Shown: one piece after another, positions 1 through 64,000 of the stretch
How positions within the stretch are numbered: the first letter of the stretch is position 1
How the letters are laid out: every line of letters starts with the position of its first letter
NCBI RefSeq assembly: GCF_001677475.2
Contig: NZ_CP015229.1
Origin: Escherichia coli
GTDB taxonomy: Bacteria; Pseudomonadota; Gammaproteobacteria; Enterobacterales; Enterobacteriaceae
DNA length: 64,000 nucleotides
Direction: 5' to 3' (one strand)
Made by a program: the position numbers and the translations under genes
Notes under the pieces: model-generated
What the model saw: only the letters and a program-made list of their open reading frames with translations
Told to the model about the DNA's origin: nothing
Databases searched by the model: none

Positions 1-190
1 CGGTCATCAGGCCACTTCAGGTAATCCCTGCGAAGGAAAACTCACCGATCAATTTGGCCAAATACATTATTTACTACTGGAGCCTGAAGAAGGAAAAATT
101 TTCACTAAAGGAGACAAAGTGTTAATTATTTGCCGACTTTCTGCAACGCGATATTTGGCGGAAAACAATCCCTGGCCCCAAATATTGTAA
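1..190 (+). CDS. yqiJ: 3' end of inner-membrane protein gene (NfeD-like partner of flotillin); start lies upstream of window
   Basis: Open frame (phase starting at nt 2) runs without stops to TAA at 188-190; sits directly upstream of yqiK as in the E. coli yqiJK operon (synteny recalled, not searched). Confidence 0.6.
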
Positions 191-216
191 TTTATTAATC
201 AAAAGGAAATTTAATA

Positions 217-1878
217 ATGGATGATATTGTTAATTCTGTGCCCTCCTGGATGTTTACCGCAATTATTGCCGTATGCATTCTGTTTATTATTGGAATTATT
301 TTCGCCAGGCTCTATCGTCGCGCTTCGGCAGAGCAAGCTTTTGTTCGTACTGGTTTAGGTGGGCAAAAAGTGGTAATGAGCGGTGGCGCAATCGTGATGC
401 CGATCTTTCATGAAATAATCCCCATCAATATGAATACCCTGAAGCTGGAAGTCAGCCGCTCAACCATTGATAGCCTGATTACGAAAGATCGTATGCGCGT
501 CGATGTAGTAGTCGCTTTCTTTGTGCGGGTAAAACCTTCAGTAGAAGGGATTGCCACCGCCGCCCAGACGCTGGGGCAACGCACCCTGTCGCCTGAAGAC
601 TTACGTATGTTGGTTGAAGATAAATTTGTCGATGCCCTCCGTGCAACAGCTGCGCAAATGACCATGCATGAGTTACAGGATACCCGCGAGAACTTCGTGC
701 AGGGAGTACAAAATACCGTAGCTGAAGATCTGTCGAAAAACGGCCTGGAACTGGAAAGCGTTTCACTTACCAACTTTAACCAGACGTCGAAAGAACATTT
801 CAATCCTAACAACGCCTTTGACGCCGAAGGTTTAACCAAGCTGACGCAGGAGACGGAGCGCCGTCGTCGCGAACGTAACGAAGTTGAACAGGATGTAGAA
901 GTTGCGGTGCGTGAGAAAAACCGTGATGCGCTTTCGCGGAAGCTGGAGATTGAACAACAAGAAGCGTTTATGACGCTTGAACAGGAGCAGCAGGTTAAAA
1001 CCCGTACCGCTGAGCAGAATGCGAAAATTGCAGCTTTTGAGGCCGAGCGTCGTCGGGAAGCAGAGCAGACGCGTATTCTGGCTGAACGACAGATTCAGGA
1101 AACAGAAATCGACCGCGAACAGGCCGTCCGCTCAAGAAAAGTTGAAGCTGAACGTGAAGTTCGCATTAAAGAGATCGAACAGCAGCAGGTCACCGAAATC
1201 GCTAACCAGACGAAATCGATCGCTATTGCCGCCAAATCGGAACAACAGTCCCAGGCAGAAGCGCGTGCTAATCTCGCACTTGCAGAAGCGGTAAGCGCCC
1301 AACAAAACGTAGAAACCACTCGCCAGACTGCCGAAGCCGATCGTGCTAAACAAGTTGCCCTAATCGCTGCCGCGCAGGATGCAGAAACCAAAGCGGTTGA
1401 ACTGACCGTGCGGGCGAAAGCAGAAAAAGAAGCCGCAGAGATGCAGGCGGCGGCTATCGTTGAGTTAGCCGAAGCTACACGTAAAAAGGGTCTGGCGGAA
1501 GCAGAAGCACAACGTGCGCTGAACGATGCTATCAACGTACTTTCTGATGAACAAACCAGCCTTAAATTCAAACTGGCCTTGTTGCAGGCGCTACCTGCGG
1601 TAATAGAGAAATCCGTTGAGCCGATGAAGTCTATCGACGGCATCAAGATTATTCAGGTCGATGGATTAAACCGAGGTGGTGCTGCGGGGAATGCGGCATC
1701 AGGCAGCGTTAGTGGCGGAAACCTGGCAGAACAGGCATTGTCTGCCGCCCTTTCTTACCGCACACAGGCACCACTGATTGACTCCTTGCTCAATGAAATC
1801 GGTGTTTCAGGCGGCTCACTGACGGCATTGACCTCACCCTTAACCTCAACAACTCCCGTCGAAGAAAAAGCAGAGTAA
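217..1878 (+). CDS. yqiK: Flotillin-like SPFH/band-7 protein YqiK
   Basis: 553-aa ORF with N-terminal TM segment and long E/A/Q/R-rich coiled-coil region typical of flotillins; hairpin terminator follows at ~1890-1925. Confidence 0.88.
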   Translation: MDDIVNSVPSWMFTAIIAVCILFIIGIIFARLYRRASAEQAFVRTGLGGQKVVMSGGAIVMPIFHEIIPINMNTLKLEVSRSTIDSLITKDRMRVDVVVAFFVRVKPSVEGIATAAQTLGQRTLSPEDLRMLVEDKFVDALRATAAQMTMHELQDTRENFVQGVQNTVAEDLSKNGLELESVSLTNFNQTSKEHFNPNNAFDAEGLTKLTQETERRRRERNEVEQDVEVAVREKNRDALSRKLEIEQQEAFMTLEQEQQVKTRTAEQNAKIAAFEAERRREAEQTRILAERQIQETEIDREQAVRSRKVEAEREVRIKEIEQQQVTEIANQTKSIAIAAKSEQQSQAEARANLALAEAVSAQQNVETTRQTAEADRAKQVALIAAAQDAETKAVELTVRAKAEKEAAEMQAAAIVELAEATRKKGLAEAEAQRALNDAINVLSDEQTSLKFKLALLQALPAVIEKSVEPMKSIDGIKIIQVDGLNRGGAAGNAASGSVSGGNLAEQALSAALSYRTQAPLIDSLLNEIGVSGGSLTALTSPLTSTTPVEEKAE

Positions 1879-2079
1879 ACCCTCTTCTAGGAATAATCCC
1901 TGGCCCAAAAAGCCGGGGATTTTTTATATCTGCGTTCCGCTAAAAAGTGTAAATGATCAGGTTGTTGCAGCGTTTTGCGTGACTGCTCGGGGAAGGCAAA
2001 ACTGCATCAGAGAAAGCATTGCGCGGGGTCTGGCGCTCATCAACAATCGGGGAGTCAGTAAGGGGCTGAAACGGGAAAG

Positions 2080-2222
2080 CCCCTCCCGAAGAAGGGGCCT
2101 TATAGAAGGAAAGGGTTATGATGAAGTTCGTCATCATACTGATTGTGTTGTTACTGTTAAGTTTCCCGACTTACTAACAACTCATCAGAGGGGGGAGAAA
2201 TCCTCCCTTACCCTTGTTCCTT
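2080..2222 (-). ncRNA. sibE: Sib antisense sRNA (antitoxin) overlapping ibs
   Basis: Inferred from established Sib/Ibs architecture (sRNA ~140 nt, fully antisense to ibs ORF); GC hairpin at ~2075-2100 could be the 3' end. Boundaries approximate. Confidence 0.5.
2118..2177 (+). CDS. ibsE: Ibs-type 19-aa hydrophobic toxin peptide (type I toxin-antitoxin)
   Basis: ATG ATG AAG ... TAC TAA encodes MMKFVIILIVLLLLSFPTY, the Ibs peptide I recognise; located between yqiK and hldE where K-12 carries ibsD/ibsE. Which paralog this is cannot be decided from sequence alone. Confidence 0.75.
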   Translation: MMKFVIILIVLLLLSFPTY

Positions 2223-2296
2223 TACTTTAGGTTGAAAAAAAAACAGCGTCAATAGATCTGCCTGCTACGAAGCGAGATCTGTGAAGCGCTTTCCGG

Positions 2297-3730
2297 TTAG
2301 CCTTTTTTATCCTGTTGGATCTTCTTGATAATATTAGTGGTCGAGCAACCGTCTTCAAAGTTGAGCACCAACACTTCGCCGCCGTTGGCCCAGACTTCTT
2401 TACTCCCGGCAATCTCTTCTGGTTTATAATCGCCGCCTTTCACCAGCAGGTCTGGCAGGATACCGGCGATCAAGCGCTGCGGCGTGTCTTCTTCAAACGA
2501 CACCACCCAGTCGACCGCTTCCAGTGCGCCCAGCACAATCATACGCTGTTCGAGCGGGTTAACGGGGCGGGAATCCCCTTTCAGCCGTTTGGTGGAGGCA
2601 TCGCTGTTGACGGCGACAATCAAACGGTCACCCAGTTTACGGGCATTTGCCAGATAAGAGACGTGTCCGGCGTGCAGGATGTCAAAGACGCCATTGGTCA
2701 TCACCACTTTTTCACCGCGTTTACGCGCTGCCGCTACAGCAAGCTTCAGTTCCTCTTCGGTCATCACGCCAAAGCCGGTATCTGCACGTCCACGTACTGC
2801 GTTTTCCAGCTCGATCGGCGAAACCGTGGATGTCCCCAGTTTGCCGACCACCACACCAGCCGCCGCATTGGCAAAGAAGCAGGCTTCTTCCAGCGAATTA
2901 CCCGCTGCCAGCGTTGCCGCCAGGACACCAATCACCGTGTCGCCCGCACCGGTAACGTCATACACTTCCTGCGCCTGAGTTGGCATATGCAGCGGTGCTT
3001 TACCCGGTTGCAGCAGCGACATACCCTGTTCGGAACGGGTCACTAACAGAGCCGAGAGTTCGTAATCGGCAATCAGTTTCATGCCGCGCTCAACAATCTC
3101 TTCTTCGGTCTTACATTTACCGACAACAGCTTCAAATTCCGAGAGATTCGGCGTTAACAGCGTAGCGCCGCGGTAGCGCTCAAAATCGGTACCTTTTGGA
3201 TCAATCAGCACCGGAACACCCGCTTTACGCGCCAGTTGGATCATCTGCTGTACGCTTGCCAGCGCACCTTTGGCGTAGTCAGAAAGCACCAGCGCGCCAA
3301 TCGAACTCAGTGCCTGATTAATCCGCTCGTGCAGCGGCTGCGGATCAACCCCTTCAAAACCTTCTTCGAAATCCAGGCGGATCAGCTGTTGGTTACGGGA
3401 AAGCACTCGCAGTTTGGTAATAGTCGGATGCGTCGGTACAGAAACGAAGTCGCATTTTACGTTGACGTCCGCCAGTGATTTACTCAGCGCACGCGCCGCA
3501 TCATCAATACCGGTCAACCCGACCAGGCGAGCGTTAGCACCAAGAGAAGCGATGTTCATCGCCACGTTGGCTGCGCCGCCCGGACGTTCTTCAATGGTAT
3601 TAACTTTAACCACGGGCACCGGCGCTTCCGGCGAGATACGGCTGGTGGGACCGTACCAGTAACGATCCAGCATCACATCACCAACCACCATCACTCCTGC
3701 ACGTTCAAACTCTGGCAGCGTTACTTTCAT
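2297..3730 (-). CDS. hldE: Bifunctional D-glycero-beta-D-manno-heptose-7-phosphate kinase / heptose-1-phosphate adenylyltransferase
   Basis: 477-aa ORF; N-terminal ribokinase-like and C-terminal cytidylyltransferase-like regions; conserved position downstream of glnE. Confidence 0.9.
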
Positions 3731-3777
3731 TCCTGTCTCCTGAGAGATTCAAAATTTGCGCGCGATAATATCACACT

Positions 3778-6618
3778 TCATTCTTCCACCAGCCACTTCT
3801 GCCAGCTTGCCCGCACCAGTTCACGCTCTGCGGTGAAGCAATCCTCCGACACATGGCCCGGCAATTCCTGTAATGCCAGATGATGAAGTTCATCGCGCAG
3901 CGTCGTGTAAGCACGGGTCAGCGCCATCGCTTCCTGCTCTTCCATAATGTCGTTTTGCGCCAGTAGTTCCAGAATGCGCACGTTGTCTGACCAGCGCGTT
4001 AACTTCGGTTTTTCATGAGCGTAGCGCAACACCAGATATTGAGTAATAAATTCGATATCGGTAATTCCGCCTTCATCGGCTTTGATATCAAAGCGATCGC
4101 GATGTTTATTGCCGAGATGGGCACGCATTTTCTCGCGCATTTCCCGCACTTCTGTTTGCAGGGTTTTGCCTTCGCGCGGCAGCATCATAATTTCCCGACG
4201 CACCGCGTCAAAGTGCGCAGTGAGCTGTGGATCGCCATACACTACCCGCGCACGCACCAGCGCCTGATGCTCCCACGTCCAGGCCTCGTTTTTCTGATAA
4301 TCAGCAAACGCTTCAGCGGATGTCACGAGCATTCCCGCCGCCCCGGACGGACGCAGCCGCGCATCCACTTCGTACAAAATGCCGGAAGAAGTACGCGTAC
4401 TGAACAGATGCATAATGCGTTGCGCCAGACGCAGATAAAATTGCCGCCCGTCGATTTCCCGCTCGCCGTCGGTCATCACATCCATCGGGCAATCATGGAG
4501 GAAGATCAGGTCAAGATCGGAACTGTAACCTAACTCCCAACCGCCCAGCTTGCCGTAGCCGACCACCGCAAAACCACGGCCTTCGCGTTCGTTCAGGTGA
4601 TTTGGCTTACCGTAGCGGGCAACCATTTGAACCCACGCCTGCTGAACGACGGCGTCAATCATGGCTTCCGCCAGCCAGGTTAAGTGATCGCTCACTTTCA
4701 TCACCGGTAGCGTACCGGCGATATCCGCTGCCGCAATACGTAACAGTTGCGCCTGTTTGAACTGACGCAGCGCCTCAAGCTGTTGTTCTTCGTCATCTTC
4801 CGGCACGCGCAGTAAATACTGGCGCAGTTCATCACGGTAGGCATCCGTCGCCGTCGGCTGGTAGAGAGTGTTTGGATCGAGCAGTTCATCCAGCAATAAC
4901 GGATAACGCGCCAGTTGGCTGGCAATCATCGGCGATGCGGCACACAGAGAAATCAAATGTTTAAGCGCCGCGGGGAATTCACTGAGCAATTCTAAATAGG
5001 TGGTGCGGGTAACAATCCCCACCAGCAAGGCGGTAATGCGCGACAGCGTAACGGCAGCGTCTTCACGCGCACAGACATCACTTAGCAAATGTGGCATCAG
5101 ATGGTCGAGCACCTGACGTCCTCGCGGCCCGATGGTGCGCTTATCCAGCTCTTTGCGGAAATCGGCAATCAGCGTTAGCACCTGTTTGCGATCATCCTCG
5201 CTAAGATGCGCCAGCACTGGCGTGGTGTCATCTTCCTGCAACGCATCCTGCCACAGCTCACGCCACTGTTCCGACAGCGACTCTTCCTGAGTTTCGCTTT
5301 CGTCGTCGCCAATCAATTCGTTAAACACCCGGCGCACATTGGTCATATGTCCGGTCAGCTTCCCTGTTAGTTGCGACCAGTCAGCGAAATCCATTGCCCA
5401 CGCCAGCCGCGCACGATTAAGCTCATCAGAAGGAAGCGTCTGGGTTTGTTCGTCGTTAATGCTTTGCAGCAGGTTTTCCAGACGCCGCAGGAACAGATAC
5501 GCCACTCGCAATTGTTCAGCATCGTTTTCAGAAAGCAGATGCAGCGCGGCAATAGCGCTGAGCGTTGGTAGTAAAGAGCGCGATTGCAGCGACGGTTCAC
5601 GCCCGCCGCGAATAAGCTGGAATACCTGGACGATAAATTCAATTTCTCGAATGCCACCCGCGCCAAGTTTGATGTTGTCGGTCAAACCACGTCGACGCAC
5701 TTCGCGGGCAATCATCCCTTTCATGTTGCGCAGCGACTGGATGACGCTGAAATCGATGTAACGACGGAAAACAAACGGGCGCAGCATCGCACGCAACTCG
5801 TTAGCATAGACGCCTTCGCTATCGCCCATAATCCGCGCCTTGACCATCGCGTAACGCTCCCAGTCGCGCCCCTGCTCCTGGTAATAATCTTCCAGTGCCG
5901 CAAAGCTCAGCACCAGCGGGCCACTTTCGCCAAACGGACGCAGTCGCATATCCACGCGATAGACGAAACCATCCTGCGTTGGTTGATCCAGCACTTTAAT
6001 CAGCCGCTGCCCCATGCGGGTAAAAAACTGCGCGTTATCCATTTCCCGGCGTCCGCCCTGGGTACAACCATGTTCCGGCCAGGCAAAAATCAGATCGATA
6101 TCAGAGGAGAAATTCAGTTCCCCGCCGCCCAGCTTACCCATGCCTAAAATCAGCAGCGGTTGCGCTTCGCCCTGCGCATTGCACGGCGTTCCCCATTCGC
6201 GGCAGCAGGCGTCATACAGCCAGTCACGCGCCGCAACAATCAGCGTCTCCGCCAGATGACTGAGCTGCTGCAAAATGCTCTCTTCAGTAACCAGTGCCAG
6301 CGTTTGCGCCCAGGCGATGCGCACCATAATGCGCCGCCGGAATAGCCGCAGCTCGCGCATTACCCCGGCTTCGTCACTCACATTACTGAGCGCCTCCTGC
6401 AACCAGGCAGCGTAATGCTGCCATTCGTCGGCCTGCGGCGGTTGGCTTTCCAGTTCCGTCAGCCACTCTGGATGCGCAATCACGCTGTCCTGCACAAAAT
6501 CACTGAAAGTAAGTACTGACTTCGCCTGTGCGCTAAGTGATTCCTCGGCTAAAGGCTCTGGCAGCCGCTCAACAACGGTCTGCCAGTACTGCTGTAACGG
6601 TGAAGAGAGCGGCTTCAT
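3778..6618 (-). CDS. glnE: Glutamine synthetase adenylyltransferase/adenylyl-removing enzyme
   Basis: ORF track gives 1014 aa from an upstream alternative start; the recognised GlnE N-terminus [13 protein letters not shown] begins at the ATG whose complement is at 6616-6618, giving 946 aa with two nucleotidyltransferase domains. Confidence 0.9.
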
Positions 6619-6640
6619 TAGCGATTTTATCCTTGCCTGA

Positions 6641-7942
6641 TTAACGTTTTCCGCTGTGCAACCAGAACGGTTCCTGATTGTTTGCCTCATTACGGAAATG
6701 TTCAATTTCAATGCGTTGACCGGTCGCAATAGCGTGATGCAGCCCCTGCCAGTTCTCCAGCCAGGCTTGCGCGACGACAGGATTGTAGTAACCCGCCAGC
6801 AACAATATCGAATCAATATCACGCGTCAGGCGTGGCAACTGGTCATGGTAGCGATCGCCTAACGGCTGGCAGAAAACGCTTTTCAGTTCCGCGGCATGGC
6901 GGGAAAGATGGATATCGGCAAAGCGTTTGAAGGAATCGCTGATTTTGCCCTGCGCTTTGGCATCTAAAAACGGCTGCCAGGCTTTGCTTACCAGCCATTC
7001 GGTCAACGCCAGCTTCGCCATCGCCGTTTCGGTAGAGTAGACCGCCGTTACGGCAGACACCGCAGAAGCGATGGTCGCTTCGCATTGAGTCAGTAAATCA
7101 CGTAAGTGAGTGCTCGCTTTACGCGGCACAATGCCACCGAACAGCATCAGCGTATGGCGAACAAGGCCAATGGCTGCCAGCACCTGCTCTTTCGCCGCAT
7201 CGTTGCCGCGTACCCACAGTTCTTCATGATACTGCCATTGCGCTAACGCCAGCTCGAGCGCCGCTTCCAGCCCCTGTTCCACATCAGCTTTTGCCGCAAC
7301 ATGCAAAATGGTGGTCGGTTTGATTTCACGCGCGGGATTGCCCTGCGCCAGATGATAGCCACGCGCCGCTTTGCTCAGGCTGCCCTGGCGTAATCCGGTT
7401 TGCGATACCAGTTGGTTCGCCAGTTTCAGCACCGCGCGCGTGTCGCCGCTAAGCAGTTCCAGTTCCAGCTCGCAGATAGGTTCAGCAAATTCACCCGCTT
7501 TCACTTCCCCCTGGTCGAGGGCGATTTCAATTTGGCTACCATCAACCTCTACCAGCCACTTTTCGCGATAAAAATCGGTGCTGAACAGCGGTTGTACGCG
7601 GGAAGCAAGATCGGCAGGCAATTCGCCGTTCGGCCAGACTTCCGTCGGTAACTGCGCCAGGTCGAGCGTCGGTTCGCTCAACGCCACGTTATATTCCGGG
7701 CGCTGGTGTAAGCCGCCTGTCACTCTTCCTGCAACTTTCATGGTCATCTCATAGCGACCGTTTTCGCCACGAATACGCAAGCCCATGTCGTGCCCACGCA
7801 GCCAGTTATCCGGCGTTTCGTAGTAAATATTCAGCAACTGCACGGGGTCATGGTGCTCGCCGCCCAGCGTATTGAGATGGTCACGCAACGCCTCAACGGC
7901 ACTGTGATTAACAATAAACTTTAATTCGATTTCCTGAGCCAT
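6641..7942 (-). CDS. ygiF: Inorganic triphosphatase (CYTH domain)
   Basis: 433-aa ORF starting [11 protein letters not shown]; conserved ygiF-glnE-hldE arrangement. Confidence 0.88.
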
Positions 7943-8183
7943 AGCCTTTACTTATCGGTTATGTCACATAAGTGACGATGAACGGCGAACTTAATGCGAT
8001 CTTTTTTGTCAGTAGATAGTATTTTGCGCCAAATTGCCATGCAACGGGCAATTTGACGGGCGTAAAAGTTTGAAGCAGTGGCAAGACCTGACACAGAGGA
8101 TTCCGATTGATGTCGAATGCTTTGCGTAGCGACACTGATGCCACTACTATCGTTCCACTTTCCATGACAATAACGACAGCCTG

Positions 8184-8804
8184 ATGCCAAAATTACGCCT
8201 GATCGGATTAACTTTACTCGCACTTAGCGCCACTGCCGTCTCACACGCTGAAGAAACGCGCTATGTTTCTGATGAACTGAATACCTGGGTCCGTAGCGGT
8301 CCGGGAGATCATTATCGCCTCGTGGGCACGGTTAACGCCGGCGAGGAAGTGACCTTATTACAAACTGACGCCAACACCAATTATGCCCAGGTGAAAGACA
8401 GCTCTGGCCGTACCGCCTGGATCCCGTTGAAACAACTTAGCACAGAGCCAAGCCTGCGCTCCCGTGTGCCAGATCTGGAAAATCAGGTCAAAACCCTGAC
8501 CGATAAGCTCACCAATATCGATAACACCTGGAATCAGCGCACCGCAGAAATGCAGCAAAAAGTGGCGCAGAGCGACAGCGTGATCAACGGGTTAAAAGAA
8601 GAAAATCAGAAACTGAAAAACGAGCTGATTGTCGCGCAGAAAAAGGTCGATGCCGCCAGCGTACAGCTGGATGACAAACAGCGCACCATCATCATGCAGT
8701 GGTTTATGTATGGCGGCGGCGTGCTGGGGCTTGGCTTGCTGCTCGGTCTGGTACTGCCGCACCTGATCCCAAGCCGCAAACGCAAAGATCGCTGGATGAA
8801 CTAA
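8184..8804 (+). CDS. ygiM: SH3-domain protein with signal peptide and C-terminal TM anchor
   Basis: 206-aa ORF; N-terminal signal-like segment and hydrophobic C-terminus. Confidence 0.85.
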   Translation: MPKLRLIGLTLLALSATAVSHAEETRYVSDELNTWVRSGPGDHYRLVGTVNAGEEVTLLQTDANTNYAQVKDSSGRTAWIPLKQLSTEPSLRSRVPDLENQVKTLTDKLTNIDNTWNQRTAEMQQKVAQSDSVINGLKEENQKLKNELIVAQKKVDAASVQLDDKQRTIIMQWFMYGGGVLGLGLLLGLVLPHLIPSRKRKDRWMN

Positions 8805-8867
8805 ATCGCCTTCTTCGTTGCACTGTCTTATTATTAGGAATTGTGTATTTGACGAAGGGATGATGGC

Positions 8868-10106
8868 GTGAAGATTTATCTGGTCGGTGGTGCTGTTCGG
8901 GATGCATTGTTAGGGCTACCGGTCAAAGACAGAGATTGGGTGGTGGTCGGCAGTACGCCACAGGAGATGCTCGACGCGGGCTACCAGCAGGTAGGCCGCG
9001 ATTTTCCTGTTTTTCTGCATCCGCAAACGCATGAAGAGTATGCGCTGGCACGTACTGAACGGAAATCCGGTTCCGGTTACACCGGTTTTACCTGCTATGC
9101 CGCACCGGATGTCACGCTGGAAGATGATCTTAAGCGTCGCGATCTGACCATTAATGCGCTGGCCCAGGACGATAACGGCGAGATTATCGACCCGTACAAC
9201 GGTCTGGGCGATCTGCAAAATCGTCTGTTGCGCCATGTTTCCCCCGCTTTTGGCGAAGATCCGTTACGCGTATTGCGCGTGGCGCGTTTTGCTGCGCGTT
9301 ATGCCCACCTCGGTTTTCGTATTGCCGATGAAACTCTGGCACTGATGCGCGAGATGACCCATGCGGGTGAACTGGAACACCTGACGCCTGAACGGGTATG
9401 GAAAGAGACGGAAAGCGCCCTCACCACCCGCAATCCCCAAGTCTTCTTCCAGGTACTGCGCGATTGTGGTGCACTGCGCGTTTTATTCCCGGAAATTGAC
9501 GCCCTGTTTGGCGTTCCGGCCCCTGCCAAGTGGCATCCGGAAATCGACACGGGTATTCATACCTTAATGACGCTCTCAATGGCGGCGATGCTGAGTCCGC
9601 AGGTCGATGTCCGTTTCGCAACGCTATGCCACGATCTCGGTAAAGGACTGACGCCGCCAGAACTTTGGCCGCGTCATCATGGTCATGGCCCGGCGGGTGT
9701 TAAGTTAGTGGAACAACTCTGCCAGCGTCTGCGTGTGCCAAATGAAATTCGCGATTTAGCCAGACTGGTGGCTGAGTTTCACGATCTCATCCACACCTTC
9801 CCAATGCTGAACCCAAAAACCATCGTCAAATTATTTGATTCCATCGATGCCTGGCGTAAACCGCAGCGTGTCGAGCAACTGGCGCTGACCAGCGAGGCTG
9901 ACGTGCGCGGCAGAACCGGTTTTGAATCGGCGGACTACCCGCAAGGCCGCTGGTTGCGCGAAGCCTGGGAAGTGGCACAGTCAGTGCCGACAAAAGCCGT
10001 CGTTGAAGCGGGATTTAAAGGTGTGGAGATTCGCGAAGAGCTGACCCGACGGAGGATTGCGGCGGTAGCCAGCTGGAAGGAACAACGTTGCCCAAAGCCT
10101 GATTAA
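8868..10106 (+). CDS. cca: tRNA nucleotidyltransferase (CCA-adding enzyme) with HD domain
   Basis: 412-aa ORF from a GTG start, [12 protein letters not shown]...; HD motif (HDLGK) in C-terminal half. Confidence 0.9.
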
Positions 10107-10140
10107 CTTTTTAAATTCAGTATATTGCAGAAATCCTTTA

Positions 10141-10175
10141 GGTCGGATAAGACGCACAAGCGTCATATCCGACAC
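10141..10175. repeat. REP-type palindromic element
   Basis: ggtcggataagacgcacaagcgtcatatccgacac, an imperfect palindrome of the REP family, in the cca-uppP intergenic region. Confidence 0.6.
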
Positions 10176-10185
10176 TATCTCTCAA

Positions 10186-11007
10186 TCAAAAGAACACAAC
10201 GTACACCGCAGCTGCCACAATAAAGCGATAAATGGCGAACGGGATAAACGAAATGCGCTTAATCAGTTGCAGGAAGGTTTTAATCGCTATCAGTGCCACC
10301 ACAAAAGCGGTGATAAACCCAACGGCAAACATCGGGATATCGCCGGTTGTCAGGAAGCCCCAGCTTTTGTAGAGATCGAGCGCCGTTGCGCCCATCATCA
10401 TCGGCACCGCCAGCAGGAACGAGAACTCGGAAGCAGCGTAACGGCTCACGCCCATCAGCATCCCACCTGAAATGGTCGCCCCGGAACGGGAGAAACCCGG
10501 CCACAGCGCCAGACACTGGAAACAGCCAATCATAAACGCCTGACGATAGGTCATATCATCAAGACCCGGCGCACGCGGCTCTTTCGGCTTCAGGCATTCG
10601 GCGGCAATCAGCAACAAACCGCCAACGACCAGTGCATACATCACATTTATCGGGTTAAACAATGACTTAATCGTGTCGTGGAACAACAGCCCCAGTACCA
10701 CCGCCGGAATCATCCCCAGCAAAATGTGGATCAGCGTTAAACGACCTTTGCTTTCTCCTTCGTGCTGCAACGGGCGGCCAAAGTGGATGCCAATCAGGCC
10801 AAACAGACGCCGCCAGAACATCACTACTACCGCCAGAATTGATCCTAACTGGATCACAACTTCAAAGGTTTTCGCCGTGTCGCCCTCAAACCCCAACAAG
10901 TGACCGACAATAATCATATGGCCCGTGCTGGATACCGGCAGAAATTCTGTCAATCCTTCGACCACACCCAATATTGCCGCTATCAGCAGCGAGTGCATAT
11001 CGCTCAT
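10186..11007 (-). CDS. uppP: Undecaprenyl-diphosphate phosphatase
   Basis: Polytopic membrane protein; the recognised N-terminus [14 protein letters not shown] begins at the ATG whose complement is at 11005-11007 (ORF track adds one upstream TTG codon). Confidence 0.88.
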
Positions 11008-11097
11008 CAATAAACCCCTAAATTATTAAAATGTACCGCTTGTCCGAACTACTGCAGTATGACCAGGTTATAACCATTTGGTTTAACAGCTGTAAAA

Positions 11098-11466
11098 TTA
11101 ATTATTTTCTTTCAGATTATTGCCACGCTCAATGATTACGCCAACATTCGCCGCCCGCGCCACTGCGCCTGGCTTGCTGAGTTTGATACGCACCCACGGC
11201 GAGTTGAAGCGTGCTAACAGCAGCTCCGCCACCTCTTCAGCCACGCGCTCCACCAGCGCAAAACGCGCCCCCTCGACGTGGCTGACCACCGTTTCTGCAA
11301 TGTCAGCGTAACTGAGGCAATCCGCCACATCATCACTTTTCGCCGCTTTACGGTTATCCCATGCCATTTCGATATCGAACACTAACTTCTGTTCGATGGT
11401 CTGTTCCCAGTCGTAAACACCAATAGTGGTGATTACCGAAAGTTGCTCTATAAATACAATATCCAT
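11098..11466 (-). CDS. folB: Dihydroneopterin aldolase
   Basis: 122-aa protein MDIVFIEQLSVITTIGVYDWE...; conserved folB-uppP neighbourhood. Confidence 0.88.
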   Translation of the reverse strand: MDIVFIEQLSVITTIGVYDWEQTIEQKLVFDIEMAWDNRKAAKSDDVADCLSYADIAETVVSHVEGARFALVERVAEEVAELLLARFNSPWVRIKLSKPGAVARAANVGVIIERGNNLKENN

Positions 11467-11570
11467 CACGTCCTGCCTGCTTTTTGGCTAACCGGATACC
11501 ACTTCCGGCGAAATGTGCGTATTATCCACAGATTCATCGTTGAACACGAATTTTCAAAACGGAACAGCTT

Positions 11571-12188
11571 ATGAGTGCAATCGCGCCTGGAATGATCCTC
11601 ATCGCGTACCTCTGCGGCTCCATTTCCAGTGCCATTCTGGTTTGCCGCTTGTGTGGGCTGCCCGATCCGCGAACCAGCGGCTCCGGCAATCCAGGCGCAA
11701 CCAATGTGTTACGTATCGGTGGCAAGGGAGCAGCCGTAGCAGTACTGATTTTCGACGTTCTGAAAGGAATGTTGCCCGTCTGGGGCGCGTATGAATTAGG
11801 TGTCAGCCCCTTCTGGCTAGGCTTAATTGCCATCGCCGCCTGTCTTGGACACATCTGGCCCGTTTTCTTCGGATTTAAAGGAGGAAAAGGCGTTGCTACC
11901 GCTTTTGGTGCCATCGCACCAATTGGCTGGGATCTCACCGGAGTAATGGCGGGAACCTGGTTACTGACCGTGCTATTGAGCGGATACTCGTCGCTGGGAG
12001 CGATTGTCAGCGCACTGATTGCTCCGTTTTATGTCTGGTGGTTTAAGCCACAATTCACCTTCCCGGTTTCGATGCTCTCTTGCCTGATCCTGCTGCGTCA
12101 TCATGACAACATCCAGCGTCTGTGGCGTCGTCAGGAGACAAAAATCTGGACGAAATTCAAAAGAAAGCGCGAAAAGGATCCCGAGTGA
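11571..12188 (+). CDS. plsY: Glycerol-3-phosphate acyltransferase PlsY
   Basis: 205-aa polytopic membrane ORF, divergent from folB. Confidence 0.88.
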
Positions 12189-12200
12189 TTTCTGGTGGAT

Positions 12201-13133
12201 CTACATAACCTGATAGCCTTCGTCGGGCTTGCCCAGCCGTTGCTGGCACCATGCCGCCAGAAATTCCACGCAGACACGTAATTTCATGCTGCGATAGAGC
12301 GGCTCCCGGTAAACAGCCCAGATATTGGCGCTTTGTGCATACTCCGGCAATACTCGCACCAGTTTGCCACTCTCCAGAAACGGCAACACATCCCACTCGG
12401 AACGCAACATAATCCCTTTGCCCTCCAGCGCCCATTGCAACACTATCTCGCCGCTATTGGAGGAAAGATGCCCGCTTACCTTCACCGATTTTTTCTCCTG
12501 ACCGTTCCCCAACTCCCATATTCCGTGAGTCATATCGCGCTCTTTGGTCACCAGACAATCATGACGACTTAATTCCTGTAAGGATTGTGGCTGCGGATAT
12601 TTTTGCAGATACTCAGGTGCTGCGCATAATATTCTTTTATTTTTCGTTAACAGATGCGCAATATAATAATCAGGAATTTCGTCATTAATACGAATATCCA
12701 GATCAATATTATCCTGCACTAAATCAATTTGCCGATCGAACAATTCAAAATGCACCTGTAACTCAGGATAATTGCGCATCAGTTCGGTAATGGCTGGCGC
12801 AATATGGCTGCGCCCAAAACCAAAACTGCAACCAATACGAATCATCCCCTCCGGGCGCGTTTTGATTTGCGTGACGTCATCGACCAGTCGCTGATATTGG
12901 GTGAGGATTTCCAACGCATGTTCGTAACAACGTTGGCCACTTTCAGTCAGCGCCACGCCGCGAGCGGATCGGTTCAGCAGCGTTGTTGCCAGCGTATTTT
13001 CAAGGATTTGGATCCGCTTGGTGACAAATGCAGGCGTCTGCCCAAGCGTCGCCGCTGCGGCGCTAAAACTCTCGCTGTGGACGATTTCTACCAGTACCTG
13101 CAAATCTTTGGCTAAAGGCCAGCTATTCAGCAT
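12201..13133 (-). CDS. ttdR: LysR-family transcriptional activator of the tartrate operon
   Basis: 310-aa ORF with N-terminal HTH and LysR substrate-binding domain; divergent from ttdA. Confidence 0.88.
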
Positions 13134-13339
13134 CGTTAATTATCCGCAGTTGTGATAAGCGCAGTGTATTTCGCAAAACATTGCCATTCCCTGCTCTGGC
13201 GCAATATTCATTCTTATTTTCGCGTTGATTCACGAACTGTGAATTACATATTCACGGCGGCAAAAAATATAAAACCACATTTTTAGTGGTAGTTTGTGGC
13301 GGTGAATTTTTCCAGACAAATACATAAACTGGAGTTGCC

Positions 13340-14251
13340 ATGATGAGCGAAAGTAATAAGCAACAGGCAGTGAATAAGTTGACGGAGATTATCGCTAACT
13401 TTACCGCCATGATTTCTACCCGAATGCCCGATGACGTGGTGGACAAACTAAAACAGCTAAAGGATGCCGAAACGTCGTCGATGGGGAAAATCATCTACCA
13501 CACGATGTTCGACAACATGCAAAAAGCAATCGACCTGAATCGCCCGGCCTGCCAGGACACCGGCGAAATCATGTTTTTTGTTAAGGTCGGTTCCCGTTTC
13601 CCACTGCTTGGCGAGCTGCAAAGCATTCTTAAGCAAGCCGTGGAAGAGGCAACCGTCAAAGCGCCACTGCGTCACAATGCGGTAGAAATTTTTGACGAAG
13701 TGAACACCGGCAAAAATACCGGCAGCGGCGTACCGTGGGTCACCTGGGATATCGTCCCCGACGGTGACGATGCGGAAATCGAAGTTTACATGGCAGGCGG
13801 CGGCTGCACGTTGCCTGGTCGTTCGAAAGTGTTAATGCCGTCGGAAGGCTACGAAGGCGTAGTGAAATTCGTCTTCGAAAATATCTCCACCCTCGCCGTA
13901 AACGCCTGTCCACCGGTACTGGTAGGCGTGGGCATCGCCACCTCGGTGGAAACCGCCGCTGTGCTCTCACGTAAAGCCATTTTGCGCCCAATTGGCAGCC
14001 GCCACCCCAATCCGAAAGCGGCAGAGCTGGAGCTACGCCTGGAAGAAGGACTCAACCGTCTGGGGATTGGTCCACAAGGGCTGACTGGCAACAGTTCAGT
14101 GATGGGCGTACATATCGAATCTGCCGCCCGCCATCCGTCAACCATCGGCGTTGCTGTTTCTACAGGCTGCTGGGCGCATCGTCGCGGCACACTGCTGGTT
14201 CATGCCGATCTCACCTTTGAAAATCTGTCTCACACCCGGAGCGCGTTATGA
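13340..14251 (+). CDS. ttdA: L(+)-tartrate dehydratase alpha subunit
   Basis: 303-aa ORF, fumarate-hydratase class I N-terminal-like; overlaps ttdB start by 4 bp. Confidence 0.9.
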
Positions 14252-14853
14252 AAAAGATCCTGACAACCCCGATCAAAGCTGAAGATCTGCAAGATATTCG
14301 CGTCGGCGATGTGATCTACCTGACCGGTACGCTGGTGACCTGTCGTGACGTTTGTCACCGTCGCTTGATCGAACTGAAACGTCCGATCCCTTACGATCTC
14401 AACGGCAAAGCGATTTTCCACGCTGGCCCCATCGTGCGCAAAAACGGCGACAAATGGGAGATGGTATCCGTCGGTCCGACAACCAGTATGCGTATGGAAA
14501 GTTTTGAACGTGAATTTATCGAACAGACCGGCGTGAAACTGGTGGTCGGCAAAGGCGGAATGGGGCCGCTGACCGAAGAAGGCTGCCAGAATTTCAAGGC
14601 GCTGCATGTGATTTTCCCGGCAGGCTGCGCAGTACTGGCGGCAACCCAGGTGGAAGAGATTGAAGAAGTGCACTGGACAGAACTCGGGATGCCGGAGTCG
14701 CTGTGGGTCTGCCGGGTCAAAGAGTTCGGTCCGCTGATTGTTTCTATTGATACCCACGGCAACAACCTGATAGCCGAAAACAAAAAGCTGTTCGCCGAAC
14801 GCCGCGATCCCATCGTGGAAGAGATTTGCGAGCACGTCCACTACATCAAATAA
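14248..14853 (+). CDS. ttdB: L(+)-tartrate dehydratase beta subunit
   Basis: 201-aa ORF, ATGA overlap with ttdA stop. Confidence 0.9.
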
Positions 14854-14901
14854 CCCTCCCGGAGAGGCTCACCCCCTCTCCTTTTTCGCAGGCATAACAC
14901 G

Positions 14902-16365
14902 ATGAAACCTTCCACTGAATGGTGGCGATACCTTGCGCCGCTGGCGGTCATCGCCATTATTGCTCTAATTCCGGTTCCCGCAGGGCTGGAGAGTCATACC
15001 TGGCTCTACTTTGCCGTTTTTACTGGCGTGATCGTTGGGCTGATCCTCGAACCCGTGCCGGGTGCCGTGGTGGCGATGGTGGGTATCTCCATTATCGCCA
15101 TTCTCTCGCCGTGGCTGCTGTTTAGCCCCGATCAACTCGCCCAGCCAGGCTTTAAGTTCACCGCCAAATCCCTCTCCTGGGCAGTTTCTGGTTTTTCTAA
15201 TTCGGTTATCTGGCTGATTTTCGCCGCCTTTATGTTTGGCACAGGCTATGAAAAAACCGGGCTGGGGCGACGTATCGCGCTGATTCTGGTGAAAAAGATG
15301 GGGCATCGCACGCTGTTTCTCGGCTATGCGGTGATGTTCTCCGAGCTGATCCTGGCACCTGTAACACCGTCCAACTCGGCGCGTGGTGCGGGAATTATCT
15401 ATCCCATCATCCGTAACCTGCCACCGCTCTATCAATCACAACCAAATGACAGCAGTTCACGCAGCATTGGCTCGTACATCATGTGGATGGGGATTGTTGC
15501 CGACTGCGTGACCAGCGCCATTTTCCTGACGGCGATGGCACCAAACTTGCTGTTAATTGGACTGATGAAAAGTGCATCTCACGCCACGCTGAGTTGGGGC
15601 GACTGGTTCCTCGGGATGTTGCCGCTCAGTATTTTACTGGTGCTGCTGGTTCCCTGGCTGGCTTACGTGCTGTACCCGCCGGTACTGAAGTCTGGCGATC
15701 AGGTGCCGCGCTGGGCAGAGACGGAACTGCAGGCAATGGGCCCGCTCTGTTCGCGTGAAAAACGGATGCTGGGGCTGATGGTAGGCGCGCTGGTGCTGTG
15801 GATTTTCGGCGGTGATTATATCGATGCCGCGATGGTCGGTTACAGCGTGGTGGCGCTGATGCTGCTTCTGCGCATTATCAGTTGGGACGACATTGTCAGT
15901 AATAAAGCGGCGTGGAACGTTTTCTTCTGGCTGGCCTCGCTTATCACCCTCGCTACCGGACTCAACAACACCGGTTTTATTAGCTGGTTTGGCAAACTGT
16001 TAGCAGGCAGCTTAAGCGGTTATTCGCCGACGATGGTGATGGTGGCGTTGATTGTGGTCTTTTATCTGCTGCGCTACTTTTTTGCCAGCGCCACGGCGTA
16101 TACCTCCGCCCTCGCACCGATGATGATTGCCGCTGCGCTGGCGATGCCGGAAATCCCGCTGCCGGTGTTCTGCCTGATGGTTGGTGCGGCAATTGGTCTG
16201 GGGAGCATTCTTACACCATATGCCACCGGCCCCAGTCCGATTTACTACGGCAGTGATTATCTGCCAACGGCGGATTACTGGCGACTGGGGGCGATTTTTG
16301 GGCTGATATTCCTCGTATTGCTGGTGATTACCGGCTTACTGTGGATGCCCGTGGTGTTGCTTTAA
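14902..16365 (+). CDS. ttdT: Tartrate/succinate antiporter (DASS family)
   Basis: 487-aa polytopic membrane protein downstream of ttdAB. Confidence 0.88.
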   Translation: MKPSTEWWRYLAPLAVIAIIALIPVPAGLESHTWLYFAVFTGVIVGLILEPVPGAVVAMVGISIIAILSPWLLFSPDQLAQPGFKFTAKSLSWAVSGFSNSVIWLIFAAFMFGTGYEKTGLGRRIALILVKKMGHRTLFLGYAVMFSELILAPVTPSNSARGAGIIYPIIRNLPPLYQSQPNDSSSRSIGSYIMWMGIVADCVTSAIFLTAMAPNLLLIGLMKSASHATLSWGDWFLGMLPLSILLVLLVPWLAYVLYPPVLKSGDQVPRWAETELQAMGPLCSREKRMLGLMVGALVLWIFGGDYIDAAMVGYSVVALMLLLRIISWDDIVSNKAAWNVFFWLASLITLATGLNNTGFISWFGKLLAGSLSGYSPTMVMVALIVVFYLLRYFFASATAYTSALAPMMIAAALAMPEIPLPVFCLMVGAAIGLGSILTPYATGPSPIYYGSDYLPTADYWRLGAIFGLIFLVLLVITGLLWMPVVLL

Positions 16366-16407
16366 GTAAGGACGGTGCCGGAAGTAACTCTCCGGCACCC
16401 GATAGTT

Positions 16408-17421
16408 TTACGCAGCCGGTAACTCCGCCAGCGGCCAGCGCGGACGCACGCTAACGCCGAGATCCGCCGTCGCGCCTGCTTTAAACCGCACCATTCCGGC
16501 ATAGGCGATCATCGCACCGTTATCGGTACAAAACTCCGGACGCGCGTAGAACACTTCGCCGCGGCGTTTTTTCATCATTTCAGCCAGCTTCGCCCGTAAC
16601 GTGCGGTTAGCACTCACGCCGCCTGCCATGACCAGTCGCTTAAAGCCAGTCTGATCCAGCGCTCGCTTACACTTAATCATCAACGTATCGACCACCGCAT
16701 CTTCAAAGGCACGGGCGATATCAGCACGCGTCTGGTCGTCGGTGCCGTTGTCACGAATGGTATTTGCCGCGAAGGTTTTCAGGCCGGAGAAGCTGAAATC
16801 CAGCCCCGGACGGTCGGTCATCGGACGCGGGAAGACAAAGCGCCCGGCAGTACCCTGAGCCGCCATTTTCGACAGCAGCGGCCCGCCTGGATAATCCAGC
16901 CCCAGCAGCTTCGCGGTTTTATCAAACGCTTCACCAGCGGCATCATCAATGGACTCGCCGAGCAGCTCATACTGACCAATGCCGGTAACGCTGATTAACT
17001 GCGTATGACCGCCGGAAACCAGCAGCGCGACAAACGGAAATTCCGGTGGGTTATCTTCCAGCATCGGCGCTAACAGATGCCCTTCCATATGGTGTACCGG
17101 GATTGCCGGAACGTCCCAGGCAAATGCCAGAGAACGCCCCACGGTCGCGCCAACCAACAGCGCGCCGACTAATCCAGGGCCTGCGGTATAGGTCACTGCG
17201 TCAATGTCTTTTGCCGTTAAACCAGACTCCTTTAGCGCCGCCTGGATCAACGGTACGGTTTTACGCACATGATCGCGGGAGGCCAGCTCAGGCACTACAC
17301 CGCCGTAGTCAGCGTGCAATTTCACCTGACTATACAATTGGTTGGCTAACAAACCTTTTTCATCGTCGTAAATGGCGATGCCGGTTTCATCGCAGGAAGT
17401 TTCAATACCCAGTACACGCAT
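16408..17421 (-). CDS. tsaD: tRNA N6-adenosine threonylcarbamoyltransferase
   Basis: 337-aa [17 protein letters not shown]... (Kae1/Gcp family); divergent from rpsU. Confidence 0.9.
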
Positions 17422-17619
17422 GACTTGTTTTACCTCGCTTTATTACCGCGCAGTGTAGGACCAATGCGGGTTGATGTAAAACTTTGTTCGCCCCTGGAGA
17501 AAGCCTCGTGTATACTCCTCACCCTTATAAAAGTCCCTTTCAAAAAAGGCCGCGGTGCTTTACAAAGCAGCAGCAATTGCAGTAAAATTCCGCACCATTT
17601 TGAAATAAGCTGGCGTTGA

Positions 17620-17874
<255 letters not shown>

Positions 17875-17984
17875 TTCCCCGAGAGCGTTGCTCTCCGATC
17901 AGACTGAGTTGTAGTTGTAAGGCCGTGCTTCCGAAAGGAATGCGCGGCTTATTTTCGTTTATGAATTGCTAAAAATCGGGGCCT

Positions 17985-19730
17985 ATGGCTGGACGAATCC
18001 CACGCGTATTCATTAATGATCTGCTGGCACGCACCGACATCGTCGATCTGATCGATGCCCGTGTGAAGCTGAAAAAGCAGGGCAAGAATTTCCACGCGTG
18101 TTGTCCATTCCACAACGAGAAAACCCCATCATTCACCGTTAACGGTGAGAAACAGTTTTACCACTGCTTTGGATGTGGCGCGCACGGCAACGCGATCGAC
18201 TTCCTGATGAACTACGACAAGCTTGAGTTCGTCGAAACGGTCGAAGAGCTGGCAGCAATGCACAATCTTGAAGTGCCATTTGAAGCAGGTAGCGGCCCCA
18301 GCCAGATCGAGCGCCATCAGCGGCAAACGCTTTATCAGTTGATGGACGGTCTGAATACGTTTTACCAACAATCTTTACAGCAACCTGTTGCCACGTCTGC
18401 GCGCCAGTATCTGGAAAAACGCGGATTAAGCCACGAGGTTATCGCCCGCTTTGCGATTGGTTTTGCCCCCCCTGGCTGGGACAACGTCCTGAAGCGGTTT
18501 GGCGGCAATCCAGAAAATCGCCAGTCATTGATTGATGCGGGCATGTTGGTCACTAACGATCAGGGGCGCAGTTACGACCGTTTCCGCGAGCGGGTGATGT
18601 TCCCCATTCGCGATAAACGCGGTCGGGTGATTGGTTTTGGCGGGCGTGTGCTGGGCAACGATACCCCCAAATACCTGAACTCGCCGGAAACAGACATTTT
18701 CCATAAAGGCCGCCAGCTTTACGGTCTTTATGAAGCGCAGCAGGATAACGCTGAACCCAATCGTCTGCTTGTGGTCGAAGGCTATATGGACGTGGTGGCG
18801 CTGGCGCAATACGGCATTAATTACGCCGTTGCGTCGTTAGGTACGTCAACCACCGCCGATCACATACAACTGTTGTTCCGCGCGACCAACAATGTCATTT
18901 GCTGTTATGACGGCGACCGTGCAGGCCGCGATGCCGCCTGGCGAGCGCTGGAAACGGCGCTGCCTTACATGACAGACGGTCGTCAGCTACGTTTTATGTT
19001 TTTGCCTGATGGCGAAGACCCTGACACGCTGGTACGAAAAGAAGGTAAAGAAGCGTTTGAAGCGCGGATGGAGCAGGCGATGCCACTCTCCGCATTTCTG
19101 TTTAACAGTCTGATGCCGCAAGTTGATCTGAGTACCCCTGACGGGCGCGCACGTTTAAGTACGCTGGCACTGCCATTGATATCGCAAGTGCCGGGCGAAA
19201 CGCTGCGAATATATCTTCGTCAGGAATTAGGCAACAAATTAGGCATACTTGATGACAGCCAGCTTGAACGATTAATGCCAAAAGCGGCAGAGAGCGGCGT
19301 TTCTCGCCCTGTTCCGCAGCTAAAACGCACGACCATGCGTATACTTATAGGGTTGCTGGTGCAAAATCCAGAATTAGCGACGTTGGTCCCGCCGCTTGAG
19401 AATCTGGATGAAAATAAGCTCCCTGGACTTGGCTTATTCAGAGAACTGGTCAACACTTGTCTCTCCCAGCCAGGTCTGACCACCGGGCAACTTTTAGAGC
19501 ACTATCGTGGTACAAATAATGCTGCCACCCTTGAAAAACTGTCGATGTGGGACGATATAGCAGATAAGAATATTGCTGAGCAAACCTTCACCGACTCACT
19601 CAACCATATGTTTGATTCGCTGCTTGAACTGCGCCAGGAAGAGTTAATCGCTCGTGAGCGCACGCATGGTTTAAGCAACGAAGAACGCCTGGAGCTCTGG
19701 ACATTAAACCAGGAGCTGGCGAAAAAGTGA
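17985..19730 (+). CDS. dnaG: DNA primase
   Basis: 581-aa ORF with zinc-ribbon (CPFHNEKTPSF...CFGCG), TOPRIM region and C-terminal DnaB-interaction domain. Confidence 0.95.
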   Translation: MAGRIPRVFINDLLARTDIVDLIDARVKLKKQGKNFHACCPFHNEKTPSFTVNGEKQFYHCFGCGAHGNAIDFLMNYDKLEFVETVEELAAMHNLEVPFEAGSGPSQIERHQRQTLYQLMDGLNTFYQQSLQQPVATSARQYLEKRGLSHEVIARFAIGFAPPGWDNVLKRFGGNPENRQSLIDAGMLVTNDQGRSYDRFRERVMFPIRDKRGRVIGFGGRVLGNDTPKYLNSPETDIFHKGRQLYGLYEAQQDNAEPNRLLVVEGYMDVVALAQYGINYAVASLGTSTTADHIQLLFRATNNVICCYDGDRAGRDAAWRALETALPYMTDGRQLRFMFLPDGEDPDTLVRKEGKEAFEARMEQAMPLSAFLFNSLMPQVDLSTPDGRARLSTLALPLISQVPGETLRIYLRQELGNKLGILDDSQLERLMPKAAESGVSRPVPQLKRTTMRILIGLLVQNPELATLVPPLENLDENKLPGLGLFRELVNTCLSQPGLTTGQLLEHYRGTNNAATLEKLSMWDDIADKNIAEQTFTDSLNHMFDSLLELRQEELIARERTHGLSNEERLELWTLNQELAKK

Positions 19731-19924
19731 TTTAACGGCTTAAGTGCCGAAGAGCGATCGGGAAGCCCCCGACAGCCGCACTGAGAGGCAGCGGCAAATA
19801 TATAAGTACGCCCTCGTAATTATCGTTGGCGGTAAACAACCGTTGGATTTCAGCGTTAACGGCTGAAGGACATCGGGTCAATCGCCCAACACCAACCTCA
19901 TGAAATAAGTGTGGATACCGTCTT

Positions 19925-21766
<1,842 letters not shown>

Positions 21767-21844
21767 TCGGTAGGCCGGATCAGGTGTTACGCCGCACCCG
21801 GCACTAGTCCCTCCGCACAAACGCTACCTTTTCGGTGGCGTTTT

Positions 21845-22351
21845 TTATCGCCCACGCACTACCAGCGCCTGGTCCAGCTCGCGATACGCTTCAACCAGTT
21901 TCTCCAGTGAAACGCGACTTAAACCGCTGGGATTTGGCAGCACCCAAATCTGCGTCGAACCAATGGTGAGCGTTTGTTTCCCCCACTGTGCACCGCGCTG
22001 GCTGAATCCCTGTTCATATGCTTGTTTGCCCAGAATCGCCAACGCCTGCGGCTGATAATCTTCAATTTTTTCAATCAGCTTACGCCCGCCTGCGTGTAGT
22101 TCTTGCTTTGAAACTTCATTGGCTTGCACCGTTGGACGGTCTACCAGTTTGGTGACGCCACAACGATAATCCAGCAGATGCTGTGCCTCCTGCGGCTTCA
22201 ACTGACGGTCGGTAAACCCGGCCTGATATATCACCTTCCAGAAGCGATTTGCCGGATGAGCAAAGGGAAAACCAGTCCCGGCGGATGAAAGCCCAGGGTT
22301 GATACCGCAAAACACGACCCGTAACCCTGGAGCCAAAATATCCTCAACCAT
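21845..22351 (-). CDS. mug: G/U mismatch-specific uracil DNA glycosylase
   Basis: 168-aa [23 protein letters not shown]... Confidence 0.9.
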
Positions 22352-22475
22352 ATTTACTCCTTTCTAACATCACCAGGAAAAGTATAACGAATTGAAAATA
22401 CATTGTTTATAAAAACAGCAGGCGCGCGGTAATGGCTGGATTGCGACACGGAGTTACTTTATAATCCGCTACCAT

Positions 22476-22551
22476 GGCCCCTTAGCTCAGTGGTTAGAGC
22501 AGGCGACTCATAATCGCTTGGTCGCTGGTTCAAGTCCAGCAGGGGCCACCA
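22476..22551 (+). tRNA. ileX: tRNA-Ile (anticodon CAU, lysidine-modified)
   Basis: 76-nt sequence ggccccttagctcagtggttagagcaggcgactCATaatcgc...gggccacca folds as a canonical cloverleaf with CAT anticodon and encoded CCA; its 3' 46 nt are repeated at 36093-36141. Confidence 0.92.
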
Positions 22552-22554
22552 GAT
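22506..22554 (+). repeat. attL core (3' part of ileX plus 3 nt)
   Basis: Exact 49-bp identity with 36093-36141, read directly from the sequence. Confidence 0.85.
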
Positions 22555-22593
22555 TTCAATGAATTACAGATGTATCCAAACTATCTTGCTTTA

Positions 22594-22627
22594 CCAGGAT
22601 ACTTATAGGATACCTCTGAGAAGTATT
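22594..22627 (+). promoter_or_regulatory. Arm-type repeat near attL (AGGATAC motifs; candidate integrase/accessory-factor binding site)
   Basis: ccaggatacttataggatacctctgagaagtatt closely matches 35964-35997 near attR (29 of 34 positions). Confidence 0.45.
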
Positions 22628-22765
22628 AACAAGTAAGAATTGGCTCATGCCTACAGAACAGTTGGGTCGTAGCAGCCGTTCACCTGCGAACAAGAAAGTG
22701 CTACGGGTCTGAACTTTTGCCCCCAACTCTCCAAGAGACCGGCAAAAACCCTGACGGAGGTATCA

Positions 22766-22909
22766 ATGGATACTTTAAGAAAGGGCTCAGACCTGCTGTC
22801 TGCACGTGTGATTGCCGTTACAGGTTTAATCGCAGCACTTGGCAATTTAGGTCTATGCCCAATAGCCGTAGTGCTAGTATGTATAGCTTTAGTTATCATG
22901 CTGAAGTAA
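22766..22909 (+). CDS. 47-aa small hydrophobic membrane peptide (MDTLRKGSDLLSARVIAVTGLIAALGNLGLCPIAVVLVCIALVIMLK)
   Basis: Strong SD (ggagg) 6 nt upstream of ATG; followed by hairpin gcccagctttcgctgggc; a single predicted TM helix. Too short to be in the ORF track. Confidence 0.5.
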   Translation: MDTLRKGSDLLSARVIAVTGLIAALGNLGLCPIAVVLVCIALVIMLK

Positions 22910-23356
22910 TGACAGCGTAACAAGCTCGGCCCAGCTTTCGCTGGGCCTCCCATTTCTACCTCCCAAAATCTATTAGAAACAATAAGCCACTAAAGAAAGA
23001 GCTTTTGCTGGCTACAATACTCACATACAAACAATTTTTATTTTTCGCGGGCGTAAAAAAACGATGGGGCTGGCAGTCCGGAAGACGTCAGGGTACAGAG
23101 ATTTGTACCCGCCTCTCCCTGTGCATGAGCACAATAAGTAACCGAAGGCGGAATTCCGCCCTCGGTACTCACATATGAGAAACGATATTTCTTCCACCGA
23201 TACCCTTTATTTGGGTATCGCGAGTAAGCCCCAAAATCTGGGTGTTACTCTTACTACCCAAACTACGGGTAGTTTCCGTAGTTTCATGGTCGAGTTGCAG
23301 ATCTGCAACTCACCCACCAGCCAACGCAATTTTGCGTTATCGGGAATATCAGCAAG

Positions 23357-23641
23357 TTACCGCCGCAGTCGTTCCGGCTTCTTCCACTGGTAAGTATTTT
23401 TCGCGCTCTCCCTCCGTTGTTGAGAACGGCGACGGTATGCCAGCAACTCAAGGACTCTGATCCGTATGTCGCGCATATCCACGCCGTTAAGCTCGATACC
23501 GTCACGGCGCATCATCTCTGCCACCACACGCGCGTAATTTTCGGCTATCACGCTGTCCGGCTGCGTGGCCTCCTATTTGCTTGATGGTTGTTTGATTCCG
23601 GTAACGCGGCGGATTAATCCCAGCAATTCAGATTCTGTCAT
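23357..23641 (-). pseudogene. Amber-interrupted ORF downstream of terS (remnant of a packaging-module gene)
   Basis: MTESELLGLIRRVTGIKQPSSK, then in-frame TAG, then the 64-aa ORF 23357..23551 in the same frame; start overlaps terS stop. Confidence 0.35.
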
Positions 23642-23652
23642 AGTGCGCTACG

Positions 23653-23973
23653 TTACTTGTCTTTATTCGGCTGCAACTTATCCGGCACATTTCCGGTAGT
23701 TTCCATCAGGTAATCAGCCAGTATCTGTGGGAGGTTGTCGGCAACTCTGGCACTGGCATTACAGGCTTTAACCACTTCCCTTTTAAGCCCATCCAGCATA
23801 GCGGGGGTAATGTGTGGGAAGCTCCTTTGCATAGTAAGCGGGAGGCTGTCCATGATTGATGAAATCTGACTCGCCAGTTTTGAAAGCGCGTACATGCAAA
23901 ACTCTGTATCAATCACGTCACCGCGATCGCGCTCGTTTTTAAGTTCCTGCGCCTCCGCCTGTGCTGTCAGTAA
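23653..23973 (-). pseudogene. Small terminase subunit (lambda Nu1-like), C-terminal fragment separated from its N-terminus by the IS insertion
   Basis: Translation ...AQAEAQELKNERDRGDVIDTEFCMYALSKLASQISSIMDSLPLTMQRSFP... parallels lambda Nu1 C-terminal region (...AQADAQELKNARD...ETAFCTFVLSRIAGEIASILDGLPLSVQRRFP...) from memory. Confidence 0.7.
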
Positions 23974-24085
23974 TCTGATCCTGACTCGTAAGTATGAGAC
24001 GACAATAACTCAGTCCGCCTGGCGCCGATTATTCTGGCCGGTTTTGTAACCTGAGTGTCATTTACATGATCCAACAGGAAATGGC

Positions 24086-25465
24086 GTGACGCTCAATACT
24101 TCTCAGGTCAGTTACTATATGACTCAGCGTAAGAAAGGTATAACTCAGCATATCTCGGCCATGAAGGCTGGTATCTCAGTCCGTTCTGGTCGTCGGATCG
24201 AAAAAGGAGAGTGGGCAAAAAACAGTGTTCGGCACTGGCGCACACGCAAAGATCCTCTGGAAGCTGTGTGGGACAGCATGCTTGTTCCTCTGTTGAAAGA
24301 GAGGCCGGCTCTGACACCAACAACTCTACTGGAGATGCTACAGGATAAATATCCCGGCCAGTACCCCAACAGCCTTCGAAGAACAATGCAACGGCGGGTT
24401 CGCGAATGGAAACTACAGTATGGTACAGAGCAGGAGGTCATGTTCCGCCAGCAACATCAGCCCGGCCTGCGAGGCCTGTCGGACTTTACTGAACTGAAAG
24501 GTGTAGTTGTCACCATCGCCGGTAAGTTGTTGGCGCATAAGTTGTATCACTTCCGTCTGGAATGGAGCCACTGGAGCTGGATGCGGGTTGTTCTGGGTGG
24601 TGAGAGCTTCTCTGCTCTGGCTGAAGGCCTGCAGGAAGCCCTCGGACAACTGGGCGGAGTGCCGGTAGAACATAAAACGGACAGCCTGAGGGCAGCATGG
24701 AAACAACAGGGCGAAGATGGACGCCGCGAGCTGACTGAGCGTTATGCTACTCTCTGTCAGCACTACGGAATGCAGGGCGTACACAATAATGCCGGTCGGG
24801 GCCACGAAAATGGCTCGGTTGAAAGTGCCCACGGACATCTGAAAAGGCGTATCTGTCAGGCGCTGATACTGCGGGGCAGTAACGACTTCAGCACCATAGA
24901 AGAATATCAGGCCTTCATCACTCAGCAGGTTATGCGGCACAACCGTAACAATCAGGATCTGGTCAAGGAAGAACGTCTTCATCTGAAACCGCTGCCGCTT
25001 CGTCGCAGTGCTGACTATGATGAGCTGACTGTGAGGGTTAGTCGCAGCAGTACCATCAATGTGAAGCACGTCGTCTACAGCGTACCTTCCCGGCTTGTAG
25101 GTCAACTGTTACGGGTCAGGTTATGGGACGATCGTCTGAGCTGTTACGTTGGCAGCAGCGAGGTCATGAGCTGCCCTCGCGTCAGACCAGAAAAAGGGAA
25201 GACGCGGGCCCGTCGTATCGACTTCCGACATGTGATCGACAGTCTGGCAAAAAAGCCCGGTGCGTTCTGCCATGCAACGCTGAGAAATGACATCCTGCCG
25301 GACGATGAATGGCGGAGGCTGTGGCGTCGCTTATGTAATCATCTGGAGCCCGATATGGCAGGAAGGCTGATGGTACATGCCGGGAAACGTGGATCTGCAC
25401 CGGCTGATGCGCTTCCTGGGTATAAAAGAAAAGGCGTTGCCGGTAGTCAATGTGATACAGCATAA
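24086..25465 (+). CDS. istA: IS21-family transposase IstA
   Basis: 459-aa ORF (GTG start) with N-terminal HTH and DDE-type catalytic region; sits immediately upstream of an IstB-like gene. Confidence 0.8.
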   Translation: MTLNTSQVSYYMTQRKKGITQHISAMKAGISVRSGRRIEKGEWAKNSVRHWRTRKDPLEAVWDSMLVPLLKERPALTPTTLLEMLQDKYPGQYPNSLRRTMQRRVREWKLQYGTEQEVMFRQQHQPGLRGLSDFTELKGVVVTIAGKLLAHKLYHFRLEWSHWSWMRVVLGGESFSALAEGLQEALGQLGGVPVEHKTDSLRAAWKQQGEDGRRELTERYATLCQHYGMQGVHNNAGRGHENGSVESAHGHLKRRICQALILRGSNDFSTIEEYQAFITQQVMRHNRNNQDLVKEERLHLKPLPLRRSADYDELTVRVSRSSTINVKHVVYSVPSRLVGQLLRVRLWDDRLSCYVGSSEVMSCPRVRPEKGKTRARRIDFRHVIDSLAKKPGAFCHATLRNDILPDDEWRRLWRRLCNHLEPDMAGRLMVHAGKRGSAPADALPGYKRKGVAGSQCDTA

Positions 25466-25510
25466 CCTGAGCAGTTATGAGCAACTACTGCGTGGCAAGG
25501 GAGGTTCGCA

Positions 25511-26266
25511 GTGAGCAATATCCATCACCTTGAACATAGCCTGCGTAAACTACGCCTGACACGAGTTGGAGCTGAATGGCACGCTCTGGAAAAACGAGCG
25601 CTGGCAGAAGGCTGGACACCATCGCGCTATCTTCTGACGCTATGCAATGAAGAACTCCTGTGGCGCGAGAGTGAAAAACTGCGTCGTTATAAAAAGGAGG
25701 CCCGGTTGCCAGTTGCCAAAACGCTGAGCGAATACGACTTCAGTCAGGTGCCGGAACTGAATGGAGCTCAGTTCCGGCAACTCTGTGAAACGACAGACTG
25801 GGTTGATGCAGGAGAAAACGTTCTGCTGTTCGGAGCCAGCGGGTTGGGGAAAAGCCATCTGGCGGCAGCGATCGTGGATGGCGTAGTAGGTCAGGGCTAC
25901 CGGGCCCGGTTCTACAGCGCAGGAGAGCTGTTGCAGGAACTACGTAAAGCCAGAGCTCAGTTGAAACTGAATGAGCTGCTACTGAAACTGGATCGCTACC
26001 GGGTGATAGTGGTGGATGATCTTGGCTATGTCAAACGCGATAGTGCCGAAACGGGTGTGCTGTTCGAGTTAATAGCGCATCGCTATGAACGTGGGAGCCT
26101 GGTGATAACCAGTAACCATCCGTTCAGCATGTGGGGCAGCATCTTCGTGGATGAGACTATGGCGGTGGCTGCGGCAGACAGGCTGATCCATCACGGATAT
26201 ATGTTCGAACTGAAAGGGGAAAGCTACAGGAAAAAGACAGCGAAGGCAGTAACAAGCGCGACTTGA
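25511..26266 (+). CDS. istB: IS21-family helper ATPase IstB
   Basis: 251-aa ORF with Walker A (GASGLGKSHLA) and Walker B (VIVVDDLGY) motifs; RBS gggagg upstream of GTG start. Confidence 0.85.
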   Translation: MSNIHHLEHSLRKLRLTRVGAEWHALEKRALAEGWTPSRYLLTLCNEELLWRESEKLRRYKKEARLPVAKTLSEYDFSQVPELNGAQFRQLCETTDWVDAGENVLLFGASGLGKSHLAAAIVDGVVGQGYRARFYSAGELLQELRKARAQLKLNELLLKLDRYRVIVVDDLGYVKRDSAETGVLFELIAHRYERGSLVITSNHPFSMWGSIFVDETMAVAAADRLIHHGYMFELKGESYRKKTAKAVTSAT

Positions 26267-26325
26267 TGTCGCCCTGAAGGGTGCGGCCAGTATAGTTGGC
26301 GCGAGTCGGCAAAACTAGTTGACGT

Positions 26326-26526
26326 CTAATATCGTAAGAGTTCATCATCATCAATCTCGCCTTTGTCGTTTGTAAGCTGGCTAATTGCATTGTTAACCCT
26401 ATTGTCTATCACGCTGGCAACATCATAAAACGCCTCACGGCCTTTACGTTCAACGGGAGTCACTCCCCACTTGTCGAATGCTGTAGCACTTACCCGGCAG
26501 CTTTGCGCCATGGTTTTTTTGTTCAT
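26326..26526 (-). pseudogene. Small terminase subunit (lambda Nu1-like), N-terminal fragment truncated at the IS boundary
   Basis: MNKKTMAQSCRVSATAFDKWGVTPVERKGREAFYDVASVIDN... parallels lambda Nu1 N-terminus (MEVNKKQLADIFGASIRTIQNWQEQGMPV...); ORF ends exactly at the IS junction. Confidence 0.7.
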
Positions 26527-26639
26527 CAGGTGCGATTTCATCAATATCCCAACTTGGTCAAGGTTTCAGGTTGGTGTGTTGGTGTTATCTTTCCCTTTTT
26601 ATTCATGGAGATAGAGCAAACAACAAAACCACCACCACC

Positions 26640-26745
26640 CCCCTGAAAAAGCTCATAAATAGCGAAAAACCGCGAGGTCGCCGCCCCGTAACGGGTCCAT
26701 ATGCCGGAAAGGACCCGTAAAAAAAGCCGGATTTCTCCGGCCTTG
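26640..26745 (-). other. Lambda-type cos site (cosN with flanking terminase-binding region)
   Basis: Minus strand reads ACGGGTCCTTTCCGG...CGTTACG-GGGCGGCGACCT-CGCGGTTTTTCGCTATTTATGA, nearly identical to the phage lambda cohesive-end region as I recall it (GGGCGGCGACCTCGCGGGTTTTCGCTATTTATGAAAA); lies ~150 nt upstream of the Nu1-like start. Confidence 0.75.
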
Positions 26746-26747
26746 TC

Positions 26748-27161
26748 TCAGATGGTTTTCAGTATGCGATCGATGTCGCCATCATCGCCCGGGTTTCTGC
26801 CAGCGTATGCCATACCAGCTGATACGGCTTTCGGGCTGTGCATGTCCATAAAGTTTTCAAAGGCTGCGGTAAGCTCTGGTGCAACCTTCTGGCGTTCCTG
26901 CTCTATGGTCATGCTAAGGATGCTTTTAGCCGTACCAACATCGATACAAGGCACGTTTGCCATTGCACGTAACAGCGGCTGATAGTCGCCAGATTCATCA
27001 AGCGCCATAATCGCATCAGAGCGCGGCTTGTCCTTCTCTTCCAGGCTGTTAAGTTGATATACGGCCTCGTAGGTTGATAAACCTCTGTCAGCCATTGCCC
27101 GCGCTTCGGCCTTAAATTTACTCGCCAGCGGTAGCGTCATGATGCTTTCATTCGTTGCCAT
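26748..27161 (-). CDS. Hypothetical protein (137 aa) between decoration-like gene and cos
   Basis: ORF with no motif I recognise; co-oriented with capsid genes. Confidence 0.55.
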   Translation of the reverse strand: MATNESIMTLPLASKFKAEARAMADRGLSTYEAVYQLNSLEEKDKPRSDAIMALDESGDYQPLLRAMANVPCIDVGTAKSILSMTIEQERQKVAPELTAAFENFMDMHSPKAVSAGMAYAGRNPGDDGDIDRILKTI

Positions 27162-27173
27162 CGTTCCCTCTGC

Positions 27174-27509
27174 TTATCGGGCCAGTGGCTGAACGGATAC
27201 GCCAGAACCCGCAAAGGCGGCGCATTTTTTCGCATCGGTGTCGACGCTCTCAGGCCAGTTAACGGCGGCGATATTAAATATCCCCGTCTTATAGCACTGT
27301 GCTGATTTCTGCGTCGACGTGTCAACGGGGTACGAGGTCAGATAAACAGCCTTGCCAGATTCCTGACCATCCCACGGCTTAAACTCGCCATTTTCCGCCA
27401 GCATCAGCGGGGTAAATTCCTGAATAACTCCAGCATCAGCGGCAAAATGTACCAGCGTCGTGGATACCTGCTGACTGCCTGCAAATAACTCAATGTATGG
27501 AGTGTTCAT
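27174..27509 (-). CDS. Head decoration protein (lambda gpD-like)
   Basis: 111-aa ORF, size and position next to an E-like capsid gene match lambda D (110 aa); assignment by context and size, weak sequence recall. Confidence 0.6.
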   Translation of the reverse strand: MNTPYIELFAGSQQVSTTLVHFAADAGVIQEFTPLMLAENGEFKPWDGQESGKAVYLTSYPVDTSTQKSAQCYKTGIFNIAAVNWPESVDTDAKKCAAFAGSGVSVQPLAR

Positions 27510-27520
27510 AGAATCCCCCG

Positions 27521-28576
27521 TTAAGCAATTTTGACGGTAACAAATTTGCGAATATCTGCCGGTACCGGCTGCGGTGCGCTGTGCGTCTGCACGTACTCAA
27601 TCGCCGGATCGCCATCCTCAATCCAGTTTTTCGGGTAGTACATGTTTTGCGTTGCGCCAGTTCTTACCGCTTCCGGATCCATAATCGCACCATAGGCCAC
27701 CAGCCCTTTATTGTTAGTGTTGCCCAGGACAAGCAAATCAGGCTCAAGGAAATATTTTTCGGTGCCATCGCTGTCGGTGTATTTGCCGGAATAGACGATA
27801 AGGGCCAGATCACCCAGATAGCCTTTAAAGCTCACCACTTCGCCCAGGTTTTTACAGGCCAGCTCTGCGGCGGATTCTGAACCACGGGAAAGATCGTACA
27901 GTTCACGGAATTTTTTAAAGCTGCGTAACGTGCGCCATACCTCAGCGCCCATAATCATGACGTTGGCGGGGCAACCAGCCTGATCGGTGTATAGTTCGAT
28001 GTCATAGATTGGATCGTGTGTTTCCTTATCTGCCTCAGACCACTTTTTGCCCGATCCCTGCGTAATGATGTTTTTAGTCGGGATTTTCCAGTCGATTTCG
28101 TATCTATTTATTCCTTCGCCCTCAATGATGTTTTTTCCGGTCGTGACCGCATTCACCGCCAGCCATTCTATGCGAGCTTTAATAGCGTTTACCTGGCGGC
28201 GCATGTTGCCAGTAATCAGGCGCATACGGCGATAAGTTGGATCGTTAAGCTGTGCCGGATCTTCTCCAGCCATGCGCATGATGGTTTTTGATGGATCGAT
28301 TTCGTGTTTTGGTTTCATATAGCCAGGGCGGATAGTGCTTGTTTCGTACCCTTTATCGCGCTGAACCTGACTCCCCACCATAGGCGAACAAAAAGCCGAC
28401 ATGGTGACTTCTTCAATATCCAGGGTATCTAACATGATGTCCTGCGTGTTGAAGGTTGCCACGTTCGGGAAAAACAGCGACGTAAACAGCGGACTGAATT
28501 TAAATTCCGAAATATCCCCACGATTCAGGTACGCGAAAAGCTGGTTAGTGTTAAGTGCCGTTGCTTTGCCTGTCAT
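27521..28576 (-). CDS. Major capsid protein (lambda gpE-like)
   Basis: 351-aa ORF aligning along its length with lambda E from memory: FKFSPLFTSLFF / FKFDPLFLRLFF, PGYMKPKHEIDP / PGYVKPKHEVNP, YSGKY...LVLGNTNN...YPKNW / YSGQY...MVLGNTQA...YPKNW. Confidence 0.8.
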   Translation of the reverse strand: MTGKATALNTNQLFAYLNRGDISEFKFSPLFTSLFFPNVATFNTQDIMLDTLDIEEVTMSAFCSPMVGSQVQRDKGYETSTIRPGYMKPKHEIDPSKTIMRMAGEDPAQLNDPTYRRMRLITGNMRRQVNAIKARIEWLAVNAVTTGKNIIEGEGINRYEIDWKIPTKNIITQGSGKKWSEADKETHDPIYDIELYTDQAGCPANVMIMGAEVWRTLRSFKKFRELYDLSRGSESAAELACKNLGEVVSFKGYLGDLALIVYSGKYTDSDGTEKYFLEPDLLVLGNTNNKGLVAYGAIMDPEAVRTGATQNMYYPKNWIEDGDPAIEYVQTHSAPQPVPADIRKFVTVKIA

Positions 28577-28815
28577 TATTCACCCCCATGAGTCTGATTC
28601 ATGCCCAGCGCCGCGCGTAAATAGGCGCGTACCTGCCAGCCTGTTGACGGCTCAACCATCGCCAGCGGCTCAAGTCCTGCCGCAATGCCTGCTTTTACGT
28701 TCTGCTGGTGGCGTTCCTTGAGCGCCTCCACGATGTCTGGGCTTATGTAAACTGTCACCCCGCCTTTTTTCTCTTCTGCCATAGTCGGAAATTCCTCTTT
28801 GACGTTAAAAATCAC
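28576..28815 (-). CDS. Hypothetical small protein translationally coupled to the capsid gene
   Basis: 79-aa ORF (possibly starting at internal MAEEKK); stop shares one base with the capsid ATG. Confidence 0.5.
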   Translation of the reverse strand: MIFNVKEEFPTMAEEKKGGVTVYISPDIVEALKERHQQNVKAGIAAGLEPLAMVEPSTGWQVRAYLRAALGMNQTHGGE

Positions 28816-28846
28816 AACTGGATGTTCATCCAGTTGTGATTATAAT
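28811..28846. promoter_or_regulatory. Perfect 14-bp inverted repeat plus TATAAT box upstream of the capsid operon
   Basis: atcacaactggatg-tt-catccagttgtgat immediately followed by tataat; read directly. Confidence 0.45.
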
Positions 28847-28951
28847 CATGATTTCATTTTACGCAATAATGTTGAGTTGTGTTGCAAATTGTGAAATGAT
28901 TTCCGGCAACAGTAGTCACCATACTGTTAGATAAAAGCCTCATATGCAAAA

Positions 28952-29028
28952 GCCCGATAAGACCCTCTGACCTTATCGGGCTTTTTTTGGGGCATAAAAA
29001 AGCCGGACTTCTCCGGCTTCTGTTACTC
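28952..29028. terminator. Pair of intrinsic terminator hairpins between the SSB gene and the capsid operon
   Basis: gcccgataag...cttatcgggc followed by T-run; and gccggacttctccggc flanked by A-run / T-run (functional on minus strand). Confidence 0.55.
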
Positions 29029-29033
29029 GTTGC

Positions 29034-29456
29034 TTAAAACGGTATGTTATCCCCGTACGGATCATCGTTACCCGCCTGTTGTTTTGCCCTGTTCAGTGCG
29101 TCAGTAGCCTGCCCTTGCTGGCCTTTTTTGCCGCCCGGTCGCGCCGTTCTCGCACTGATTACGCTGTCTGCGATAACCTGCCAGCCCTGCCGCGTTTCGC
29201 CGTTCTGGCCTGTCCACTGGCTTACCTGCATGTTACCCGCCACGCTCACCAGTTCGCCTTTGTGGTGTTTTGCCAGTGCGTCGGCCTGTCTGCCAAACGC
29301 CAGGACGGATAACCACATCGTCGCCGTTCCGTCATCTGCCTGGCTGCACGGAAGGGGGACCGCCATACTAGCCATCGTCATTTGTGTACCCTTGCTGGTG
29401 GTCTTTAACTGCGGGTCAGCCACCAGCCGCCCGTAAGCCGCTATCTGTGCTGTCAT
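29034..29456 (-). CDS. Single-stranded DNA-binding protein (island-encoded SSB)
   Basis: 140-aa ORF; Gly/Gln-rich linker and acidic C-terminal tip ...DDPYGDNIPF resembling the SSB C-terminal DDDIPF motif. Confidence 0.75.
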   Translation of the reverse strand: MTAQIAAYGRLVADPQLKTTSKGTQMTMASMAVPLPCSQADDGTATMWLSVLAFGRQADALAKHHKGELVSVAGNMQVSQWTGQNGETRQGWQVIADSVISARTARPGGKKGQQGQATDALNRAKQQAGNDDPYGDNIPF

Positions 29457-29698
29457 GCTGTCTGCTCTCCGGTTTTAACGTTGATGGTTGTCACCTGTTC
29501 CGCTTCGGCAATCTCCCGTTCTGTCAGCGTGGCAAAGTTTGCAGCTGCCGTTGTCATGAATGCGCTAATCAGTTCGGGATGTGCTTTCGCATATCCTTCC
29601 CCGGCGTTGCGGTCGATGATTTTTATCGACACCCTTAACCAGTGTTCCGTCAAATCAAGGGCGTGCGATTGTGATTTTTTTGTGTGCTTCGCTGTCAT
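29453..29698 (-). CDS. Hypothetical protein (81 aa), coupled to ssb by ATGA overlap
   Basis: ORF directly downstream of the iteron array; no recognised domain. Confidence 0.5.
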   Translation of the reverse strand: MTAKHTKKSQSHALDLTEHWLRVSIKIIDRNAGEGYAKAHPELISAFMTTAAANFATLTEREIAEAEQVTTINVKTGEQTA

Positions 29699-29742
29699 AG
29701 GCTTTATCTCACAGCAGTAAATTAAAATTTTTGCGTTTTAAC

Positions 29743-29971
29743 CCTTCACCTGTTCACCTTTTGATATTTTCCATTTAAATTCATACTGTTAAGGGGTGAA
29801 CAGTTTCACAAAAACTATTCACCAACTGTTCACCACTGTTCACCCTTGAAGCTCAATAAACAACCAAAAAGGTGAACAGTGAATAGTTTGGTGAATAGTT
29901 CATAAATAACTGTTCACCCTATAATATACTGATATAAAAGATATTTATGACAGGGTGAACAGTGGTGAACA
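29743..29971. repeat. Iteron array (P4 ori/crr-type TGTTCACC octamers)
   Basis: Perfect TGTTCACC at 29751, 29827, 29837, 29911 and its complement GGTGAACA at 29795, 29871, 29954, 29964, plus degenerate copies (tattcacc, ggtgaata), within ~230 bp immediately 3' of the primase gene. Confidence 0.8.
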
Positions 29972-29985
29972 GTTATTCCATAAGT

Positions 29986-31803
29986 TTAATTTTTGCTATC
30001 GTCATTAGTGACTGATACACATGATGGCATCCAGTCTTCTGATTCCTCCGTCAGTGTCACGTTTGAACGTAAACCGTGCTTCGTTTTCCGTTTTATATAC
30101 TCCCTGCCATATTCCGCCATTGCCCCAGGCATATCTTTACCGAAGCGCGTCAGTGTTACAGGTTTACCAAACCCATGAGCCCTCATATAAGCCAGATAGG
30201 CATGATAGAGATACCTGCGCGGGCTGAATGGCACAATTTCAGCATTACCCACTAACAGGCCATCACACATTACCGACGCCATGAGATAGCCGCAGAAGTC
30301 CACCAGCGAATCCCCCTCTCGCTTTATCGCCAGTGCTTCTTCAGATTTCTGCTGCTCATATAACAGGCGTCTGGCTTCGTCCTGGTCAGCAAACCTTGTA
30401 AGCAGATGGCGAATCACTACCGCCAGCTCACCTTCTATTTTTTCCGCCAGCATCGGATCGCGTTCGTTCTCCGGTACAACTTCCGAAAAATTGAATATCA
30501 CCCGACGACGTGAGATCCCCCCGCTGCGGTCACTGAATGACATGGCGTTATTGTTAACCGCCAGCACTACTGCCGGAATACGCGTTGAGTAGGGGGCTTT
30601 GTGTTTCGGGTCAATTGCCACCTTGTCACCGCCTGTAATGGCCTTAATTCCTGCCCCATCACCAGCGTAGCGGGTCATATCCGGCATGATAATCAGCGAA
30701 AAGCCAACCACTAACGCGCGTTCCCTTGCATCTTCCAGCGCCTTCATGCTTGCCGATACTGTGTTGGCCTTACCCGCCAGCATGGTGCAAATCTCCGCCA
30801 TCACGCTTTTACCACTTCCCCCTGGACCTGTTACCTCAATGAATAACTGCCAGTCGTACCGGTTCGCCAGCACCATGAATAATGCAGCCAGTACGCGATC
30901 CGCCTTGCGGTCATTCTCAGCCACCGAACGGCGTAACCACTTCCAGAAATTCGGCGCATGTGTTGCCAGCGTTTCCCCCTCTGCTGGTGGGCTGAAAGGT
31001 AATTCACTGGCAATTAACAACCAGTCGTTTTTGTTATGCTCCCGAAAATTACCTGTTCTGGTATCAAATACCCCGTTACTGAATCCAATCAGGTTACGGG
31101 CTGTATTCCCCATTACAGGCAAACTTAACTTCATGGTATCGACCGCCGATTTAATGGCGTTCTGCGAATAGCTGATCTCCGCATCAATGAAAATCTGCGC
31201 CATAGCACGCTGTAACTCTTTATCCTGAACCGGCTCCCATACAACGCCGTTGTAATGGTGAACAGTGTCAGAGTCAGCATGAATCGCCAGTTCACCGCCA
31301 TAATGTGCCAGGAGAACTTCGCCGCGTTGACTTGCTCCCATCTGGTTAAGCGCCAGTGATGAAGCGTTATCGTCTTTTACCCGCTCTTTTTTCTTTACAG
31401 GCAGTTCAACTACCTTTTTCTTTTCCGCCAGCTCTGCCCGTTCACGTTCCAGATATTCGCGCCAGTTCTCCCGTTTCTGGCTGTGCATTCCTTCAGGATA
31501 ATAATCAGCATCCCTGACACCTGCCGCTGCCAGTTTCTGCCCGATGGTATTAACAAGCCCCGGACGCAATAACCCCGCCTGGTAGAGACGCACACGATAG
31601 CGTCCGTCCGGTACGATTTGCAGGTTGTCCAGTTCGGCAAGTTGTTGCTCTCCAAGCCAGACAGGAGGCACGTTATCGCCAGCCAGTCGCCCGTCCTGTT
31701 CCTGCCACTGCTTCGCATGTGCCCACGCATCACTACCCGCAAAAATGATGACTTCCGTCATTTTGTCACGTGGCTGGTGTTTTAAATTTGGCGCTTTTTT
31801 CAT
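29986..31803 (-). CDS. Satellite replication protein (P4 alpha-like primase-helicase, D5-type NTPase)
   Basis: 605-aa ORF (likely start MKKAP with ATGA overlap to upstream gene); Walker A GPGGSGKS; adjacent to TGTTCACC iterons. Confidence 0.75.
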   Translation of the reverse strand: MKKAPNLKHQPRDKMTEVIIFAGSDAWAHAKQWQEQDGRLAGDNVPPVWLGEQQLAELDNLQIVPDGRYRVRLYQAGLLRPGLVNTIGQKLAAAGVRDADYYPEGMHSQKRENWREYLERERAELAEKKKVVELPVKKKERVKDDNASSLALNQMGASQRGEVLLAHYGGELAIHADSDTVHHYNGVVWEPVQDKELQRAMAQIFIDAEISYSQNAIKSAVDTMKLSLPVMGNTARNLIGFSNGVFDTRTGNFREHNKNDWLLIASELPFSPPAEGETLATHAPNFWKWLRRSVAENDRKADRVLAALFMVLANRYDWQLFIEVTGPGGSGKSVMAEICTMLAGKANTVSASMKALEDARERALVVGFSLIIMPDMTRYAGDGAGIKAITGGDKVAIDPKHKAPYSTRIPAVVLAVNNNAMSFSDRSGGISRRRVIFNFSEVVPENERDPMLAEKIEGELAVVIRHLLTRFADQDEARRLLYEQQKSEEALAIKREGDSLVDFCGYLMASVMCDGLLVGNAEIVPFSPRRYLYHAYLAYMRAHGFGKPVTLTRFGKDMPGAMAEYGREYIKRKTKHGLRSNVTLTEESEDWMPSCVSVTNDDSKN

Positions 31804-32099
31804 TTCTGCTCTCTCCACGCGGCAATCATGTTTTTCAGTTCCTGTAGTTTTTTATCAACATCCATACATGACACATGGTTATTTCTGGAAGGCGGGATTT
31901 CCCGCCGGAATCTGCAAATAAAGATCTCCACGTTCAGCGAGCTATGAAATGAATAGCCATCACGAATAAAATACACACGGTCAAACATTATCGATTTTAC
32001 TGTTACTCTGTTGCCGTTCTTATCCCGATAAATAGCGCCGGGGATAATTTTGGGATGTGCATAACCGCTGGCAGTCAAGCCAGATAAATACGTTCTCAT
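31800..32099 (-). CDS. Hypothetical protein (99 aa)
   Basis: ORF translationally coupled to the primase gene; no recognised domain. Confidence 0.5.
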   Translation of the reverse strand: MRTYLSGLTASGYAHPKIIPGAIYRDKNGNRVTVKSIMFDRVYFIRDGYSFHSSLNVEIFICRFRREIPPSRNNHVSCMDVDKKLQELKNMIAAWREQK

Positions 32100-32105
32100 G
32101 ATTAT

Positions 32106-32426
32106 TTATCCCCGATTTGAATCAGTATTCGCTTTCTTTATGGCATTTAATGCATCTGTGGCATTTTCAATGGTGCACCGTAACGAAATATCAAAATGTC
32201 CAAGCATTGCCAGTAACAAACCGATATTACCCATATCAATGCGCATGGCCTTTTCGTCATAGTCCTCATTTTCTGACGCATGCCACATCAGGCTACCAAT
32301 TGACGCAACGGCCATTGATATATTGTCAGTCGCCCCATCCGCAGCGGAATAAACCTTTTTAGCAATATCATGCTCACAGTTAAAATGCGGATTAATCAGG
32401 TACTGGTAATTTGACATATCAGGCAT
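32106..32426 (-). CDS. Hypothetical protein (106 aa)
   Basis: ORF upstream of the 99-aa gene; lower GC than flanking island DNA. Confidence 0.5.
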   Translation of the reverse strand: MPDMSNYQYLINPHFNCEHDIAKKVYSAADGATDNISMAVASIGSLMWHASENEDYDEKAMRIDMGNIGLLLAMLGHFDISLRCTIENATDALNAIKKANTDSNRG

Positions 32427-32622
32427 GGCACACCCCCTGACGAATACGGGCGGCGAATACCATCACGCAGCCAGCCGGGGAGTGCTGGCGTGCTTCCTGT
32501 TCGCTGGTGGCCACGATGGTAATCACACGCGGTTTTGCGGCGCTCAGGGCGATAAAACGCCAGGCGAATTTATTCAGGTTGTGCGAATCCCGCCCTTGCG
32601 GGTGTATGGTATGATTTCTCAT
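32419..32622 (-). CDS. Small protein, possibly Icd-like (host cell-division inhibitor family of P4-like elements)
   Basis: 67-aa ORF MRNHTIHPQGRDSHNLNKFAWRFIALSAAKPRVITIVATSEQEARQHSPAGCVMVFAARIRQGVCHA; the family assignment is from memory of similar annotations and is tentative. The 334-aa ORF in the track is an upstream stop-free extension that looks non-coding. Confidence 0.45.
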   Translation of the reverse strand: MRNHTIHPQGRDSHNLNKFAWRFIALSAAKPRVITIVATSEQEARQHSPAGCVMVFAARIRQGVCHA

Positions 32623-32717
32623 AGCTACCTCGATACTCTCGTTATCGTTGGTGGTTAGAAGCCCTGCGAGTGGTAACGACACTTGCGGGGCTTTGTTTTT
32701 TGTTGCACTTACTGTTA

Positions 32718-32763
32718 ATGTACGTACGTAATATTGATGATAATAGGAGTTACGTACGTACAT
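32718..32763. promoter_or_regulatory. Twin palindromic operator (two copies of TACGTACGTA, 30 bp apart) in a divergent promoter region
   Basis: atgtacgtacgtaat at 32718-32732 and gttacgtacgtacat at 32749-32763; second copy overlaps the start codon of the RHH-like gene. Confidence 0.55.
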
Positions 32764-32953
32764 GTCAACATTAAAGCGGGATAAATCACCACGCGGCGAG
32801 GGATGGTCGCCGACATTCCAGATACGAATTAGCAAAGAACTACGCCAGCAAGTAAACGAGGCAGCAACCGCCGATGGCCTAACCCTCGGCAATTGGTTTA
32901 AAGAATTAGCTCGTGCCGAACTAAAGCGACGCGGCATTGAACCTAAAGGCTGA
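32762..32953 (+). CDS. Small DNA-binding protein, probable ribbon-helix-helix fold
   Basis: 63-aa ORF; TFQIRISKELRQQVNEAA... resembles a beta-strand plus helix RHH pattern; two short basic ORFs follow at 32957-33082 and 33138-33317. Confidence 0.5.
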   Translation: MSTLKRDKSPRGEGWSPTFQIRISKELRQQVNEAATADGLTLGNWFKELARAELKRRGIEPKG

Positions 32954-33429
32954 TGTATGACTGAAAAGCAGACCGATAACAAACTTTCTCTACCAGAGAA
33001 TAAACCAGCAGGCTTCTTACCAAGAAAAATCCTTGATGAGATCAAACGCCGCCAGCGGCGCAAGGCCAAAGAGCAGGAGTAACCATCACCAGCGCCGTGG
33101 TGCGGTGAACTGTGGCGCACAGGGTTACAGGTATCTACGATGACTGACAAATCATTAAAGAAATTATCCTCATCCAAGAAAAAACAACGCAAAAATGCGG
33201 TAAACGAACATGAACCGGAGAGATTCGCACCATGTGCGTTTATCCTTGAGAAGTACCTTAAAGAGTATTCTAGGAAAATACGCTCATTGCAGGCATGGCA
33301 GCGAATCGAGCCAGACTGATAGCATTGCCCACCAGCCAACAACCTGGTATTCTGGATATGCTCAAGTTTAGTGTTATGCCACTGGCGGCCCTCTGCGGTC
33401 GCCTTTGTTTTATGTGCCATCACTCCCCC

Positions 33430-33648
33430 TTACACCGTCTGCGTTCTGCGAGTGGATGCAAGATAAGCATCGAGATCAGTGCGCATATACAGCACTTTGC
33501 GCCCCAGCTTATGGAAAGGGATTTTTACCTTGCCAGTACAGGCCCAGTTCGCCAGCGTTTGATTGTTAACGCCAAGGTAGGCAGCAGCTTCAGCACGTGT
33601 AAGGCGGTCAGTTGATAAATCAGATTTCTTTAAATTCATATCTATCAC
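33430..33648 (-). CDS. alpA: AlpA/excisionase-family HTH regulator
   Basis: 72-aa ORF with LTRAEAAAYLGVNNQTLANWACTGKVKIPFHKLGRKVLY (MerR-like HTH_17 pattern). Confidence 0.75.
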   Translation of the reverse strand: MIDMNLKKSDLSTDRLTRAEAAAYLGVNNQTLANWACTGKVKIPFHKLGRKVLYMRTDLDAYLASTRRTQTV

Positions 33649-33709
33649 CGTGTACTTCTAAGTAACAACGGTGATAAATATCAATCAATGGGTATTTTGT
33701 TTTTAGCCC

Positions 33710-33786
33710 AATAGCCAGTTGCTGTGGGGAGGTTACCAGTTATTTAGCCTTAATAGCCAGCTATTAAGATACACTAGCCAGCTATT
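33710..33786. promoter_or_regulatory. Three TAGCCAG-containing operator-like repeats upstream of alpA
   Basis: aatagccagttgc (33710), aatagccagctatt (33752), ctagccagctattg (33773); plus inverted repeat atcaccgtg...cacggtgat at 33651-33682. Confidence 0.45.
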
Positions 33787-34507
33787 GGGGGTGAACAAGT
33801 TCAAACGAAGAATATTTATCAGGTCTTGGTGGTTGTGCTCCTGATTCTTTAATCCATTTATCCAGAGTGTTTTTACTTACTTTCCCATGATAGTAAACAG
33901 AAAGCTCGTTCAATAAACCTGTTTTACTGGCTTTAGGGTACTTTTCCCATGTTAGTTTAATTACGTGCATAACTTCATTGTAATAATGATTTCTTGGTTT
34001 GCGCGCTTTTTCTTTCTGTGATAAGGATAAAGCATCTTTTATTTTTTTATCTTTTTCATGGTTCGATATAATTTCTTCAAAAAAGTCATTAAGCAATAAC
34101 TCAACACCAACCCTAGTAAGTTTGTCTGCGTGATTACGCATTCCGACATGGTACAATGCAACTGCTGAATTTAAAGTATCGACAACCTGACAAGATAGTT
34201 TACTATCAAATATTAAAAAACCACATGAATCCATTCTTATAGCTAATTCAATAGGATATTGCTCGATTTCTCTTAATTCTAAACCATAACACAAAAGAAA
34301 TTCTCTTGTTGGATACTTTGATTTATAAAAATAATCTCTTATATCATCAATCAAGCGTTTTATAGCCTCTATGGTGGAGTTTTTCGGGGATAAAGATACA
34401 GGAACGTTTAAAACTGAAGAGTCTCGCCCACCAGTAATTAAATCATTCATAACCGAATAAATAATATATTGTTTGACCGATATATTGTTATCACCCATAT
34501 ATGTCAT
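33782..34507 (-). CDS. AT-rich orphan protein (241 aa) in the integrase-proximal cargo position
   Basis: Long ORF with visibly lower GC than the rest of the island; overlaps the int stop; no motif I can recognise. Confidence 0.6.
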   Translation of the reverse strand: MTYMGDNNISVKQYIIYSVMNDLITGGRDSSVLNVPVSLSPKNSTIEAIKRLIDDIRDYFYKSKYPTREFLLCYGLELREIEQYPIELAIRMDSCGFLIFDSKLSCQVVDTLNSAVALYHVGMRNHADKLTRVGVELLLNDFFEEIISNHEKDKKIKDALSLSQKEKARKPRNHYYNEVMHVIKLTWEKYPKASKTGLLNELSVYYHGKVSKNTLDKWIKESGAQPPRPDKYSSFELVHPQ

Positions 34508-35912
34508 TCTTTTCTTGTACTATAGCAAATAGTAAACGACGTTTTTCATCATCACTCATGCCCTCCAGTGCGGAAAGTAATTGCGCATCGATAGATTTTT
34601 TACTCTCCACCAGCCCGGCATGTTCCAGAATTGCCCGTTCTATCCGTGATGCTGGCTCCAGCAGTTCATCAGCACCGAAATGTAAATACCCCTGCGTTAC
34701 GTCGGCACTTCGCATAGTGCGGTGATTCATCAGGCGCTTGAGGATGTAATTACCCACGCCCACCAGCTCAGCAACCGTTCCGAACGTCCGGCGTGCGTCG
34801 TGCCACTTAAACGGGACAGGGAAGAGCATTTCATCGTTCGCCTCAGGAATGGTAGCCGCGCTTATCCGGTCTATGATGTGCCGTGTCTCCTGAATCACTC
34901 CCTTCACGCCAGGAAACACCAGCACATCATCAGCAGCTTTGTTTTTTAGCCTGCGAAGAAACATTTTCCGCAACGTATCAGTGATCGGCAGTTCAAGCGG
35001 ATCCCCGTTTTTCGTGGTGTCTATCCAGAAAAAGCGACCGCCCATATTCACGCGATCCCACGTAAGGCCAAAAACTTCTGATTTCCTCAGTCCGGTAAAC
35101 AGTGCCATTTCCACGGCATCACATACCGTAACAGCTATATCATCCCTTTCCTGTTCGCCCTGGTCGCGCACAGCAGCTACAGCAGCAAACCAGCGGGGAA
35201 AATCATGCAGGCGGATACGTTCCGTTTTTCTTACCGTTCCGTGCCACTGGCGCTTGGTGCTCAGTACCAGAGTCGGCGGATCCGGTAAAAGAGTATTACC
35301 CGCATCATCACGGTAATGATCATGCGCAAACCGACACACAGCACGTAGCGCACGCGCCCATAAATCGGCCTGTGCCTTGCTTCCTGTACCAACCCCAGCC
35401 CGTAACGTGGTTTTATCAGCACCGAACCATACAGCCCCATCAGTGATGGCCTTATGCCGTTGTTCCACCCGTTCGCGGGAAATACTGGCGAGGGTATGGG
35501 CCATCCAGTCACCGGAATAATTCTGTAATATGCTGCGGTACTGTTTTTCTGTGGAGGGTTTCAGGCGGTGGCCACGATTTTTTACGTAGGCGTCAATCGC
35601 CTCACTCAGCGTTATCATGGCCTTGTTGTTAGTGCGCTTTGCTATGTTCGGATTTATCCCCGTTGTGGCGACTTCGCCAAGGAGTTCCATAGCTTTAGCC
35701 CTGGCATTATCCACGCTCAGATCAGGAAAACGCCCCAGCGTTGCACGAATAAATTTTCCGTTACGCTTACGGGAAATGCAGAAACTTTTCACACCAGACG
35801 AACCTACACGGACACGCAGCCCGTTAACCTCCGTATCACCATATTCGACCTGTCCATGTTCCGGCGTTGGCAGTTCTGCAATTTTTACTTTAGAGAATCT
35901 GAATAATTTCAC
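34491..35912 (-). CDS. int: Tyrosine site-specific integrase
   Basis: 473-aa ORF from a GTG start; catalytic signature region (LRKSE..., WHDARRTFGT, ...QGYLHF) with an N-terminal arm-binding-like domain. Confidence 0.85.
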   Translation of the reverse strand: MKLFRFSKVKIAELPTPEHGQVEYGDTEVNGLRVRVGSSGVKSFCISRKRNGKFIRATLGRFPDLSVDNARAKAMELLGEVATTGINPNIAKRTNNKAMITLSEAIDAYVKNRGHRLKPSTEKQYRSILQNYSGDWMAHTLASISRERVEQRHKAITDGAVWFGADKTTLRAGVGTGSKAQADLWARALRAVCRFAHDHYRDDAGNTLLPDPPTLVLSTKRQWHGTVRKTERIRLHDFPRWFAAVAAVRDQGEQERDDIAVTVCDAVEMALFTGLRKSEVFGLTWDRVNMGGRFFWIDTTKNGDPLELPITDTLRKMFLRRLKNKAADDVLVFPGVKGVIQETRHIIDRISAATIPEANDEMLFPVPFKWHDARRTFGTVAELVGVGNYILKRLMNHRTMRSADVTQGYLHFGADELLEPASRIERAILEHAGLVESKKSIDAQLLSALEGMSDDEKRRLLFAIVQEKNDIYG

Positions 35913-35935
35913 TCATACACCCCACCAAGCGATCT

Positions 35936-35997
35936 GGTATCCTGGAAAATCGCTTGTTCTGCTCCAGGATACCTATAGGATACCGTAAAGAAGTATT
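35936..35997 (+). promoter_or_regulatory. Arm-type repeats near attR, directly upstream of the integrase start
   Basis: ggtatcctgg / ccaggatacc inverted pair plus tandem GGATACC copies and the block shared with 22594-22627. Confidence 0.45.
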
Positions 35998-36092
35998 TTG
36001 GGGTATATACAGGTATTTATACAGTAGTTTTAAAAAATGCTAAGGTATTGAAAAGTATCGCTAAGTATCTGTAAGTAAAGGGTTATCAACCA

Positions 36093-36141
36093 ACTCATAA
36101 TCGCTTGGTCGCTGGTTCAAGTCCAGCAGGGGCCACCAGAT
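36093..36141 (+). repeat. attR core (displaced partial copy of tRNA-Ile 3' end)
   Basis: 49-bp exact copy of 22506-22554; upstream sequence is not tRNA-like, so this is not a functional tRNA. Confidence 0.85.
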
Positions 36142-36191
36142 ATAGCAAAGGCTGACGAGAAATCGTCAGCCTTTTTCTTTTTATATATCAG

Positions 36192-36956
36192 TTACTTTGC
36201 GTGCCAGTAAGCCGCTGCACGTACCCGCTGTGGATCATACTGTTCCGCTTCAAAGCGGCGGCTTAAATTCTTAACGACTTTGCCTTCGCCGGTTATCCAG
36301 ATGAAGTAATCATCGGCAGGGATTTGCATCTGCGCCAGACGCGCATCTACTGCCTGCTCATCATGTGCCAGCCATTCGATATTAAAACCATCAAGGTGCG
36401 CGAGATAATCCTGACAGGCGTTATCCCGCACGCTAACCAGCGCACTAACTTGCGGTTTAACGGCAAGTTTGCTCAACGTTTCCAGGCGGCGGCGCAGTGC
36501 GGGCATTCCGGATTCATCGCAGACATACAGCTGATACGCGTAATCTTCCGGCACCACCAGCGAACCGCGGGGACCTGCCACCGTGAGTTTATCGCCCGGT
36601 TGCGCCTGCATTGCCCAGCTGCTGGCGACGCCACCTTCGTGAATAAAGAAATCAATCGCCAGTACATGGCGTAGTTCGTCATACAGCGGTGTATAGTCAC
36701 GCGACGGTGGGCGTGGTCCTTCCGGCCAGACGATGCCCTCTTCCGTTACTGTTGGCGGCACAAAGTGAGCATCAGATTGAGGAAAGAAGAGTTTGCTGTG
36801 ATCGTCAAAGCCGCGCGATGTAAAACCGTCCAGCGCCTCGCCGCCAAAGACAATGCGCTGAAAACCGGCGCTAATACGCTCAACGCGTAGCACAGTCAGT
36901 TCACGGAAGCGCAGATCATTGCGAACGCGCTGCGGGTAGCGGGGGGAGTTATTCAT
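36192..36956 (-). CDS. yqjH: NADPH-dependent ferric-siderophore reductase (siderophore-interacting protein)
   Basis: 254-aa ORF, FAD-binding/ViuB-like; divergent from yqjI. Confidence 0.88.
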   Translation of the reverse strand: MNNSPRYPQRVRNDLRFRELTVLRVERISAGFQRIVFGGEALDGFTSRGFDDHSKLFFPQSDAHFVPPTVTEEGIVWPEGPRPPSRDYTPLYDELRHVLAIDFFIHEGGVASSWAMQAQPGDKLTVAGPRGSLVVPEDYAYQLYVCDESGMPALRRRLETLSKLAVKPQVSALVSVRDNACQDYLAHLDGFNIEWLAHDEQAVDARLAQMQIPADDYFIWITGEGKVVKNLSRRFEAEQYDPQRVRAAAYWHAK

Positions 36957-37232
36957 TGTTATCGCCTTCGTGATAGTAATAAGATATATCTAAATAAATT
37001 TCGTAAATGATAATGATTGTTAATCATGATAAATGCAAGCGATTTGTAGAACTGATACATCTGAGGTATGAGAAGACATTCAACGTCGTAGAAAGGCTGG
37101 CGGATGCGGCGTGAACGTATTATCCGGCCTGGATGTGAGGTGCATTCACGTTTAAAAATCATTTTTATACTTGCAAGAGCGCTCATGTCAGATATAAATT
37201 AGATATATCTAATTAAGCAAAAGGAGGCTGAT

Positions 37233-37856
37233 ATGAGCCATCATCACGAAGGGTGTTGTAAACATGAAGGCCAGCCACGCCATGAAGGCTGCTGCAAAGG
37301 TGAGAAGTCAGAACATGAGCACTGCGGACACGGTCACCAGCATGAACACGGTCAATGCTGCGGTGGTCGCCACGGTCGCGGCGGCGGTCGTCGGCAGCGT
37401 TTCTTTGGTCACGGTGAATTGCGTCTGGTGATTCTGGATATTCTCTCGCGCGATGACAGCCACGGTTACGAGTTGATTAAAGCGATTGAAAATCTGACCC
37501 AGGGGAATTACACCCCAAGCCCGGGCGTCATCTACCCGACGCTGGATTTTCTCCAGGAGCAGTCGCTGATTACCATCCGCGAAGAGGAAGGTGGTAAGAA
37601 GCAGATTGCGCTGACCGAACAAGGCGCGCAGTGGCTGGAAGAAAACCGCGAACAGGTGGAGATGATCGAAGAACGCATCAAAGCGCGTTGCGTTGGTGCA
37701 GCGCTGCGCCAGAACCCGCAAATGAAGCGGGCGCTGGATAATTTTAAAGCGGTGCTGGATTTACGCGTCAACCAGAGCGATATCACTGATGCACAAATAA
37801 AAAAGATCATTGCGGTGATCGACCGCGCCGCTTTTGATATTACGCAACTGGATTAA
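37233..37856 (+). CDS. yqjI: PadR-family metal-responsive repressor with His/Cys-rich N-terminus
   Basis: 207-aa ORF, MSHHHEGCCKHEGQPRHEGCCKGE... followed by a PadR-type wHTH. Confidence 0.88.
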   Translation: MSHHHEGCCKHEGQPRHEGCCKGEKSEHEHCGHGHQHEHGQCCGGRHGRGGGRRQRFFGHGELRLVILDILSRDDSHGYELIKAIENLTQGNYTPSPGVIYPTLDFLQEQSLITIREEEGGKKQIALTEQGAQWLEENREQVEMIEERIKARCVGAALRQNPQMKRALDNFKAVLDLRVNQSDITDAQIKKIIAVIDRAAFDITQLD

Positions 37857-37863
37857 TCACCGA

Positions 37864-37958
37864 TTGCCGGATGCGGCGTACCCTACACACCCCGTAGGCC
37901 TGATAAGATGCGCCAGCATCGCATCAGGCATTGTGCTCCAACCGCCGGATGCGGCATA
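37864..37958. repeat. BIME (tandem REP elements)
   Basis: gccggatgcggcgtaccc... and ...ccgccggatgcggcatacc repeats between yqjI and aer. Confidence 0.65.
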
Positions 37959-37962
37959 CCGA

Positions 37963-39483
37963 TTAATGCAGCACCGTCACCGCGTCTTCCAGTCGGCTGG
38001 CGCGGTGTTTCACCATCGCCGACACCTGCGCACTCTCTTCCACCAGCTCGGCATTTTTCTGGGTGATCAGGTTAAGCTCATCCACTGCACGGGTCAGGCT
38101 GGAAAGCCCATCGGCCTGTTCCAGCGTTGAGTGGCTAATCTGGGCGATCAACTGGGTGACGTTTTTCACCTGTGCCACAATATCTTCCATCGTCCGTCCG
38201 GCGGCGTGTACCTGCTGCGAACCGGATTGCACCTTATCAGCACTGGCATCAATCAGCTTGCGAATATCGTTGGCAGCATTGGCGCTGCGGCTGGCTAAAT
38301 GACGCACTTCCCCTGCCACCACTGCAAAACCTTTGCCTTGTTCGCCGGCTCGTGCCGCTTCCACCGCCGCATTCAGGGCCAGAATATTGGTCTGAAACGC
38401 AATATCGTTAATCAGCGAAGTAATGGTGCCAATGCGCTGGGTACTGTCGGCGATATCGTCCATTGTCTTGATCACCGTGCTCATCGCCTCCCCGCCCTGC
38501 ACTGCCGCATTACTGGCAGTGATAGAAAGTTTATCGGCAGCCGACGCCGTGGCAGAGTTCTGTTTCACCGACGCCGCCATTTGGTTCATGGTCGCCACCG
38601 TTTGCTGAACGTTATCAACTGTCTGCTGGGTATGTTCGTTCAGTTCATCGGTGCCTTTCGCCAGCGTCTCACTGCCGTTTCTGACACTGGACACCTGGCT
38701 TGAGACATCGTTAATTAGCCAACGGCACATCAGGCCAAGCTGCCCTACCGCGCGTAATGTCAGCCCCAGCTCATCGCTGCGATTCAGATGCTCAACACTA
38801 TTACGCTCTCCGGTCGCCACCTTCAGTGACTGACGGGCGACATTTTCTATCGGGCGGACAATCTGCCATTCAAAACAGGCGCTTGCCAACAATACCACTA
38901 ACGCACAGAGGATATACGTCACCACCGGGGCAGCAACAAACCAAAGCATGACCGCCAGCAAGATAAACATCAGGGTCATCACGCCACGCGCCCGCCAGCG
39001 AAGCGGTAATGAAGGCAGTTTACCCAGCCAGCCTTTACGCACCACCAGGCCTTTATGAATACGCTTACTGGTACGTCCGGCGTTCAACGCTTTGTACAGC
39101 GGCTCCACCGCCGCGATCTCTTCATCCGTCGCCCGGGTACGAATCGACATATAGCCACTGATTTTTCCCTCACGCACCATCGGTACCGCATTGGCCCGCA
39201 CCCAATAATGGTCGCCATTTTTGCGGCGATTTTTCACGATGCCGCTCCAGGGCTCCCCTTTTTTCAGGGTGAACCACATATCCGCAAACGCCGCTTTTGG
39301 CATATCCGGGTGACGCACCATGTTGTGCGGCTGCCCTTGTAACTCTTGCAAGGTATAGCCGCTCACCTGTACAAAAGTGTCATTAGCATGAGTGAGATAG
39401 CTTTTCAGATCGGTAGTGGACATCAGAGTGGTATCGTCCGCCAGCGGGGTATTTTGCTGGGTGACATACGAATGAGAAGACAT
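37963..39483 (-). CDS. aer: Aerotaxis receptor (PAS domain plus MCP signalling domain)
   Basis: 506-aa ORF; N-terminal PAS, central TM hairpin, C-terminal methyl-accepting signalling domain. Confidence 0.9.
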   Translation of the reverse strand: MSSHSYVTQQNTPLADDTTLMSTTDLKSYLTHANDTFVQVSGYTLQELQGQPHNMVRHPDMPKAAFADMWFTLKKGEPWSGIVKNRRKNGDHYWVRANAVPMVREGKISGYMSIRTRATDEEIAAVEPLYKALNAGRTSKRIHKGLVVRKGWLGKLPSLPLRWRARGVMTLMFILLAVMLWFVAAPVVTYILCALVVLLASACFEWQIVRPIENVARQSLKVATGERNSVEHLNRSDELGLTLRAVGQLGLMCRWLINDVSSQVSSVRNGSETLAKGTDELNEHTQQTVDNVQQTVATMNQMAASVKQNSATASAADKLSITASNAAVQGGEAMSTVIKTMDDIADSTQRIGTITSLINDIAFQTNILALNAAVEAARAGEQGKGFAVVAGEVRHLASRSANAANDIRKLIDASADKVQSGSQQVHAAGRTMEDIVAQVKNVTQLIAQISHSTLEQADGLSSLTRAVDELNLITQKNAELVEESAQVSAMVKHRASRLEDAVTVLH

Positions 39484-39765
39484 GTTCGCGTCCTGTGCAG
39501 GTTATATGGTTGTTAACTTCTTGTCAGAGTTTATGTCGGCCCCGCTGCGGTTATCTTTAACCGATTAATTTGATTTAGATCGCAATTTGCGATTAAAGCA
39601 CAAATCTAATTCCTTGATTTAAAATACTTTCACTCTGTTACTATACGAAAACGTTAATTATCTTGCCCAAAAATCAGGCAGTTAATGCCCTGAAAGCGTG
39701 CATTTGCGCAGCAATCATCAAATCCATACCCGACAAAAACCGTGCAAAATAACAGCAAATATTAA

Positions 39766-41280
<1,515 letters not shown>

Positions 41281-41321
41281 TATCAAATCGGATGGCGATA
41301 CGACGTCGCCATCCGATCTTT

Positions 41322-41751
<430 letters not shown>

Positions 41752-41753
41752 CA

Positions 41754-51883
<10,130 letters not shown>

Positions 51884-51909
51884 GCCAGTGAGCAAACACG
51901 GCACTATCT

Positions 51910-53479
<1,570 letters not shown>

Positions 53480-53482
53480 AAT

Positions 53483-53591
<109 letters not shown>

Positions 53592-53592
53592 C

Positions 53593-53639
<47 letters not shown>

Positions 53640-53756
53640 GCGTCGTATCCGGCATTTCCAATGGGCGTATTCTTTTTGAATCCCATCACAAACCCCGCAC
53701 TCCCCTTTTCCCTTTTCTCTGGCGACGGCTAAATTAGAACTCATCCGACCACATAA

Positions 53757-55802
<2,046 letters not shown>

Positions 55803-55816
55803 ATCGTGCATTGAAG

Positions 55817-55910
<94 letters not shown>

Positions 55911-55919
55911 CTGCCAATC

Positions 55920-57056
55920 TTAACGACGACGCCCCAATTTCACCGCTTTCAGCACCACAAATTTATTATTCGTGGCAATAGTGGTGCAGTTGCCGAAAAT
56001 TTTCTTCAGTTTGTGGAAGTAATCCAGATGGCGGTTGGCAACGATATACAGCTCACCATTGATTTTCAGGCAGCGGCGGGCGTGGTGGAACATCTCCCAG
56101 GCGACGTTATCGGTCAGCGCATGTTGTTGATGAAACGGCGGGTTGCAGAGCACAGCATTAAAGCGAAAAGGCTCCACGCCGGAGAGCGCGTTGTTGATCA
56201 TAAACTCGCAGCGATCCAACGCCTCTGGCATGTTGGTTTCAACGTTCAAACGGCTGGAAGCAACCGCCATCGGTGATTCATCGACAAACACCACTTTCGC
56301 CTGCGGGTTTTTATCAAGCAATGTCAGGCCAATTACACCATTACCACAGCCGAGATCGACAATCTCACCTTCGAGATTCTCTGGCAGATGTTGCATAAAG
56401 AAGCGCGCGCCAATATCCAGCCCGGTGCGGGAGAAGACATTCGCATGGTTGTGGATAGTCCAGTCAGTACCTTCCAGTTTCCAGCTAACGGTCTGCGGCG
56501 CATCGGCCAGCGGCGGTTCATTGAATGTACAGTTAATCAGGCGCGCTTTTTTCCATGCCAGCGTGGTGGTGGTCGGGCCGAGTACTTTTTCGAACAGTTC
56601 CAGCGTGGAAGTGTGAATGTCACGGGCTTTGGCACCGGCAATAATACGTGTATCCGACGTGACCACTTTGCGCAGCGCACGCAGTTGCTGTTCCAGCAAT
56701 GCCAGTGTTTTCGGCACTTTGATCAGCACCACACCCGGCTGTTGCGGGTAGTCGGCGGTGCTGTCGAGAAACTTCACGCTCGACTCATCAATCCCGTTGA
56801 GGCGTAAATTCTCGCGCGTCGCCAGTTCACTGATGTATGAGTCGCCAATGCTGTACGGCTTATGTTCCGCCAGCGCACAACTTAACGCACCAAAGGCATC
56901 ATTCAGGATCAACACCGGGCCGCGGATTTCTGTGTCGTCCAACTGTTGCAGCAAATATTCATCCGCCGCTTCCCACGCCTGTAGCGGGTTAACGTCATCC
57001 GTCGCCGGAAAACGTTGTAGTGTCAGTGAACGGAAACCGTTGTCTAAGTGGCTCAT
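55920..57056 (-). CDS. rlmG: 23S rRNA (guanine1835-N2)-methyltransferase
   Basis: 378-aa ORF with two Rossmann-type methyltransferase halves (motif VDLGCGNG). Confidence 0.88.
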
Positions 57057-57140
57057 CGGCCCTCCTGAATGATAAAATTTCGACGTTGCCCCTGAAAAGG
57101 GTGCGTGAGTATACCCTTTTTCTCTTTTTCGTGGGCGGTT

Positions 57141-57644
57141 ATGAGCAATCTTACTTATCTTCAGGGTTACCCCGAGCAGCTACTTTCCCAAGTGCGCACG
57201 CTGATTAATGAACAACGTCTGGGCGATGTGCTGGCAAAACGCTATCCGGGAACGCACGACTACGCCACCGATAAAGCCCTCTGGCAATATACCCAGGATC
57301 TGAAAAATCAGTTTCTGCGCAATGCCCCGCCGATCAATAAAGTGATGTATGACAACAAGATCCATGTGCTAAAAAACGCGCTCGGGTTACATACCGCTGT
57401 TTCTCGTGTGCAGGGCGGCAAGCTGAAAGCGAAAGCAGAGATCCGCGTCGCTACCGTGTTTCGCAACGCGCCGGAACCGTTTTTACGTATGATCGTCGTC
57501 CATGAACTGGCGCATCTGAAAGAGAAAGAGCACAACAAAGCGTTCTATCAATTGTGTTGCCATATGGAACCGCAGTACCACCAGCTTGAGTTTGACACCC
57601 GGCTGTGGCTAACGCAGTTGTCGCTTGAGCAGGACAAAATCTGA
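57141..57644 (+). CDS. ygjP: Putative metal-dependent hydrolase (HExxH motif)
   Basis: Recognised N-terminus [10 protein letters not shown] begins at 57141 (ORF track starts at an upstream GTG); [12 protein letters not shown] motif. Confidence 0.82.
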
Positions 57645-57710
57645 AAATGATGCCAGGCGTTATATTTTCAACCATTAACGCCTAAAATCGACGCCCCCTC
57701 TTTTCGGACC

Positions 57711-58403
57711 ATGCTGCGCGCATTTGCTCGCCTTCTTCGCCGCGTTTGTTTTTCTCGCCGGACTCTTAAAATTGCCTGTTTATTGTTGCTTGTGGCAGGA
57801 GCGACCATTTTTATCGCCGATCGCGCAATGGTCACCGCCAGCAAGCAGCTGACCTGGAGCGATATCAACGCCGTTCCGGCGCGTAACGTGGGTTTATTGC
57901 TGGGGGCGCGACCGGGTAATCGCTACTTTACCCGACGCATTGATACCGCAGCAGCGTTGTACCATGCCGGAAAAGTGAAATGGCTGCTGGTAAGTGGCGA
58001 TAACGGACGTAAAAATTACGATGAAGCATCAGGCATGCAGCAGGCTTTGATCGCTAAAGGCGTACCGGCGAAAGTGATCTTCTGCGACTATGCCGGATTC
58101 TCAACGCTTGATTCGGTAGTGCGTGCCAAAAAGGTGTTTGGGGAAAACCATATCACCATTATTTCGCAAGAATTTCATAACCAACGCGCCATCTGGCTGG
58201 CAAAGCAATACGGCATTGATGCCATCGGGTTTAACGCGCCAGACCTGAATATGAAGCACGGCTTTTATACTCAGCTACGGGAAAAACTCGCCAGAGTCAG
58301 TGCGGTGATTGACGCGAAAATCCTCCATCGCCAGCCGAAATATCTTGGGTCATCGGTCATGATTGGTCCGTTTAGTGAGCATGGCTGCCCGGCGAAAGAA
58401 TAA
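57711..58403 (+). CDS. ygjQ: DUF218-family membrane-anchored protein
   Basis: 230-aa ORF with N-terminal TM segment. Confidence 0.82.
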
Positions 58404-58481
58404 TGCGTATCTGCGCACGTCGAAGATGAAAAAGGCGTGCTACATTGACGACAGAATCCCTTTATGGAGTATCCACGCGTT

Positions 58482-59468
58482 ATGATACGTTTCGCTGTGA
58501 TTGGCACGAACTGGATCACTCGTCAGTTCGTCGAGGCCGCCCATGAGAGCGGTAAATACAAGTTAACCGCCGTTTATTCCCGCAGCCTTGAACAGGCTCA
58601 GCACTTCGCCAATGATTTTTCTGTCGAGCATCTGTTTACATCGCTGGAAGCGATGACGGAAAGCGATGCCATTGACGCGGTGTATATTGCCAGCCCGAAT
58701 GCCCTGCACTTTTCCCAGACACAACTTTTCCTTAGCCATAAAATTCATGTGATTTGCGAGAAGCCGCTGGCGTCGAATCTGGCGGAAGTGGATGCCGCCA
58801 TTGCCTGCGCACGAGAAAATCAGGTGGTGCTGTTTGAGGCATTTAAAACCGCCAGCCTGCCGAACTTTCATCTGTTACGCCAGGTGCTGCCGAAAGTCGG
58901 CAAATTGCGTAAAGTCTTTTTCAACTACTGCCAGTATTCCTCGCGGTATCAGCGTTATCTGGACGGCGAGAATCCCAACACCTTTAACCCGGCGTTCTCT
59001 AACGGTTCAATCATGGATATCGGCTTTTACTGCCTGGCGTCGGCGGTGGCGTTATTTGGTGAACCGAAAAGCGTGCAGGCAACCGCCAGTTTGCTGGCAA
59101 GCGGCGTGGATGCCCACGGCGTGGTAGTGATGGATTACGGTGATTTCAGCGTTACGTTGCAGCACTCAAAGGTCAGCGATTCTGTGCTGGCAAGCGAGAT
59201 TCAAGGCGAAGCGGGATCGCTGGTGATTGAAAAACTTTCTGAATGCCAGAAAGTCTGCTTTGTGCCACGCGGCAGCCAGATGCAGGATCTCACCCAACCG
59301 CAGCATATTAATACCATGCTCTACGAAGCAGAGCTGTTCGCTACCCTGGTGGATGAGCATCTGGTGGATCATCCAGGGCTGGCGGTCAGTCGCATCACCG
59401 CCAAACTGCTGACCGAGATTCGCCGCCAGACTGGGGTGATTTTTCCGGCAGATAGCGTAAAACTATAA
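58482..59468 (+). CDS. ygjR: Gfo/Idh/MocA-family oxidoreductase
   Basis: Recognised N-terminus MIRFAVIGTNWITRQF (NAD-binding Rossmann start) at 58482; 328 aa. Confidence 0.82.
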   Translation: MIRFAVIGTNWITRQFVEAAHESGKYKLTAVYSRSLEQAQHFANDFSVEHLFTSLEAMTESDAIDAVYIASPNALHFSQTQLFLSHKIHVICEKPLASNLAEVDAAIACARENQVVLFEAFKTASLPNFHLLRQVLPKVGKLRKVFFNYCQYSSRYQRYLDGENPNTFNPAFSNGSIMDIGFYCLASAVALFGEPKSVQATASLLASGVDAHGVVVMDYGDFSVTLQHSKVSDSVLASEIQGEAGSLVIEKLSECQKVCFVPRGSQMQDLTQPQHINTMLYEAELFATLVDEHLVDHPGLAVSRITAKLLTEIRRQTGVIFPADSVKL

Positions 59469-59519
59469 TTGCCAAAGTAAAACAGTGTAAAAGGTATGTA
59501 ACAGACCATTGACTGGCTG

Positions 59520-59751
59520 AATGGTCTGTCATACTTTGTTACCTGCAAAGGGGAGTAACTTCATTGCCGGTCGATCGTCATTACGATGTGTGAAAAACCA
59601 CATCCGGTCACCGGGCAACCCGAAAGGAATACGCAGACGTATTCCTTTTTTGTTGTAAGTGAGACCTTGCCGGAAGGCGAGGTCTATGCATAAAAAGCAG
59701 CGGCTGACGTCTTCCGACGTTGGCCGTTTTTTTTATGTGTAAGGAACTTCT
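59520..59751 (+). ncRNA. alx 5' leader: pH-responsive element / yybP-ykoY-type Mn2+ riboswitch
   Basis: Long structured untranslated leader before alx with a terminator-like hairpin and U-tract (gcggctgacgtcttccgacgttggccgtttttttt) just before the ATG; assignment from established knowledge of the alx locus. Boundaries approximate. Confidence 0.55.
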
Positions 59752-60717
59752 ATGAATACTGTCGGCACGCCGTTGCTATGGGGCGGATTCGCTGTTGTTG
59801 TCGCCATTATGCTGGCTATCGACCTGTTGTTGCAGGGGCGTCGTGGGGCACATGCCATGACCATGAAACAGGCTGCGGCCTGGTCGCTGGTCTGGGTGAC
59901 GCTGTCGTTACTGTTTAACGCCGCTTTCTGGTGGTATCTGGTGCAGACACAGGGGCGCGAAGTCGCTGACCCGCAGGCGCTGGCCTTCCTCACGGGTTAT
60001 CTGATTGAGAAATCGCTGGCGGTCGATAACGTCTTCGTCTGGTTAATGTTGTTCAGCTATTTCTCTGTTCCGGCGGCATTACAGCGCCGCGTGCTGGTGT
60101 ATGGCGTGCTCGGGGCGATTGTTCTGCGTACCGTCATGATCTTCACCGGTAGCTGGCTGATTTCGCAGTTCGACTGGATCCTGTATATCTTCGGTGCCTT
60201 CCTGCTGTTTACCGGCGTGAAAATGGCGCTGGCCCATGAAGATGAATCAGGCATTGGCGACAAGCCGCTGGTGCGTTGGCTGCGCGGTCATTTGCGCATG
60301 ACCGACACCATAGACAACGAGCATTTCTTTGTGCGTAAGAATGGCTTGCTGTATGCCACGCCGCTGATGCTGGTGCTGATTCTGGTGGAATTGAGCGACG
60401 TGATTTTCGCCGTGGATAGCATCCCGGCTATCTTCGCCGTGACCACTGACCCGTTCATTGTGCTGACCTCAAACCTGTTTGCGATCCTCGGCCTGCGTGC
60501 GATGTATTTCCTGCTGGCGGGCGTAGCAGAGCGTTTCTCGATGCTCAAATATGGCCTGGCGGTGATTCTGGTGTTTATCGGTATCAAGATGCTGATTGTC
60601 GACTTCTACCATATTCCGATCGCCGTTTCGCTGGGCGTGGTGTTTGGCATTCTGGTGATGACATTTATTATCAACGCCTGGGTGAATTATCGGCATGATA
60701 AGCAGCGGGGAGAATGA
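59752..60717 (+). CDS. alx: TerC-family membrane protein (putative Mn2+ exporter)
   Basis: 321-aa polytopic membrane ORF. Confidence 0.88.
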
Positions 60718-60815
60718 TTCGCTGTATATTAAGCCATTACTAGAGATAACTCATTCCAGACAAAGGTGAGCTATTAATTATGTAATCGGCTTATAGCTCT
60801 TTACAAAAAGACCGC

Positions 60816-61070
60816 ACTGGTGTTGGTGGCGTCAAAATCGCCGAAGCGTTCCCTGGAGGCCGGGGCGACGCGCATGGATGCGCGGCGAGGGCGCATCTTA
60901 CAGGGACGTTCCCTTGCGCCCGACCCGGTAGCCGCAAGGGATAAGCTGAGGGAACCGCGCAGCGGCGATTTTGTTCGCCAGAGCCTGGGGGTGCAGGGGG
61001 CGGCGGCGATTGGCCGCCCCCTGCGCGCTCCCTGCGCCAGTGACTTTATATGGCATAGCACATTAAAGGA
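60816..61070. repeat. GC-rich palindromic intergenic element
   Basis: Dense imperfect palindromes (e.g. gggggcggcggcgattggccgccccc, agggacgttccct) between alx and sstT; both overlapping ORFs in the track look non-coding. Confidence 0.4.
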
Positions 61071-61332
61071 GCGCAACCGTTCTCATATTCCAAATAGTTT
61101 TGCCCATATGTTATCTAATCAGCCTTAGTAGCCAGTCCTTCCCTCTGTTTATGTCAAATAAATGTAACCATTAAGTTGCAAAATATGACCTCTCTTTAAA
61201 ATCCAGCATTTTTCGCTTCCCGAAGCTGTAACTTTCCTTATACTCGACCTTGCAAACACTTTGTTACATCCTGAAAGATGCGTCGACAGAACGCACCAGG
61301 GATGTGCGACAACACAATGAAAGGATCGAAAA

Positions 61333-62577
61333 ATGACTACGCAACGTTCACCGGGGCTATTCCGGCGTCTGGCTCATGGCAGCCTGGTAAAACAAATCCT
61401 GGTCGGCCTTGTTCTGGGGATTCTTCTGGCATGGATCTCAAAACCCGCGGCGGAAGCTGTTGGTCTGTTAGGTACTTTGTTCGTCGGCGCACTGAAAGCC
61501 GTTGCCCCCATCCTGGTGTTGATGCTGGTGATGGCATCTATTGCTAACCACCAGCACGGGCAGAAAACCAATATCCGCCCTATTTTGTTCCTCTATCTGC
61601 TGGGTACCTTCTCTGCTGCTCTGGCCGCAGTCGTTTTCAGCTTCGCCTTCCCTTCTACCCTGCACTTGTCCAGTAGCGCGGGTGATATTTCGCCGCCGTC
61701 AGGCATTGTCGAAGTGATGCGCGGGCTGGTAATGAGCATGGTTTCCAACCCCATCGACGCGCTGCTGAAAGGTAACTACATCGGGATCCTGGTGTGGGCA
61801 ATTGGCCTCGGTTTCGCACTGCGTCACGGTAACGAGACCACCAAAAACCTGGTCAACGATATGTCGAATGCCGTCACCTTTATGGTGAAACTGGTCATTC
61901 GCTTCGCACCGATCGGTATTTTTGGGCTGGTATCTTCTACCCTGGCAACCACCGGTTTCTCCACACTGTGGGGCTACGCGCAACTGTTGGTCGTGCTGGT
62001 TGGCTGTATGTTACTGGTGGCGCTGGTGGTTAACCCATTGCTGGTGTGGTGGAAAATTCGTCGTAACCCGTTCCCGCTGGTGCTGCTGTGCCTGCGCGAA
62101 AGCGGCGTGTACTCCTTCTTCACCCGCAGCTCTGCGGCGAACATTCCGGTGAATATGGCGCTGTGCGAAAAGCTGAATCTGGATCGCGATACCTATTCCG
62201 TTTCTATTCCGCTGGGAGCCACCATCAATATGGCGGGCGCAGCAATCACCATTACGGTGTTGACGCTTGCTGCGGTTAATACGCTGGGTATTCCGGTCGA
62301 TCTGCCTACGGCGCTGCTGTTGAGCGTAGTGGCTTCCCTGTGTGCCTGTGGTGCCTCCGGCGTGGCGGGGGGGTCTCTGCTGCTGATCCCACTGGCCTGT
62401 AATATGTTCGGTATTTCGAACGATATCGCCATGCAGGTGGTTGCCGTCGGCTTTATCATCGGCGTATTGCAGGACTCTTGCGAAACCGCGCTGAACTCTT
62501 CAACTGACGTGCTATTCACTGCGGCAGCTTGCCAGGCAGAAGACGATCGTCTGGCAAATAGCGCCCTGCGTAATTAA
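61333..62577 (+). CDS. sstT: Serine/threonine:Na+ symporter
   Basis: 414-aa polytopic membrane [24 protein letters not shown]... Confidence 0.9.
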
Positions 62578-62581
62578 TTGT

Positions 62582-63133
62582 TTAACCCCTTTCGTCTACG
62601 GCGGAAGGGGTTTTCTCCACTTTAAACGGATCAATTCCCCTTTTCTGCATCCGCCAGAAACGAATGATATTCAGGCCATTCATTAGCAGAAAACTGCCCT
62701 CAATCATCGTGCCGCCAATCGACCCCGCCCAGAAGTTGTGAATCACCCAGCAACACGTTGAAAACCACATCACGCAGCGCATGGTCAGCCCTTTACAGCG
62801 GAACAGCGCCCAGGTACTGACAATCGTGCCAATAACCGGCAATAGTTCAACAGGATGATGGAACTTCGCCAGGCCGATTCCGCCAGTCAGCACAATAAAT
62901 ATCGCCATTACCCATAAGCTGCGCGTGCGTAAGGTAATCAACGTACGAATAGCATTAAGGATGGCACTGGCACCGGCAGGATAAGTGCCCAGGAGGAAAA
63001 AATGCACGCCAATAACGGCGCTATAGACCGAAAGCTGCTTTTTGAAGCGACGTTCGTCACGGTTAAAAAATGTAGTGATACCAATCAGAAAGGCGATGAC
63101 ACCCACGCCCTGGGCCAGCCAATACGCGGTCAT
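62582..63133 (-). CDS. ygjV: Inner-membrane protein YgjV
   Basis: 183-aa hydrophobic ORF. Confidence 0.85.
   Translation of the reverse strand: MTAYWLAQGVGVIAFLIGITTFFNRDERRFKKQLSVYSAVIGVHFFLLGTYPAGASAILNAIRTLITLRTRSLWVMAIFIVLTGGIGLAKFHHPVELLPVIGTIVSTWALFRCKGLTMRCVMWFSTCCWVIHNFWAGSIGGTMIEGSFLLMNGLNIIRFWRMQKRGIDPFKVEKTPSAVDERG
62583..62615. terminator. Bidirectional intrinsic terminator between sstT and ygjV
   Basis: aaccccttt-cgtctacggcgg-aaggggtt hairpin flanked by T/A runs. Confidence 0.55.
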
Positions 63134-63215
63134 GATAAATCCTTAACAGGTATGGAAAAGCAAACGGCGCTTCACATTATGAAACGCCGTTTTTTATTAA
63201 CAACTCATTTCGACT

Positions 63216-64000
63216 TTATAGCGTTACGCCGCTTTTGAAGATCGCCAGTTCGCGGAAGTCGTTACGCTCGTTACAGGTTTGCTTACCGTTGGCAAACTCA
63301 ACGATGGTATCGATAAATTCTTCCAGCAACTGCGGCATCGCTTTACCGTGGATCAGCTGACCTGCGTCAAAGTCGATCCAGTGTTTTTTCTTCGCCGCCA
63401 GTTCACTGTTGGTGGCGATTTTCACCGTCGGCACAAATCCACCATACGGCGTGCCACGACCAGTACTGAACAGCACCATATGGCAGCCCGCACCCGCCAG
63501 GGCGCTGGTCGCTACGGCATCGTTACCCGGTGCACTTAACAAGTTCAGCCCCGGCGTTTTCAGACGCTCGCCGTAACGCAGCACGTCAACCACGACACTG
63601 GAACCCGCTTTCTGGGTACAGCCAAGTGATTTGTCTTCCAGCGTGGTGATACCGCCCGCTTTGTTCCCCGGCGATGGGTTTTCGTAGATCGGCTGGTCAT
63701 GGGCAATAAAGTACTGTTTGAAGTCGTTGACCATAGTGACCAGTTTTTCAAACGTTGCTTCGTCGCGGCAATGATCCATCAGCAACTGCTCTGCGCCAAA
63801 CATCTCCGGCACTTCGGTCAGTACGGTAGTACCGCCGTTAGCAATCACGTAGTCAGAGAAACGCCCCAGCATCGGGTTAGCAGTAATACCAGAAAGACCG
63901 TCAGAACCACCGCACTCCAGACCAAACTTCAGTTCGCTGAGTTTGCCTGGCTCGCGTTTATCGTTGCGCATCACGTTATACAGCTGATGCAAATGCTCGA
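63216..64000 (-). CDS. uxaA: Altronate dehydratase, C-terminal part (gene start lies beyond window end)
   Basis: Open frame runs to the window edge; C-terminal sequence ...GKAMPQLLEEFIDTIVEFANGKQTCNERNDFRELAIFKSGVTL; preceded by a terminator hairpin at ~63165-63197. Confidence 0.85.
   Translation of the reverse strand, partial: EHLHQLYNVMRNDKREPGKLSELKFGLECGGSDGLSGITANPMLGRFSDYVIANGGTTVLTEVPEMFGAEQLLMDHCRDEATFEKLVTMVNDFKQYFIAHDQPIYENPSPGNKAGGITTLEDKSLGCTQKAGSSVVVDVLRYGERLKTPGLNLLSAPGNDAVATSALAGAGCHMVLFSTGRGTPYGGFVPTVKIATNSELAAKKKHWIDFDAGQLIHGKAMPQLLEEFIDTIVEFANGKQTCNERNDFRELAIFKSGVTL

Follow-up and report, generated by a model that had tools for sequence, protein, structure and literature searches.

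The window analysed (the whole stretch of 64,000 nucleotides) contains an island inserted in the chromosomal order rpoD, mug, tRNA(CAT), insertion, followed by the genes named nfeF, nfeR, aer, and ygjG in RefSeq. The tRNA(CAT) gene (22476–22551, plus strand), with attL at its 3' end, was assigned to the ileX (Ile2) position because of its flanking genes on the rpoD and mug side. The tRNA 3' end recurs as an exact 32-nt copy at 36107–36138 (plus strand), which represents attR, and the island enclosed by the two spans 22552–36106 (13.5 kb, IS21-type insertion included). Its minus-strand gene order is int, X, alpA, an Icd-like gene, a DUF4222 gene, a P4-alpha-like primase gene, SSB, capsid, and decoration; the capsid gene encodes a lambda-E-type major capsid protein, the decoration gene a head decoration protein. 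The int gene (34491–35912, minus strand) encodes a tyrosine integrase of 473 aa with a stop codon that overlaps the start of X, and the alpA-type gene (33430–33648, minus strand), the presumed target of regulation, encodes an HTH_17/excisionase-type transcriptional regulator of 72 aa. By this layout, the island is a Gram-negative phage-inducible chromosomal island (PICI): int, alpA, and the primase gene are co-oriented, att repeats are present, and the size is small. Such islands are further recognized by an integration site that is unused by prophages and by the lack of tail and lysis genes. The gene content parallels that of the experimentally studied island EcCICFT073.

Several minor features of the island were recorded outside the int–alpA region. 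An IS21-type element (24086–26266, plus strand; istA, 459 aa, and istB, 251 aa) interrupts the late, capsid-proximal part, and no convincing long ORF was found at 22552–24085 beside attL. The packaging end of this copy of the island is probably degraded. The motif AGGATAC(C/T) occurs as 11-bp-spaced pairs at 22596–22614, about 45–60 bp inside attL, and in three copies at 35936–35984, about 120–170 bp inside attR; these copies are probably integrase arm-type sites, and the motif bears no relation to the repeats associated with X. On the opposite strand, the interval from alpA to the icd-like/primase operon carries a small gene of the Arc/ribbon-helix-helix (RHH) type (32762–32953, plus strand; YlcI/YnfO family in RefSeq) and an ORF of 41 aa (32957–33082, plus strand). 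An Arc/RHH-type gene is present in EcCICFT073, too, and the YlcI/YnfO-type gene is a further candidate repressor of the island. A GTG-initiated ORF of 334 aa (32419–33423, minus strand), which overlaps small alpA-proximal genes on both strands, matches no feature that RefSeq annotates in the identical region and is almost certainly not a gene. A search against Rfam matched only the tRNA in the island, with no family for the alpA leader.

Gene X and the domains of its product

Gene X is located between int and alpA, all three on the minus strand. An earlier note had described it as an AT-rich ORF of 241 aa that overlaps the int stop codon, carries no assignable motif, and is a plausible site of an undescribed function, and this description was confirmed. 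The ATG-initiated ORF at 33782–34507 (minus strand) is real; the start used by RefSeq/PGAP and by all homologues is at 34498, three codons downstream of this ATG (33782–34498, 238 aa, MGDNN...). The overlap with the int stop codon amounts to 8 nt (ATGGGTGA), or to 17 nt from the upstream ATG, and X is probably translationally coupled to int. In 400-nt windows, the GC content across the X ORF was 0.315–0.34 versus 0.45–0.55 on either side, which is the minimum of the 20 kb profiled; at the gene level, it was 0.33 for X versus 0.51 for int.

The earlier note had taken this low GC content as a sign of cargo. Values of 0.33–0.40 were found for the X genes of 16/16 loci (window, L003, L006–L009, L011–L014, L016, L018, L020, and L022–L024), one of them from Serratia, next to integrase genes with 0.49–0.57. 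Low GC content is a trait of the whole X family and therefore no sign of recent acquisition. The AT-richness holds whatever the host and the neighboring genes, and H-NS targeting, DNA curvature, or amino acid composition are possible causes.

Searches of Pfam, NCBIfam, and PADLOC with the single X sequence or with 68 family members gave no significant match, the defence-finder check proposed earlier returning 0 families at E ≤ 1 for X from PADLOC-DB 2.0. A sequence-profile search of the PDB yielded chance matches only, tblastn against 50,697 phage genomes revealed no homologue of X, and tblastn against plasmids gave one weak match. In literature searches, no account of a gene located between int and alpA was retrieved. 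Of all genes of the island, X is understood least.

AlphaFold2 modelling with the family alignment gave a confident all-helical model of X (pLDDT 91.9, pTM 0.76) with a helical bundle (residues 8–117), a single helix (121–166), a three-helix bundle (173–219), and an ordered extended tail. The N-terminal domain (residues ~1–118; 34145–34498, minus strand) is an acidic and hypervariable helical bundle with a median pI of 4.8. The central helix of 46 residues (121–166 in the AlphaFold model; 34001–34144, minus strand) is a possible oligomerisation element. The C-terminal domain (33782–34000, minus strand), composed of the winged-helix-like part at residues 173–219 and a PPxPxKYxxFxLVxP tail, was basic in 68/68 sequences (median pI 9.8, minimum 9.2) and contains the conserved block ASKPRNxxYxExxxIxKxTWxKYPxASK...GKVSxxTLxxWIKxxxLxPPxPxKYxxFxLVxP. 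Weak matches were obtained to PHROG 2345 'transcriptional regulator' (E = 0.03) and to the N-terminal HTH region of ISNCY transposases (E = 0.028), and Pfam HTH_32 was weakly matched in four members of the X family. Together with the basic charge, the weak matches are consistent with DNA binding but do not prove it, and we infer that X binds DNA through this putative DNA-binding domain.

The two halves of X differ strongly in their conservation. The N-terminal halves of the family were barely alignable, with a mean pairwise identity of 0.15 for the N part versus 0.40 for the C part. Comparison of the window allele with the 96.7% identical 90-9280 allele revealed two nonsynonymous and 10 synonymous changes in the C-terminal half, where pN/pS (0.05) was near that of int (0.08), versus nine nonsynonymous and one synonymous change in the N-domain. 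Small as these counts are, the regimes under which the two halves evolve are clearly different.

The X family and the slot between int and alpA

An exhaustive HMMER search identified 85 representative clusters (50% identity) of the X family, composed of Enterobacterales proteins, 57 of them at E ≤ 1e-10. Most matches spanned only residues ~100–238 of the X query, and the basic C-terminal ~80 residues are common to about 85 clusters. When the N-domain alone was used as query, only the same allele was retrieved (two clusters and a fragment among 5.8 billion sequences). Judged by these searches, the designation 'orphan' in the earlier note fits the N-terminal half of X only; for the whole protein it was dropped, as 85 clusters share the C-terminal domain. 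The remote-homology check that had been proposed along with it, Foldseek with the AlphaFold model against AFDB50, returned only family members annotated as 'Uncharacterized protein' from Escherichia, Salmonella, Yersinia, Serratia, Erwinia, Pectobacterium, Hafnia, Proteus, Klebsiella, and relatives.

The order int, X, alpA was found in 16/16 loci examined, which originated from E. coli, Salmonella, Serratia, Superficieibacter, and metagenomes; int, X, and then an HTH_17/Phage_AlpA gene were kept even where X was only ~21–30% identical. The X starts called in these loci overlap the int stop codon by 1–19 nt, abut it, or follow after a 3-nt gap. A scan of the genome collection with the C-domain alignment led to two loci only, for which the X start was not called.

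The integrase gene of the window (≥94% DNA identity) was present in 86 of 5426 complete E. coli genomes. About 80 of the 86 carried one of three X alleles according to a DNA search: the window allele in 23 genomes, a second allele of 228 aa in 54–58, and a third of 206 aa in 2–3. A fourth allele of 266 aa was found in locus L023, and all four E. coli alleles are members of the X family. X accompanies two integrase types that differ in length and Pfam domain content. EcCICFT073 has a gap of 365 bp between int and alpA without X and differs in the type of AlpA and of int; therefore, X is not universal.

The earlier note had placed X in a variable cargo slot beside int. A cargo or defence hotspot would hold unrelated genes, or none, at the same position, whereas the slot between int and alpA holds a single family, in a fixed order in 16/16 loci and with three alleles in about 80/86 genomes. 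X is an uncharacterised, fixed core gene of one group of phage-satellite islands, across the E. coli alleles as well as in distant loci, and such a fixed position is what the earlier note itself had named as speaking against its proposal.

Phased repeats upstream of alpA and the protein that they track

Directly after the X stop codon and upstream of alpA, four direct repeats of the motif TANCTGGYWA (33712–33784, minus strand) are arranged in exact 21-bp phasing, i.e. at exactly two helical turns, and represent a putative X operator. The sites are located at 33775–33784, 33754–33763, 33733–33742, and 33712–33721 (all minus strand). The first repeat, TAGCTGGCTA, opens with the X stop codon TAG, and the motif recurs at +21, +42, and +63 bp (TAGCTGGCTA, TAACTGGTAA, CAACTGGCTA). 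The degenerate 10-mer occurs eight times in the 64 kb versus 2.8 times expected, with three occurrences within a 52-bp stretch of the array, and the triple-phased pattern is unique to the array position in each of the seven loci possessing it. Across the six loci with a window-type array, the CTGG cores were invariant (0/16 columns vary), and variable columns amounted to 3/40 in the sites versus 9/33 in the spacers (Fisher p = 0.03). Beyond the array comes an A-rich stretch.

At the corresponding position, other X alleles are accompanied by different arrays of their own. These comprise AAWCCAGAT, with three direct and one inverted copy at 20/18 bp (L003, L023); the related set A(A/T)C(C/T)AGATA (L018, Salmonella); CCAGGG/CCCTGG at 21/19 bp (L006, L024); TTACCCGGWTA at 21/23 bp (L012, Serratia); and TAGCATGCTA at 21 bp, which begins on the stop codon (L011, Superficieibacter). 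Inverted or single sites are a feature of some alleles, and fewer or no clear repeats were found in 5/14 loci.

In comparisons of related islands, the repeats were found to track the C-domain of X and not AlpA, Int, or the N-domain of X. Int was rejected as the repeat binder, as islands with ≥94% identical int DNA bear different arrays; these unlike arrays beside near-identical int genes, together with the different AGGATAC pairs at both att ends, exclude it. AlpA was rejected as the specificity determinant: L003, L023, L006, and L024 share the AlpA HTH, yet have two unrelated arrays, and the AlpA of L011 is window-like, yet its repeats have CATG instead of CTGG cores. The N-domain was rejected, too, since the same array accompanies six/six combinations of three N types (window/P0002; P0003/4/8; P0009/10) with two C types; in L023, a new N-domain is joined to the C-domain and array of L003.

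The loci L003 and L018 have a common AACCAGATA core, with X C-domains that are 60% and AlpA proteins that are about 69% identical. Among 44 locus pairs with AlpA ≥75% identical, arrays shared a mean of 29.6 heptamers where the C-domains were ≥55% identical versus 2.5 where they were less similar. It is this stratified comparison alone that tells the X C-domain and AlpA apart, as the rank correlations of operator similarity (rho = 0.40 for the C-domain and 0.39 for AlpA) are not separable. The DNA encoding the C-domain abuts the array and, as a result, linkage contributes to the co-variation pattern. The array is assigned to the C-domain because co-variation, the conservation of cores over spacers, and phasing were taken together.

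A consensus promoter scan detected no sigma-70 site upstream of alpA. The sole plausible alpA promoter, read from the sequence as TTGATT-18-TACTTA, is weak and lies downstream of all repeats. An inverted repeat, ATCACCGT-N16-ACGGTGAT (33634–33685, minus strand), extends from just before alpA into its start and is predicted to form a hairpin, the 3' arm of which covers the Shine–Dalgarno-like GGTGA. Its stem can be lengthened to 14 pairs in the window, and the energy predicted for the hairpin is −21.9 kcal/mol. An inverted repeat with such a 3' arm precedes the alpA start codon in every locus and was recorded at the same position in L003, L007, L008, L009, L011, L012, L018, L020, and L024, with loops of 12 to 23 nt across loci, compensating arm changes between loci (CCTCACCGT/ACGGTGAGG, ACCCCGTTAC/GTAACGGGGT, GTAACTCCG/CGGAGTTAC), and G-U pairs in L007. 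In a simple alignment, 76.7% of the cells pair, compared with ≤44% when the partners are shifted, and both members are changed in four pairs. Speculatively, int–X read-through transcripts might fold back and hide the ribosome-binding site of alpA, whereas transcripts started in the loop would be translatable; fold-back inhibition in IS10 offers a likeness to a site hidden on read-through transcripts. Alternatively, the inverted repeat may act as a protein-binding operator that surrounds the −10 region.

A possible role of X in the control of alpA

We consider X, with a probability of about 50%, to be a modular DNA-binding regulator of the induction switch, and probably a repressor, that uses its C-domain to occupy the phased sites and its N-domain as a sensor. 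In the mechanism proposed, X would be co-transcribed with int, to which it is probably translationally coupled, and would as a consequence be made while the island is quiescent. The C-domain would bind the four TANCTGGYWA sites between the stop codon of X and alpA, and the long central helix would probably oligomerise X for cooperative filling of the sites on one face of the DNA. Bound X would most likely keep alpA silent by blocking int–X read-through and/or the weak alpA promoter, and binding of a helper-phage protein to the hypervariable acidic N-domain would release repression.

AlpA is the activator required for the induction of Gram-negative PICIs and activates its own promoter in EcCICFT073; helper phages activate alpA transcription, with the phage inducer given as unidentified, and whether a global repressor exists in these islands was described as 'unclear' (PMC6092414). 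In a survey of the 'integration zone' of Gram-negative PICIs, to which AlpA belongs, only Int and AlpA/HTH_17 were placed there, with X unmentioned (PMC10111431). We infer a negative sign of the regulation, favouring repression over activation by about 2:1, because the gene to which X is coupled is needed constitutively, the first site can block read-through, and X has a Stl-like build.

Alternatively, X might be a DNA-binding activator that is arranged head-to-tail on the direct repeats and turns alpA on when a helper signal reaches the N-domain; we regard this as unlikely on balance. It is still a real possibility, given that the sites are all direct repeats on the upstream side and that a strong promoter could not be detected. 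OmpR/PhoB-type winged-helix activators bind direct repeats upstream of weak promoters, and the repeats described here lie wholly upstream of the sole plausible, weak promoter of alpA. A promoter that escapes the consensus scan fits activator dependence, too. The coupling to int speaks against activation, with X being presumably present in the quiescent state, as do the first site on the X stop codon, which is well placed against read-through, and the inverted copies in some alleles. The activation of alpA transcription by helper phages would agree with X as an activator, whereas AlpA already activates its own promoter in EcCICFT073 (PMC6092414).

An accessory function in recombination, either as an integrase cofactor or as a directionality factor of the Cox/Apl/Xis type that controls excision, appears improbable. 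The start of X overlaps or abuts the int stop codon and X travels with the int module, being absent from EcCICFT073 with its other int type; X was, however, found with two integrase types, and ≥94% identical int DNA is accompanied by different X genes and repeats. Phased direct repeats arranged in arrays are characteristic of Xis/Cox-type proteins, but a distance of about 2.3 kb separates the array from the att core, the probable arm sites of Int differ from it (AGGATAC pairs, 22596–22614 and 35936–35984), and AlpA is already a member of the excisionase family.

The earlier note had suggested anti-phage or helper-interference cargo in an integrase-proximal hotspot, acting directly on infection, which we now rate as very improbable. 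X is satellite-borne and has no homologue in the 50,697 phage genomes; nonsynonymous changes are in excess in its extremely variable N-domain, the allele of which is very rare. Beyond this N-domain variability, there is no support for a direct defence role: no PADLOC model was matched, no enzymatic or effector domain was found, the slot is invariably occupied by one family, which keeps its place in the gene order and begins at the int stop codon, low GC content is a family trait, and cargo-like genes of sister islands are located elsewhere. Furthermore, the conserved basic HTH-like domain has putative cognate repeats beside alpA. The link to helper phages may survive in the form of an N-domain sensor of the induction switch.

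Least probable of all, the repeats are iterons and X is a replication or maintenance protein, or some other factor binds the repeats and X is unrelated to them: 21–22-bp phased direct repeats bound by winged-helix proteins are a hallmark of iteron origins, and an A-rich stretch follows the array, but a primase-helicase and an SSB are encoded by the island itself, single or inverted sites occur in some alleles, the X model has one HTH-like domain versus the two winged-helix domains of iteron-binding Rep initiators, and no other protein of the module varies with the repeats. The PICI origin lies downstream of pri (PMC10111431), which also counts against iterons.

The preferred reading of X as a switch regulator was compared with known systems. 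The Stl/Rpr master repressors of Gram-positive PICIs (SaPIs) are, like X, satellite-encoded, next to int and co-oriented with it, and modular, with a conserved domain for DNA binding (putative in X) and a highly divergent domain; X would, like them, be placed where the excision and replication genes are controlled. The divergent domain of Stl binds helper-phage proteins (PMC6092414). In contrast, no sequence similarity of X to Stl was detected (no HTH_3/XRE match in Pfam or NCBIfam and no PDB sequence match), the domain order is reversed with the putative DNA-binding domain being C-terminal in X, and X is co-directional with, not divergent from, its presumed target alpA, which is an activator gene. 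The P2 C repressor, P2 Cox, 186 Apl, and lambda Xis are small HTH/winged-helix proteins with direct repeats about two turns apart, and such direct-repeat binders of the P2/P4 system set the lysogeny/lysis or the excision switch. X shares the phased sites (four at exactly 21 bp), but no homology was found, X is much larger with an extra variable domain and a long helix, and its sites are not at att.

AlpA/Vis/TorI proteins (Phage_AlpA, HTH_17) are DNA-binding and represented by the neighbor of X in the same module; X is unrelated to them in sequence and size, and the repeats do not track AlpA. The defence hotspots of P4-like satellites and PICI accessory genes are, like X, satellite-borne and near int, but the hotspots hold unrelated, interchangeable systems, whereas the X slot always holds one family without a match to a defence model. 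The N-terminal HTH of IS3/ISNCY transposases (HTH_32, HTH_Tnp_Tc3_2) is the sole recurrent, weak resemblance of the C-domain in sequence and fold, with E-values at or above the significance thresholds, and X has no transposase catalytic domain. X is best classed among the switch regulators of mobile elements, as an undescribed family of integrase-coupled two-domain proteins that belongs to one PICI subgroup and has a plausible cognate operator before alpA.

We only tentatively extend this to X being the missing helper sensor and master regulator of a large PICI subgroup. Such a Stl-like derepression switch from an unrelated new family, in which C-domain and operator would define 'immunity types' permitting a separate regulation of tandem islands and the shuffled N-domain would define the helper range, is rather doubtful at present. 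The X family nevertheless provides a concrete candidate for the alpA switch in one widespread island subgroup of Enterobacterales, and the natural allele series (three N-domains and two C-domains in six combinations), the clear domain boundary, and the predicted operator give an experimental handle. If confirmed, the N-domain alleles would predict the helper range and with it the spread of satellite virulence, capsid, and defence genes. An AT-rich gene of unknown function beside an integrase gene is not necessarily defence cargo.

Accessory or defence-like genes in sister islands follow the replication genes and are not located between int and alpA; they encode a HEPN-domain protein (L002, 3372–4085), a pP_pnuc_1/2 protein (L007, 9294–10139), and a KAP-family NTPase (L008, 5660–7242). 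The int–alpA spacer of EcCICFT073 (L026, 24161–24525) contains short repeats of the ACAAC/GACACAA type, clustered just after int and just before alpA, which may represent a different solution to the same control problem. Two or three islands were found in tandem on one side of nfeF in L002 (90-9280, 1–16263) and L001 (A36, 4126–16263). X was present only in the int-proximal island of these tandems, with int being directly followed by alpA in the next one, and the differing regulatory modules may allow for an independent control of tandem islands.

Follow-up and report, generated by a model that had tools for sequence, protein, structure and literature searches.

In an Escherichia coli chromosome, the integrase gene (int) of a 13.6-kb island inserted at the tRNA gene ileX lies at the end of the island distal to the intact tRNA, and its product carries a C-terminal tail. 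We consider it very probable that the enzyme is a lambda-like, arm-binding integrase of an ileX-targeting, PICI-type satellite, that its placement follows from an inherited, inverted attP polarity, and that the tail is specific to its clade. The window (the whole stretch of DNA analysed, 64,000 nt) covers the segment rpoD-mug-ileX ... nfeF(yqjH)-nfeR-aer. As the original prediction had it, int is found at the attR end: 181 nt separate its start codon from the attR repeat, it reads inward, away from attR, and 11.9 kb lie between its 3' end and the tRNA. The same prediction held both the tail and the orientation to be unusual, while allowing that homologues commonly sharing them would make them unremarkable. 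Alignment with relatives shows that both are common among homologues, so the finding is an ordinary one; polarity and tail were described accurately but are ordinary traits of the lineage, and current understanding is unchallenged.

The only tRNA gene in the window was named tRNA-Met(CAT) by ARAGORN, while the identical sequence is annotated as ileX, tRNA-Ile(CAU), in K-12 and in RefSeq genomes. A repeat search of the window found an exact direct repeat of 49 nt, which begins in the anticodon stem/loop (tRNA position 31) and ends 3 nt beyond the tRNA 3' end. Against the unoccupied K-12 locus the island is a clean insertion, and the sequence outside either att site (left of attL, right of attR) matches K-12. 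The two ends of the island are made up of the following features:

22476–22551 (+), intact ileX (tRNA-Ile2, anticodon CAU), the integration target, rebuilt at attL (ARAGORN; K-12/RefSeq annotation).
22506–22554 (+), attL copy of the 49-nt identity block (exact repeat; alignment with the empty K-12 site).
36093–36141 (+), attR copy of the 49-nt block, which is the displaced ileX 3' fragment and is antisense to int (repeat; K-12 alignment).
36147–36174 (+), native ileX terminator hairpin, stranded at attR between nfeF and int (same sequence 3' of ileX in K-12).

The extent of the identity block, from the anticodon stem/loop to the tRNA 3' end, corresponds to an anticodon-loop sublocation, a category that the Williams 2002 classification of tRNA-targeting integrases reportedly contains. 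The stranded terminator looks bidirectional and stands between int and the convergent nfeF transcript; no terminator-like site was found 3' of the rebuilt ileX at attL.

Every gene of the island is transcribed in the same direction as int, in the order int, a 241-aa ORF, an AlpA/HTH_17-type gene, an Icd-like gene, a D5-type primase, SSB, capsid, decoration protein, and terS. The capsid gene encodes a lambda E-type major capsid protein and the decoration protein is of lambda D type. The int-proximal genes are:

34491–35912 (−), tyrosine integrase of 473 aa with arm-binding (aa 9–94), core-binding, and catalytic domains (Pfam, invariant alignment columns, AF2, Foldseek).
33782–34507 (−), ORF of 241 aa that begins before int ends, with an overlap of 17 nt at the int stop (no family match in Pfam, PHROG, and NCBIfam searches).
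33430–33648 (−), AlpA/HTH_17-type small DNA-binding protein, a candidate excisionase or satellite activator (Pfam HTH_17, E = 1.4e-11; PHROG excisionase/regulator families).

An IS21-family element at about 23992–26332 (istA 24086–25465, istB 25511–26266) splits terS, as comparison with the island of strain TUM1886 reveals, which is otherwise 99.9% identical and has no IS. The components listed for PICI-type satellites by de Sousa et al. 2023 (PMC10085698), namely int, an AlpA-like or other regulator, a primase-replicase, a capsid(-modifying) gene, and terS, are all present and co-directional, and no tail or lysis genes were found in the window island. By gene content the 13.6-kb island is a PICI-type phage satellite in ileX. 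The core set of the cfPICI described in the same work is incomplete in it: the lambda E/D-type genes are there, but no terL, portal, or connector/adaptor genes were found among the ORFs and annotations of either the window island or the TUM1886 island, and terS is IS-split. Some other ileX islands, for example A41, do carry the cfPICI-type genes terL, portal, and connectors.

The int ORF starts with GTG, and RefSeq has the identical 473-aa product (WP_021536613.1); a consensus sigma-70 scan upstream of int found no promoter. Pfam assigns an Arm-DNA-bind_3 domain to aa 9–94 (E = 2.5e-13) and a Phage_integrase domain to aa 266–403 (E = 1.1e-12). The catalytic residues expected of a tyrosine recombinase, R276, K301, H371, R374, H397, and Y409, are all present, and in an alignment of 116 sequences all are invariant except H371, which is nearly so. 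The AlphaFold2 model built from this alignment has a mean pLDDT of 94.7, and its best structural matches in Foldseek are lambda Int (1z1b, 1z1g) and Tn1549 Int (6en2), at only 13–17% sequence identity. The N-terminal domain alone matches the HPI/P4-like arm domains 3jtz, 3rmp, and 3ju0 (TM 0.72–0.88, normalised to target length), so that the arm-binding domain expected of heterobivalent integrases is recognised both by Pfam and by its structural match to 3jtz and 3rmp. In a BLASTP comparison with K-12 IntA only the arm domain aligns (E = 0.012), and relatives in a phage collection (tblastn) reach at most 29% identity, none exceeding 30%, with alignments that stop by residue 429. Sequence and model together place the enzyme among the heterobivalent (arm-binding) tyrosine integrases, as a subfamily of its own with a conventional build. 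Judged from its homologues and their loci, the clade is widespread, previously uncharacterised, and belongs to phage satellites; the int gene itself occurs in 84 of 5,426 complete E. coli genomes.

The catalytic tyrosine in the motif QGYLHF is Tyr409, and it is followed by 64 residues, compared with 14 after the catalytic Tyr342 of lambda Int. The longer C-terminus that had been predicted is therefore real, but not its length of about 45 residues: relative to tail-less relatives, the true extension is about 25–36 aa. In the AF2 model, the helix at 414–432 is common to the tail-less relatives as well, and only the two helices that follow constitute the extension:

34494–34601 (−), clade-specific C-terminal extension, aa 438–473, with two predicted helices (438–450 and 454–472).

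In the 116-sequence alignment, 50 tail-bearing sequences have 56–82 residues after the tyrosine, and the other 66 have 22–65 (median 38). The tail motif reads hydrophobic-D-x-x-L-x-x-L ... L-S/T-x-E-E/Q-K-R/L-x-L-L/M. Among representatives clustered at 50% identity, only the nearest 12 or so clusters align to query residues 460–473, while alignments to more distant relatives of about 400–420 aa end at about 430–440. All listed homologues at 73–100% identity have the tail, most of them being 469–483 aa long (extremes 461 and 499 aa), and they belong to Escherichia, Salmonella, Citrobacter, Klebsiella, Enterobacter, Xenorhabdus, and other genera; at 34–63% identity the tail reaches Aeromonas, Oceanisphaera, Colwellia, Alteromonas, Rheinheimera, and Vibrio. 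A Pfam search with the tail alone returned only noise (E ≥ 0.035), and NCBIfam gave no specific family. As aligned and modelled, the tail is real coding sequence and a trait of one sub-clade that extends from Enterobacterales to Alteromonadales.

In lambda Int and Cre, the segment after the catalytic tyrosine is known to pack on the neighbouring protomer or to gate catalysis. By analogy, we infer that the tail may extend a segment which, in the recombination tetramer, makes contact with adjacent protomers or controls activity. A more specialised role, to which we give little credence, would make the tail a docking surface for an element- or helper-phage-encoded factor that switches between integration and excision, specific to the ileX-targeting satellite lineage. 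The partner could be the 241-aa protein or an AlpA-type excisionase, with docking setting the direction of recombination or helper-phage-induced excision, and this version seems to us equally doubtful. It draws on the translational coupling of the 241-aa ORF to int through the 17-nt overlap, on the homologues of this ORF that follow int in many Enterobacterales (directly so in only a subset), and on the tail itself, which is predicted to be a well-folded, conserved, amphipathic helical hairpin of no known family. A homologue of the 241-aa protein is, however, not detectable at the loci of tail-bearing Xenorhabdus, Oceanisphaera, Oceanimonas, and Alteromonadales and their neighbours, and AlpA-like genes, which follow int at many of the related loci, stand beside tail-less and tail-bearing integrases alike. 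A strict link between the tail and the 241-aa ORF was rejected on the many tail-bearing loci that do not have this ORF; two tail-bearing Aeromonas loci, with just 600–712 nt of downstream DNA, offer too little sequence to judge. The preferred reading of the tail stays with the clade-specific extension of the post-tyrosine segment.

The polarity of int relative to its tRNA was examined in one genome per species, scanned with a profile of 10 tail-bearing representatives (an earlier, mixed profile of 20 sequences was too diverse), which yielded 78 related loci at 31–77% identity, each with int set to the plus strand. Polarity could be assessed at 76 of them: 19 with a tRNA gene in reach and 57 with the intact tRNA out of reach. 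At all 19, the tRNA lies 1.4–9.8 kb past the int 3' end on the opposite strand, and a displaced tRNA copy lies 163–283 nt upstream of int. The targets are ileX-like CAU tRNAs in sixteen cases, tRNA-Thr in two, and tRNA-Phe in one. Exact repeats of 46–52 nt that begin at tRNA position 31–33 are found at 17 of the 19, and the other two have exact blocks of 18–19 nt; the identity block starts at position 31–33 in at least 18 of the 19, and at one further locus just a single block of 19 nt was found, covering tRNA positions 50–68. In the group of 57 without an intact tRNA in reach, 44 loci have an antisense tRNA 3' half (about positions 31–77) at 144–340 nt upstream of int, and ARAGORN called no complete tRNA upstream of int at these loci. 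A recognisable tRNA half was not found upstream of int in the remaining 13, which probably use tRNAs missing from the reference set.

Of the 76 assessable loci, which come from other genera, 63 hence share the polarity of the window island and none shows the opposite one; at none of the 78 related loci examined does an intact tRNA adjoin int. Within E. coli, all four ileX islands inspected (A36, TUM1886, FDAARGOS_1262, and DCE7) have an int of 473–475 aa beside nfeF. The tRNA-distal polarity is, on the evidence of these loci, an old and fixed trait of the integrase lineage across Gammaproteobacteria. It is also found in members without the tail (Marinomonas, Methylophaga, and Photobacterium, as well as users of tRNA-Thr and tRNA-Phe), so tail and polarity are not linked. 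The tail-less Marinomonas, Methylophaga, and Photobacterium share the target as well, and a link of the tail with the ileX target was likewise rejected.

That an integrase gene normally sits beside its tRNA, as the original prediction assumed, is true of K-12 intA, intB, and intS: at ssrA-intA, leuX-intB, and argW-intS, int immediately follows the tRNA or tmRNA gene and has the same strand. It does not apply to the lineage of the window integrase. As a statement about the usual layout, it holds for the three K-12 elements checked, and otherwise draws on general knowledge. A literature search for surveys of how int is oriented relative to its tRNA found none, and PMC7192596 places int near an end of the element and says no more on its position.

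In the mechanism that we propose, attP would hold a tRNA-like core about 180 nt upstream of int and antisense to it. The integrase would bridge arm and core sites in the intasome, strands would be exchanged inside the anticodon-loop region of ileX, and the gene would be made whole again by the tRNA 3' part that the element carries. Recombination with ileX would then leave int at attR with the displaced fragment, and the rebuilt tRNA at attL: int would come to lie at attR because the attP core is antisense to it, and for this same reason its upstream region would face the displaced fragment and the ileX terminator.

The sequences that flank the core fit such an attP. An imperfect second repeat (22594–22627 and 35964–35997, 85% identity) resolves into copies of the motif AGGATAC, and five of the eight occurrences of this motif in the 64-kb window sit at the two ends of the island, two near attL and three near attR:

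22596–22613 (+), two tandem AGGATAC motifs (22596–22602 and 22607–22613), candidate P' arm sites.
35937–35983, three AGGATAC motifs between int and attR (35937–35943 on the minus strand; 35966–35972 and 35977–35983 on the plus strand), candidate P arm sites.

A repeated 7-mer is present in both arms at 15 of the 18 related loci checked, with 2–5 copies in the int-proximal arm and, with one exception, two in the tRNA-proximal arm. Enterobacterales and two of three Oceanisphaera loci have a GGTATCC-like form of it, and more distant members have GTGCTAC, GCGTCCA, GTAGACA, or GTGCCGC. At the level of motifs, the repeated arm-type sites expected on both sides of an attP core are thus present, and the co-varying 7-mers support arm-type sites that would be bound by, and co-evolve with, the arm-binding domain. 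They also support a standard attP with P and P' arms, in which the core is merely antisense to int. The P-arm motifs overlap the upstream region of int.

The distal position of int could in principle be secondary, with the island being composite, tandem, or inverted, or with int coming from another element; we regard this as very improbable. Tandem islands at ileX do exist, as in strain A36, where additional genes and an unrelated second integrase flank the satellite on its left, and the window island does bear its IS21-family insertion. Yet the layout recurs at 63 of 76 loci in many genera, with int at 144–340 nt from the tRNA fragment, matching arm-type repeats lie beside both copies of the core, and the TUM1886 island has the same polarity without any IS. 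The same polarity across so many genera therefore speaks for an inherited property of the lineage, with no rearrangement of the window island. Practically negligible is the chance that the tail is an artefact of a frameshift, read-through, or an over-long ORF call, as the 17-nt overlap of int with the next ORF and a first reading made from raw sequence alone might suggest, given that RefSeq annotates the same product, that the tail motif is kept in 50 sequences from many genera with helix-typical substitutions down to 35–40% overall identity, and that block-mean pLDDT is about 90–95 over most of the tail (65 for the last three residues).

Compared with known systems, the window integrase shares with lambda, Tn1549, and Tn916 Int the three domains, the catalytic R, K, H, R, H, Y set, and the arm-type motifs flanking the core; unlike lambda Int, to which it is so distant in sequence, it targets a tRNA gene and not lambda attB. 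With IntA, IntB, IntS, and the Yersinia HPI Int it has in common the Arm-DNA-bind_3 fold, the 3' part of a tRNA gene as target, and an int 5' end that abuts attP. The differences are just as clear: in the P4-like IntA, IntB, and IntS elements, int is tRNA-proximal and on the same strand, whereas here it is antisense and beside the displaced fragment, and the identity block, unlike those of P4-like and HPI-type elements, starts at the anticodon loop (49 nt). Two hallmarks of the P4-like group are accordingly missing, similarity in the core and catalytic domains (K-12 IntA being the comparison, with no significant BLASTP similarity beyond the arm domain) and a tRNA-proximal, same-strand int.

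For curators and for programs that search for islands, the practical point is that int need not abut the intact tRNA. In the lineage of the window integrase, int marks the tRNA-distal end, and an antisense tRNA half is to be sought about 150–300 nt upstream of it; ileX, moreover, is easily mislabelled as tRNA-Met, which hides the target. Sister groups with and without the tail that share target and polarity also offer a clean comparison for the role of the C-terminal extension.

A similar target has been described in Klebsiella pneumoniae, where the island KpGI-5 at the met56 hotspot lies 3' of a tRNA(CAU) gene between 46-bp repeats of the tRNA 3' end (PMC3419637). KpGI-5 differs from the window island in having no integrase (PMC3419637), but the length of its repeat falls in the range of 46–52 nt found for the integrase family, and close homologues of the window integrase are present in K. 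pneumoniae. The met56 gene is probably the orthologue of ileX, and would then be the same target.

The candidate arm-type sites of the integrase family, that is, the 7-mers repeated in both arms of attP, shift as the integrases diverge, as seen across the loci of related integrases (L009-L076):

GGTATCC-like: Enterobacterales and two Oceanisphaera loci
GTGCTAC: Marinomonas, Vibrio, Chromatocurvus and Porticoccaceae
GCGTCCA: Colwellia
GTAGACA: Methylophaga
GTGCCGC: Oceanisphaera merdipullorum

It looks as if the candidate arm sites co-evolve with the integrase arm-binding domain. Two further features lie within the integrase and at the 3' end of its gene:

int aa ~159-176 (nt ~35385-35438, minus strand): insertion of ~17 residues, GAVWFGADKTTLRAGVGT, in the core-binding domain
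33782-34507, minus strand: 241-aa ORF, with a 17-nt overlap at the int stop codon

The insertion, across which pLDDT is slightly reduced (88-89), is found in some members of the tail-bearing clade and is missing in most relatives. Homologues of the 241-aa ORF are placed in the same way, overlapping int, in part of the Enterobacterales only; searches of Pfam, PHROG and NCBIfam gave no match for this ORF.

The target gene at 22476-22551, called tRNA-Met by ARAGORN, is ileX (tRNA-Ile2, CAU, lysidine-modified). Relatives target 16 CAT tRNAs, and for every one of them E. coli ileX is the nearer sequence (79-100% identity), with metT and metV more distant. In Klebsiella, "met56", described as a hotspot for islands and with repeats of 46 bp (PMC3419637), is probably ileX too. 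No terminator-like hairpin lies within 450 nt of the rebuilt ileX (22552-23000 scanned), and the native ileX terminator remains at attR (36147-36174); ileX transcripts may read through into the antisense strand of the left end of the island.

In the E. coli ileX satellites (L003, L004 and further E. coli matches), the half from int to SSB is common, while the morphogenesis half varies:

variant 1: lambda E/D-type capsid and decoration genes
variant 2: ClpP-protease/major-capsid fusion and DUF1441
variant 3: full terL/portal/capsid set (A41)

A constant half joined to a swapped one indicates modular exchange among these satellites at a single integration site.

The satellite in the window also carries an insertion sequence:

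23993-26331: IS21-family insertion sequence, inside the satellite
24086-25465, plus strand: istA, with a Mu-transposase C-terminal domain
25511-26266, plus strand: istB, the IstB ATPase

Comparison with the island of E. coli TUM1886 (L002), in which terS is intact, shows that this element splits terS; the satellite in the window has probably lost the ability to be packaged. The sequence left of the element (23652-23992) matches 3831-4171 of L002 and that from 26332 onward matches L002 from 4165 onward, an overlap which implies a target duplication of ~7 bp.

In E. coli A36 (L001), a second gene block lies to the left of the satellite (148-5692), encoding at its right-hand end, on the int strand, a separate tyrosine integrase of 438 aa whose sequence is not related to that of int. 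Block and satellite may form a tandem island array at ileX.

Follow-up and report, generated by a model that had tools for sequence, protein, structure and literature searches.

The window, the 64-kb stretch of Escherichia coli chromosomal DNA that we analyzed, contains a 13.6-kb island inserted in the tRNA-Ile2 gene ileX, with mug on one side and nfeF on the other (Table 1). ARAGORN labels the tRNA at 22476-22551 tRNA-Met(CAT), and RefSeq labels it tRNA-Ile in relatives. Besides a tyrosine integrase (Int), the island encodes an AlpA-like protein that matches the PHROG family "excisionase and transcriptional regulator" (4.6e-9), a D5-type primase, SSB, a lambda-E-type major capsid protein, a D-type decoration protein, and a Nu1-like small terminase. 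Because int, AlpA, primase, capsid, and terminase genes occur together, we regard the island as a phage-satellite (PICI-like) element. An Rfam search of the island returned tRNA only, and PADLOC found zero defence genes among the variable ORFs. The Nu1-like small-terminase gene is split by an IS21-family element (23993-26331, with istA at 24086-25465 and istB at 25511-26266), and its C-terminal part lies at 23653-23916. Because this insertion is not in the TUM1886 island, which is otherwise 99.9% identical, the satellite copy in the window is probably packaging defective.

Table 1. Features of the island and of its attachment sites, by position in the window
Feature	Position	Strand	Evidence or remark
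tRNA-Ile2 gene ileX, anticodon CAT	22476-22551	+	ARAGORN; Rfam tRNA, 73 bits
attL copy of 49-bp core direct repeat	22506-22554	+	Perfect repeat
IHF-like site, P' arm, TTTCAATGAATTA	22554-22566	+	One mismatch to WATCAANNNNTTR
P' arm tandem arm-type sites (putative), CCAGGATACT + ATAGGATACC	22594-22614	+	11 bp start to start
Two phased GTA(T) repeats, P' arm	22620-22638	+	GTA invariant at 22623-22625 and 22633-22635
AlpA-like HTH_17 protein, candidate excisionase (RDF)/activator	33430-33648	-	Pfam HTH_17, 1.4e-11
Tyrosine integrase, 473 aa, GTG start at 35912	34491-35912	-	PF13356, 2.5e-13; PF00589, 1.1e-12
Pseudo-core, ACCAAGCGATC at 35924-35934 and AATCGCTTGTT at 35948-35958	35924-35958	.	Inverted copies of core 11-mer
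Inverted arm-type site (putative), CCAGGATACC on - strand	35936-35945	-	24 bp upstream of int start
P arm tandem arm-type sites (putative), CCAGGATACC + ATAGGATACC	35964-35984	+	11 bp start to start
Phased GTAT/ATAC repeats, P arm	35990-36025	.	GTAT at 35993 and 36003
Near-invariant block, TATTTATACAGT	36014-36025	.	P arm
IHF-like site, P arm, TTTCAATACCTTA on - strand	36041-36053	-	Midway from core to P tandem
attR copy of 49-bp core direct repeat, tRNA 3' fragment	36093-36141	+	Host DNA resumes at 36142

The island is bounded by the two copies of the 49-bp repeat, which correspond to the 3' part of tRNA-Ile2 and have no mismatch between them. When the island was excised in silico by joining 22400-22554 to 36142-36300, 4955 of the 5426 complete E. 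coli genomes searched contained the resulting junction without interruption, and the island ends are therefore exact. The integration target is ileX, which is still intact at attL. The P4-like/IntSXT integrases are likewise characterized by insertion in the 3' part of a tRNA gene that the island then restores. The point of strand exchange can be placed more narrowly than the repeat itself, because loci L001 and L002 carry an island-borne variant of the T-arm, so that attL and attR are equal over only the first 19 bp of the attL repeat. This limits the exchange to 22506-22524 (ACTCATAATCGCTTGGTCG), that is, to the anticodon loop and the 3' stem.

L001 (at 4945-5020) and L002 (at 5618-5693), and also L014 and L009, are among the islands that bring their own form of the tRNA 3' half. 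In this form, the T-stem has a C>T change with a compensatory G>A change, and the T-loop is altered. When an island with its own tRNA 3' half integrates, the resulting tRNA-Ile2 is thus chimeric but can still fold, and a hairpin brought by the island comes after it. Decayed copies of the P' tandem described below (e.g., AAATATCCTATAAATATCCTGGAG) are found in host DNA beyond attR, some 50 bp away from the tRNA fragment, at ~9690-9720 in L003, ~9700-9730 in L007, and ~9670-9690 in L011. These copies suggest relics of earlier islands, or of former tandem arrays, at the same site.

A second, shorter kind of repeat is found near both island ends. The initial annotation had described a block of about 34 bp near attL and attR with an extra inverted copy upstream of int, and we recovered all of these: 22594-22627 (CCAGGATACTTATAGGATACCTCTGAGAAGTATT) pairs with 35964-35997 (CCAGGATACCTATAGGATACCGTAAAGAAGTATT) at 85% identity, and the inverted copy (GGTATCCTGG) is exact at 35936-35945. 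With up to 3 mismatches allowed, the 21-mer CCAGGATACYTATAGGATACC occurs in the 64-kb window at 22594-22614 and 35964-35984 only, and it had 0 matches in 100 dinucleotide shuffles. The heptamer AGGATAC occurs 8 times in the window against a shuffle mean of 3.7, and 5 of the 8 copies fall in the two arm spots (22596, 22607, 35966, and 35977 on the + strand and 35937-35943 on the - strand). The sites conform to a consensus of roughly 10 bp, YAGGATACY. One tandem, which we call P', sits 40 bp to the right of attL and the other, P, sits 109 bp to the left of attR. AGGATAC is not present in the 49-bp core; the repeat is distinct from the core and flanks it left and right, as arm-type sites do.

We used the integrase alignment to retrieve 16 loci from other genera (Citrobacter, Kluyvera, Kosakonia, Trabulsiella, Superficieibacter, Buttiauxella, Erwinia, Serratia, Yersinia, and Xenorhabdus), whose Int proteins are 68-79% identical to that of the window. 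With the window and two E. coli islands, these loci make up 19 elements, and the far island end is reached in 8 (the window, the two E. coli islands, and five other-genus loci). All 16 other-genus loci have an adjoining tRNA-Ile2 3' fragment and GGTATCC-N4-GGTATCC (at most 1 mismatch) upstream of int. At the same tolerance, all 19 elements have the P tandem, and the gap that separates it from the anticodon-loop motif CCAAGCGATTATGAG is 108-109 bp. Much of the DNA between this tandem and the core diverges across the 19 elements while the length of the gap stays fixed, and spacing this strict points to a constraint of recombination geometry. The P' tandem (at most 1 mismatch) is present in 8 of 8 far ends, some of them in unrelated DNA, at 75-78 bp from the core, a spacing that varies by 3 bp; an alignment of the far ends had no conservation past this tandem. 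The inverted arm site (at most 1 mismatch) lies 22-24 bp from the P tandem in 18 of 19 elements, Buttiauxella being the one without it.

Within a single element, the 4-bp linkers of the two arms vary together: they are CCAG and CCTG in the Buttiauxella locus (L005) and CATA-A on both arms in the Yersinia locus (L013). Two more distant relatives, with 45-49% identity in the N-terminal domain of Int, have the same layout built on another motif: one has four GGTAGCACC repeats, and the other has two direct and two inverted copies of GGTTAGAC about 120 bp from a tRNA fragment. Arm sites and their distance to the core are thus conserved where the integrase is shared, and the motif changes where the arm-binding domain has diverged.

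Within E. coli, the int-proximal arm is common to 86 genomes, whereas the left arm of the window was found in only 28. The TUM1886 and FDAARGOS_1258 islands have a different left arm that consists of unrelated DNA with an island-borne T-arm variant and a hairpin, and despite this they retain TAGGATACCTATAGGATACC, which starts 48 bp past the tRNA. Even among the E. coli right arms that have diverged most, the tandem does not vary, and the inverted copy has single substitutions in two strains; judged from these alignments, the inverted copy is under looser conservation than the tandem. The left end of the island in the window (22555-23034) is a mosaic segment that is unrelated to the TUM1886 island, is common to 28 other E. 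coli genomes, and occurs in part in the Trabulsiella and Superficieibacter islands. An ORF at 22766-22906 (+ strand) encodes a very hydrophobic peptide of 46 aa (MDTLRKGSDLL...VIMLK) with a GGAGG site before it and a conserved block of ~60 bp upstream. Searches of Pfam, PHROG, and Rfam gave no match to this peptide, and our guess is that it is a small membrane toxin.

Int has a separate N-terminal arm-binding domain (residues ~1-100) in front of its C-terminal catalytic domain, and PF13356 (Arm-DNA-bind_3) spans residues 9-94. A profile of the N terminus made from 54 sequences matched the arm-binding domains of the HPI (3JTZ) and HAI7 (3JU0) integrases in the PDB at about 2e-9; with a profile of full-length Int, the weak match to 3JU0 that the single sequence had given was lost. 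The AF2 model of the N-terminal domain (pLDDT 90.9) has strands at residues 21-26, 32-37, 42-50, and 53-62 and a helix at 67-84. In a Foldseek search with this model, the significant PDB matches were 3JTZ (TM 0.89, rmsd 1.3 A), 3RMP, and 3JU0 only, and the 3RMP entry is described as "recognition of attP substrates by P4-like integrases." A four-stranded sheet with a helix is the DUF4102 type of fold, and DUF4102 is treated as the arm-binding domain of the P4-like/IntSXT subgroup (Smyshlyaev et al. 2021, PMC8138268). In the remainder of the protein, R276, K301, H371, R374, H397, and Y409 are invariant in 19 homologues. These residues form the R-K-H-R-H-Y pattern of tyrosine recombinases, by which we assign them putative catalytic roles.

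The comparative and structural evidence supports the proposal of the initial annotation that the repeats are likely integrase arm sites that define attP. With high confidence, we interpret the AGGATAC repeats as arm-type sites that the island's integrase, a heterobivalent tyrosine recombinase, is predicted to bind. They are most likely an additional case of the known arm-type sites of P4-like/DUF4102 integrases.

Other conserved elements lie beside these sites. All 8 P' arms and 16 of the 19 P arms have an IHF-like match with at most one mismatch, at a position that is fixed for each of the two arms; because 38% of shuffles have a single match, the weight of this observation is carried by the fixed position only. 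The columns TAA..C.TTG are invariant in the P' site, and T98, C99, A100, T107, and A108 are invariant in the P site. The phased repeats of the P' arm correspond to the invariant TAC columns 136-138 and 146-148 of alignment A3, and the conserved P arm columns of alignment A2 are 124-135, 143-145, and 152-156. Both arms have one module in common, with ATAC at -22, ATAC at -12, GGTATCC at 0, and GGTATCC at +11. This common module explains the tail of the 34-bp block, GAAGTATT: of the block that had been annotated as arm repeats, the two AGGATAC sites stand, and the tail is better assigned to the phased ATAC/GTAT series. The ATAC repeats of both arms may be AlpA/RDF sites or weak inverted arm sites. 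Those of the P arm, together with the near-invariant block (35990-36025 in all), are possible RDF/AlpA sites and/or a possible -10 element of the int promoter; a search for this promoter found no consensus sigma-70 promoter in 35800-36250.

The AGGATAC repeats themselves might be bound by the AlpA-like excisionase/activator instead of by Int and might set directionality or activate int. The gene for this HTH_17/excisionase-like protein is conserved together with int wherever the loci reach far enough, with a homologue of 62-78% identity in 14 of the 16 other-genus loci and in the two E. coli islands, that is, in every locus long enough. Because the two genes co-occur, their presence or absence is uninformative as to which product is the binder, and the AlpA-like protein has diverged about as much as Int across the loci. 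The sites that an RDF binds are typically short direct repeats arranged in tandem within an att arm, as with the five TorI sites in KplE1 attL (PMC2951348). However, they usually occupy one arm, in the interval between the arm sites and the core, whereas each arm has an AGGATAC tandem, which lies farther from the core than the IHF-like site. Furthermore, the dedicated arm-binding domain of Int needs cognate sites, and there is no other equally conserved repeat on both arms; the phased ATAC repeats beside the tandems are the better RDF candidates. We therefore consider binding of the AGGATAC sites by the AlpA-like protein unlikely and favor Int.

The region next to int also has features of a regulatory site. 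Two copies of a core 11-mer (AATCGCTTGGT, at 36099-36109 in the core) form what we call the pseudo-core; they are inverted, start 24 bp apart, and have the inverted arm site between them. With at most one mismatch at a fixed offset, the direct copy is found in 12 of 19 elements and the inverted copy in 13 of 19, which 0.02% of shuffles reach. An RNA hairpin formed by the int-proximal inverted repeat was considered as well; the repeat had no compensatory changes, and covariation was no better than in shuffles, and we therefore dropped the hairpin in favor of protein sites. The AGGATAC sites could be a transcriptional operator only, for int or for its neighbors, with no role in recombination. 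The inverted copy and the P tandem are 24-72 bp upstream of the int start, within the pseudo-core, and integrase promoters that overlap att arms are negatively autoregulated in KplE1 and with other tRNA-linked integrases (PMC2951348). Yet an operator for int leaves unexplained why another tandem is found 13 kb off, at the opposite end of the island, where it keeps a fixed distance to the core in 8 of 8 far ends with unrelated DNA adjoining, and the strict 108-109 bp spacing of the P tandem indicates recombination geometry. A solely regulatory function is thus very improbable; arm sites can also serve regulation, which is probably a further role of theirs and not a competing explanation. Finally, two-copy repeat families are often chance matches, but coincidence can be dismissed here, and so can a neutral remnant of a duplication or of gene conversion involving both island ends, because zero shuffles gave a match and the block is kept in both arms across more than 10 genera in which the adjacent DNA is unalignable.

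From the positions, conservation, and spacing of the sites and the fold of the arm-binding domain, we infer how Int and its partners would work at attP. After excision, attP would begin with the P' tandem at 22594-22614, an IHF-like site, and the 49-bp tRNA core, with exchange in the anticodon loop. It would continue with the second IHF-like site, the phased ATAC repeats, the P tandem at 35964-35984, and the inverted site in the pseudo-core, followed by int. The N-terminal domain of Int would bind the YAGGATACY sites, roughly 10 bp each, on both arms, and the C-terminal domains would bind and cut the core. IHF would bend the DNA between arm and core so that one Int molecule could bridge both kinds of site. 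The bridged complex would be the intasome that carries out integration into ileX, and the same assembly with the AlpA-like excisionase would excise the island. The int-proximal sites are located between int and any upstream promoter, and for this reason Int bound there probably represses its own gene.

The pseudo-core may take this regulation one step further. Its half-sites are 17 bp apart, compared with the 7-bp anticodon loop in the real core, which amounts to one extra helical turn. With the half-sites one turn further apart and an arm site in the gap, Int could bind through both of its domains without recombining, and such binding could throttle its own synthesis. We tentatively propose, as a possibility that we hold to be less probable than not, that 35924-35958 is a dedicated Int operator in which two inverted CCAAGCGA half-sites hold an arm site in their gap and allow self-throttling without recombination. 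If this is true, then the operator and the shared ATAC-ATAC-GGTATCC-GGTATCC module make up a layout that we did not find described for P4-like integrases in the literature searched. In our hypothesis, the pseudo-core is the sole feature of this attachment site that might be new in kind.

Phage lambda Int has the arm-type sites P1, P2, and P'1-P'3, and its attachment site has the IHF sites H1, H2, and H'. The island resembles lambda in its predicted heterobivalent integrase, in the non-core repeats of about 10 bp that flank the core within an attP of roughly 250-330 bp, in tandem sites one helical turn apart, in the presumed IHF-type bends from arm to core, and in a small excisionase gene nearby. 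It departs from lambda in that its arm-binding domain folds as the four-stranded HPI type (PF13356) instead of the lambda type and in that it inserts in a tRNA gene. Furthermore, its int gene lies directly beside attP, with transcription leading away from attP, and its pseudo-core holds an additional inverted site. The HPI and HAI7 integrases (3JTZ, 3JU0, and 3RMP) are alike in the family and fold of the N-terminal domain and in integration into the 3' part of a tRNA gene. However, the arm-binding domain of the island's Int is only about 23% identical to theirs, the protein is longer (473 aa) with a weak Pfam score for the catalytic domain, and the tRNA is Ile2 rather than Asn, so that the arm and core sequences differ.

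For KplE1 IntS, which carries PF13356 and aligned at 33% identity, arm-type sites have been mapped experimentally (PMC2951348). In KplE1 (CPS-53), which is at argW, the arm-type, core-type, and RDF sites overlap the integrase promoter beside the att site, IntS and TorI repress intS, and the RDF sites are short phased repeats (PMC2951348). The real core adjoins intS in KplE1, whereas here it is about 180 bp from int, and here a separate inverted core-like pair lies by the int start codon; by analogy, autoregulation could operate at this pair.

The Gram-negative satellites (PICI, cf-PICI, and P4-like) share several traits with the island: the int-alpA-primase backbone, a length of 11-13.6 kb, an att site of their own, and capsid and packaging genes without tail or lysis genes. 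Compared with cf-PICI, the island has only a major capsid gene, a decoration protein gene, and the IS21-disrupted terS, and it lacks the full set with terL, portal, and protease genes. We did not find the att arms of the island described in the literature searched, and our literature searches found no paper on the AGGATAC arm motif or on the ileX att site of these islands. In searches for the excised form, the attP junction (P tandem, about 200 bp, P' tandem) had no match in IMG/VR, and the reconstructed 648-bp attP was matched by phage records in its tRNA part only, with no contiguous site in E. coli genomes. The 13 metagenome matches to the attP pattern were all rejected as unrelated GGATACC arrays without the tRNA core. 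One high-GC metagenome contig (L022) has, at 9574-9812, a dense GGGATACC array downstream of a terminator-like hairpin, again without the tRNA core; this array is probably an iteron region that resembles the arm motif by coincidence.

These results map attP, at the level of the sequence, for a family of satellites that targets ileX and is widespread in enterobacteria, with a YAGGATACY consensus, fixed spacings, IHF-like sites, and a 19-bp bound on the crossover. The map should allow precise calling of island boundaries, the construction of integration vectors with a minimal attP, and experiments that directly address how phage-satellite integrases regulate themselves and how directionality is set. 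It leaves the understanding of site-specific recombination unchanged.

Two observations concern the satellites apart from attP. The window (26748-28576), L001, and L002 represent a type of satellite with a major capsid protein, a decoration protein, and terS only, and other islands with the same integrase and att site have a ClpP-protease/capsid fusion or a full terL-portal-capsid set. Morphogenesis modules have thus been swapped on a constant int-att backbone. In addition, 8 of the 10 GTGAACAG/CTGTTCAC octamers in the window are clustered at 29750-29972, where some of them form long inverted repeats. The cluster directly follows the 3' end of the D5-type primase gene and is likely an iteron-type replication origin of the satellite.

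Follow-up and report, generated by a model that had tools for sequence, protein, structure and literature searches.

Reports exist on a divergent branch of the yybP-ykoY riboswitches that lies in front of alx. The alx leader of Escherichia coli K-12 has been described as a Mn2+- and alkaline-pH-responsive riboswitch of the yybP-ykoY type that acts mainly on translation (PMC12153347, PMC12934788, PMC10197570, PMC9472077). In a published translational fusion, expression was induced 21-fold with Mn2+ and 68-fold at alkaline pH, and both responses were lost without the leader element, which is known as PRE (pH-responsive element) or SraF. The alx aptamer has been reported as a divergent member of the family, being a three-way junction without P2, with a distinct L3, a terminator in P4 and a P5/P6 expression platform, and alx-like forms are reported to be confined to Enterobacterales (PMC12153347, PMC12934788, PMC9472077). 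The L3 consensus of these forms is UCAUUAC (PMC12153347). Single-molecule FRET has shown Mn2+-dependent docking, and the mutation A37U abolishes the response (PMC12934788). In probing experiments, the RNA visited both conformers whether or not Mn2+ was present (PMC12153347). The riboswitch couples Mn2+ sensing to alkaline pH in the control of a TerC-family Mn2+ exporter, and the sequence analysed here leaves this picture unchanged.

The window studied here is a stretch of 64,000 nt from contig NZ_CP015229.1 of the Escherichia coli assembly GCF_001677475.2. In it, ygjR (58464–59468, plus strand, an ORF for a Gfo/Idh/MocA oxidoreductase) is followed by alx (59752–60717, plus strand), which was identified from the ORF list, the RefSeq annotation and PF03741. 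A profile search found the TerC domain PF03741 in this ORF at 1.4e-53, and the K-12 annotation of the alx product is "Mn(2+) exporter Alx"; the leader is thus located directly upstream of a metal (Mn2+) transporter gene. Bases 59440–59800 were matched over at least 80% of their length by 5419 of 5426 complete E. coli genomes, with ygjR and alx as the flanking genes in the RefSeq annotation. Over the leader itself no feature is annotated among the E. coli records listed, nor in K-12. The 283-bp ygjR–alx intergenic region differs from that of K-12 MG1655 at two places, namely 59598 within the P3.2 hairpin loop, where C replaces the A of K-12, and the U-tract, which is U8 rather than U7. Both polymorphisms recur in other E. 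coli genomes, which match the window at 100% identity, and both are at non-critical positions. The K-12 leader, PRE or SraF, occupies the same locus with essentially the same sequence; its promoter, aptamer, P5, P6, Shine-Dalgarno (SD) sequence and start codon are identical to those of the window, and the published residue numbers, L3 consensus and termination sites all map onto the leader described here. Bases 59544–59751 are therefore the 5' leader of alx. An earlier note on this DNA had called the stretch the alx leader riboswitch, with known pH- and Mn2+-responsive control of alx translation, and had regarded this as established biology. Identity with K-12 apart from two bases, the published experiments and the comparative analysis support the assignment, published K-12 experiments bear out the mode of control, and the riboswitch was indeed already known. 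We consider it very probable that the leader is a default-OFF riboswitch, in which a Mn2+ aptamer of divergent yybP-ykoY type, built as a three-way junction, is joined to a two-hairpin expression platform. Sequence identity, helices, covariation and energetics were computed here, the Mn2+/pH response and the translational output are taken from the literature, and we infer the co-transcriptional order of events.

The transcript start was placed by matching the published residues A11, A37 and A137 to the sequence. All three are adenosines only if +1 is 59544, and this position was adopted as the origin. With this numbering the published alx-like L3 consensus falls on 59578–84, and A137 becomes 59680, a position that fits the published account of a base paired in the inactive conformation and bulged out in the active one. 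The earlier note had given the element as 59520–59751; the leader part of that span holds, whereas its 5' edge does not, the RNA most likely starting at 59544 and 59520–59543 being promoter DNA.

The alx-type Mn2+ aptamer, a three-way junction, spans 59544–59671 on the plus strand, as delimited by a covariance model, covariation and the published L3 consensus. Its closing helix P1.1 (59545–51 with 59665–70) is followed by L1, GGAGUAA (59552–58), by P1.2 (59559–61 with 59661–63) and by the L2 linker (59562–66). The second leg consists of P3.1 (59567–77 with 59605–14), L3 (59578–84, with A37 at 59580) and P3.2 (59585–90 with 59599–604), and P4 occupies 59616–55. The segment 59547–59559 reads AAAGGGGAGUAAC and agrees with the L1 consensus UUGGGGAGUAGC, its GGGGAGUA being identical to the RF00080 consensus. 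L3, a 5'-side loop of 7 nt, separates two covarying helices, P3.1 and P3.2, and its sequence UCAUUAC differs from the family consensus ACAUACU. In place of a P2 hairpin and a four-way junction, 3–5 nt (59562–66 in the window) lie between P1.2 and P3.1 in all 70 leaders compared. The 3' strand of P1.1 behaves as a switch strand, as 59665–70 can pair either with 59545–51 or within P5 (59662–85), and both alternative pairings are fully conserved but invariant. Two other placements, a P1 formed by CUGC at 59543–46 with GCAG at 59697–700 and a P3.1 at 59566–70 with 59604–08, were rejected on the published numbering (+1 at 59544) and on the covarying columns.

For comparison, 80 loci with Alx orthologues were taken from Enterobacteriaceae, Erwiniaceae, Yersiniaceae and Pectobacteriaceae, and the 70 distinct leaders among them were aligned. 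These leaders span more than 25 genera, and the window aligns end to end with the other 69; an alx-type (PRE) leader is syntenic with alx in the 80 loci. The L1 motif GGGGAGUA and L3 UCAUUAC are invariant in the 70 leaders, as is A37 (59580), for which the metal-binding role is known from the literature (PMC12934788). Little or no variation was likewise seen in L1 (GCAAAGGGGAGUAACUU), in the L3 core (CGUCA..ACG), in the 3' strand GUAAGUGAGACCUUGCC or in the loop of P5. In the ON structure, 99.1% of the cells of the alignment are paired, and 16 pairs change on both sides, as compared with 8.6 +/- 1.5 in shuffled alignments (none of 500 reached 16) and 1–8 in slid controls. The covarying pairs are distributed over P3.1 (5 of 10), P3.2 (5 of 6), the base of P4 (3 of 4) and the antiterminator (3 of 8). 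One of the antiterminator changes, from A-U to U-A in Citrobacter, involves 59712, and because this base lies in the P6 loop the change is not explained by P6. In the OFF structure 96.4% of cells are paired, and P6 covaries at 3 of its 12 pairs. Across the 70 leaders no covariation was found in P1.1, P1.2 or P5, which are invariant or only lose pairs; the inner 6 bp of P5 are conserved. Since P1.1 and P1.2 never vary, covariation is uninformative on both helices, and what supports the switch helix is conservation together with the literature alone.

The expression platform contains two terminator-like hairpins and one competing helix. The P6 terminator hairpin, published as site D, covers 59686–59740 (plus strand) and was recognized from folding, covariation and published termination. 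Its core stem at 59699–59728 has 13 pairs, 7 of them G-C, with a UUCC loop, and is followed by a U8 tract at 59727–59734. The core alone folds at -20.4 kcal/mol as compared with -7.9 +/- 2.3 for shuffled sequences (z = -5.36), and none of 200 shuffles was as good. A lower-stem extension of 12 bp (59686–97 with 59729–40) ends 1 nt from the SD sequence. The earlier note had placed a terminator-like hairpin with a U-tract immediately before the ATG; the hairpin and the U-tract are there, whereas direct adjacency is not, as 17 nt (59735–59751) intervene and the SD sequence AAGGA sits in this gap. The SD sequence (59741–45) and the alx ATG (59752–54), together 59741–59754 on the plus strand, were located from the ORF list and the minimum-free-energy fold. 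The second terminator-like hairpin, inside the aptamer, is the P4-internal terminator published as site B (59622–59651, plus strand), which was both called as terminator-like and recovered by folding. It has a 12-bp stem at 59622–59649 with a U6 run, and P4 folds at -17.4 kcal/mol (z = -6.9). Both 59699–59728 with U8 and 59622–59649 with U6 thus have the form of an intrinsic terminator, a G+C-rich stem-loop followed by a U-tract, and termination itself is known from the literature. In vitro, transcripts end at about 108–110 nt (site B) and about 190 nt (site D) (PMC12153347, PMC9472077). These lengths correspond to about 59651–53 and about 59733, the ends of both predicted hairpin/U-tract sites.

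Between the aptamer and P6 lies the P5 hairpin (59662–59685, plus strand), assigned from folding and conservation to the OFF state, where it ties up the 3' strands of both P1.1 and L1. It folds at -18.8 kcal/mol (z = -6.3) and is present in the minimum-free-energy fold. The antiterminator of the ON state, the published P5/P6 helix, lies at 59671–59716 (plus strand) and was drawn from covariation and from folds of nascent transcripts; in it 59672–79 (GGAAGGCG) pairs with 59708–15 (CGUCUUCC). The whole leader (59544–59770) folds at -97 kcal/mol, with z = -7.96 against shuffled controls, and its minimum-free-energy fold is the OFF state, with P3, P4, P5, the extended P6 and the SD sequence paired to L1/P1.2. 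In this fold 59741–43 and 59746–51 pair with the 5' strand of L1/P1.2 (59551–61), in agreement with the published model in which the ribosome-binding site pairs with the disrupted P1.1/L1 (PMC12153347). When the aptamer was held closed, nascent transcripts with 3' ends at 59716–59728 had the antiterminator as their minimum-free-energy fold, in place of P5. In the full-length leader with the aptamer forced closed, the antiterminator was not the minimum-free-energy fold, and P6 was still thermodynamically favoured.

These elements suggest a mechanism for the switch. At low Mn2+ and neutral pH, the short P1.1 would not be held and its 3' strand would be captured in P5. The long P6 terminator would then form, its extended lower stem running up to the SD sequence, and the freed 5' strand of L1/P1.2 would pair with the SD region. 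In this OFF state many transcripts would be stopped by the terminator in P4 or by that in P6, and those that reach full length would be poorly translated. In the ON state, which alkaline pH would favour, Mn2+ would sit between L1 and L3 and P1.1 would be held, so that P5 could not form. The 3' half of P5 would instead pair with the 5' half of P6 as the antiterminator, disrupting P6 and leaving the U-rich region and the SD sequence open to ribosomes. Because P6 is thermodynamically preferred even with the aptamer closed, the ON state must be kinetic or stabilized by tertiary contacts, which agrees with the published probing (PMC12153347).

The same features can be read as control exerted mainly on transcription, with the P6 terminator and its antiterminator as an attenuator, P4 as a lineage-specific brake and L1–SD occlusion as peculiar to E. 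coli. Folding predicts P6 and its U-tract for 69 of the 70 leaders, and the antiterminator covaries, whereas no more than 14 of the 70 are predicted to pair L1 with the SD sequence. The two intrinsic termination sites are used in vitro, about 46% of transcripts ending at site B (PMC9472077), and deletion of the PRE has been published to raise transcriptional output. Against this, it was the E. coli translational reporter that rose 68-fold at alkaline pH, and alx expression at that pH has been reported as largely post-transcriptional. P6 also folds with and without Mn2+ in published probing (PMC12153347), and its lower stem abuts the SD sequence in 66 of the 70 leaders, so that translational occlusion fits equally well. 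A mainly transcriptional switch, which would be compatible with the default-OFF riboswitch described above, seems to us the less likely account, at a chance of perhaps one in a few, and the default-OFF riboswitch is retained.

The distribution of the platform elements bears on how this control may have arisen. P5 is present in the predicted fold of 55 of the 70 leaders. The lower stem of P6 reaches 6 bp or more in 66 of the 70 and ends at a median of 12 nt 5' of the AUG. A U-run follows P4 in only 10 of 70 leaders, including those of Escherichia, Pseudocitrobacter, Pseudenterobacter, Lelliottia and some Enterobacter. The terminator-like form of P4 is a long A/U-rich stem with a U-run, while in Kosakonia and others P4 has 4 bp and a short loop. 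From these predicted folds, the terminator/antiterminator pair together with the extended P6 helix looks like the conserved core, and the P4 terminator and the L1–SD pairing may be lineage-specific. A tentative extension, to which we give rather less than an even chance, is that control originally worked by attenuation of transcription together with occlusion, by the extended P6, of the U-rich region on which ribosomes land, the L1–SD pairing and P4 terminator of E. coli being lineage-specific.

Several leaders carry insertions or partial losses (leaders L003, L014, L039, L030 and L071). In Atlantibacter sp. RC6 (L025:880-1003) the aptamer core is missing, and L1 and CTTCCTTGCCGG run straight into the P5 sequence AAGGCGAG. 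The gap is as if deleted between UUGCCGG repeats, which in the window stand at 59564–70 and 59667–73; L1 is mutated (GAGTCAC), while the promoter, P6 and the SD sequence are retained. The Escherichia albertii leader (L003:600-1003) has an insertion of about 180 bp with REP-like sequence and a duplicated P4 hairpin. ERIC-like repeats were found within P4 in Siccibacter (one copy) and Enterobacter pulveris (L039, two copies), and an ERIC-like insertion lies between P6 and the SD sequence in Phytobacter diazotrophicus. The Rouxiella leader has kept the P6 hairpin alone.

The element was first found as the small RNA SraF (PMC9472077), and its strong terminators, near 110 and 190 nt, would give short stable products. 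It might accordingly be regarded as chiefly a free-standing, trans-acting RNA of about 190 nt that ends at P6, with the hairpin as its terminator. SraF has since been reassigned in the literature as the cis-acting leader of alx (PMC9472077). Moreover, the element always stands directly 5' of alx orthologues, with the SD sequence 6–13 nt after the helix, and the antiterminator covariation makes sense only for control of read-through. We consider a principal role in trans very improbable and keep to the cis-acting leader.

The relation of this leader to the yybP-ykoY family was examined with covariance models. The earlier note had taken a significant hit of the family model as the yardstick, such that its absence would speak against the riboswitch. 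RF00080 gave no match at E<=10 in 59470–59770 (301 nt), none at E<=1 in 58500–61500 (3 kb) and none at the gathering score (45 bits) over the whole window. Other Rfam families in the 301-nt scan (STnc370, STnc240, RydC and several miRNAs) scored 12–20 bits with E values of 0.25–7 and were taken as chance matches to hairpins. The K-12 alx locus was likewise not matched by RF00080, nor were any of 20 alx-type leaders from other genera. The positive control, the mntP leader of E. coli K-12 (L002:1962-2058), was found at 41.6 bits (E = 1e-8), which is below the gathering score of 45, so that annotation at the gathering threshold would also miss the crystallographically studied mntP aptamer. Because the aptamer is published as divergent, because RF00080 also misses K-12 alx and the 20 other leaders, and because the invariant L1 and L3, the covarying helices and the predicted terminators at the published termination sites all speak for the riboswitch, the miss is judged a false negative, and the yardstick, not the assignment, is considered at fault. 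A negative scan is not a valid refutation here, as the RF00080 model of Rfam 15 misses the alx-type class in every genus tested. A reciprocal model, R1, was built from 67 orthologous alx-type aptamers, the window sequence among them. It scored the window aptamer at 124 bits, by construction since the window is in the alignment, and made no other match in the window. R1 gave no match to the mntP leader with default filters or with filters off. Since RF00080 misses alx and R1 misses mntP, the two riboswitches are not connected by covariance models, and the kinship of alx with canonical yybP-ykoY elements is not demonstrable by such models here.

This mutual failure, together with the lack of a P2 helix and an L3 of UCAUUAC instead of ACAUACU, could be taken to mean that the leader is an independent invention of Enterobacterales which merely shares the short GGGGAGUA motif. 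Its L1, though, equals the family consensus at 9 of 10 positions; the helices come in the same order (P1.1, L1, P1.2, P3.1, a 7-nt 5'-side L3 with a conserved A, P3.2 and P4), and the regulated gene belongs to the same class, a TerC-family Mn2+ exporter. Published evidence includes the crystal structure PDB 6CC1, in which an L. lactis aptamer bears the L3 of alx (PMC12153347), as well as Mn2+-dependent docking and the loss of response in A37U (PMC12934788). An unrelated origin is in our estimation very improbable, and the leader is regarded as a divergent yybP-ykoY relative. That the alx-type aptamers form a subclass uncaptured by the RF00080 model of Rfam 15, for which a separate model is needed in annotation, is put forward only as a possibility that we rate below even; the Rfam 15 paper makes no mention of RF00080. 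A dedicated alx-type model, for example from the 67 aptamers, would close the annotation gap, and this gap is the only new value of the analysis.

Upstream of the leader, an inverted repeat and a putative promoter at 59500–59537 (plus strand) were read from the sequence and compared among orthologues. The perfect 10-bp inverted repeat at 59500–09 and 59520–29 (ACAGACCATT ... AATGGTCTGT) is followed by CATACTTTGTT, and compensatory changes preserve the hairpin across many genera, as in GCAGGCCAT..ATGGCCTGT and ACAGGGCAT..ATGCTCTGT. The putative -35 hexamer of alx, TTGACT (59509–14), lies within the inverted repeat (59500–29), and the putative -10 hexamer, TACTTT (59532–37), lies 3' of it. These hexamers were assigned only by their 17-nt spacing and by their position relative to +1 at 59544; a scan with the sigma-70 consensus called no promoter on the plus strand. 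The hairpin at 59500–59540 probably serves as the terminator of ygjR and overlaps with the promoter of alx, for which its U-rich tail would also supply the -10 region. P6, on the same strand as ygjR and 3' of it, is a good intrinsic terminator, but the notion that it is a mere ygjR terminator is scarcely credible, as it lies 231 nt past the stop codon of ygjR (59468), another hairpin that covaries and has a U-rich run stands right after ygjR at 59500–59540, the alx promoter and +1 come between, and P6 covaries with the upstream antiterminator.

Elsewhere in the window, the only Rfam matches above the gathering score are a Sib antitoxin RNA (RF00113, 144.8 bits) at 2103–2252 on the minus strand and a tRNA gene at 22476–22548 on the plus strand. 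Downstream of alx, the alx–sstT intergenic region (60730–61130) measures 615 bp as compared with 398 bp in K-12, with a G+C-rich element of about 290 bp replacing the K-12 sequence. The element is a repeat: an E. coli genome carries it at 3 places in the median and at 5 at most, the majority of its copies share 80–90% identity, and none is annotated. At 60821–60986 there is a sub-threshold Rfam match to TwoAYGGAY RNA (33.1 bits against a gathering score of 43, E = 0.012).

Among known systems, the canonical mntP riboswitch of E. coli (RF00080) has the L1 motif GGGGAGUA and the helix order in common with alx. Like alx, it is described as having an L1/L3 metal-binding core and as acting as a translational ON switch 5' of a Mn2+ exporter (PMC12153347). 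It is a four-way junction with P2, whereas alx has a linker of 3–5 nt instead; its L3 is ACAUACU as against UCAUUAC; it has neither a P4 terminator nor a pH response, while alx has both; and it is matched by RF00080 (41.6 bits), which misses alx, and missed by the alx-type model R1. Crystal structures of yybP-ykoY aptamers from Lactococcus lactis and Xanthomonas oryzae have shown two coaxial legs that dock through an A-minor contact of L1, with a metal site between L1 and L3, as described for alx (PMC12153347), and a chimera of the L. lactis aptamer that carries the alx L3 has been crystallised as PDB 6CC1 (PMC12153347). Both of these aptamers are four-way junctions, whereas the native three-way junction of alx is without a structure (PMC12153347). 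The closing-helix 3' strand, antiterminator and U-tract terminator are mutually exclusive in alx, as they are in the classical terminator/antiterminator riboswitches. In contrast to those platforms, the output of E. coli alx is reported to be mainly translational, and its terminator stem extends to the SD sequence.

Follow-up and report, generated by a model that had tools for sequence, protein, structure and literature searches.

An intergenic GC-rich element between alx and sstT of Escherichia coli is TRIP1d, a strain-variable copy of the TRIP1/RRS repeat family

The GC-rich element between alx and sstT

The window, a 64-kb stretch of Escherichia coli DNA analysed here as a whole, carries the genes alx (59752-60717) and sstT (61333-62577), and between them, on the same strand as both, lies a GC-rich palindromic element that a first-pass annotation had placed at 60816-61070. 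The element is real, those limits differ by a few bases from the 60814-61077 of the published TRIP1d definition, and a locus of 99.7% identity annotated in RefSeq backs its location. In sequence alignments, other copies are homologous over about 60811-61077, and a weaker similarity extends leftward to 60794. The following features were delimited:

60814-61077, + strand: TRIP1d repeat at its full published extent (264 bp), 96 bp past the alx stop and 255 bp ahead of the sstT ATG
60823-61042, + strand: core homologous to the RRS of about 222 bp (RRS-lysO = TRIP1a, RRS-dusC = TRIP1c), from pairwise identity
60833-60973, + strand: closed multi-branch ("double-Y") domain, from an inverted repeat, MFE folds and an RNAalifold consensus with covariation
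60847-60862 and 60907-60922, + strand: direct repeats CGTTCCCT..., 60 bp apart, from a direct-repeat search
60866-60887, + strand: hairpin 1 with the loop ATGGAT, from an inverted repeat
60889-60921, + strand: hairpin 2 (GGGCGCA...TGCGCCC) with apical TTACAGGGACGTT, from MFE folds
60987-61006, + strand: G-quadruplex-forming (G4) 20-mer GGGGGTGCAGGGGGCGGCGG, an exact match to the experimentally characterised RRS G4
60993-61024 (arms 60993-61004 and 61013-61024), unstranded: perfect 12-bp GC hairpin GCAGGGGGCGGC / GCCGCCCCCTGC with an 8-nt loop, an inverted repeat with 100% complementarity
61015-61036, + strand: tandem 11-nt direct repeat CGCCCCCTGCG / CGCTCCCTGCG, from a direct-repeat search
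61065-61077, + strand: conserved 3' terminus AAAGGAGCGCAAC, from copy alignments and comparison of Enterobacter and Kluyvera flanks
60718-60813, unstranded: left spacer of the TRIP1d haplotype, unalignable with the K-12 alx-sstT spacer
61078-61150, unstranded: right spacer of the TRIP1d haplotype; near-identity with K-12 extends from about 61150 up to the sstT ATG

The GC content of the element is 65.9%, against 51.9% for the window, in which no other stretch of 264 bp is richer in GC (99.98th percentile). The density of palindromes and of GGGG/CCCC runs described earlier was borne out, with 13 inverted-repeat pairs forming nested imperfect palindromes and runs of four or more G or C occurring at 15 per kb, compared with 3.7 per kb in the window. 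Structure prediction, suggested as a check, gave minimum free energies of -86.7 kcal/mol as single-stranded DNA (z -7.19), -144.1 kcal/mol as + strand RNA (z -5.10) and -130.5 kcal/mol as - strand RNA (z -5.01), and in each of the three runs none of 200 shuffles matched the native fold. The ensemble energy of the RNA fold was -147.3 kcal/mol, with two branched domains. The double-Y domain is closed by a 16-nt stem (60833-60848 / 60958-60973) around two hairpins with GGA loops. Downstream of it, the G4 20-mer has a single exact match in the whole window, is absent from the - strand and has the second highest G4Hunter score of the window (1.84). It is overlapped by the 12-bp GC hairpin, which competes with the G4. 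On its right side the repeat stops abruptly at the terminal motif AAAGGAGCGCAAC, and does so in copies of each of the five genera examined.

The element had also been set apart from canonical REP sequences, and this distinction holds. A motif search found no REP consensus (about 35 bp, GCCGGATG...-type) in 60814-61077; outside the element the window does contain REP-like GCCGGATG/CATCCGGC motifs, among them those at 37866, 37944, 55081, 55818 and 55897, and a REP/BIME identity was rejected on the missing motif. Both kinds of repeat are GC-rich, imperfectly palindromic, intergenic, multi-copy and mosaic, but TRIP1 has a unit of about 264 bp rather than about 35 bp, occurs in 1-5 copies per E. 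coli genome, and was not seen in association with a RAYT transposase.

Identity, distribution and selection on the fold

The element is a repeat already published for E. coli, TRIP1d, and is therefore known rather than new. The earliest description of the TRIP1 family is that of Rudd (1999). TRIP1d was described by Li, Liu, Ning, Li & Wang (2024, Genes 15:236; PMC10888264) as a forward copy of 264 bp located 96 bp beyond the alx stop codon and 255 bp ahead of the sstT start, with about 89% identity to TRIP1a, a GC content of about 65% and an ensemble energy of about -145 kcal/mol, present in 23% of 6725 genomes; for TRIP1 as a family they reported a GC content of 62-65% and a very stable predicted "double-Y" structure. 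Position, length, orientation, GC content, identity to TRIP1a and energy agree with our results, as does its presence in a minority of strains (31% of 5426 complete genomes here), and nothing substantive differs. What is added here concerns the replication orientation, the compensatory changes, the deletion variants, an inverted copy in E. whittamii and a resemblance to the TwoAYGGAY motif.

The RRS elements at lysO and dusC are the same repeat as TRIP1, according to Pham et al. (2023, NAR, PMC10287960; 2024, PMC10592627; see also the preprint of Kusi-Appauh et al. 2026, 10.64898/2026.06.16.732529), and the RRS G4, 5'-GGGGGTGCAGGGGGCGGCGG-3', lies on one strand only (Pham et al. 2024, PMC10592627). 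In blastn alignments over 267 nt, the window copy is 88.0% identical to K-12 TRIP1a and 88.1% identical to TRIP1c; over the 220-bp core, 199 positions (90.5%) are identical to either, and the two K-12 copies agree with each other at 218/220. The window copy thus shares with RRS-lysO and RRS-dusC a homologous core, an identical G4 20-mer and the hairpin architecture, and differs from them by 21 core substitutions. It also differs in being strain-variable, whereas the canonical RRS copies are reported to be near-universal.

A genome-wide search for copies, also proposed earlier, detected the TRIP1/RRS family in all but one of 5426 complete E. coli genomes (5425), with a median of 3 places per genome and a maximum of 5, so that the suggested "different repeat family" turned out to be a multi-copy one with two names. 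The element is thus neither single-copy nor unconserved, and is for this reason taken as real and conserved. Other loci are aqpZ-lysO, dusC-yohP and putP-efeU, and copA-ybaP has been reported as a further one (Li et al. 2024, PMC10888264). Across loci the copies stand in either orientation relative to the flanking genes, K-12 TRIP1a and TRIP1b being antisense to both neighbours; both orientations were also reported for TRIP1a and TRIP1c (Li et al. 2024, PMC10888264). At least seven copies, with lineage-specific extensions typical of a mosaic repeat, were found in the Kluyvera and Enterobacter genomes sampled. Salmonella, Klebsiella and Citrobacter lay outside the sampled species, and the species range given here is incomplete because the pattern used for the cross-species scan, GGGGGTGCAGGGGGNGGNGG, was too loose and gave many chance matches in high-GC genomes.

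A search with the flanks only found window-type flanks in 1668/5426 complete genomes (31%). Among the 50 records listed, 49 had two pieces and one had a right-flank match only; the pieces were mostly about 439-443 bp apart, with 372-381 bp in two deletion variants, and none of the 50 was an empty site with window-type flanks; in every record examined the repeat stood between these flanks. K-12 is among the remaining 69% or so that are without the window-type spacer. As the one genome of this group that was aligned, it has no TRIP1d and an unrelated repeat-containing spacer at alx-sstT, and retains sstT with a near-identical stretch of about 180 bp upstream. Laboratory strains BL21 and ATCC 8739 carry TRIP1d, as does E24377A, and it is missing from K-12. 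The alx-sstT spacer thus exists in three haplotypes, namely that of K-12, that of the window and that of E. whittamii, in which an inverted copy lies between different spacers; aqpZ-lysO likewise has several spacer haplotypes. As a source of oppositely oriented copies at one locus, an inversion in place through recombination of the two terminal arms was rejected for both loci, since the spacers beyond the repeat differ too. A simple MITE insertion, with an empty site and a target duplication, is also unsupported: besides the lack of an empty site among the records listed, the spacers of K-12 and E. whittamii are not "empty" sites but sequences that cannot be aligned, and the Enterobacter and Kluyvera flanks are longer lineage-specific repeat extensions, not duplications.

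Some strains (L132, L133) have lost 60 bp between the direct repeats CGTTCCCT..., and with them both GGA hairpins, and an 11-bp deletion at the tandem repeat 61015-61036 is present in L133 and in Escherichia sp. MOD1-EC7003 (L089). The G4 20-mer is retained in every variant examined. Rearrangements of TRIP1a/1d have also been found by Li et al. (2024, PMC10888264).

The folded G-rich strand is under selection, as is evident from covariation among copies of five genera. In the RNAalifold consensus of copies from Escherichia, Kluyvera, Enterobacter, Pseudocitrobacter and one MAG, compensatory changes occur at 14 of 68 pairs. Ten of the 21 core differences between TRIP1d and TRIP1a make up five compensatory pairs, four of them in the stem of hairpin 1 (60867/60886, 60868/60885, 60870/60883 and 60872/60881, changed relative to both TRIP1a and TRIP1c) and one in hairpin 2 (60895/60915). 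The apical pair of hairpin 2 covaries from A-U to G-C in Enterobacter copies, and the 12-bp GC hairpin shows two compensatory changes from C-G to A-U in other copies. The consensus fold is stronger for the G-strand (-93.7 kcal/mol, 68 pairs) than for the C-strand (-69.5 kcal/mol, 55 pairs), and at pairs with a Watson-Crick majority, G.T variants were found at 13 sites versus A.C at 2 (binomial p = 0.007). The GGA of both hairpin loops is at least 90% conserved across 28 copies while the stems covary. A G4-centred model leaves these conserved loops and covarying stems unexplained.

Transcript and protein readings of the element

The first-pass annotation had offered a structured regulatory RNA for sstT as an alternative, and this idea found no support. 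A dedicated cis-regulatory leader or riboswitch would suit a strongly structured element lying upstream of sstT on the sense strand, but the element ends 255 bp short of the ATG, the approximately 180 bp immediately upstream of sstT are kept in TRIP1d-less K-12, and the window-type spacer is missing from about 69% of genomes. The same sequence, moreover, stands beside unrelated genes in both orientations, is inverted at alx-sstT itself in E. whittamii, and matches no riboswitch or leader family in Rfam. A leader for sstT was rejected on these grounds, and we consider it very improbable. A small protein is less probable still, with a chance that is close to nil. Two open reading frames do exist in the window copy, one of 102 aa (60820-61128, + strand) and one of 91 aa (60801-61076, - strand), and PGAP places a 48-aa hypothetical protein under the element in the RefSeq records of some strains. 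Against coding, both frames are broken by 1-4 stops in other copies, including that of the closest TRIP1d relative, Escherichia sp. MOD1-EC7003; the 11-bp internal deletion of some copies is not a multiple of three, and the substitutions are compensatory for base pairing and not synonymous. The frames are thus unconserved between copies, and a protein-coding gene was rejected.

A different RNA reading arises from the resemblance of the core to the TwoAYGGAY RNA motif (RF01731, clan CL00106; Weinberg et al. 2010, PMC2864571). At the Rfam gathering threshold, no family was detected in a scan of the whole window. Below it, TwoAYGGAY matches 60821-60986 on the + strand over model positions 1-168 with 33.1 bits (E = 0.0084), short of the threshold of 43, and full-length sub-threshold matches lie at the same place and on the same strand in every copy tested (33.1, 30.9, 30.6 and 29.6 bits). 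The TRIP1-core CM, which gives 173.6 bits on the window copy (60825-60979), also matches a Pseudocitrobacter sequence (40.9 bits, E = 3e-8), the centre of which scores 49.2 bits with Rfam TwoAYGGAY, above threshold. The TwoAYGGAY seed loops ACAUGGAUGU and UACAGGGACGUA are TRIP1 loops, the latter being found in some of the seeds. In the window copy the long P1 stem is present, the loop of hairpin 1, AUGGAU, fits AYGGAY, and the apical sequence of hairpin 2 is ACAGGGAC, where R stands at the Y position. TwoAYGGAY and TRIP1 have in common a long closing stem and two adjacent hairpins with A-Y/R-GGA-Y loops (ACAUGGAUGU and UACAGGGACGU), and both are multi-copy within gamma-proteobacterial genomes. 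They differ in that TRIP1 reaches 30-33 bits against a gathering score of 43, has AGGGAC rather than AYGGAY as its second loop, and in addition carries a G4/GC-hairpin module as well as a conserved 3' tail; furthermore, the annotation of TwoAYGGAY is that of an RNA, whereas work on TRIP1/RRS has dealt with DNA only. Among the matches listed in a full-text literature search on TwoAYGGAY, none linked the motif to TRIP1/RRS. That the TRIP1/RRS core is a member or sister of this class, with selection acting on the G-strand fold and on the two GGA loops, is a tentative idea to which we give rather long odds.

Taken further, the resemblance would make the element an RNA of the TwoAYGGAY class, transcribed from the + strand by read-through from alx or as part of the sstT 5' UTR, whose two GGA hairpins would bind a dimeric protein such as CsrA and either alter the fate of the alx or sstT mRNA or titrate the protein. 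The sub-threshold matches in every copy and the Pseudocitrobacter sequence recognised by both models speak for such an RNA, as do the GGA kept in both loops of covarying stems, the G.U over A.C asymmetry favouring the + strand, the co-orientation of TRIP1d with alx and sstT, and the lack of an intrinsic terminator between alx and the element. The TRIP1 loops also appear similar to the CsrA SELEX consensus, RUACARGGAUGU, which would fit as well. Several observations weigh on the other side. The scores stay below the gathering threshold, the copies keep no fixed direction with respect to transcription of the adjoining genes (in K-12, TRIP1a and TRIP1b run antisense to theirs), and GGA triplets are not enriched, with 6 observed against 6.2 expected. 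The strand asymmetry is equally compatible with a DNA model because folded single-stranded DNA also tolerates G.T wobbles. Neither a + strand promoter that could serve the element nor an intrinsic terminator anywhere from alx to sstT came up in a promoter and terminator scan, although both negatives count for little because the scan was crude, and a literature search found nothing relevant on CsrA CLIP at TRIP1 loci. On balance, we regard an RNA of this kind as unlikely. Should the GGA loops nevertheless be a protein-recognition module, either for CsrA-type binding to a transcript or for a protein acting on single-stranded DNA hairpins of an exposed template strand, the G4 would not account for the whole of RRS biology, and a variant that has lost both hairpins but retains the G4 would be a natural separation-of-function allele.

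Replication orientation and possible role of TRIP1d

The G4 of the window copy lies on the + strand, and the window has a GC skew of -0.025, with Chi at 8 (+) versus 17 (-) and KOPS at 0 (+) versus 2 (-), although the Chi and KOPS counts are small. The K-12 dusC copy, located on the same replichore, matches on the strand opposite to that of the window copy, and the RRS-dusC G4 has been reported on the lagging-strand template (Pham et al. 2024, PMC10592627). The composition skews and the opposite strand relative to RRS-dusC therefore argue strongly that, given the K-12 replichore arrangement in the window, the G4 strand of TRIP1d is the leading-strand template, contrary to canonical RRS. The syntenic position of alx-sstT in K-12 is 3.2395 Mb. 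With dif of K-12 placed near 1.59 Mb and oriC near 3.92 Mb, TRIP1d lies on the left replichore at about 1.65 Mb from dif in K-12 coordinates. Canonical RRS form an inverted pair on either side of the Ter macrodomain, each about 650 kb away from dif (Pham et al. 2023/2024, PMC10287960, PMC10592627), and TRIP1d thus departs from them in its distance from dif and, very probably, in the template strand that bears its G4.

When the duplex is unwound, the G-rich strand is predicted to fold into the closed two-hairpin multi-branch domain, the GC hairpin and the G-quadruplex. At lysO and dusC, others have shown for TRIP1a and TRIP1c that this fold on the lagging-strand template blocks Okazaki-fragment synthesis and leaves post-replication gaps bound by RecA and SSB. 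At TRIP1d it would be the weaker C-rich strand that faces the lagging-strand polymerase, because the G4 strand is probably the leading-strand template. In published RRS work, inverted RRS gave no RecA/SSB peak in vivo, while in vitro it still produced gaps in about 66% of replisome encounters, of about 328 nt versus about 698 nt. By our inference TRIP1d would be at most an occasional, weaker gap trigger, and even this activity would be an extrapolation from TRIP1a and TRIP1c, from which 21/220 core positions differ. Orientation may, however, matter less than the RRS papers assume, since natural TRIP1a and TRIP1c copies occur in both gene-relative orientations, and the numbers of forward and reverse copies given by Li et al. 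(2024, PMC10888264) hint at a roughly even split. What is certain is a structural effect: TRIP1d provides about 260 bp of homology for ectopic recombination with other TRIP1 copies, and the internal direct repeats, between which the 60-bp and 11-bp deletions arose, make it a slippage-prone site. If alx transcription reads through, a very stable structure would also form in the alx 3' region. The pilE G4 of Neisseria gonorrhoeae, according to the RRS authors the only other programmed gap-forming G4, is likewise G-quadruplex-forming and proposed to act through replication-associated gaps or nicks, but its sequence is unrelated, it serves pilin antigenic variation and it has no large hairpin module.

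TRIP1d might alternatively be without function at this locus, a cassette of a mosaic family that arrived in a tolerant spacer by insertion or exchange and matters only as a substrate for recombination and slippage. The presence of the window-type spacer in 31% of complete genomes beside an unrelated one in K-12 would be expected of such a passenger, as would the three haplotypes at alx-sstT and the like pattern at aqpZ-lysO, the seven or more copies and mosaic extensions in the Kluyvera and Enterobacter genomes sampled, and the tolerance of internal deletions, including the loss of both hairpins. It is harder to reconcile with purifying and compensatory selection on the TRIP1d fold, seen in the five pairs relative to TRIP1a, with a G4 20-mer that is intact in every variant examined, and with the lack of an empty window-type site among the 50 records listed, of a target-site duplication and of an associated transposase. 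RRS copies placed ectopically are active in the published work, and a fully inert copy at alx-sstT is therefore unlikely. We regard a passenger as possible but less probable than the best explanation, to which we assign a probability of roughly 0.7: TRIP1d is a strain-variable copy of the enterobacterial TRIP1/RRS repeat, a DNA structural element that would act here as a weak gap trigger at most.

Since TRIP1d is a published and named repeat, finding it here matters little in itself, but it has some value as a natural variant of the RRS family, which is currently being investigated as the first case of programmed post-replication-gap elements in bacteria. It combines an intact G4 with what would be the "wrong" orientation and a position far from the Ter border, and roughly one E. 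coli strain in three carries it. Comparison of strains with and without TRIP1d would offer a test, free of engineering, of how orientation and position affect gap formation and chromosome topology, and may also inform on rearrangements caused by extra copies and on the role of the GGA hairpins apart from the G4.

Identity of the alx-sstT element

The alx ORF (59752-60717) and the sstT ORF (61333-62577), whose names agree with those annotated in RefSeq at a locus of 99.7% identity, are separated by 615 bp. The first-pass annotation had pointed to a GC-rich, palindrome-dense block in this spacer, and this description was borne out: with a G+C content of 65.9%, versus 51.9% window-wide, 60814-61077 is the richest in G+C among all 264-bp stretches of the 64 kb, and it contains 13 inverted-repeat pairs, among them the following two.

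60833-60848 / 60958-60973, inverted-repeat pair, 16-nt closing stem
60993-61004 / 61013-61024, inverted-repeat pair, perfect 12-bp GC hairpin

Structure prediction, which had been proposed together with this description, showed that the element folds far beyond dinucleotide-preserving shuffles as ssDNA (-86.7 kcal/mol, z -7.2), as + strand RNA (-144.1 kcal/mol, z -5.1), and as - strand RNA (-130.5 kcal/mol, z -5.0), with 0/200 shuffles folding as well in each of the three runs.

The idea of a different repeat family also proved correct. A genome-wide megablast search found the repeat in 5425/5426 complete E. coli genomes, each with up to 5 places (median 3), and the family has a name, TRIP1/RRS (replication risk sequence). 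REP identity was ruled out by a motif search that found no REP motif inside the element, and protein-coding ORFs across it by their lack of conservation in other copies. Copies in K-12 are located as follows.

dusC-yohP, 2229150-2229388, - strand
aqpZ-lysO
putP-efeU, internally deleted form

The TRIP1 repeats of Rudd (1999) were treated by Li et al. 2024 (PMC10888264), who newly defined the type TRIP1d as a 264-bp sequence located 96 bp past the alx stop and 255 bp before the sstT start, 89% identical to TRIP1a and found in 1565/6725 genomes, forward without exception. Mapped onto the window, this definition gives exactly 60814-61077. TRIP1a and TRIP1c have been shown to be RRS-lysO and RRS-dusC (Pham et al. 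2023 and 2024; PMC10287960, PMC10592627). Their cores in K-12 are identical at 218/220 positions, and the window core (60823-61042) is identical to each of them at 199/220. The experimentally characterised G-quadruplex (G4) sequence of the published RRS work, GGGGGTGCAGGGGGCGGCGG, is unchanged at 60987-61006 (+), its sole occurrence in the window. The alx-sstT element is a copy of the already published TRIP1d type of the TRIP1/RRS family.

At the TRIP1 3' end (61065-61077 in the window), every copy in our two alignments carries a conserved Shine-Dalgarno-like AAAGGAGCGCAAC. An ATG is located 2-3 nt past it in all four full-length TRIP1a/TRIP1c copies aligned and is absent in TRIP1d and in the partial copy TRIP1b; no conserved small ORF after AAAGGAGCGCAAC is evident among the aligned copies, because their flanks differ. 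Plasmid records account for 10 of ~16000 TRIP1 places, and the 'plasmid' pEC16-AU-EG1 (NZ_CP194962.1, 243 kb) contains the chromosomal efeUOB-putP-putA region including a partial TRIP1b copy (204484-204541).

Elsewhere in the window, the top G4Hunter score (-2.24; 53261-53285, - strand) falls inside a 513-aa ORF (51938-53479, +) between ygjK-like and fadH-like ORFs, which is annotated as 'hypothetical protein', matches no Pfam family, and has internal direct repeats of ~363 bp containing GGGGCGGGGTG motifs. This ORF is found in 252/5426 complete E. coli genomes, in none of them at >=99% identity. A tRNA is located at 22476-22548 (+), and a Sib RNA at 2103-2252 (-) (Rfam SIB_RNA, 144.8 bits); we take Sib RNAs to be the QUAD repeats, another intergenic repeat family in Rudd's 1999 survey. 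E. coli alx is known to have a yybP-ykoY-type, pH-responsive leader; the Rfam yybP-ykoY Mn riboswitch / pH-responsive alx leader was not matched in 59300-59751, even at E <= 1.

Haplotypes and orientation

In K-12, the alx-sstT spacer is 398 bp long and has no TRIP1 copy, and the counterpart of window 60718-~61150 is unrelated sequence with a different G/C-tract repeat. This palindromic repeat reads CCCTCTCCC...GGGAGAGGG...GGGTGAGGG...CCCTCACCC (positions 5547-5944 of the retrieved K-12 locus L002), and there are therefore at least three unrelated repeat-bearing haplotypes at alx-sstT across Escherichia. A flank-only query (60718-60813 plus 61078-61160, leaving out the repeat itself) matched 1668/5426 genomes (31%). 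In 49 of the 50 records listed, the match was in two pieces, mostly ~439-443 bp apart, so that the repeat sits between the flanks; in the remaining record, the right flank alone was matched, and no empty site with window-type flanks was seen among these 50. Carriers of TRIP1d include BL21-AI, ATCC 8739, IAI39, and E24377A. In the O157:H7 records among the matches listed, the best match is only ~90% identical, and for this reason it probably represents another TRIP1 copy.

Escherichia sp. MOD1-EC7003 carries TRIP1d oriented as in the window, with 94% identity across 3.1 kb of the locus, and E. whittamii has at alx-sstT a TRIP1a/c-type copy in the opposite orientation within yet other spacers. 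Either orientation and differing spacers are likewise found at aqpZ-lysO and dusC-yohP, and Li et al. 2024 (PMC10888264) counted 2952 forward and 2789 reverse TRIP1c copies. Among the retrieved loci, copies flanked by the same two genes point in opposite directions in L009 (K-12 TRIP1a) and L005 versus L006 at aqpZ-lysO, in L003 (K-12 TRIP1c) and L004 versus L007 at dusC-yohP, and in the window and L089 (MOD1-EC7003) versus L131:5193-5460 at alx-sstT. The opposite-orientation copies are not simple inversions, because the spacers outside the repeat differ too. The alx-sstT spacer is thus a site of recurrent cassette replacement, as opposed to one of clean insertion or simple inversion.

In K-12, dif lies at ~1.59 Mb and oriC at ~3.92 Mb, which puts TRIP1d ~1.65 Mb from dif in K-12 coordinates, not at the 650 kb of the canonical RRS. 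RRS-dusC (2.23 Mb) and alx-sstT (3.24 Mb) share one replichore in these coordinates, and the K-12 dusC copy matches the window + strand query on the - strand, so the polarity of TRIP1d is opposite to that of RRS-dusC. At both canonical RRS copies, the G4 strand is the lagging-strand template (RRS papers). The skews of the window (GC skew -0.025 overall and negative in 6/8 bins; Chi sites, 8 on + vs 17 on -; KOPS, 0 vs 2) agree with the opposite polarity, and the G4-bearing + strand would thus be the leading-strand template at TRIP1d. In published experiments with an inverted RRS, the RecA/SSB peak was absent in vivo, and lagging-strand gaps still formed in vitro in ~66% of replisome encounters, owing to a weaker C-strand structure, with a gap size of ~328 nt versus ~698 nt.

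Conserved fold and RNA readings

RNAalifold on the 28 aligned sequences predicted 68 pairs, 14 of them with compensatory double changes. Of the 21 core differences between TRIP1d and TRIP1a, ten are accounted for by five compensatory pairs. Hairpin 1 has four of these pairs and hairpin 2 has one; they are the two small hairpins of the core double-hairpin domain, and the GGA of both loops is conserved throughout the alignment. The consensus fold is better for the G-strand (-93.7 kcal/mol, 68 pairs) than for the C-strand (-69.5 kcal/mol, 55 pairs), and among the mostly Watson-Crick pairs, G.T variants occur at 13 sites versus A.C at 2 (p = 0.007). Taken together, these observations show that selection acts on the folded G-rich strand. 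They suit + strand RNA and folded ssDNA of an exposed template strand equally well, and do not separate the two.

An RNA reading could draw on Rfam TwoAYGGAY (RF01731, clan CL00106), which spans the double-hairpin domain end to end in every TRIP1 copy tested, and whose seeds, multi-copy in Psychromonas ingrahamii, have the same loops as TRIP1, ACAUGGAUGU and UACAGGGACGUA. The window copy scores 33.1 bits (E = 0.0084) and other TRIP1 copies 29.6-30.9 bits, all below the gathering threshold of 43 bits; by Rfam's criterion the window element is therefore no TwoAYGGAY member, and the likeness is treated as a resemblance. Diverged TwoAYGGAY-like paralogues with the architecture of TRIP1, including the G-rich terminal hairpin, are located head-to-head with TRIP1 at a distance of about 50-60 nt in Pseudocitrobacter faecalis (L033:2183-2332, +; TRIP1 at L033:1868-2135, -) and Kluyvera intermedia (L118:6314-6466, -; TRIP1 at L118:6525-6739, +). 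The centre of the Pseudocitrobacter paralogue exceeds the Rfam threshold (49.2 bits), and its full length matches a TRIP1-core covariance model built in this analysis (40.9 bits, E = 3e-8); the Kluyvera paralogue scores 40.2 and 36 bits, respectively. A full-text search for TwoAYGGAY found no link to TRIP1/RRS among the matches listed.

The GGA loops presumably look like the sites that CsrA binds. Against this, the element shows no enrichment of GGA triplets, a crude scan found no promoter for it, and TRIP1 copies do not keep one orientation with respect to the genes beside them, so that an RNA function has a low probability. The first-pass suggestion of a structured regulatory RNA for sstT found no support, nor is a dedicated sstT leader supported: K-12 keeps the ~180 bp upstream of sstT without the element, and copies occur at unrelated loci.

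Homologues, deletions, and mode of action

A scan of genome contigs with a loose pattern, which gives a lower bound on species range, yielded true homologues, among the matches listed, in Kluyvera (each genome with at least 3 to 7 loci, contig ends being frequent sites), Enterobacter sp. ENT03 (at least 7 copies), Pseudocitrobacter faecalis, E. whittamii, and Escherichia sp. MOD1-EC7003. At least 6-7 copies, many at contig ends, were retrieved from Enterobacter sp. ENT03 (L050-L056) and Kluyvera spp. (L022-L027, L096-L101, L114-L120); they share lineage-specific 5' extensions of ~70 nt and tandem sub-repeats, and the Kluyvera copies have a common 3' extension. In Enterobacter and Kluyvera, TRIP1 behaves as a mosaic, proliferating repeat, whereas E. 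coli genomes have few copies.

In two of the 50 listed records, the flank-to-flank span is shorter, and alignment revealed two kinds of deletion: one of 60 bp exactly between direct repeats CGTTCCCT (60847 and 60907), in which both small hairpins are lost, and one of 11 bp between tandem repeats at 61015-61036. Both deletions are of the type classically left by slippage, and all variants retain the G4.

TRIP1d is a substrate for ectopic recombination and slippage. It would most likely act as a foldable DNA element and, in its present orientation and position, would probably be merely a weak trigger of lagging-strand gaps. Among the actively studied RRS elements, it is of interest as a natural variant in orientation and position, and for its conserved GGA-loop hairpins, for which the G4 model does not account.
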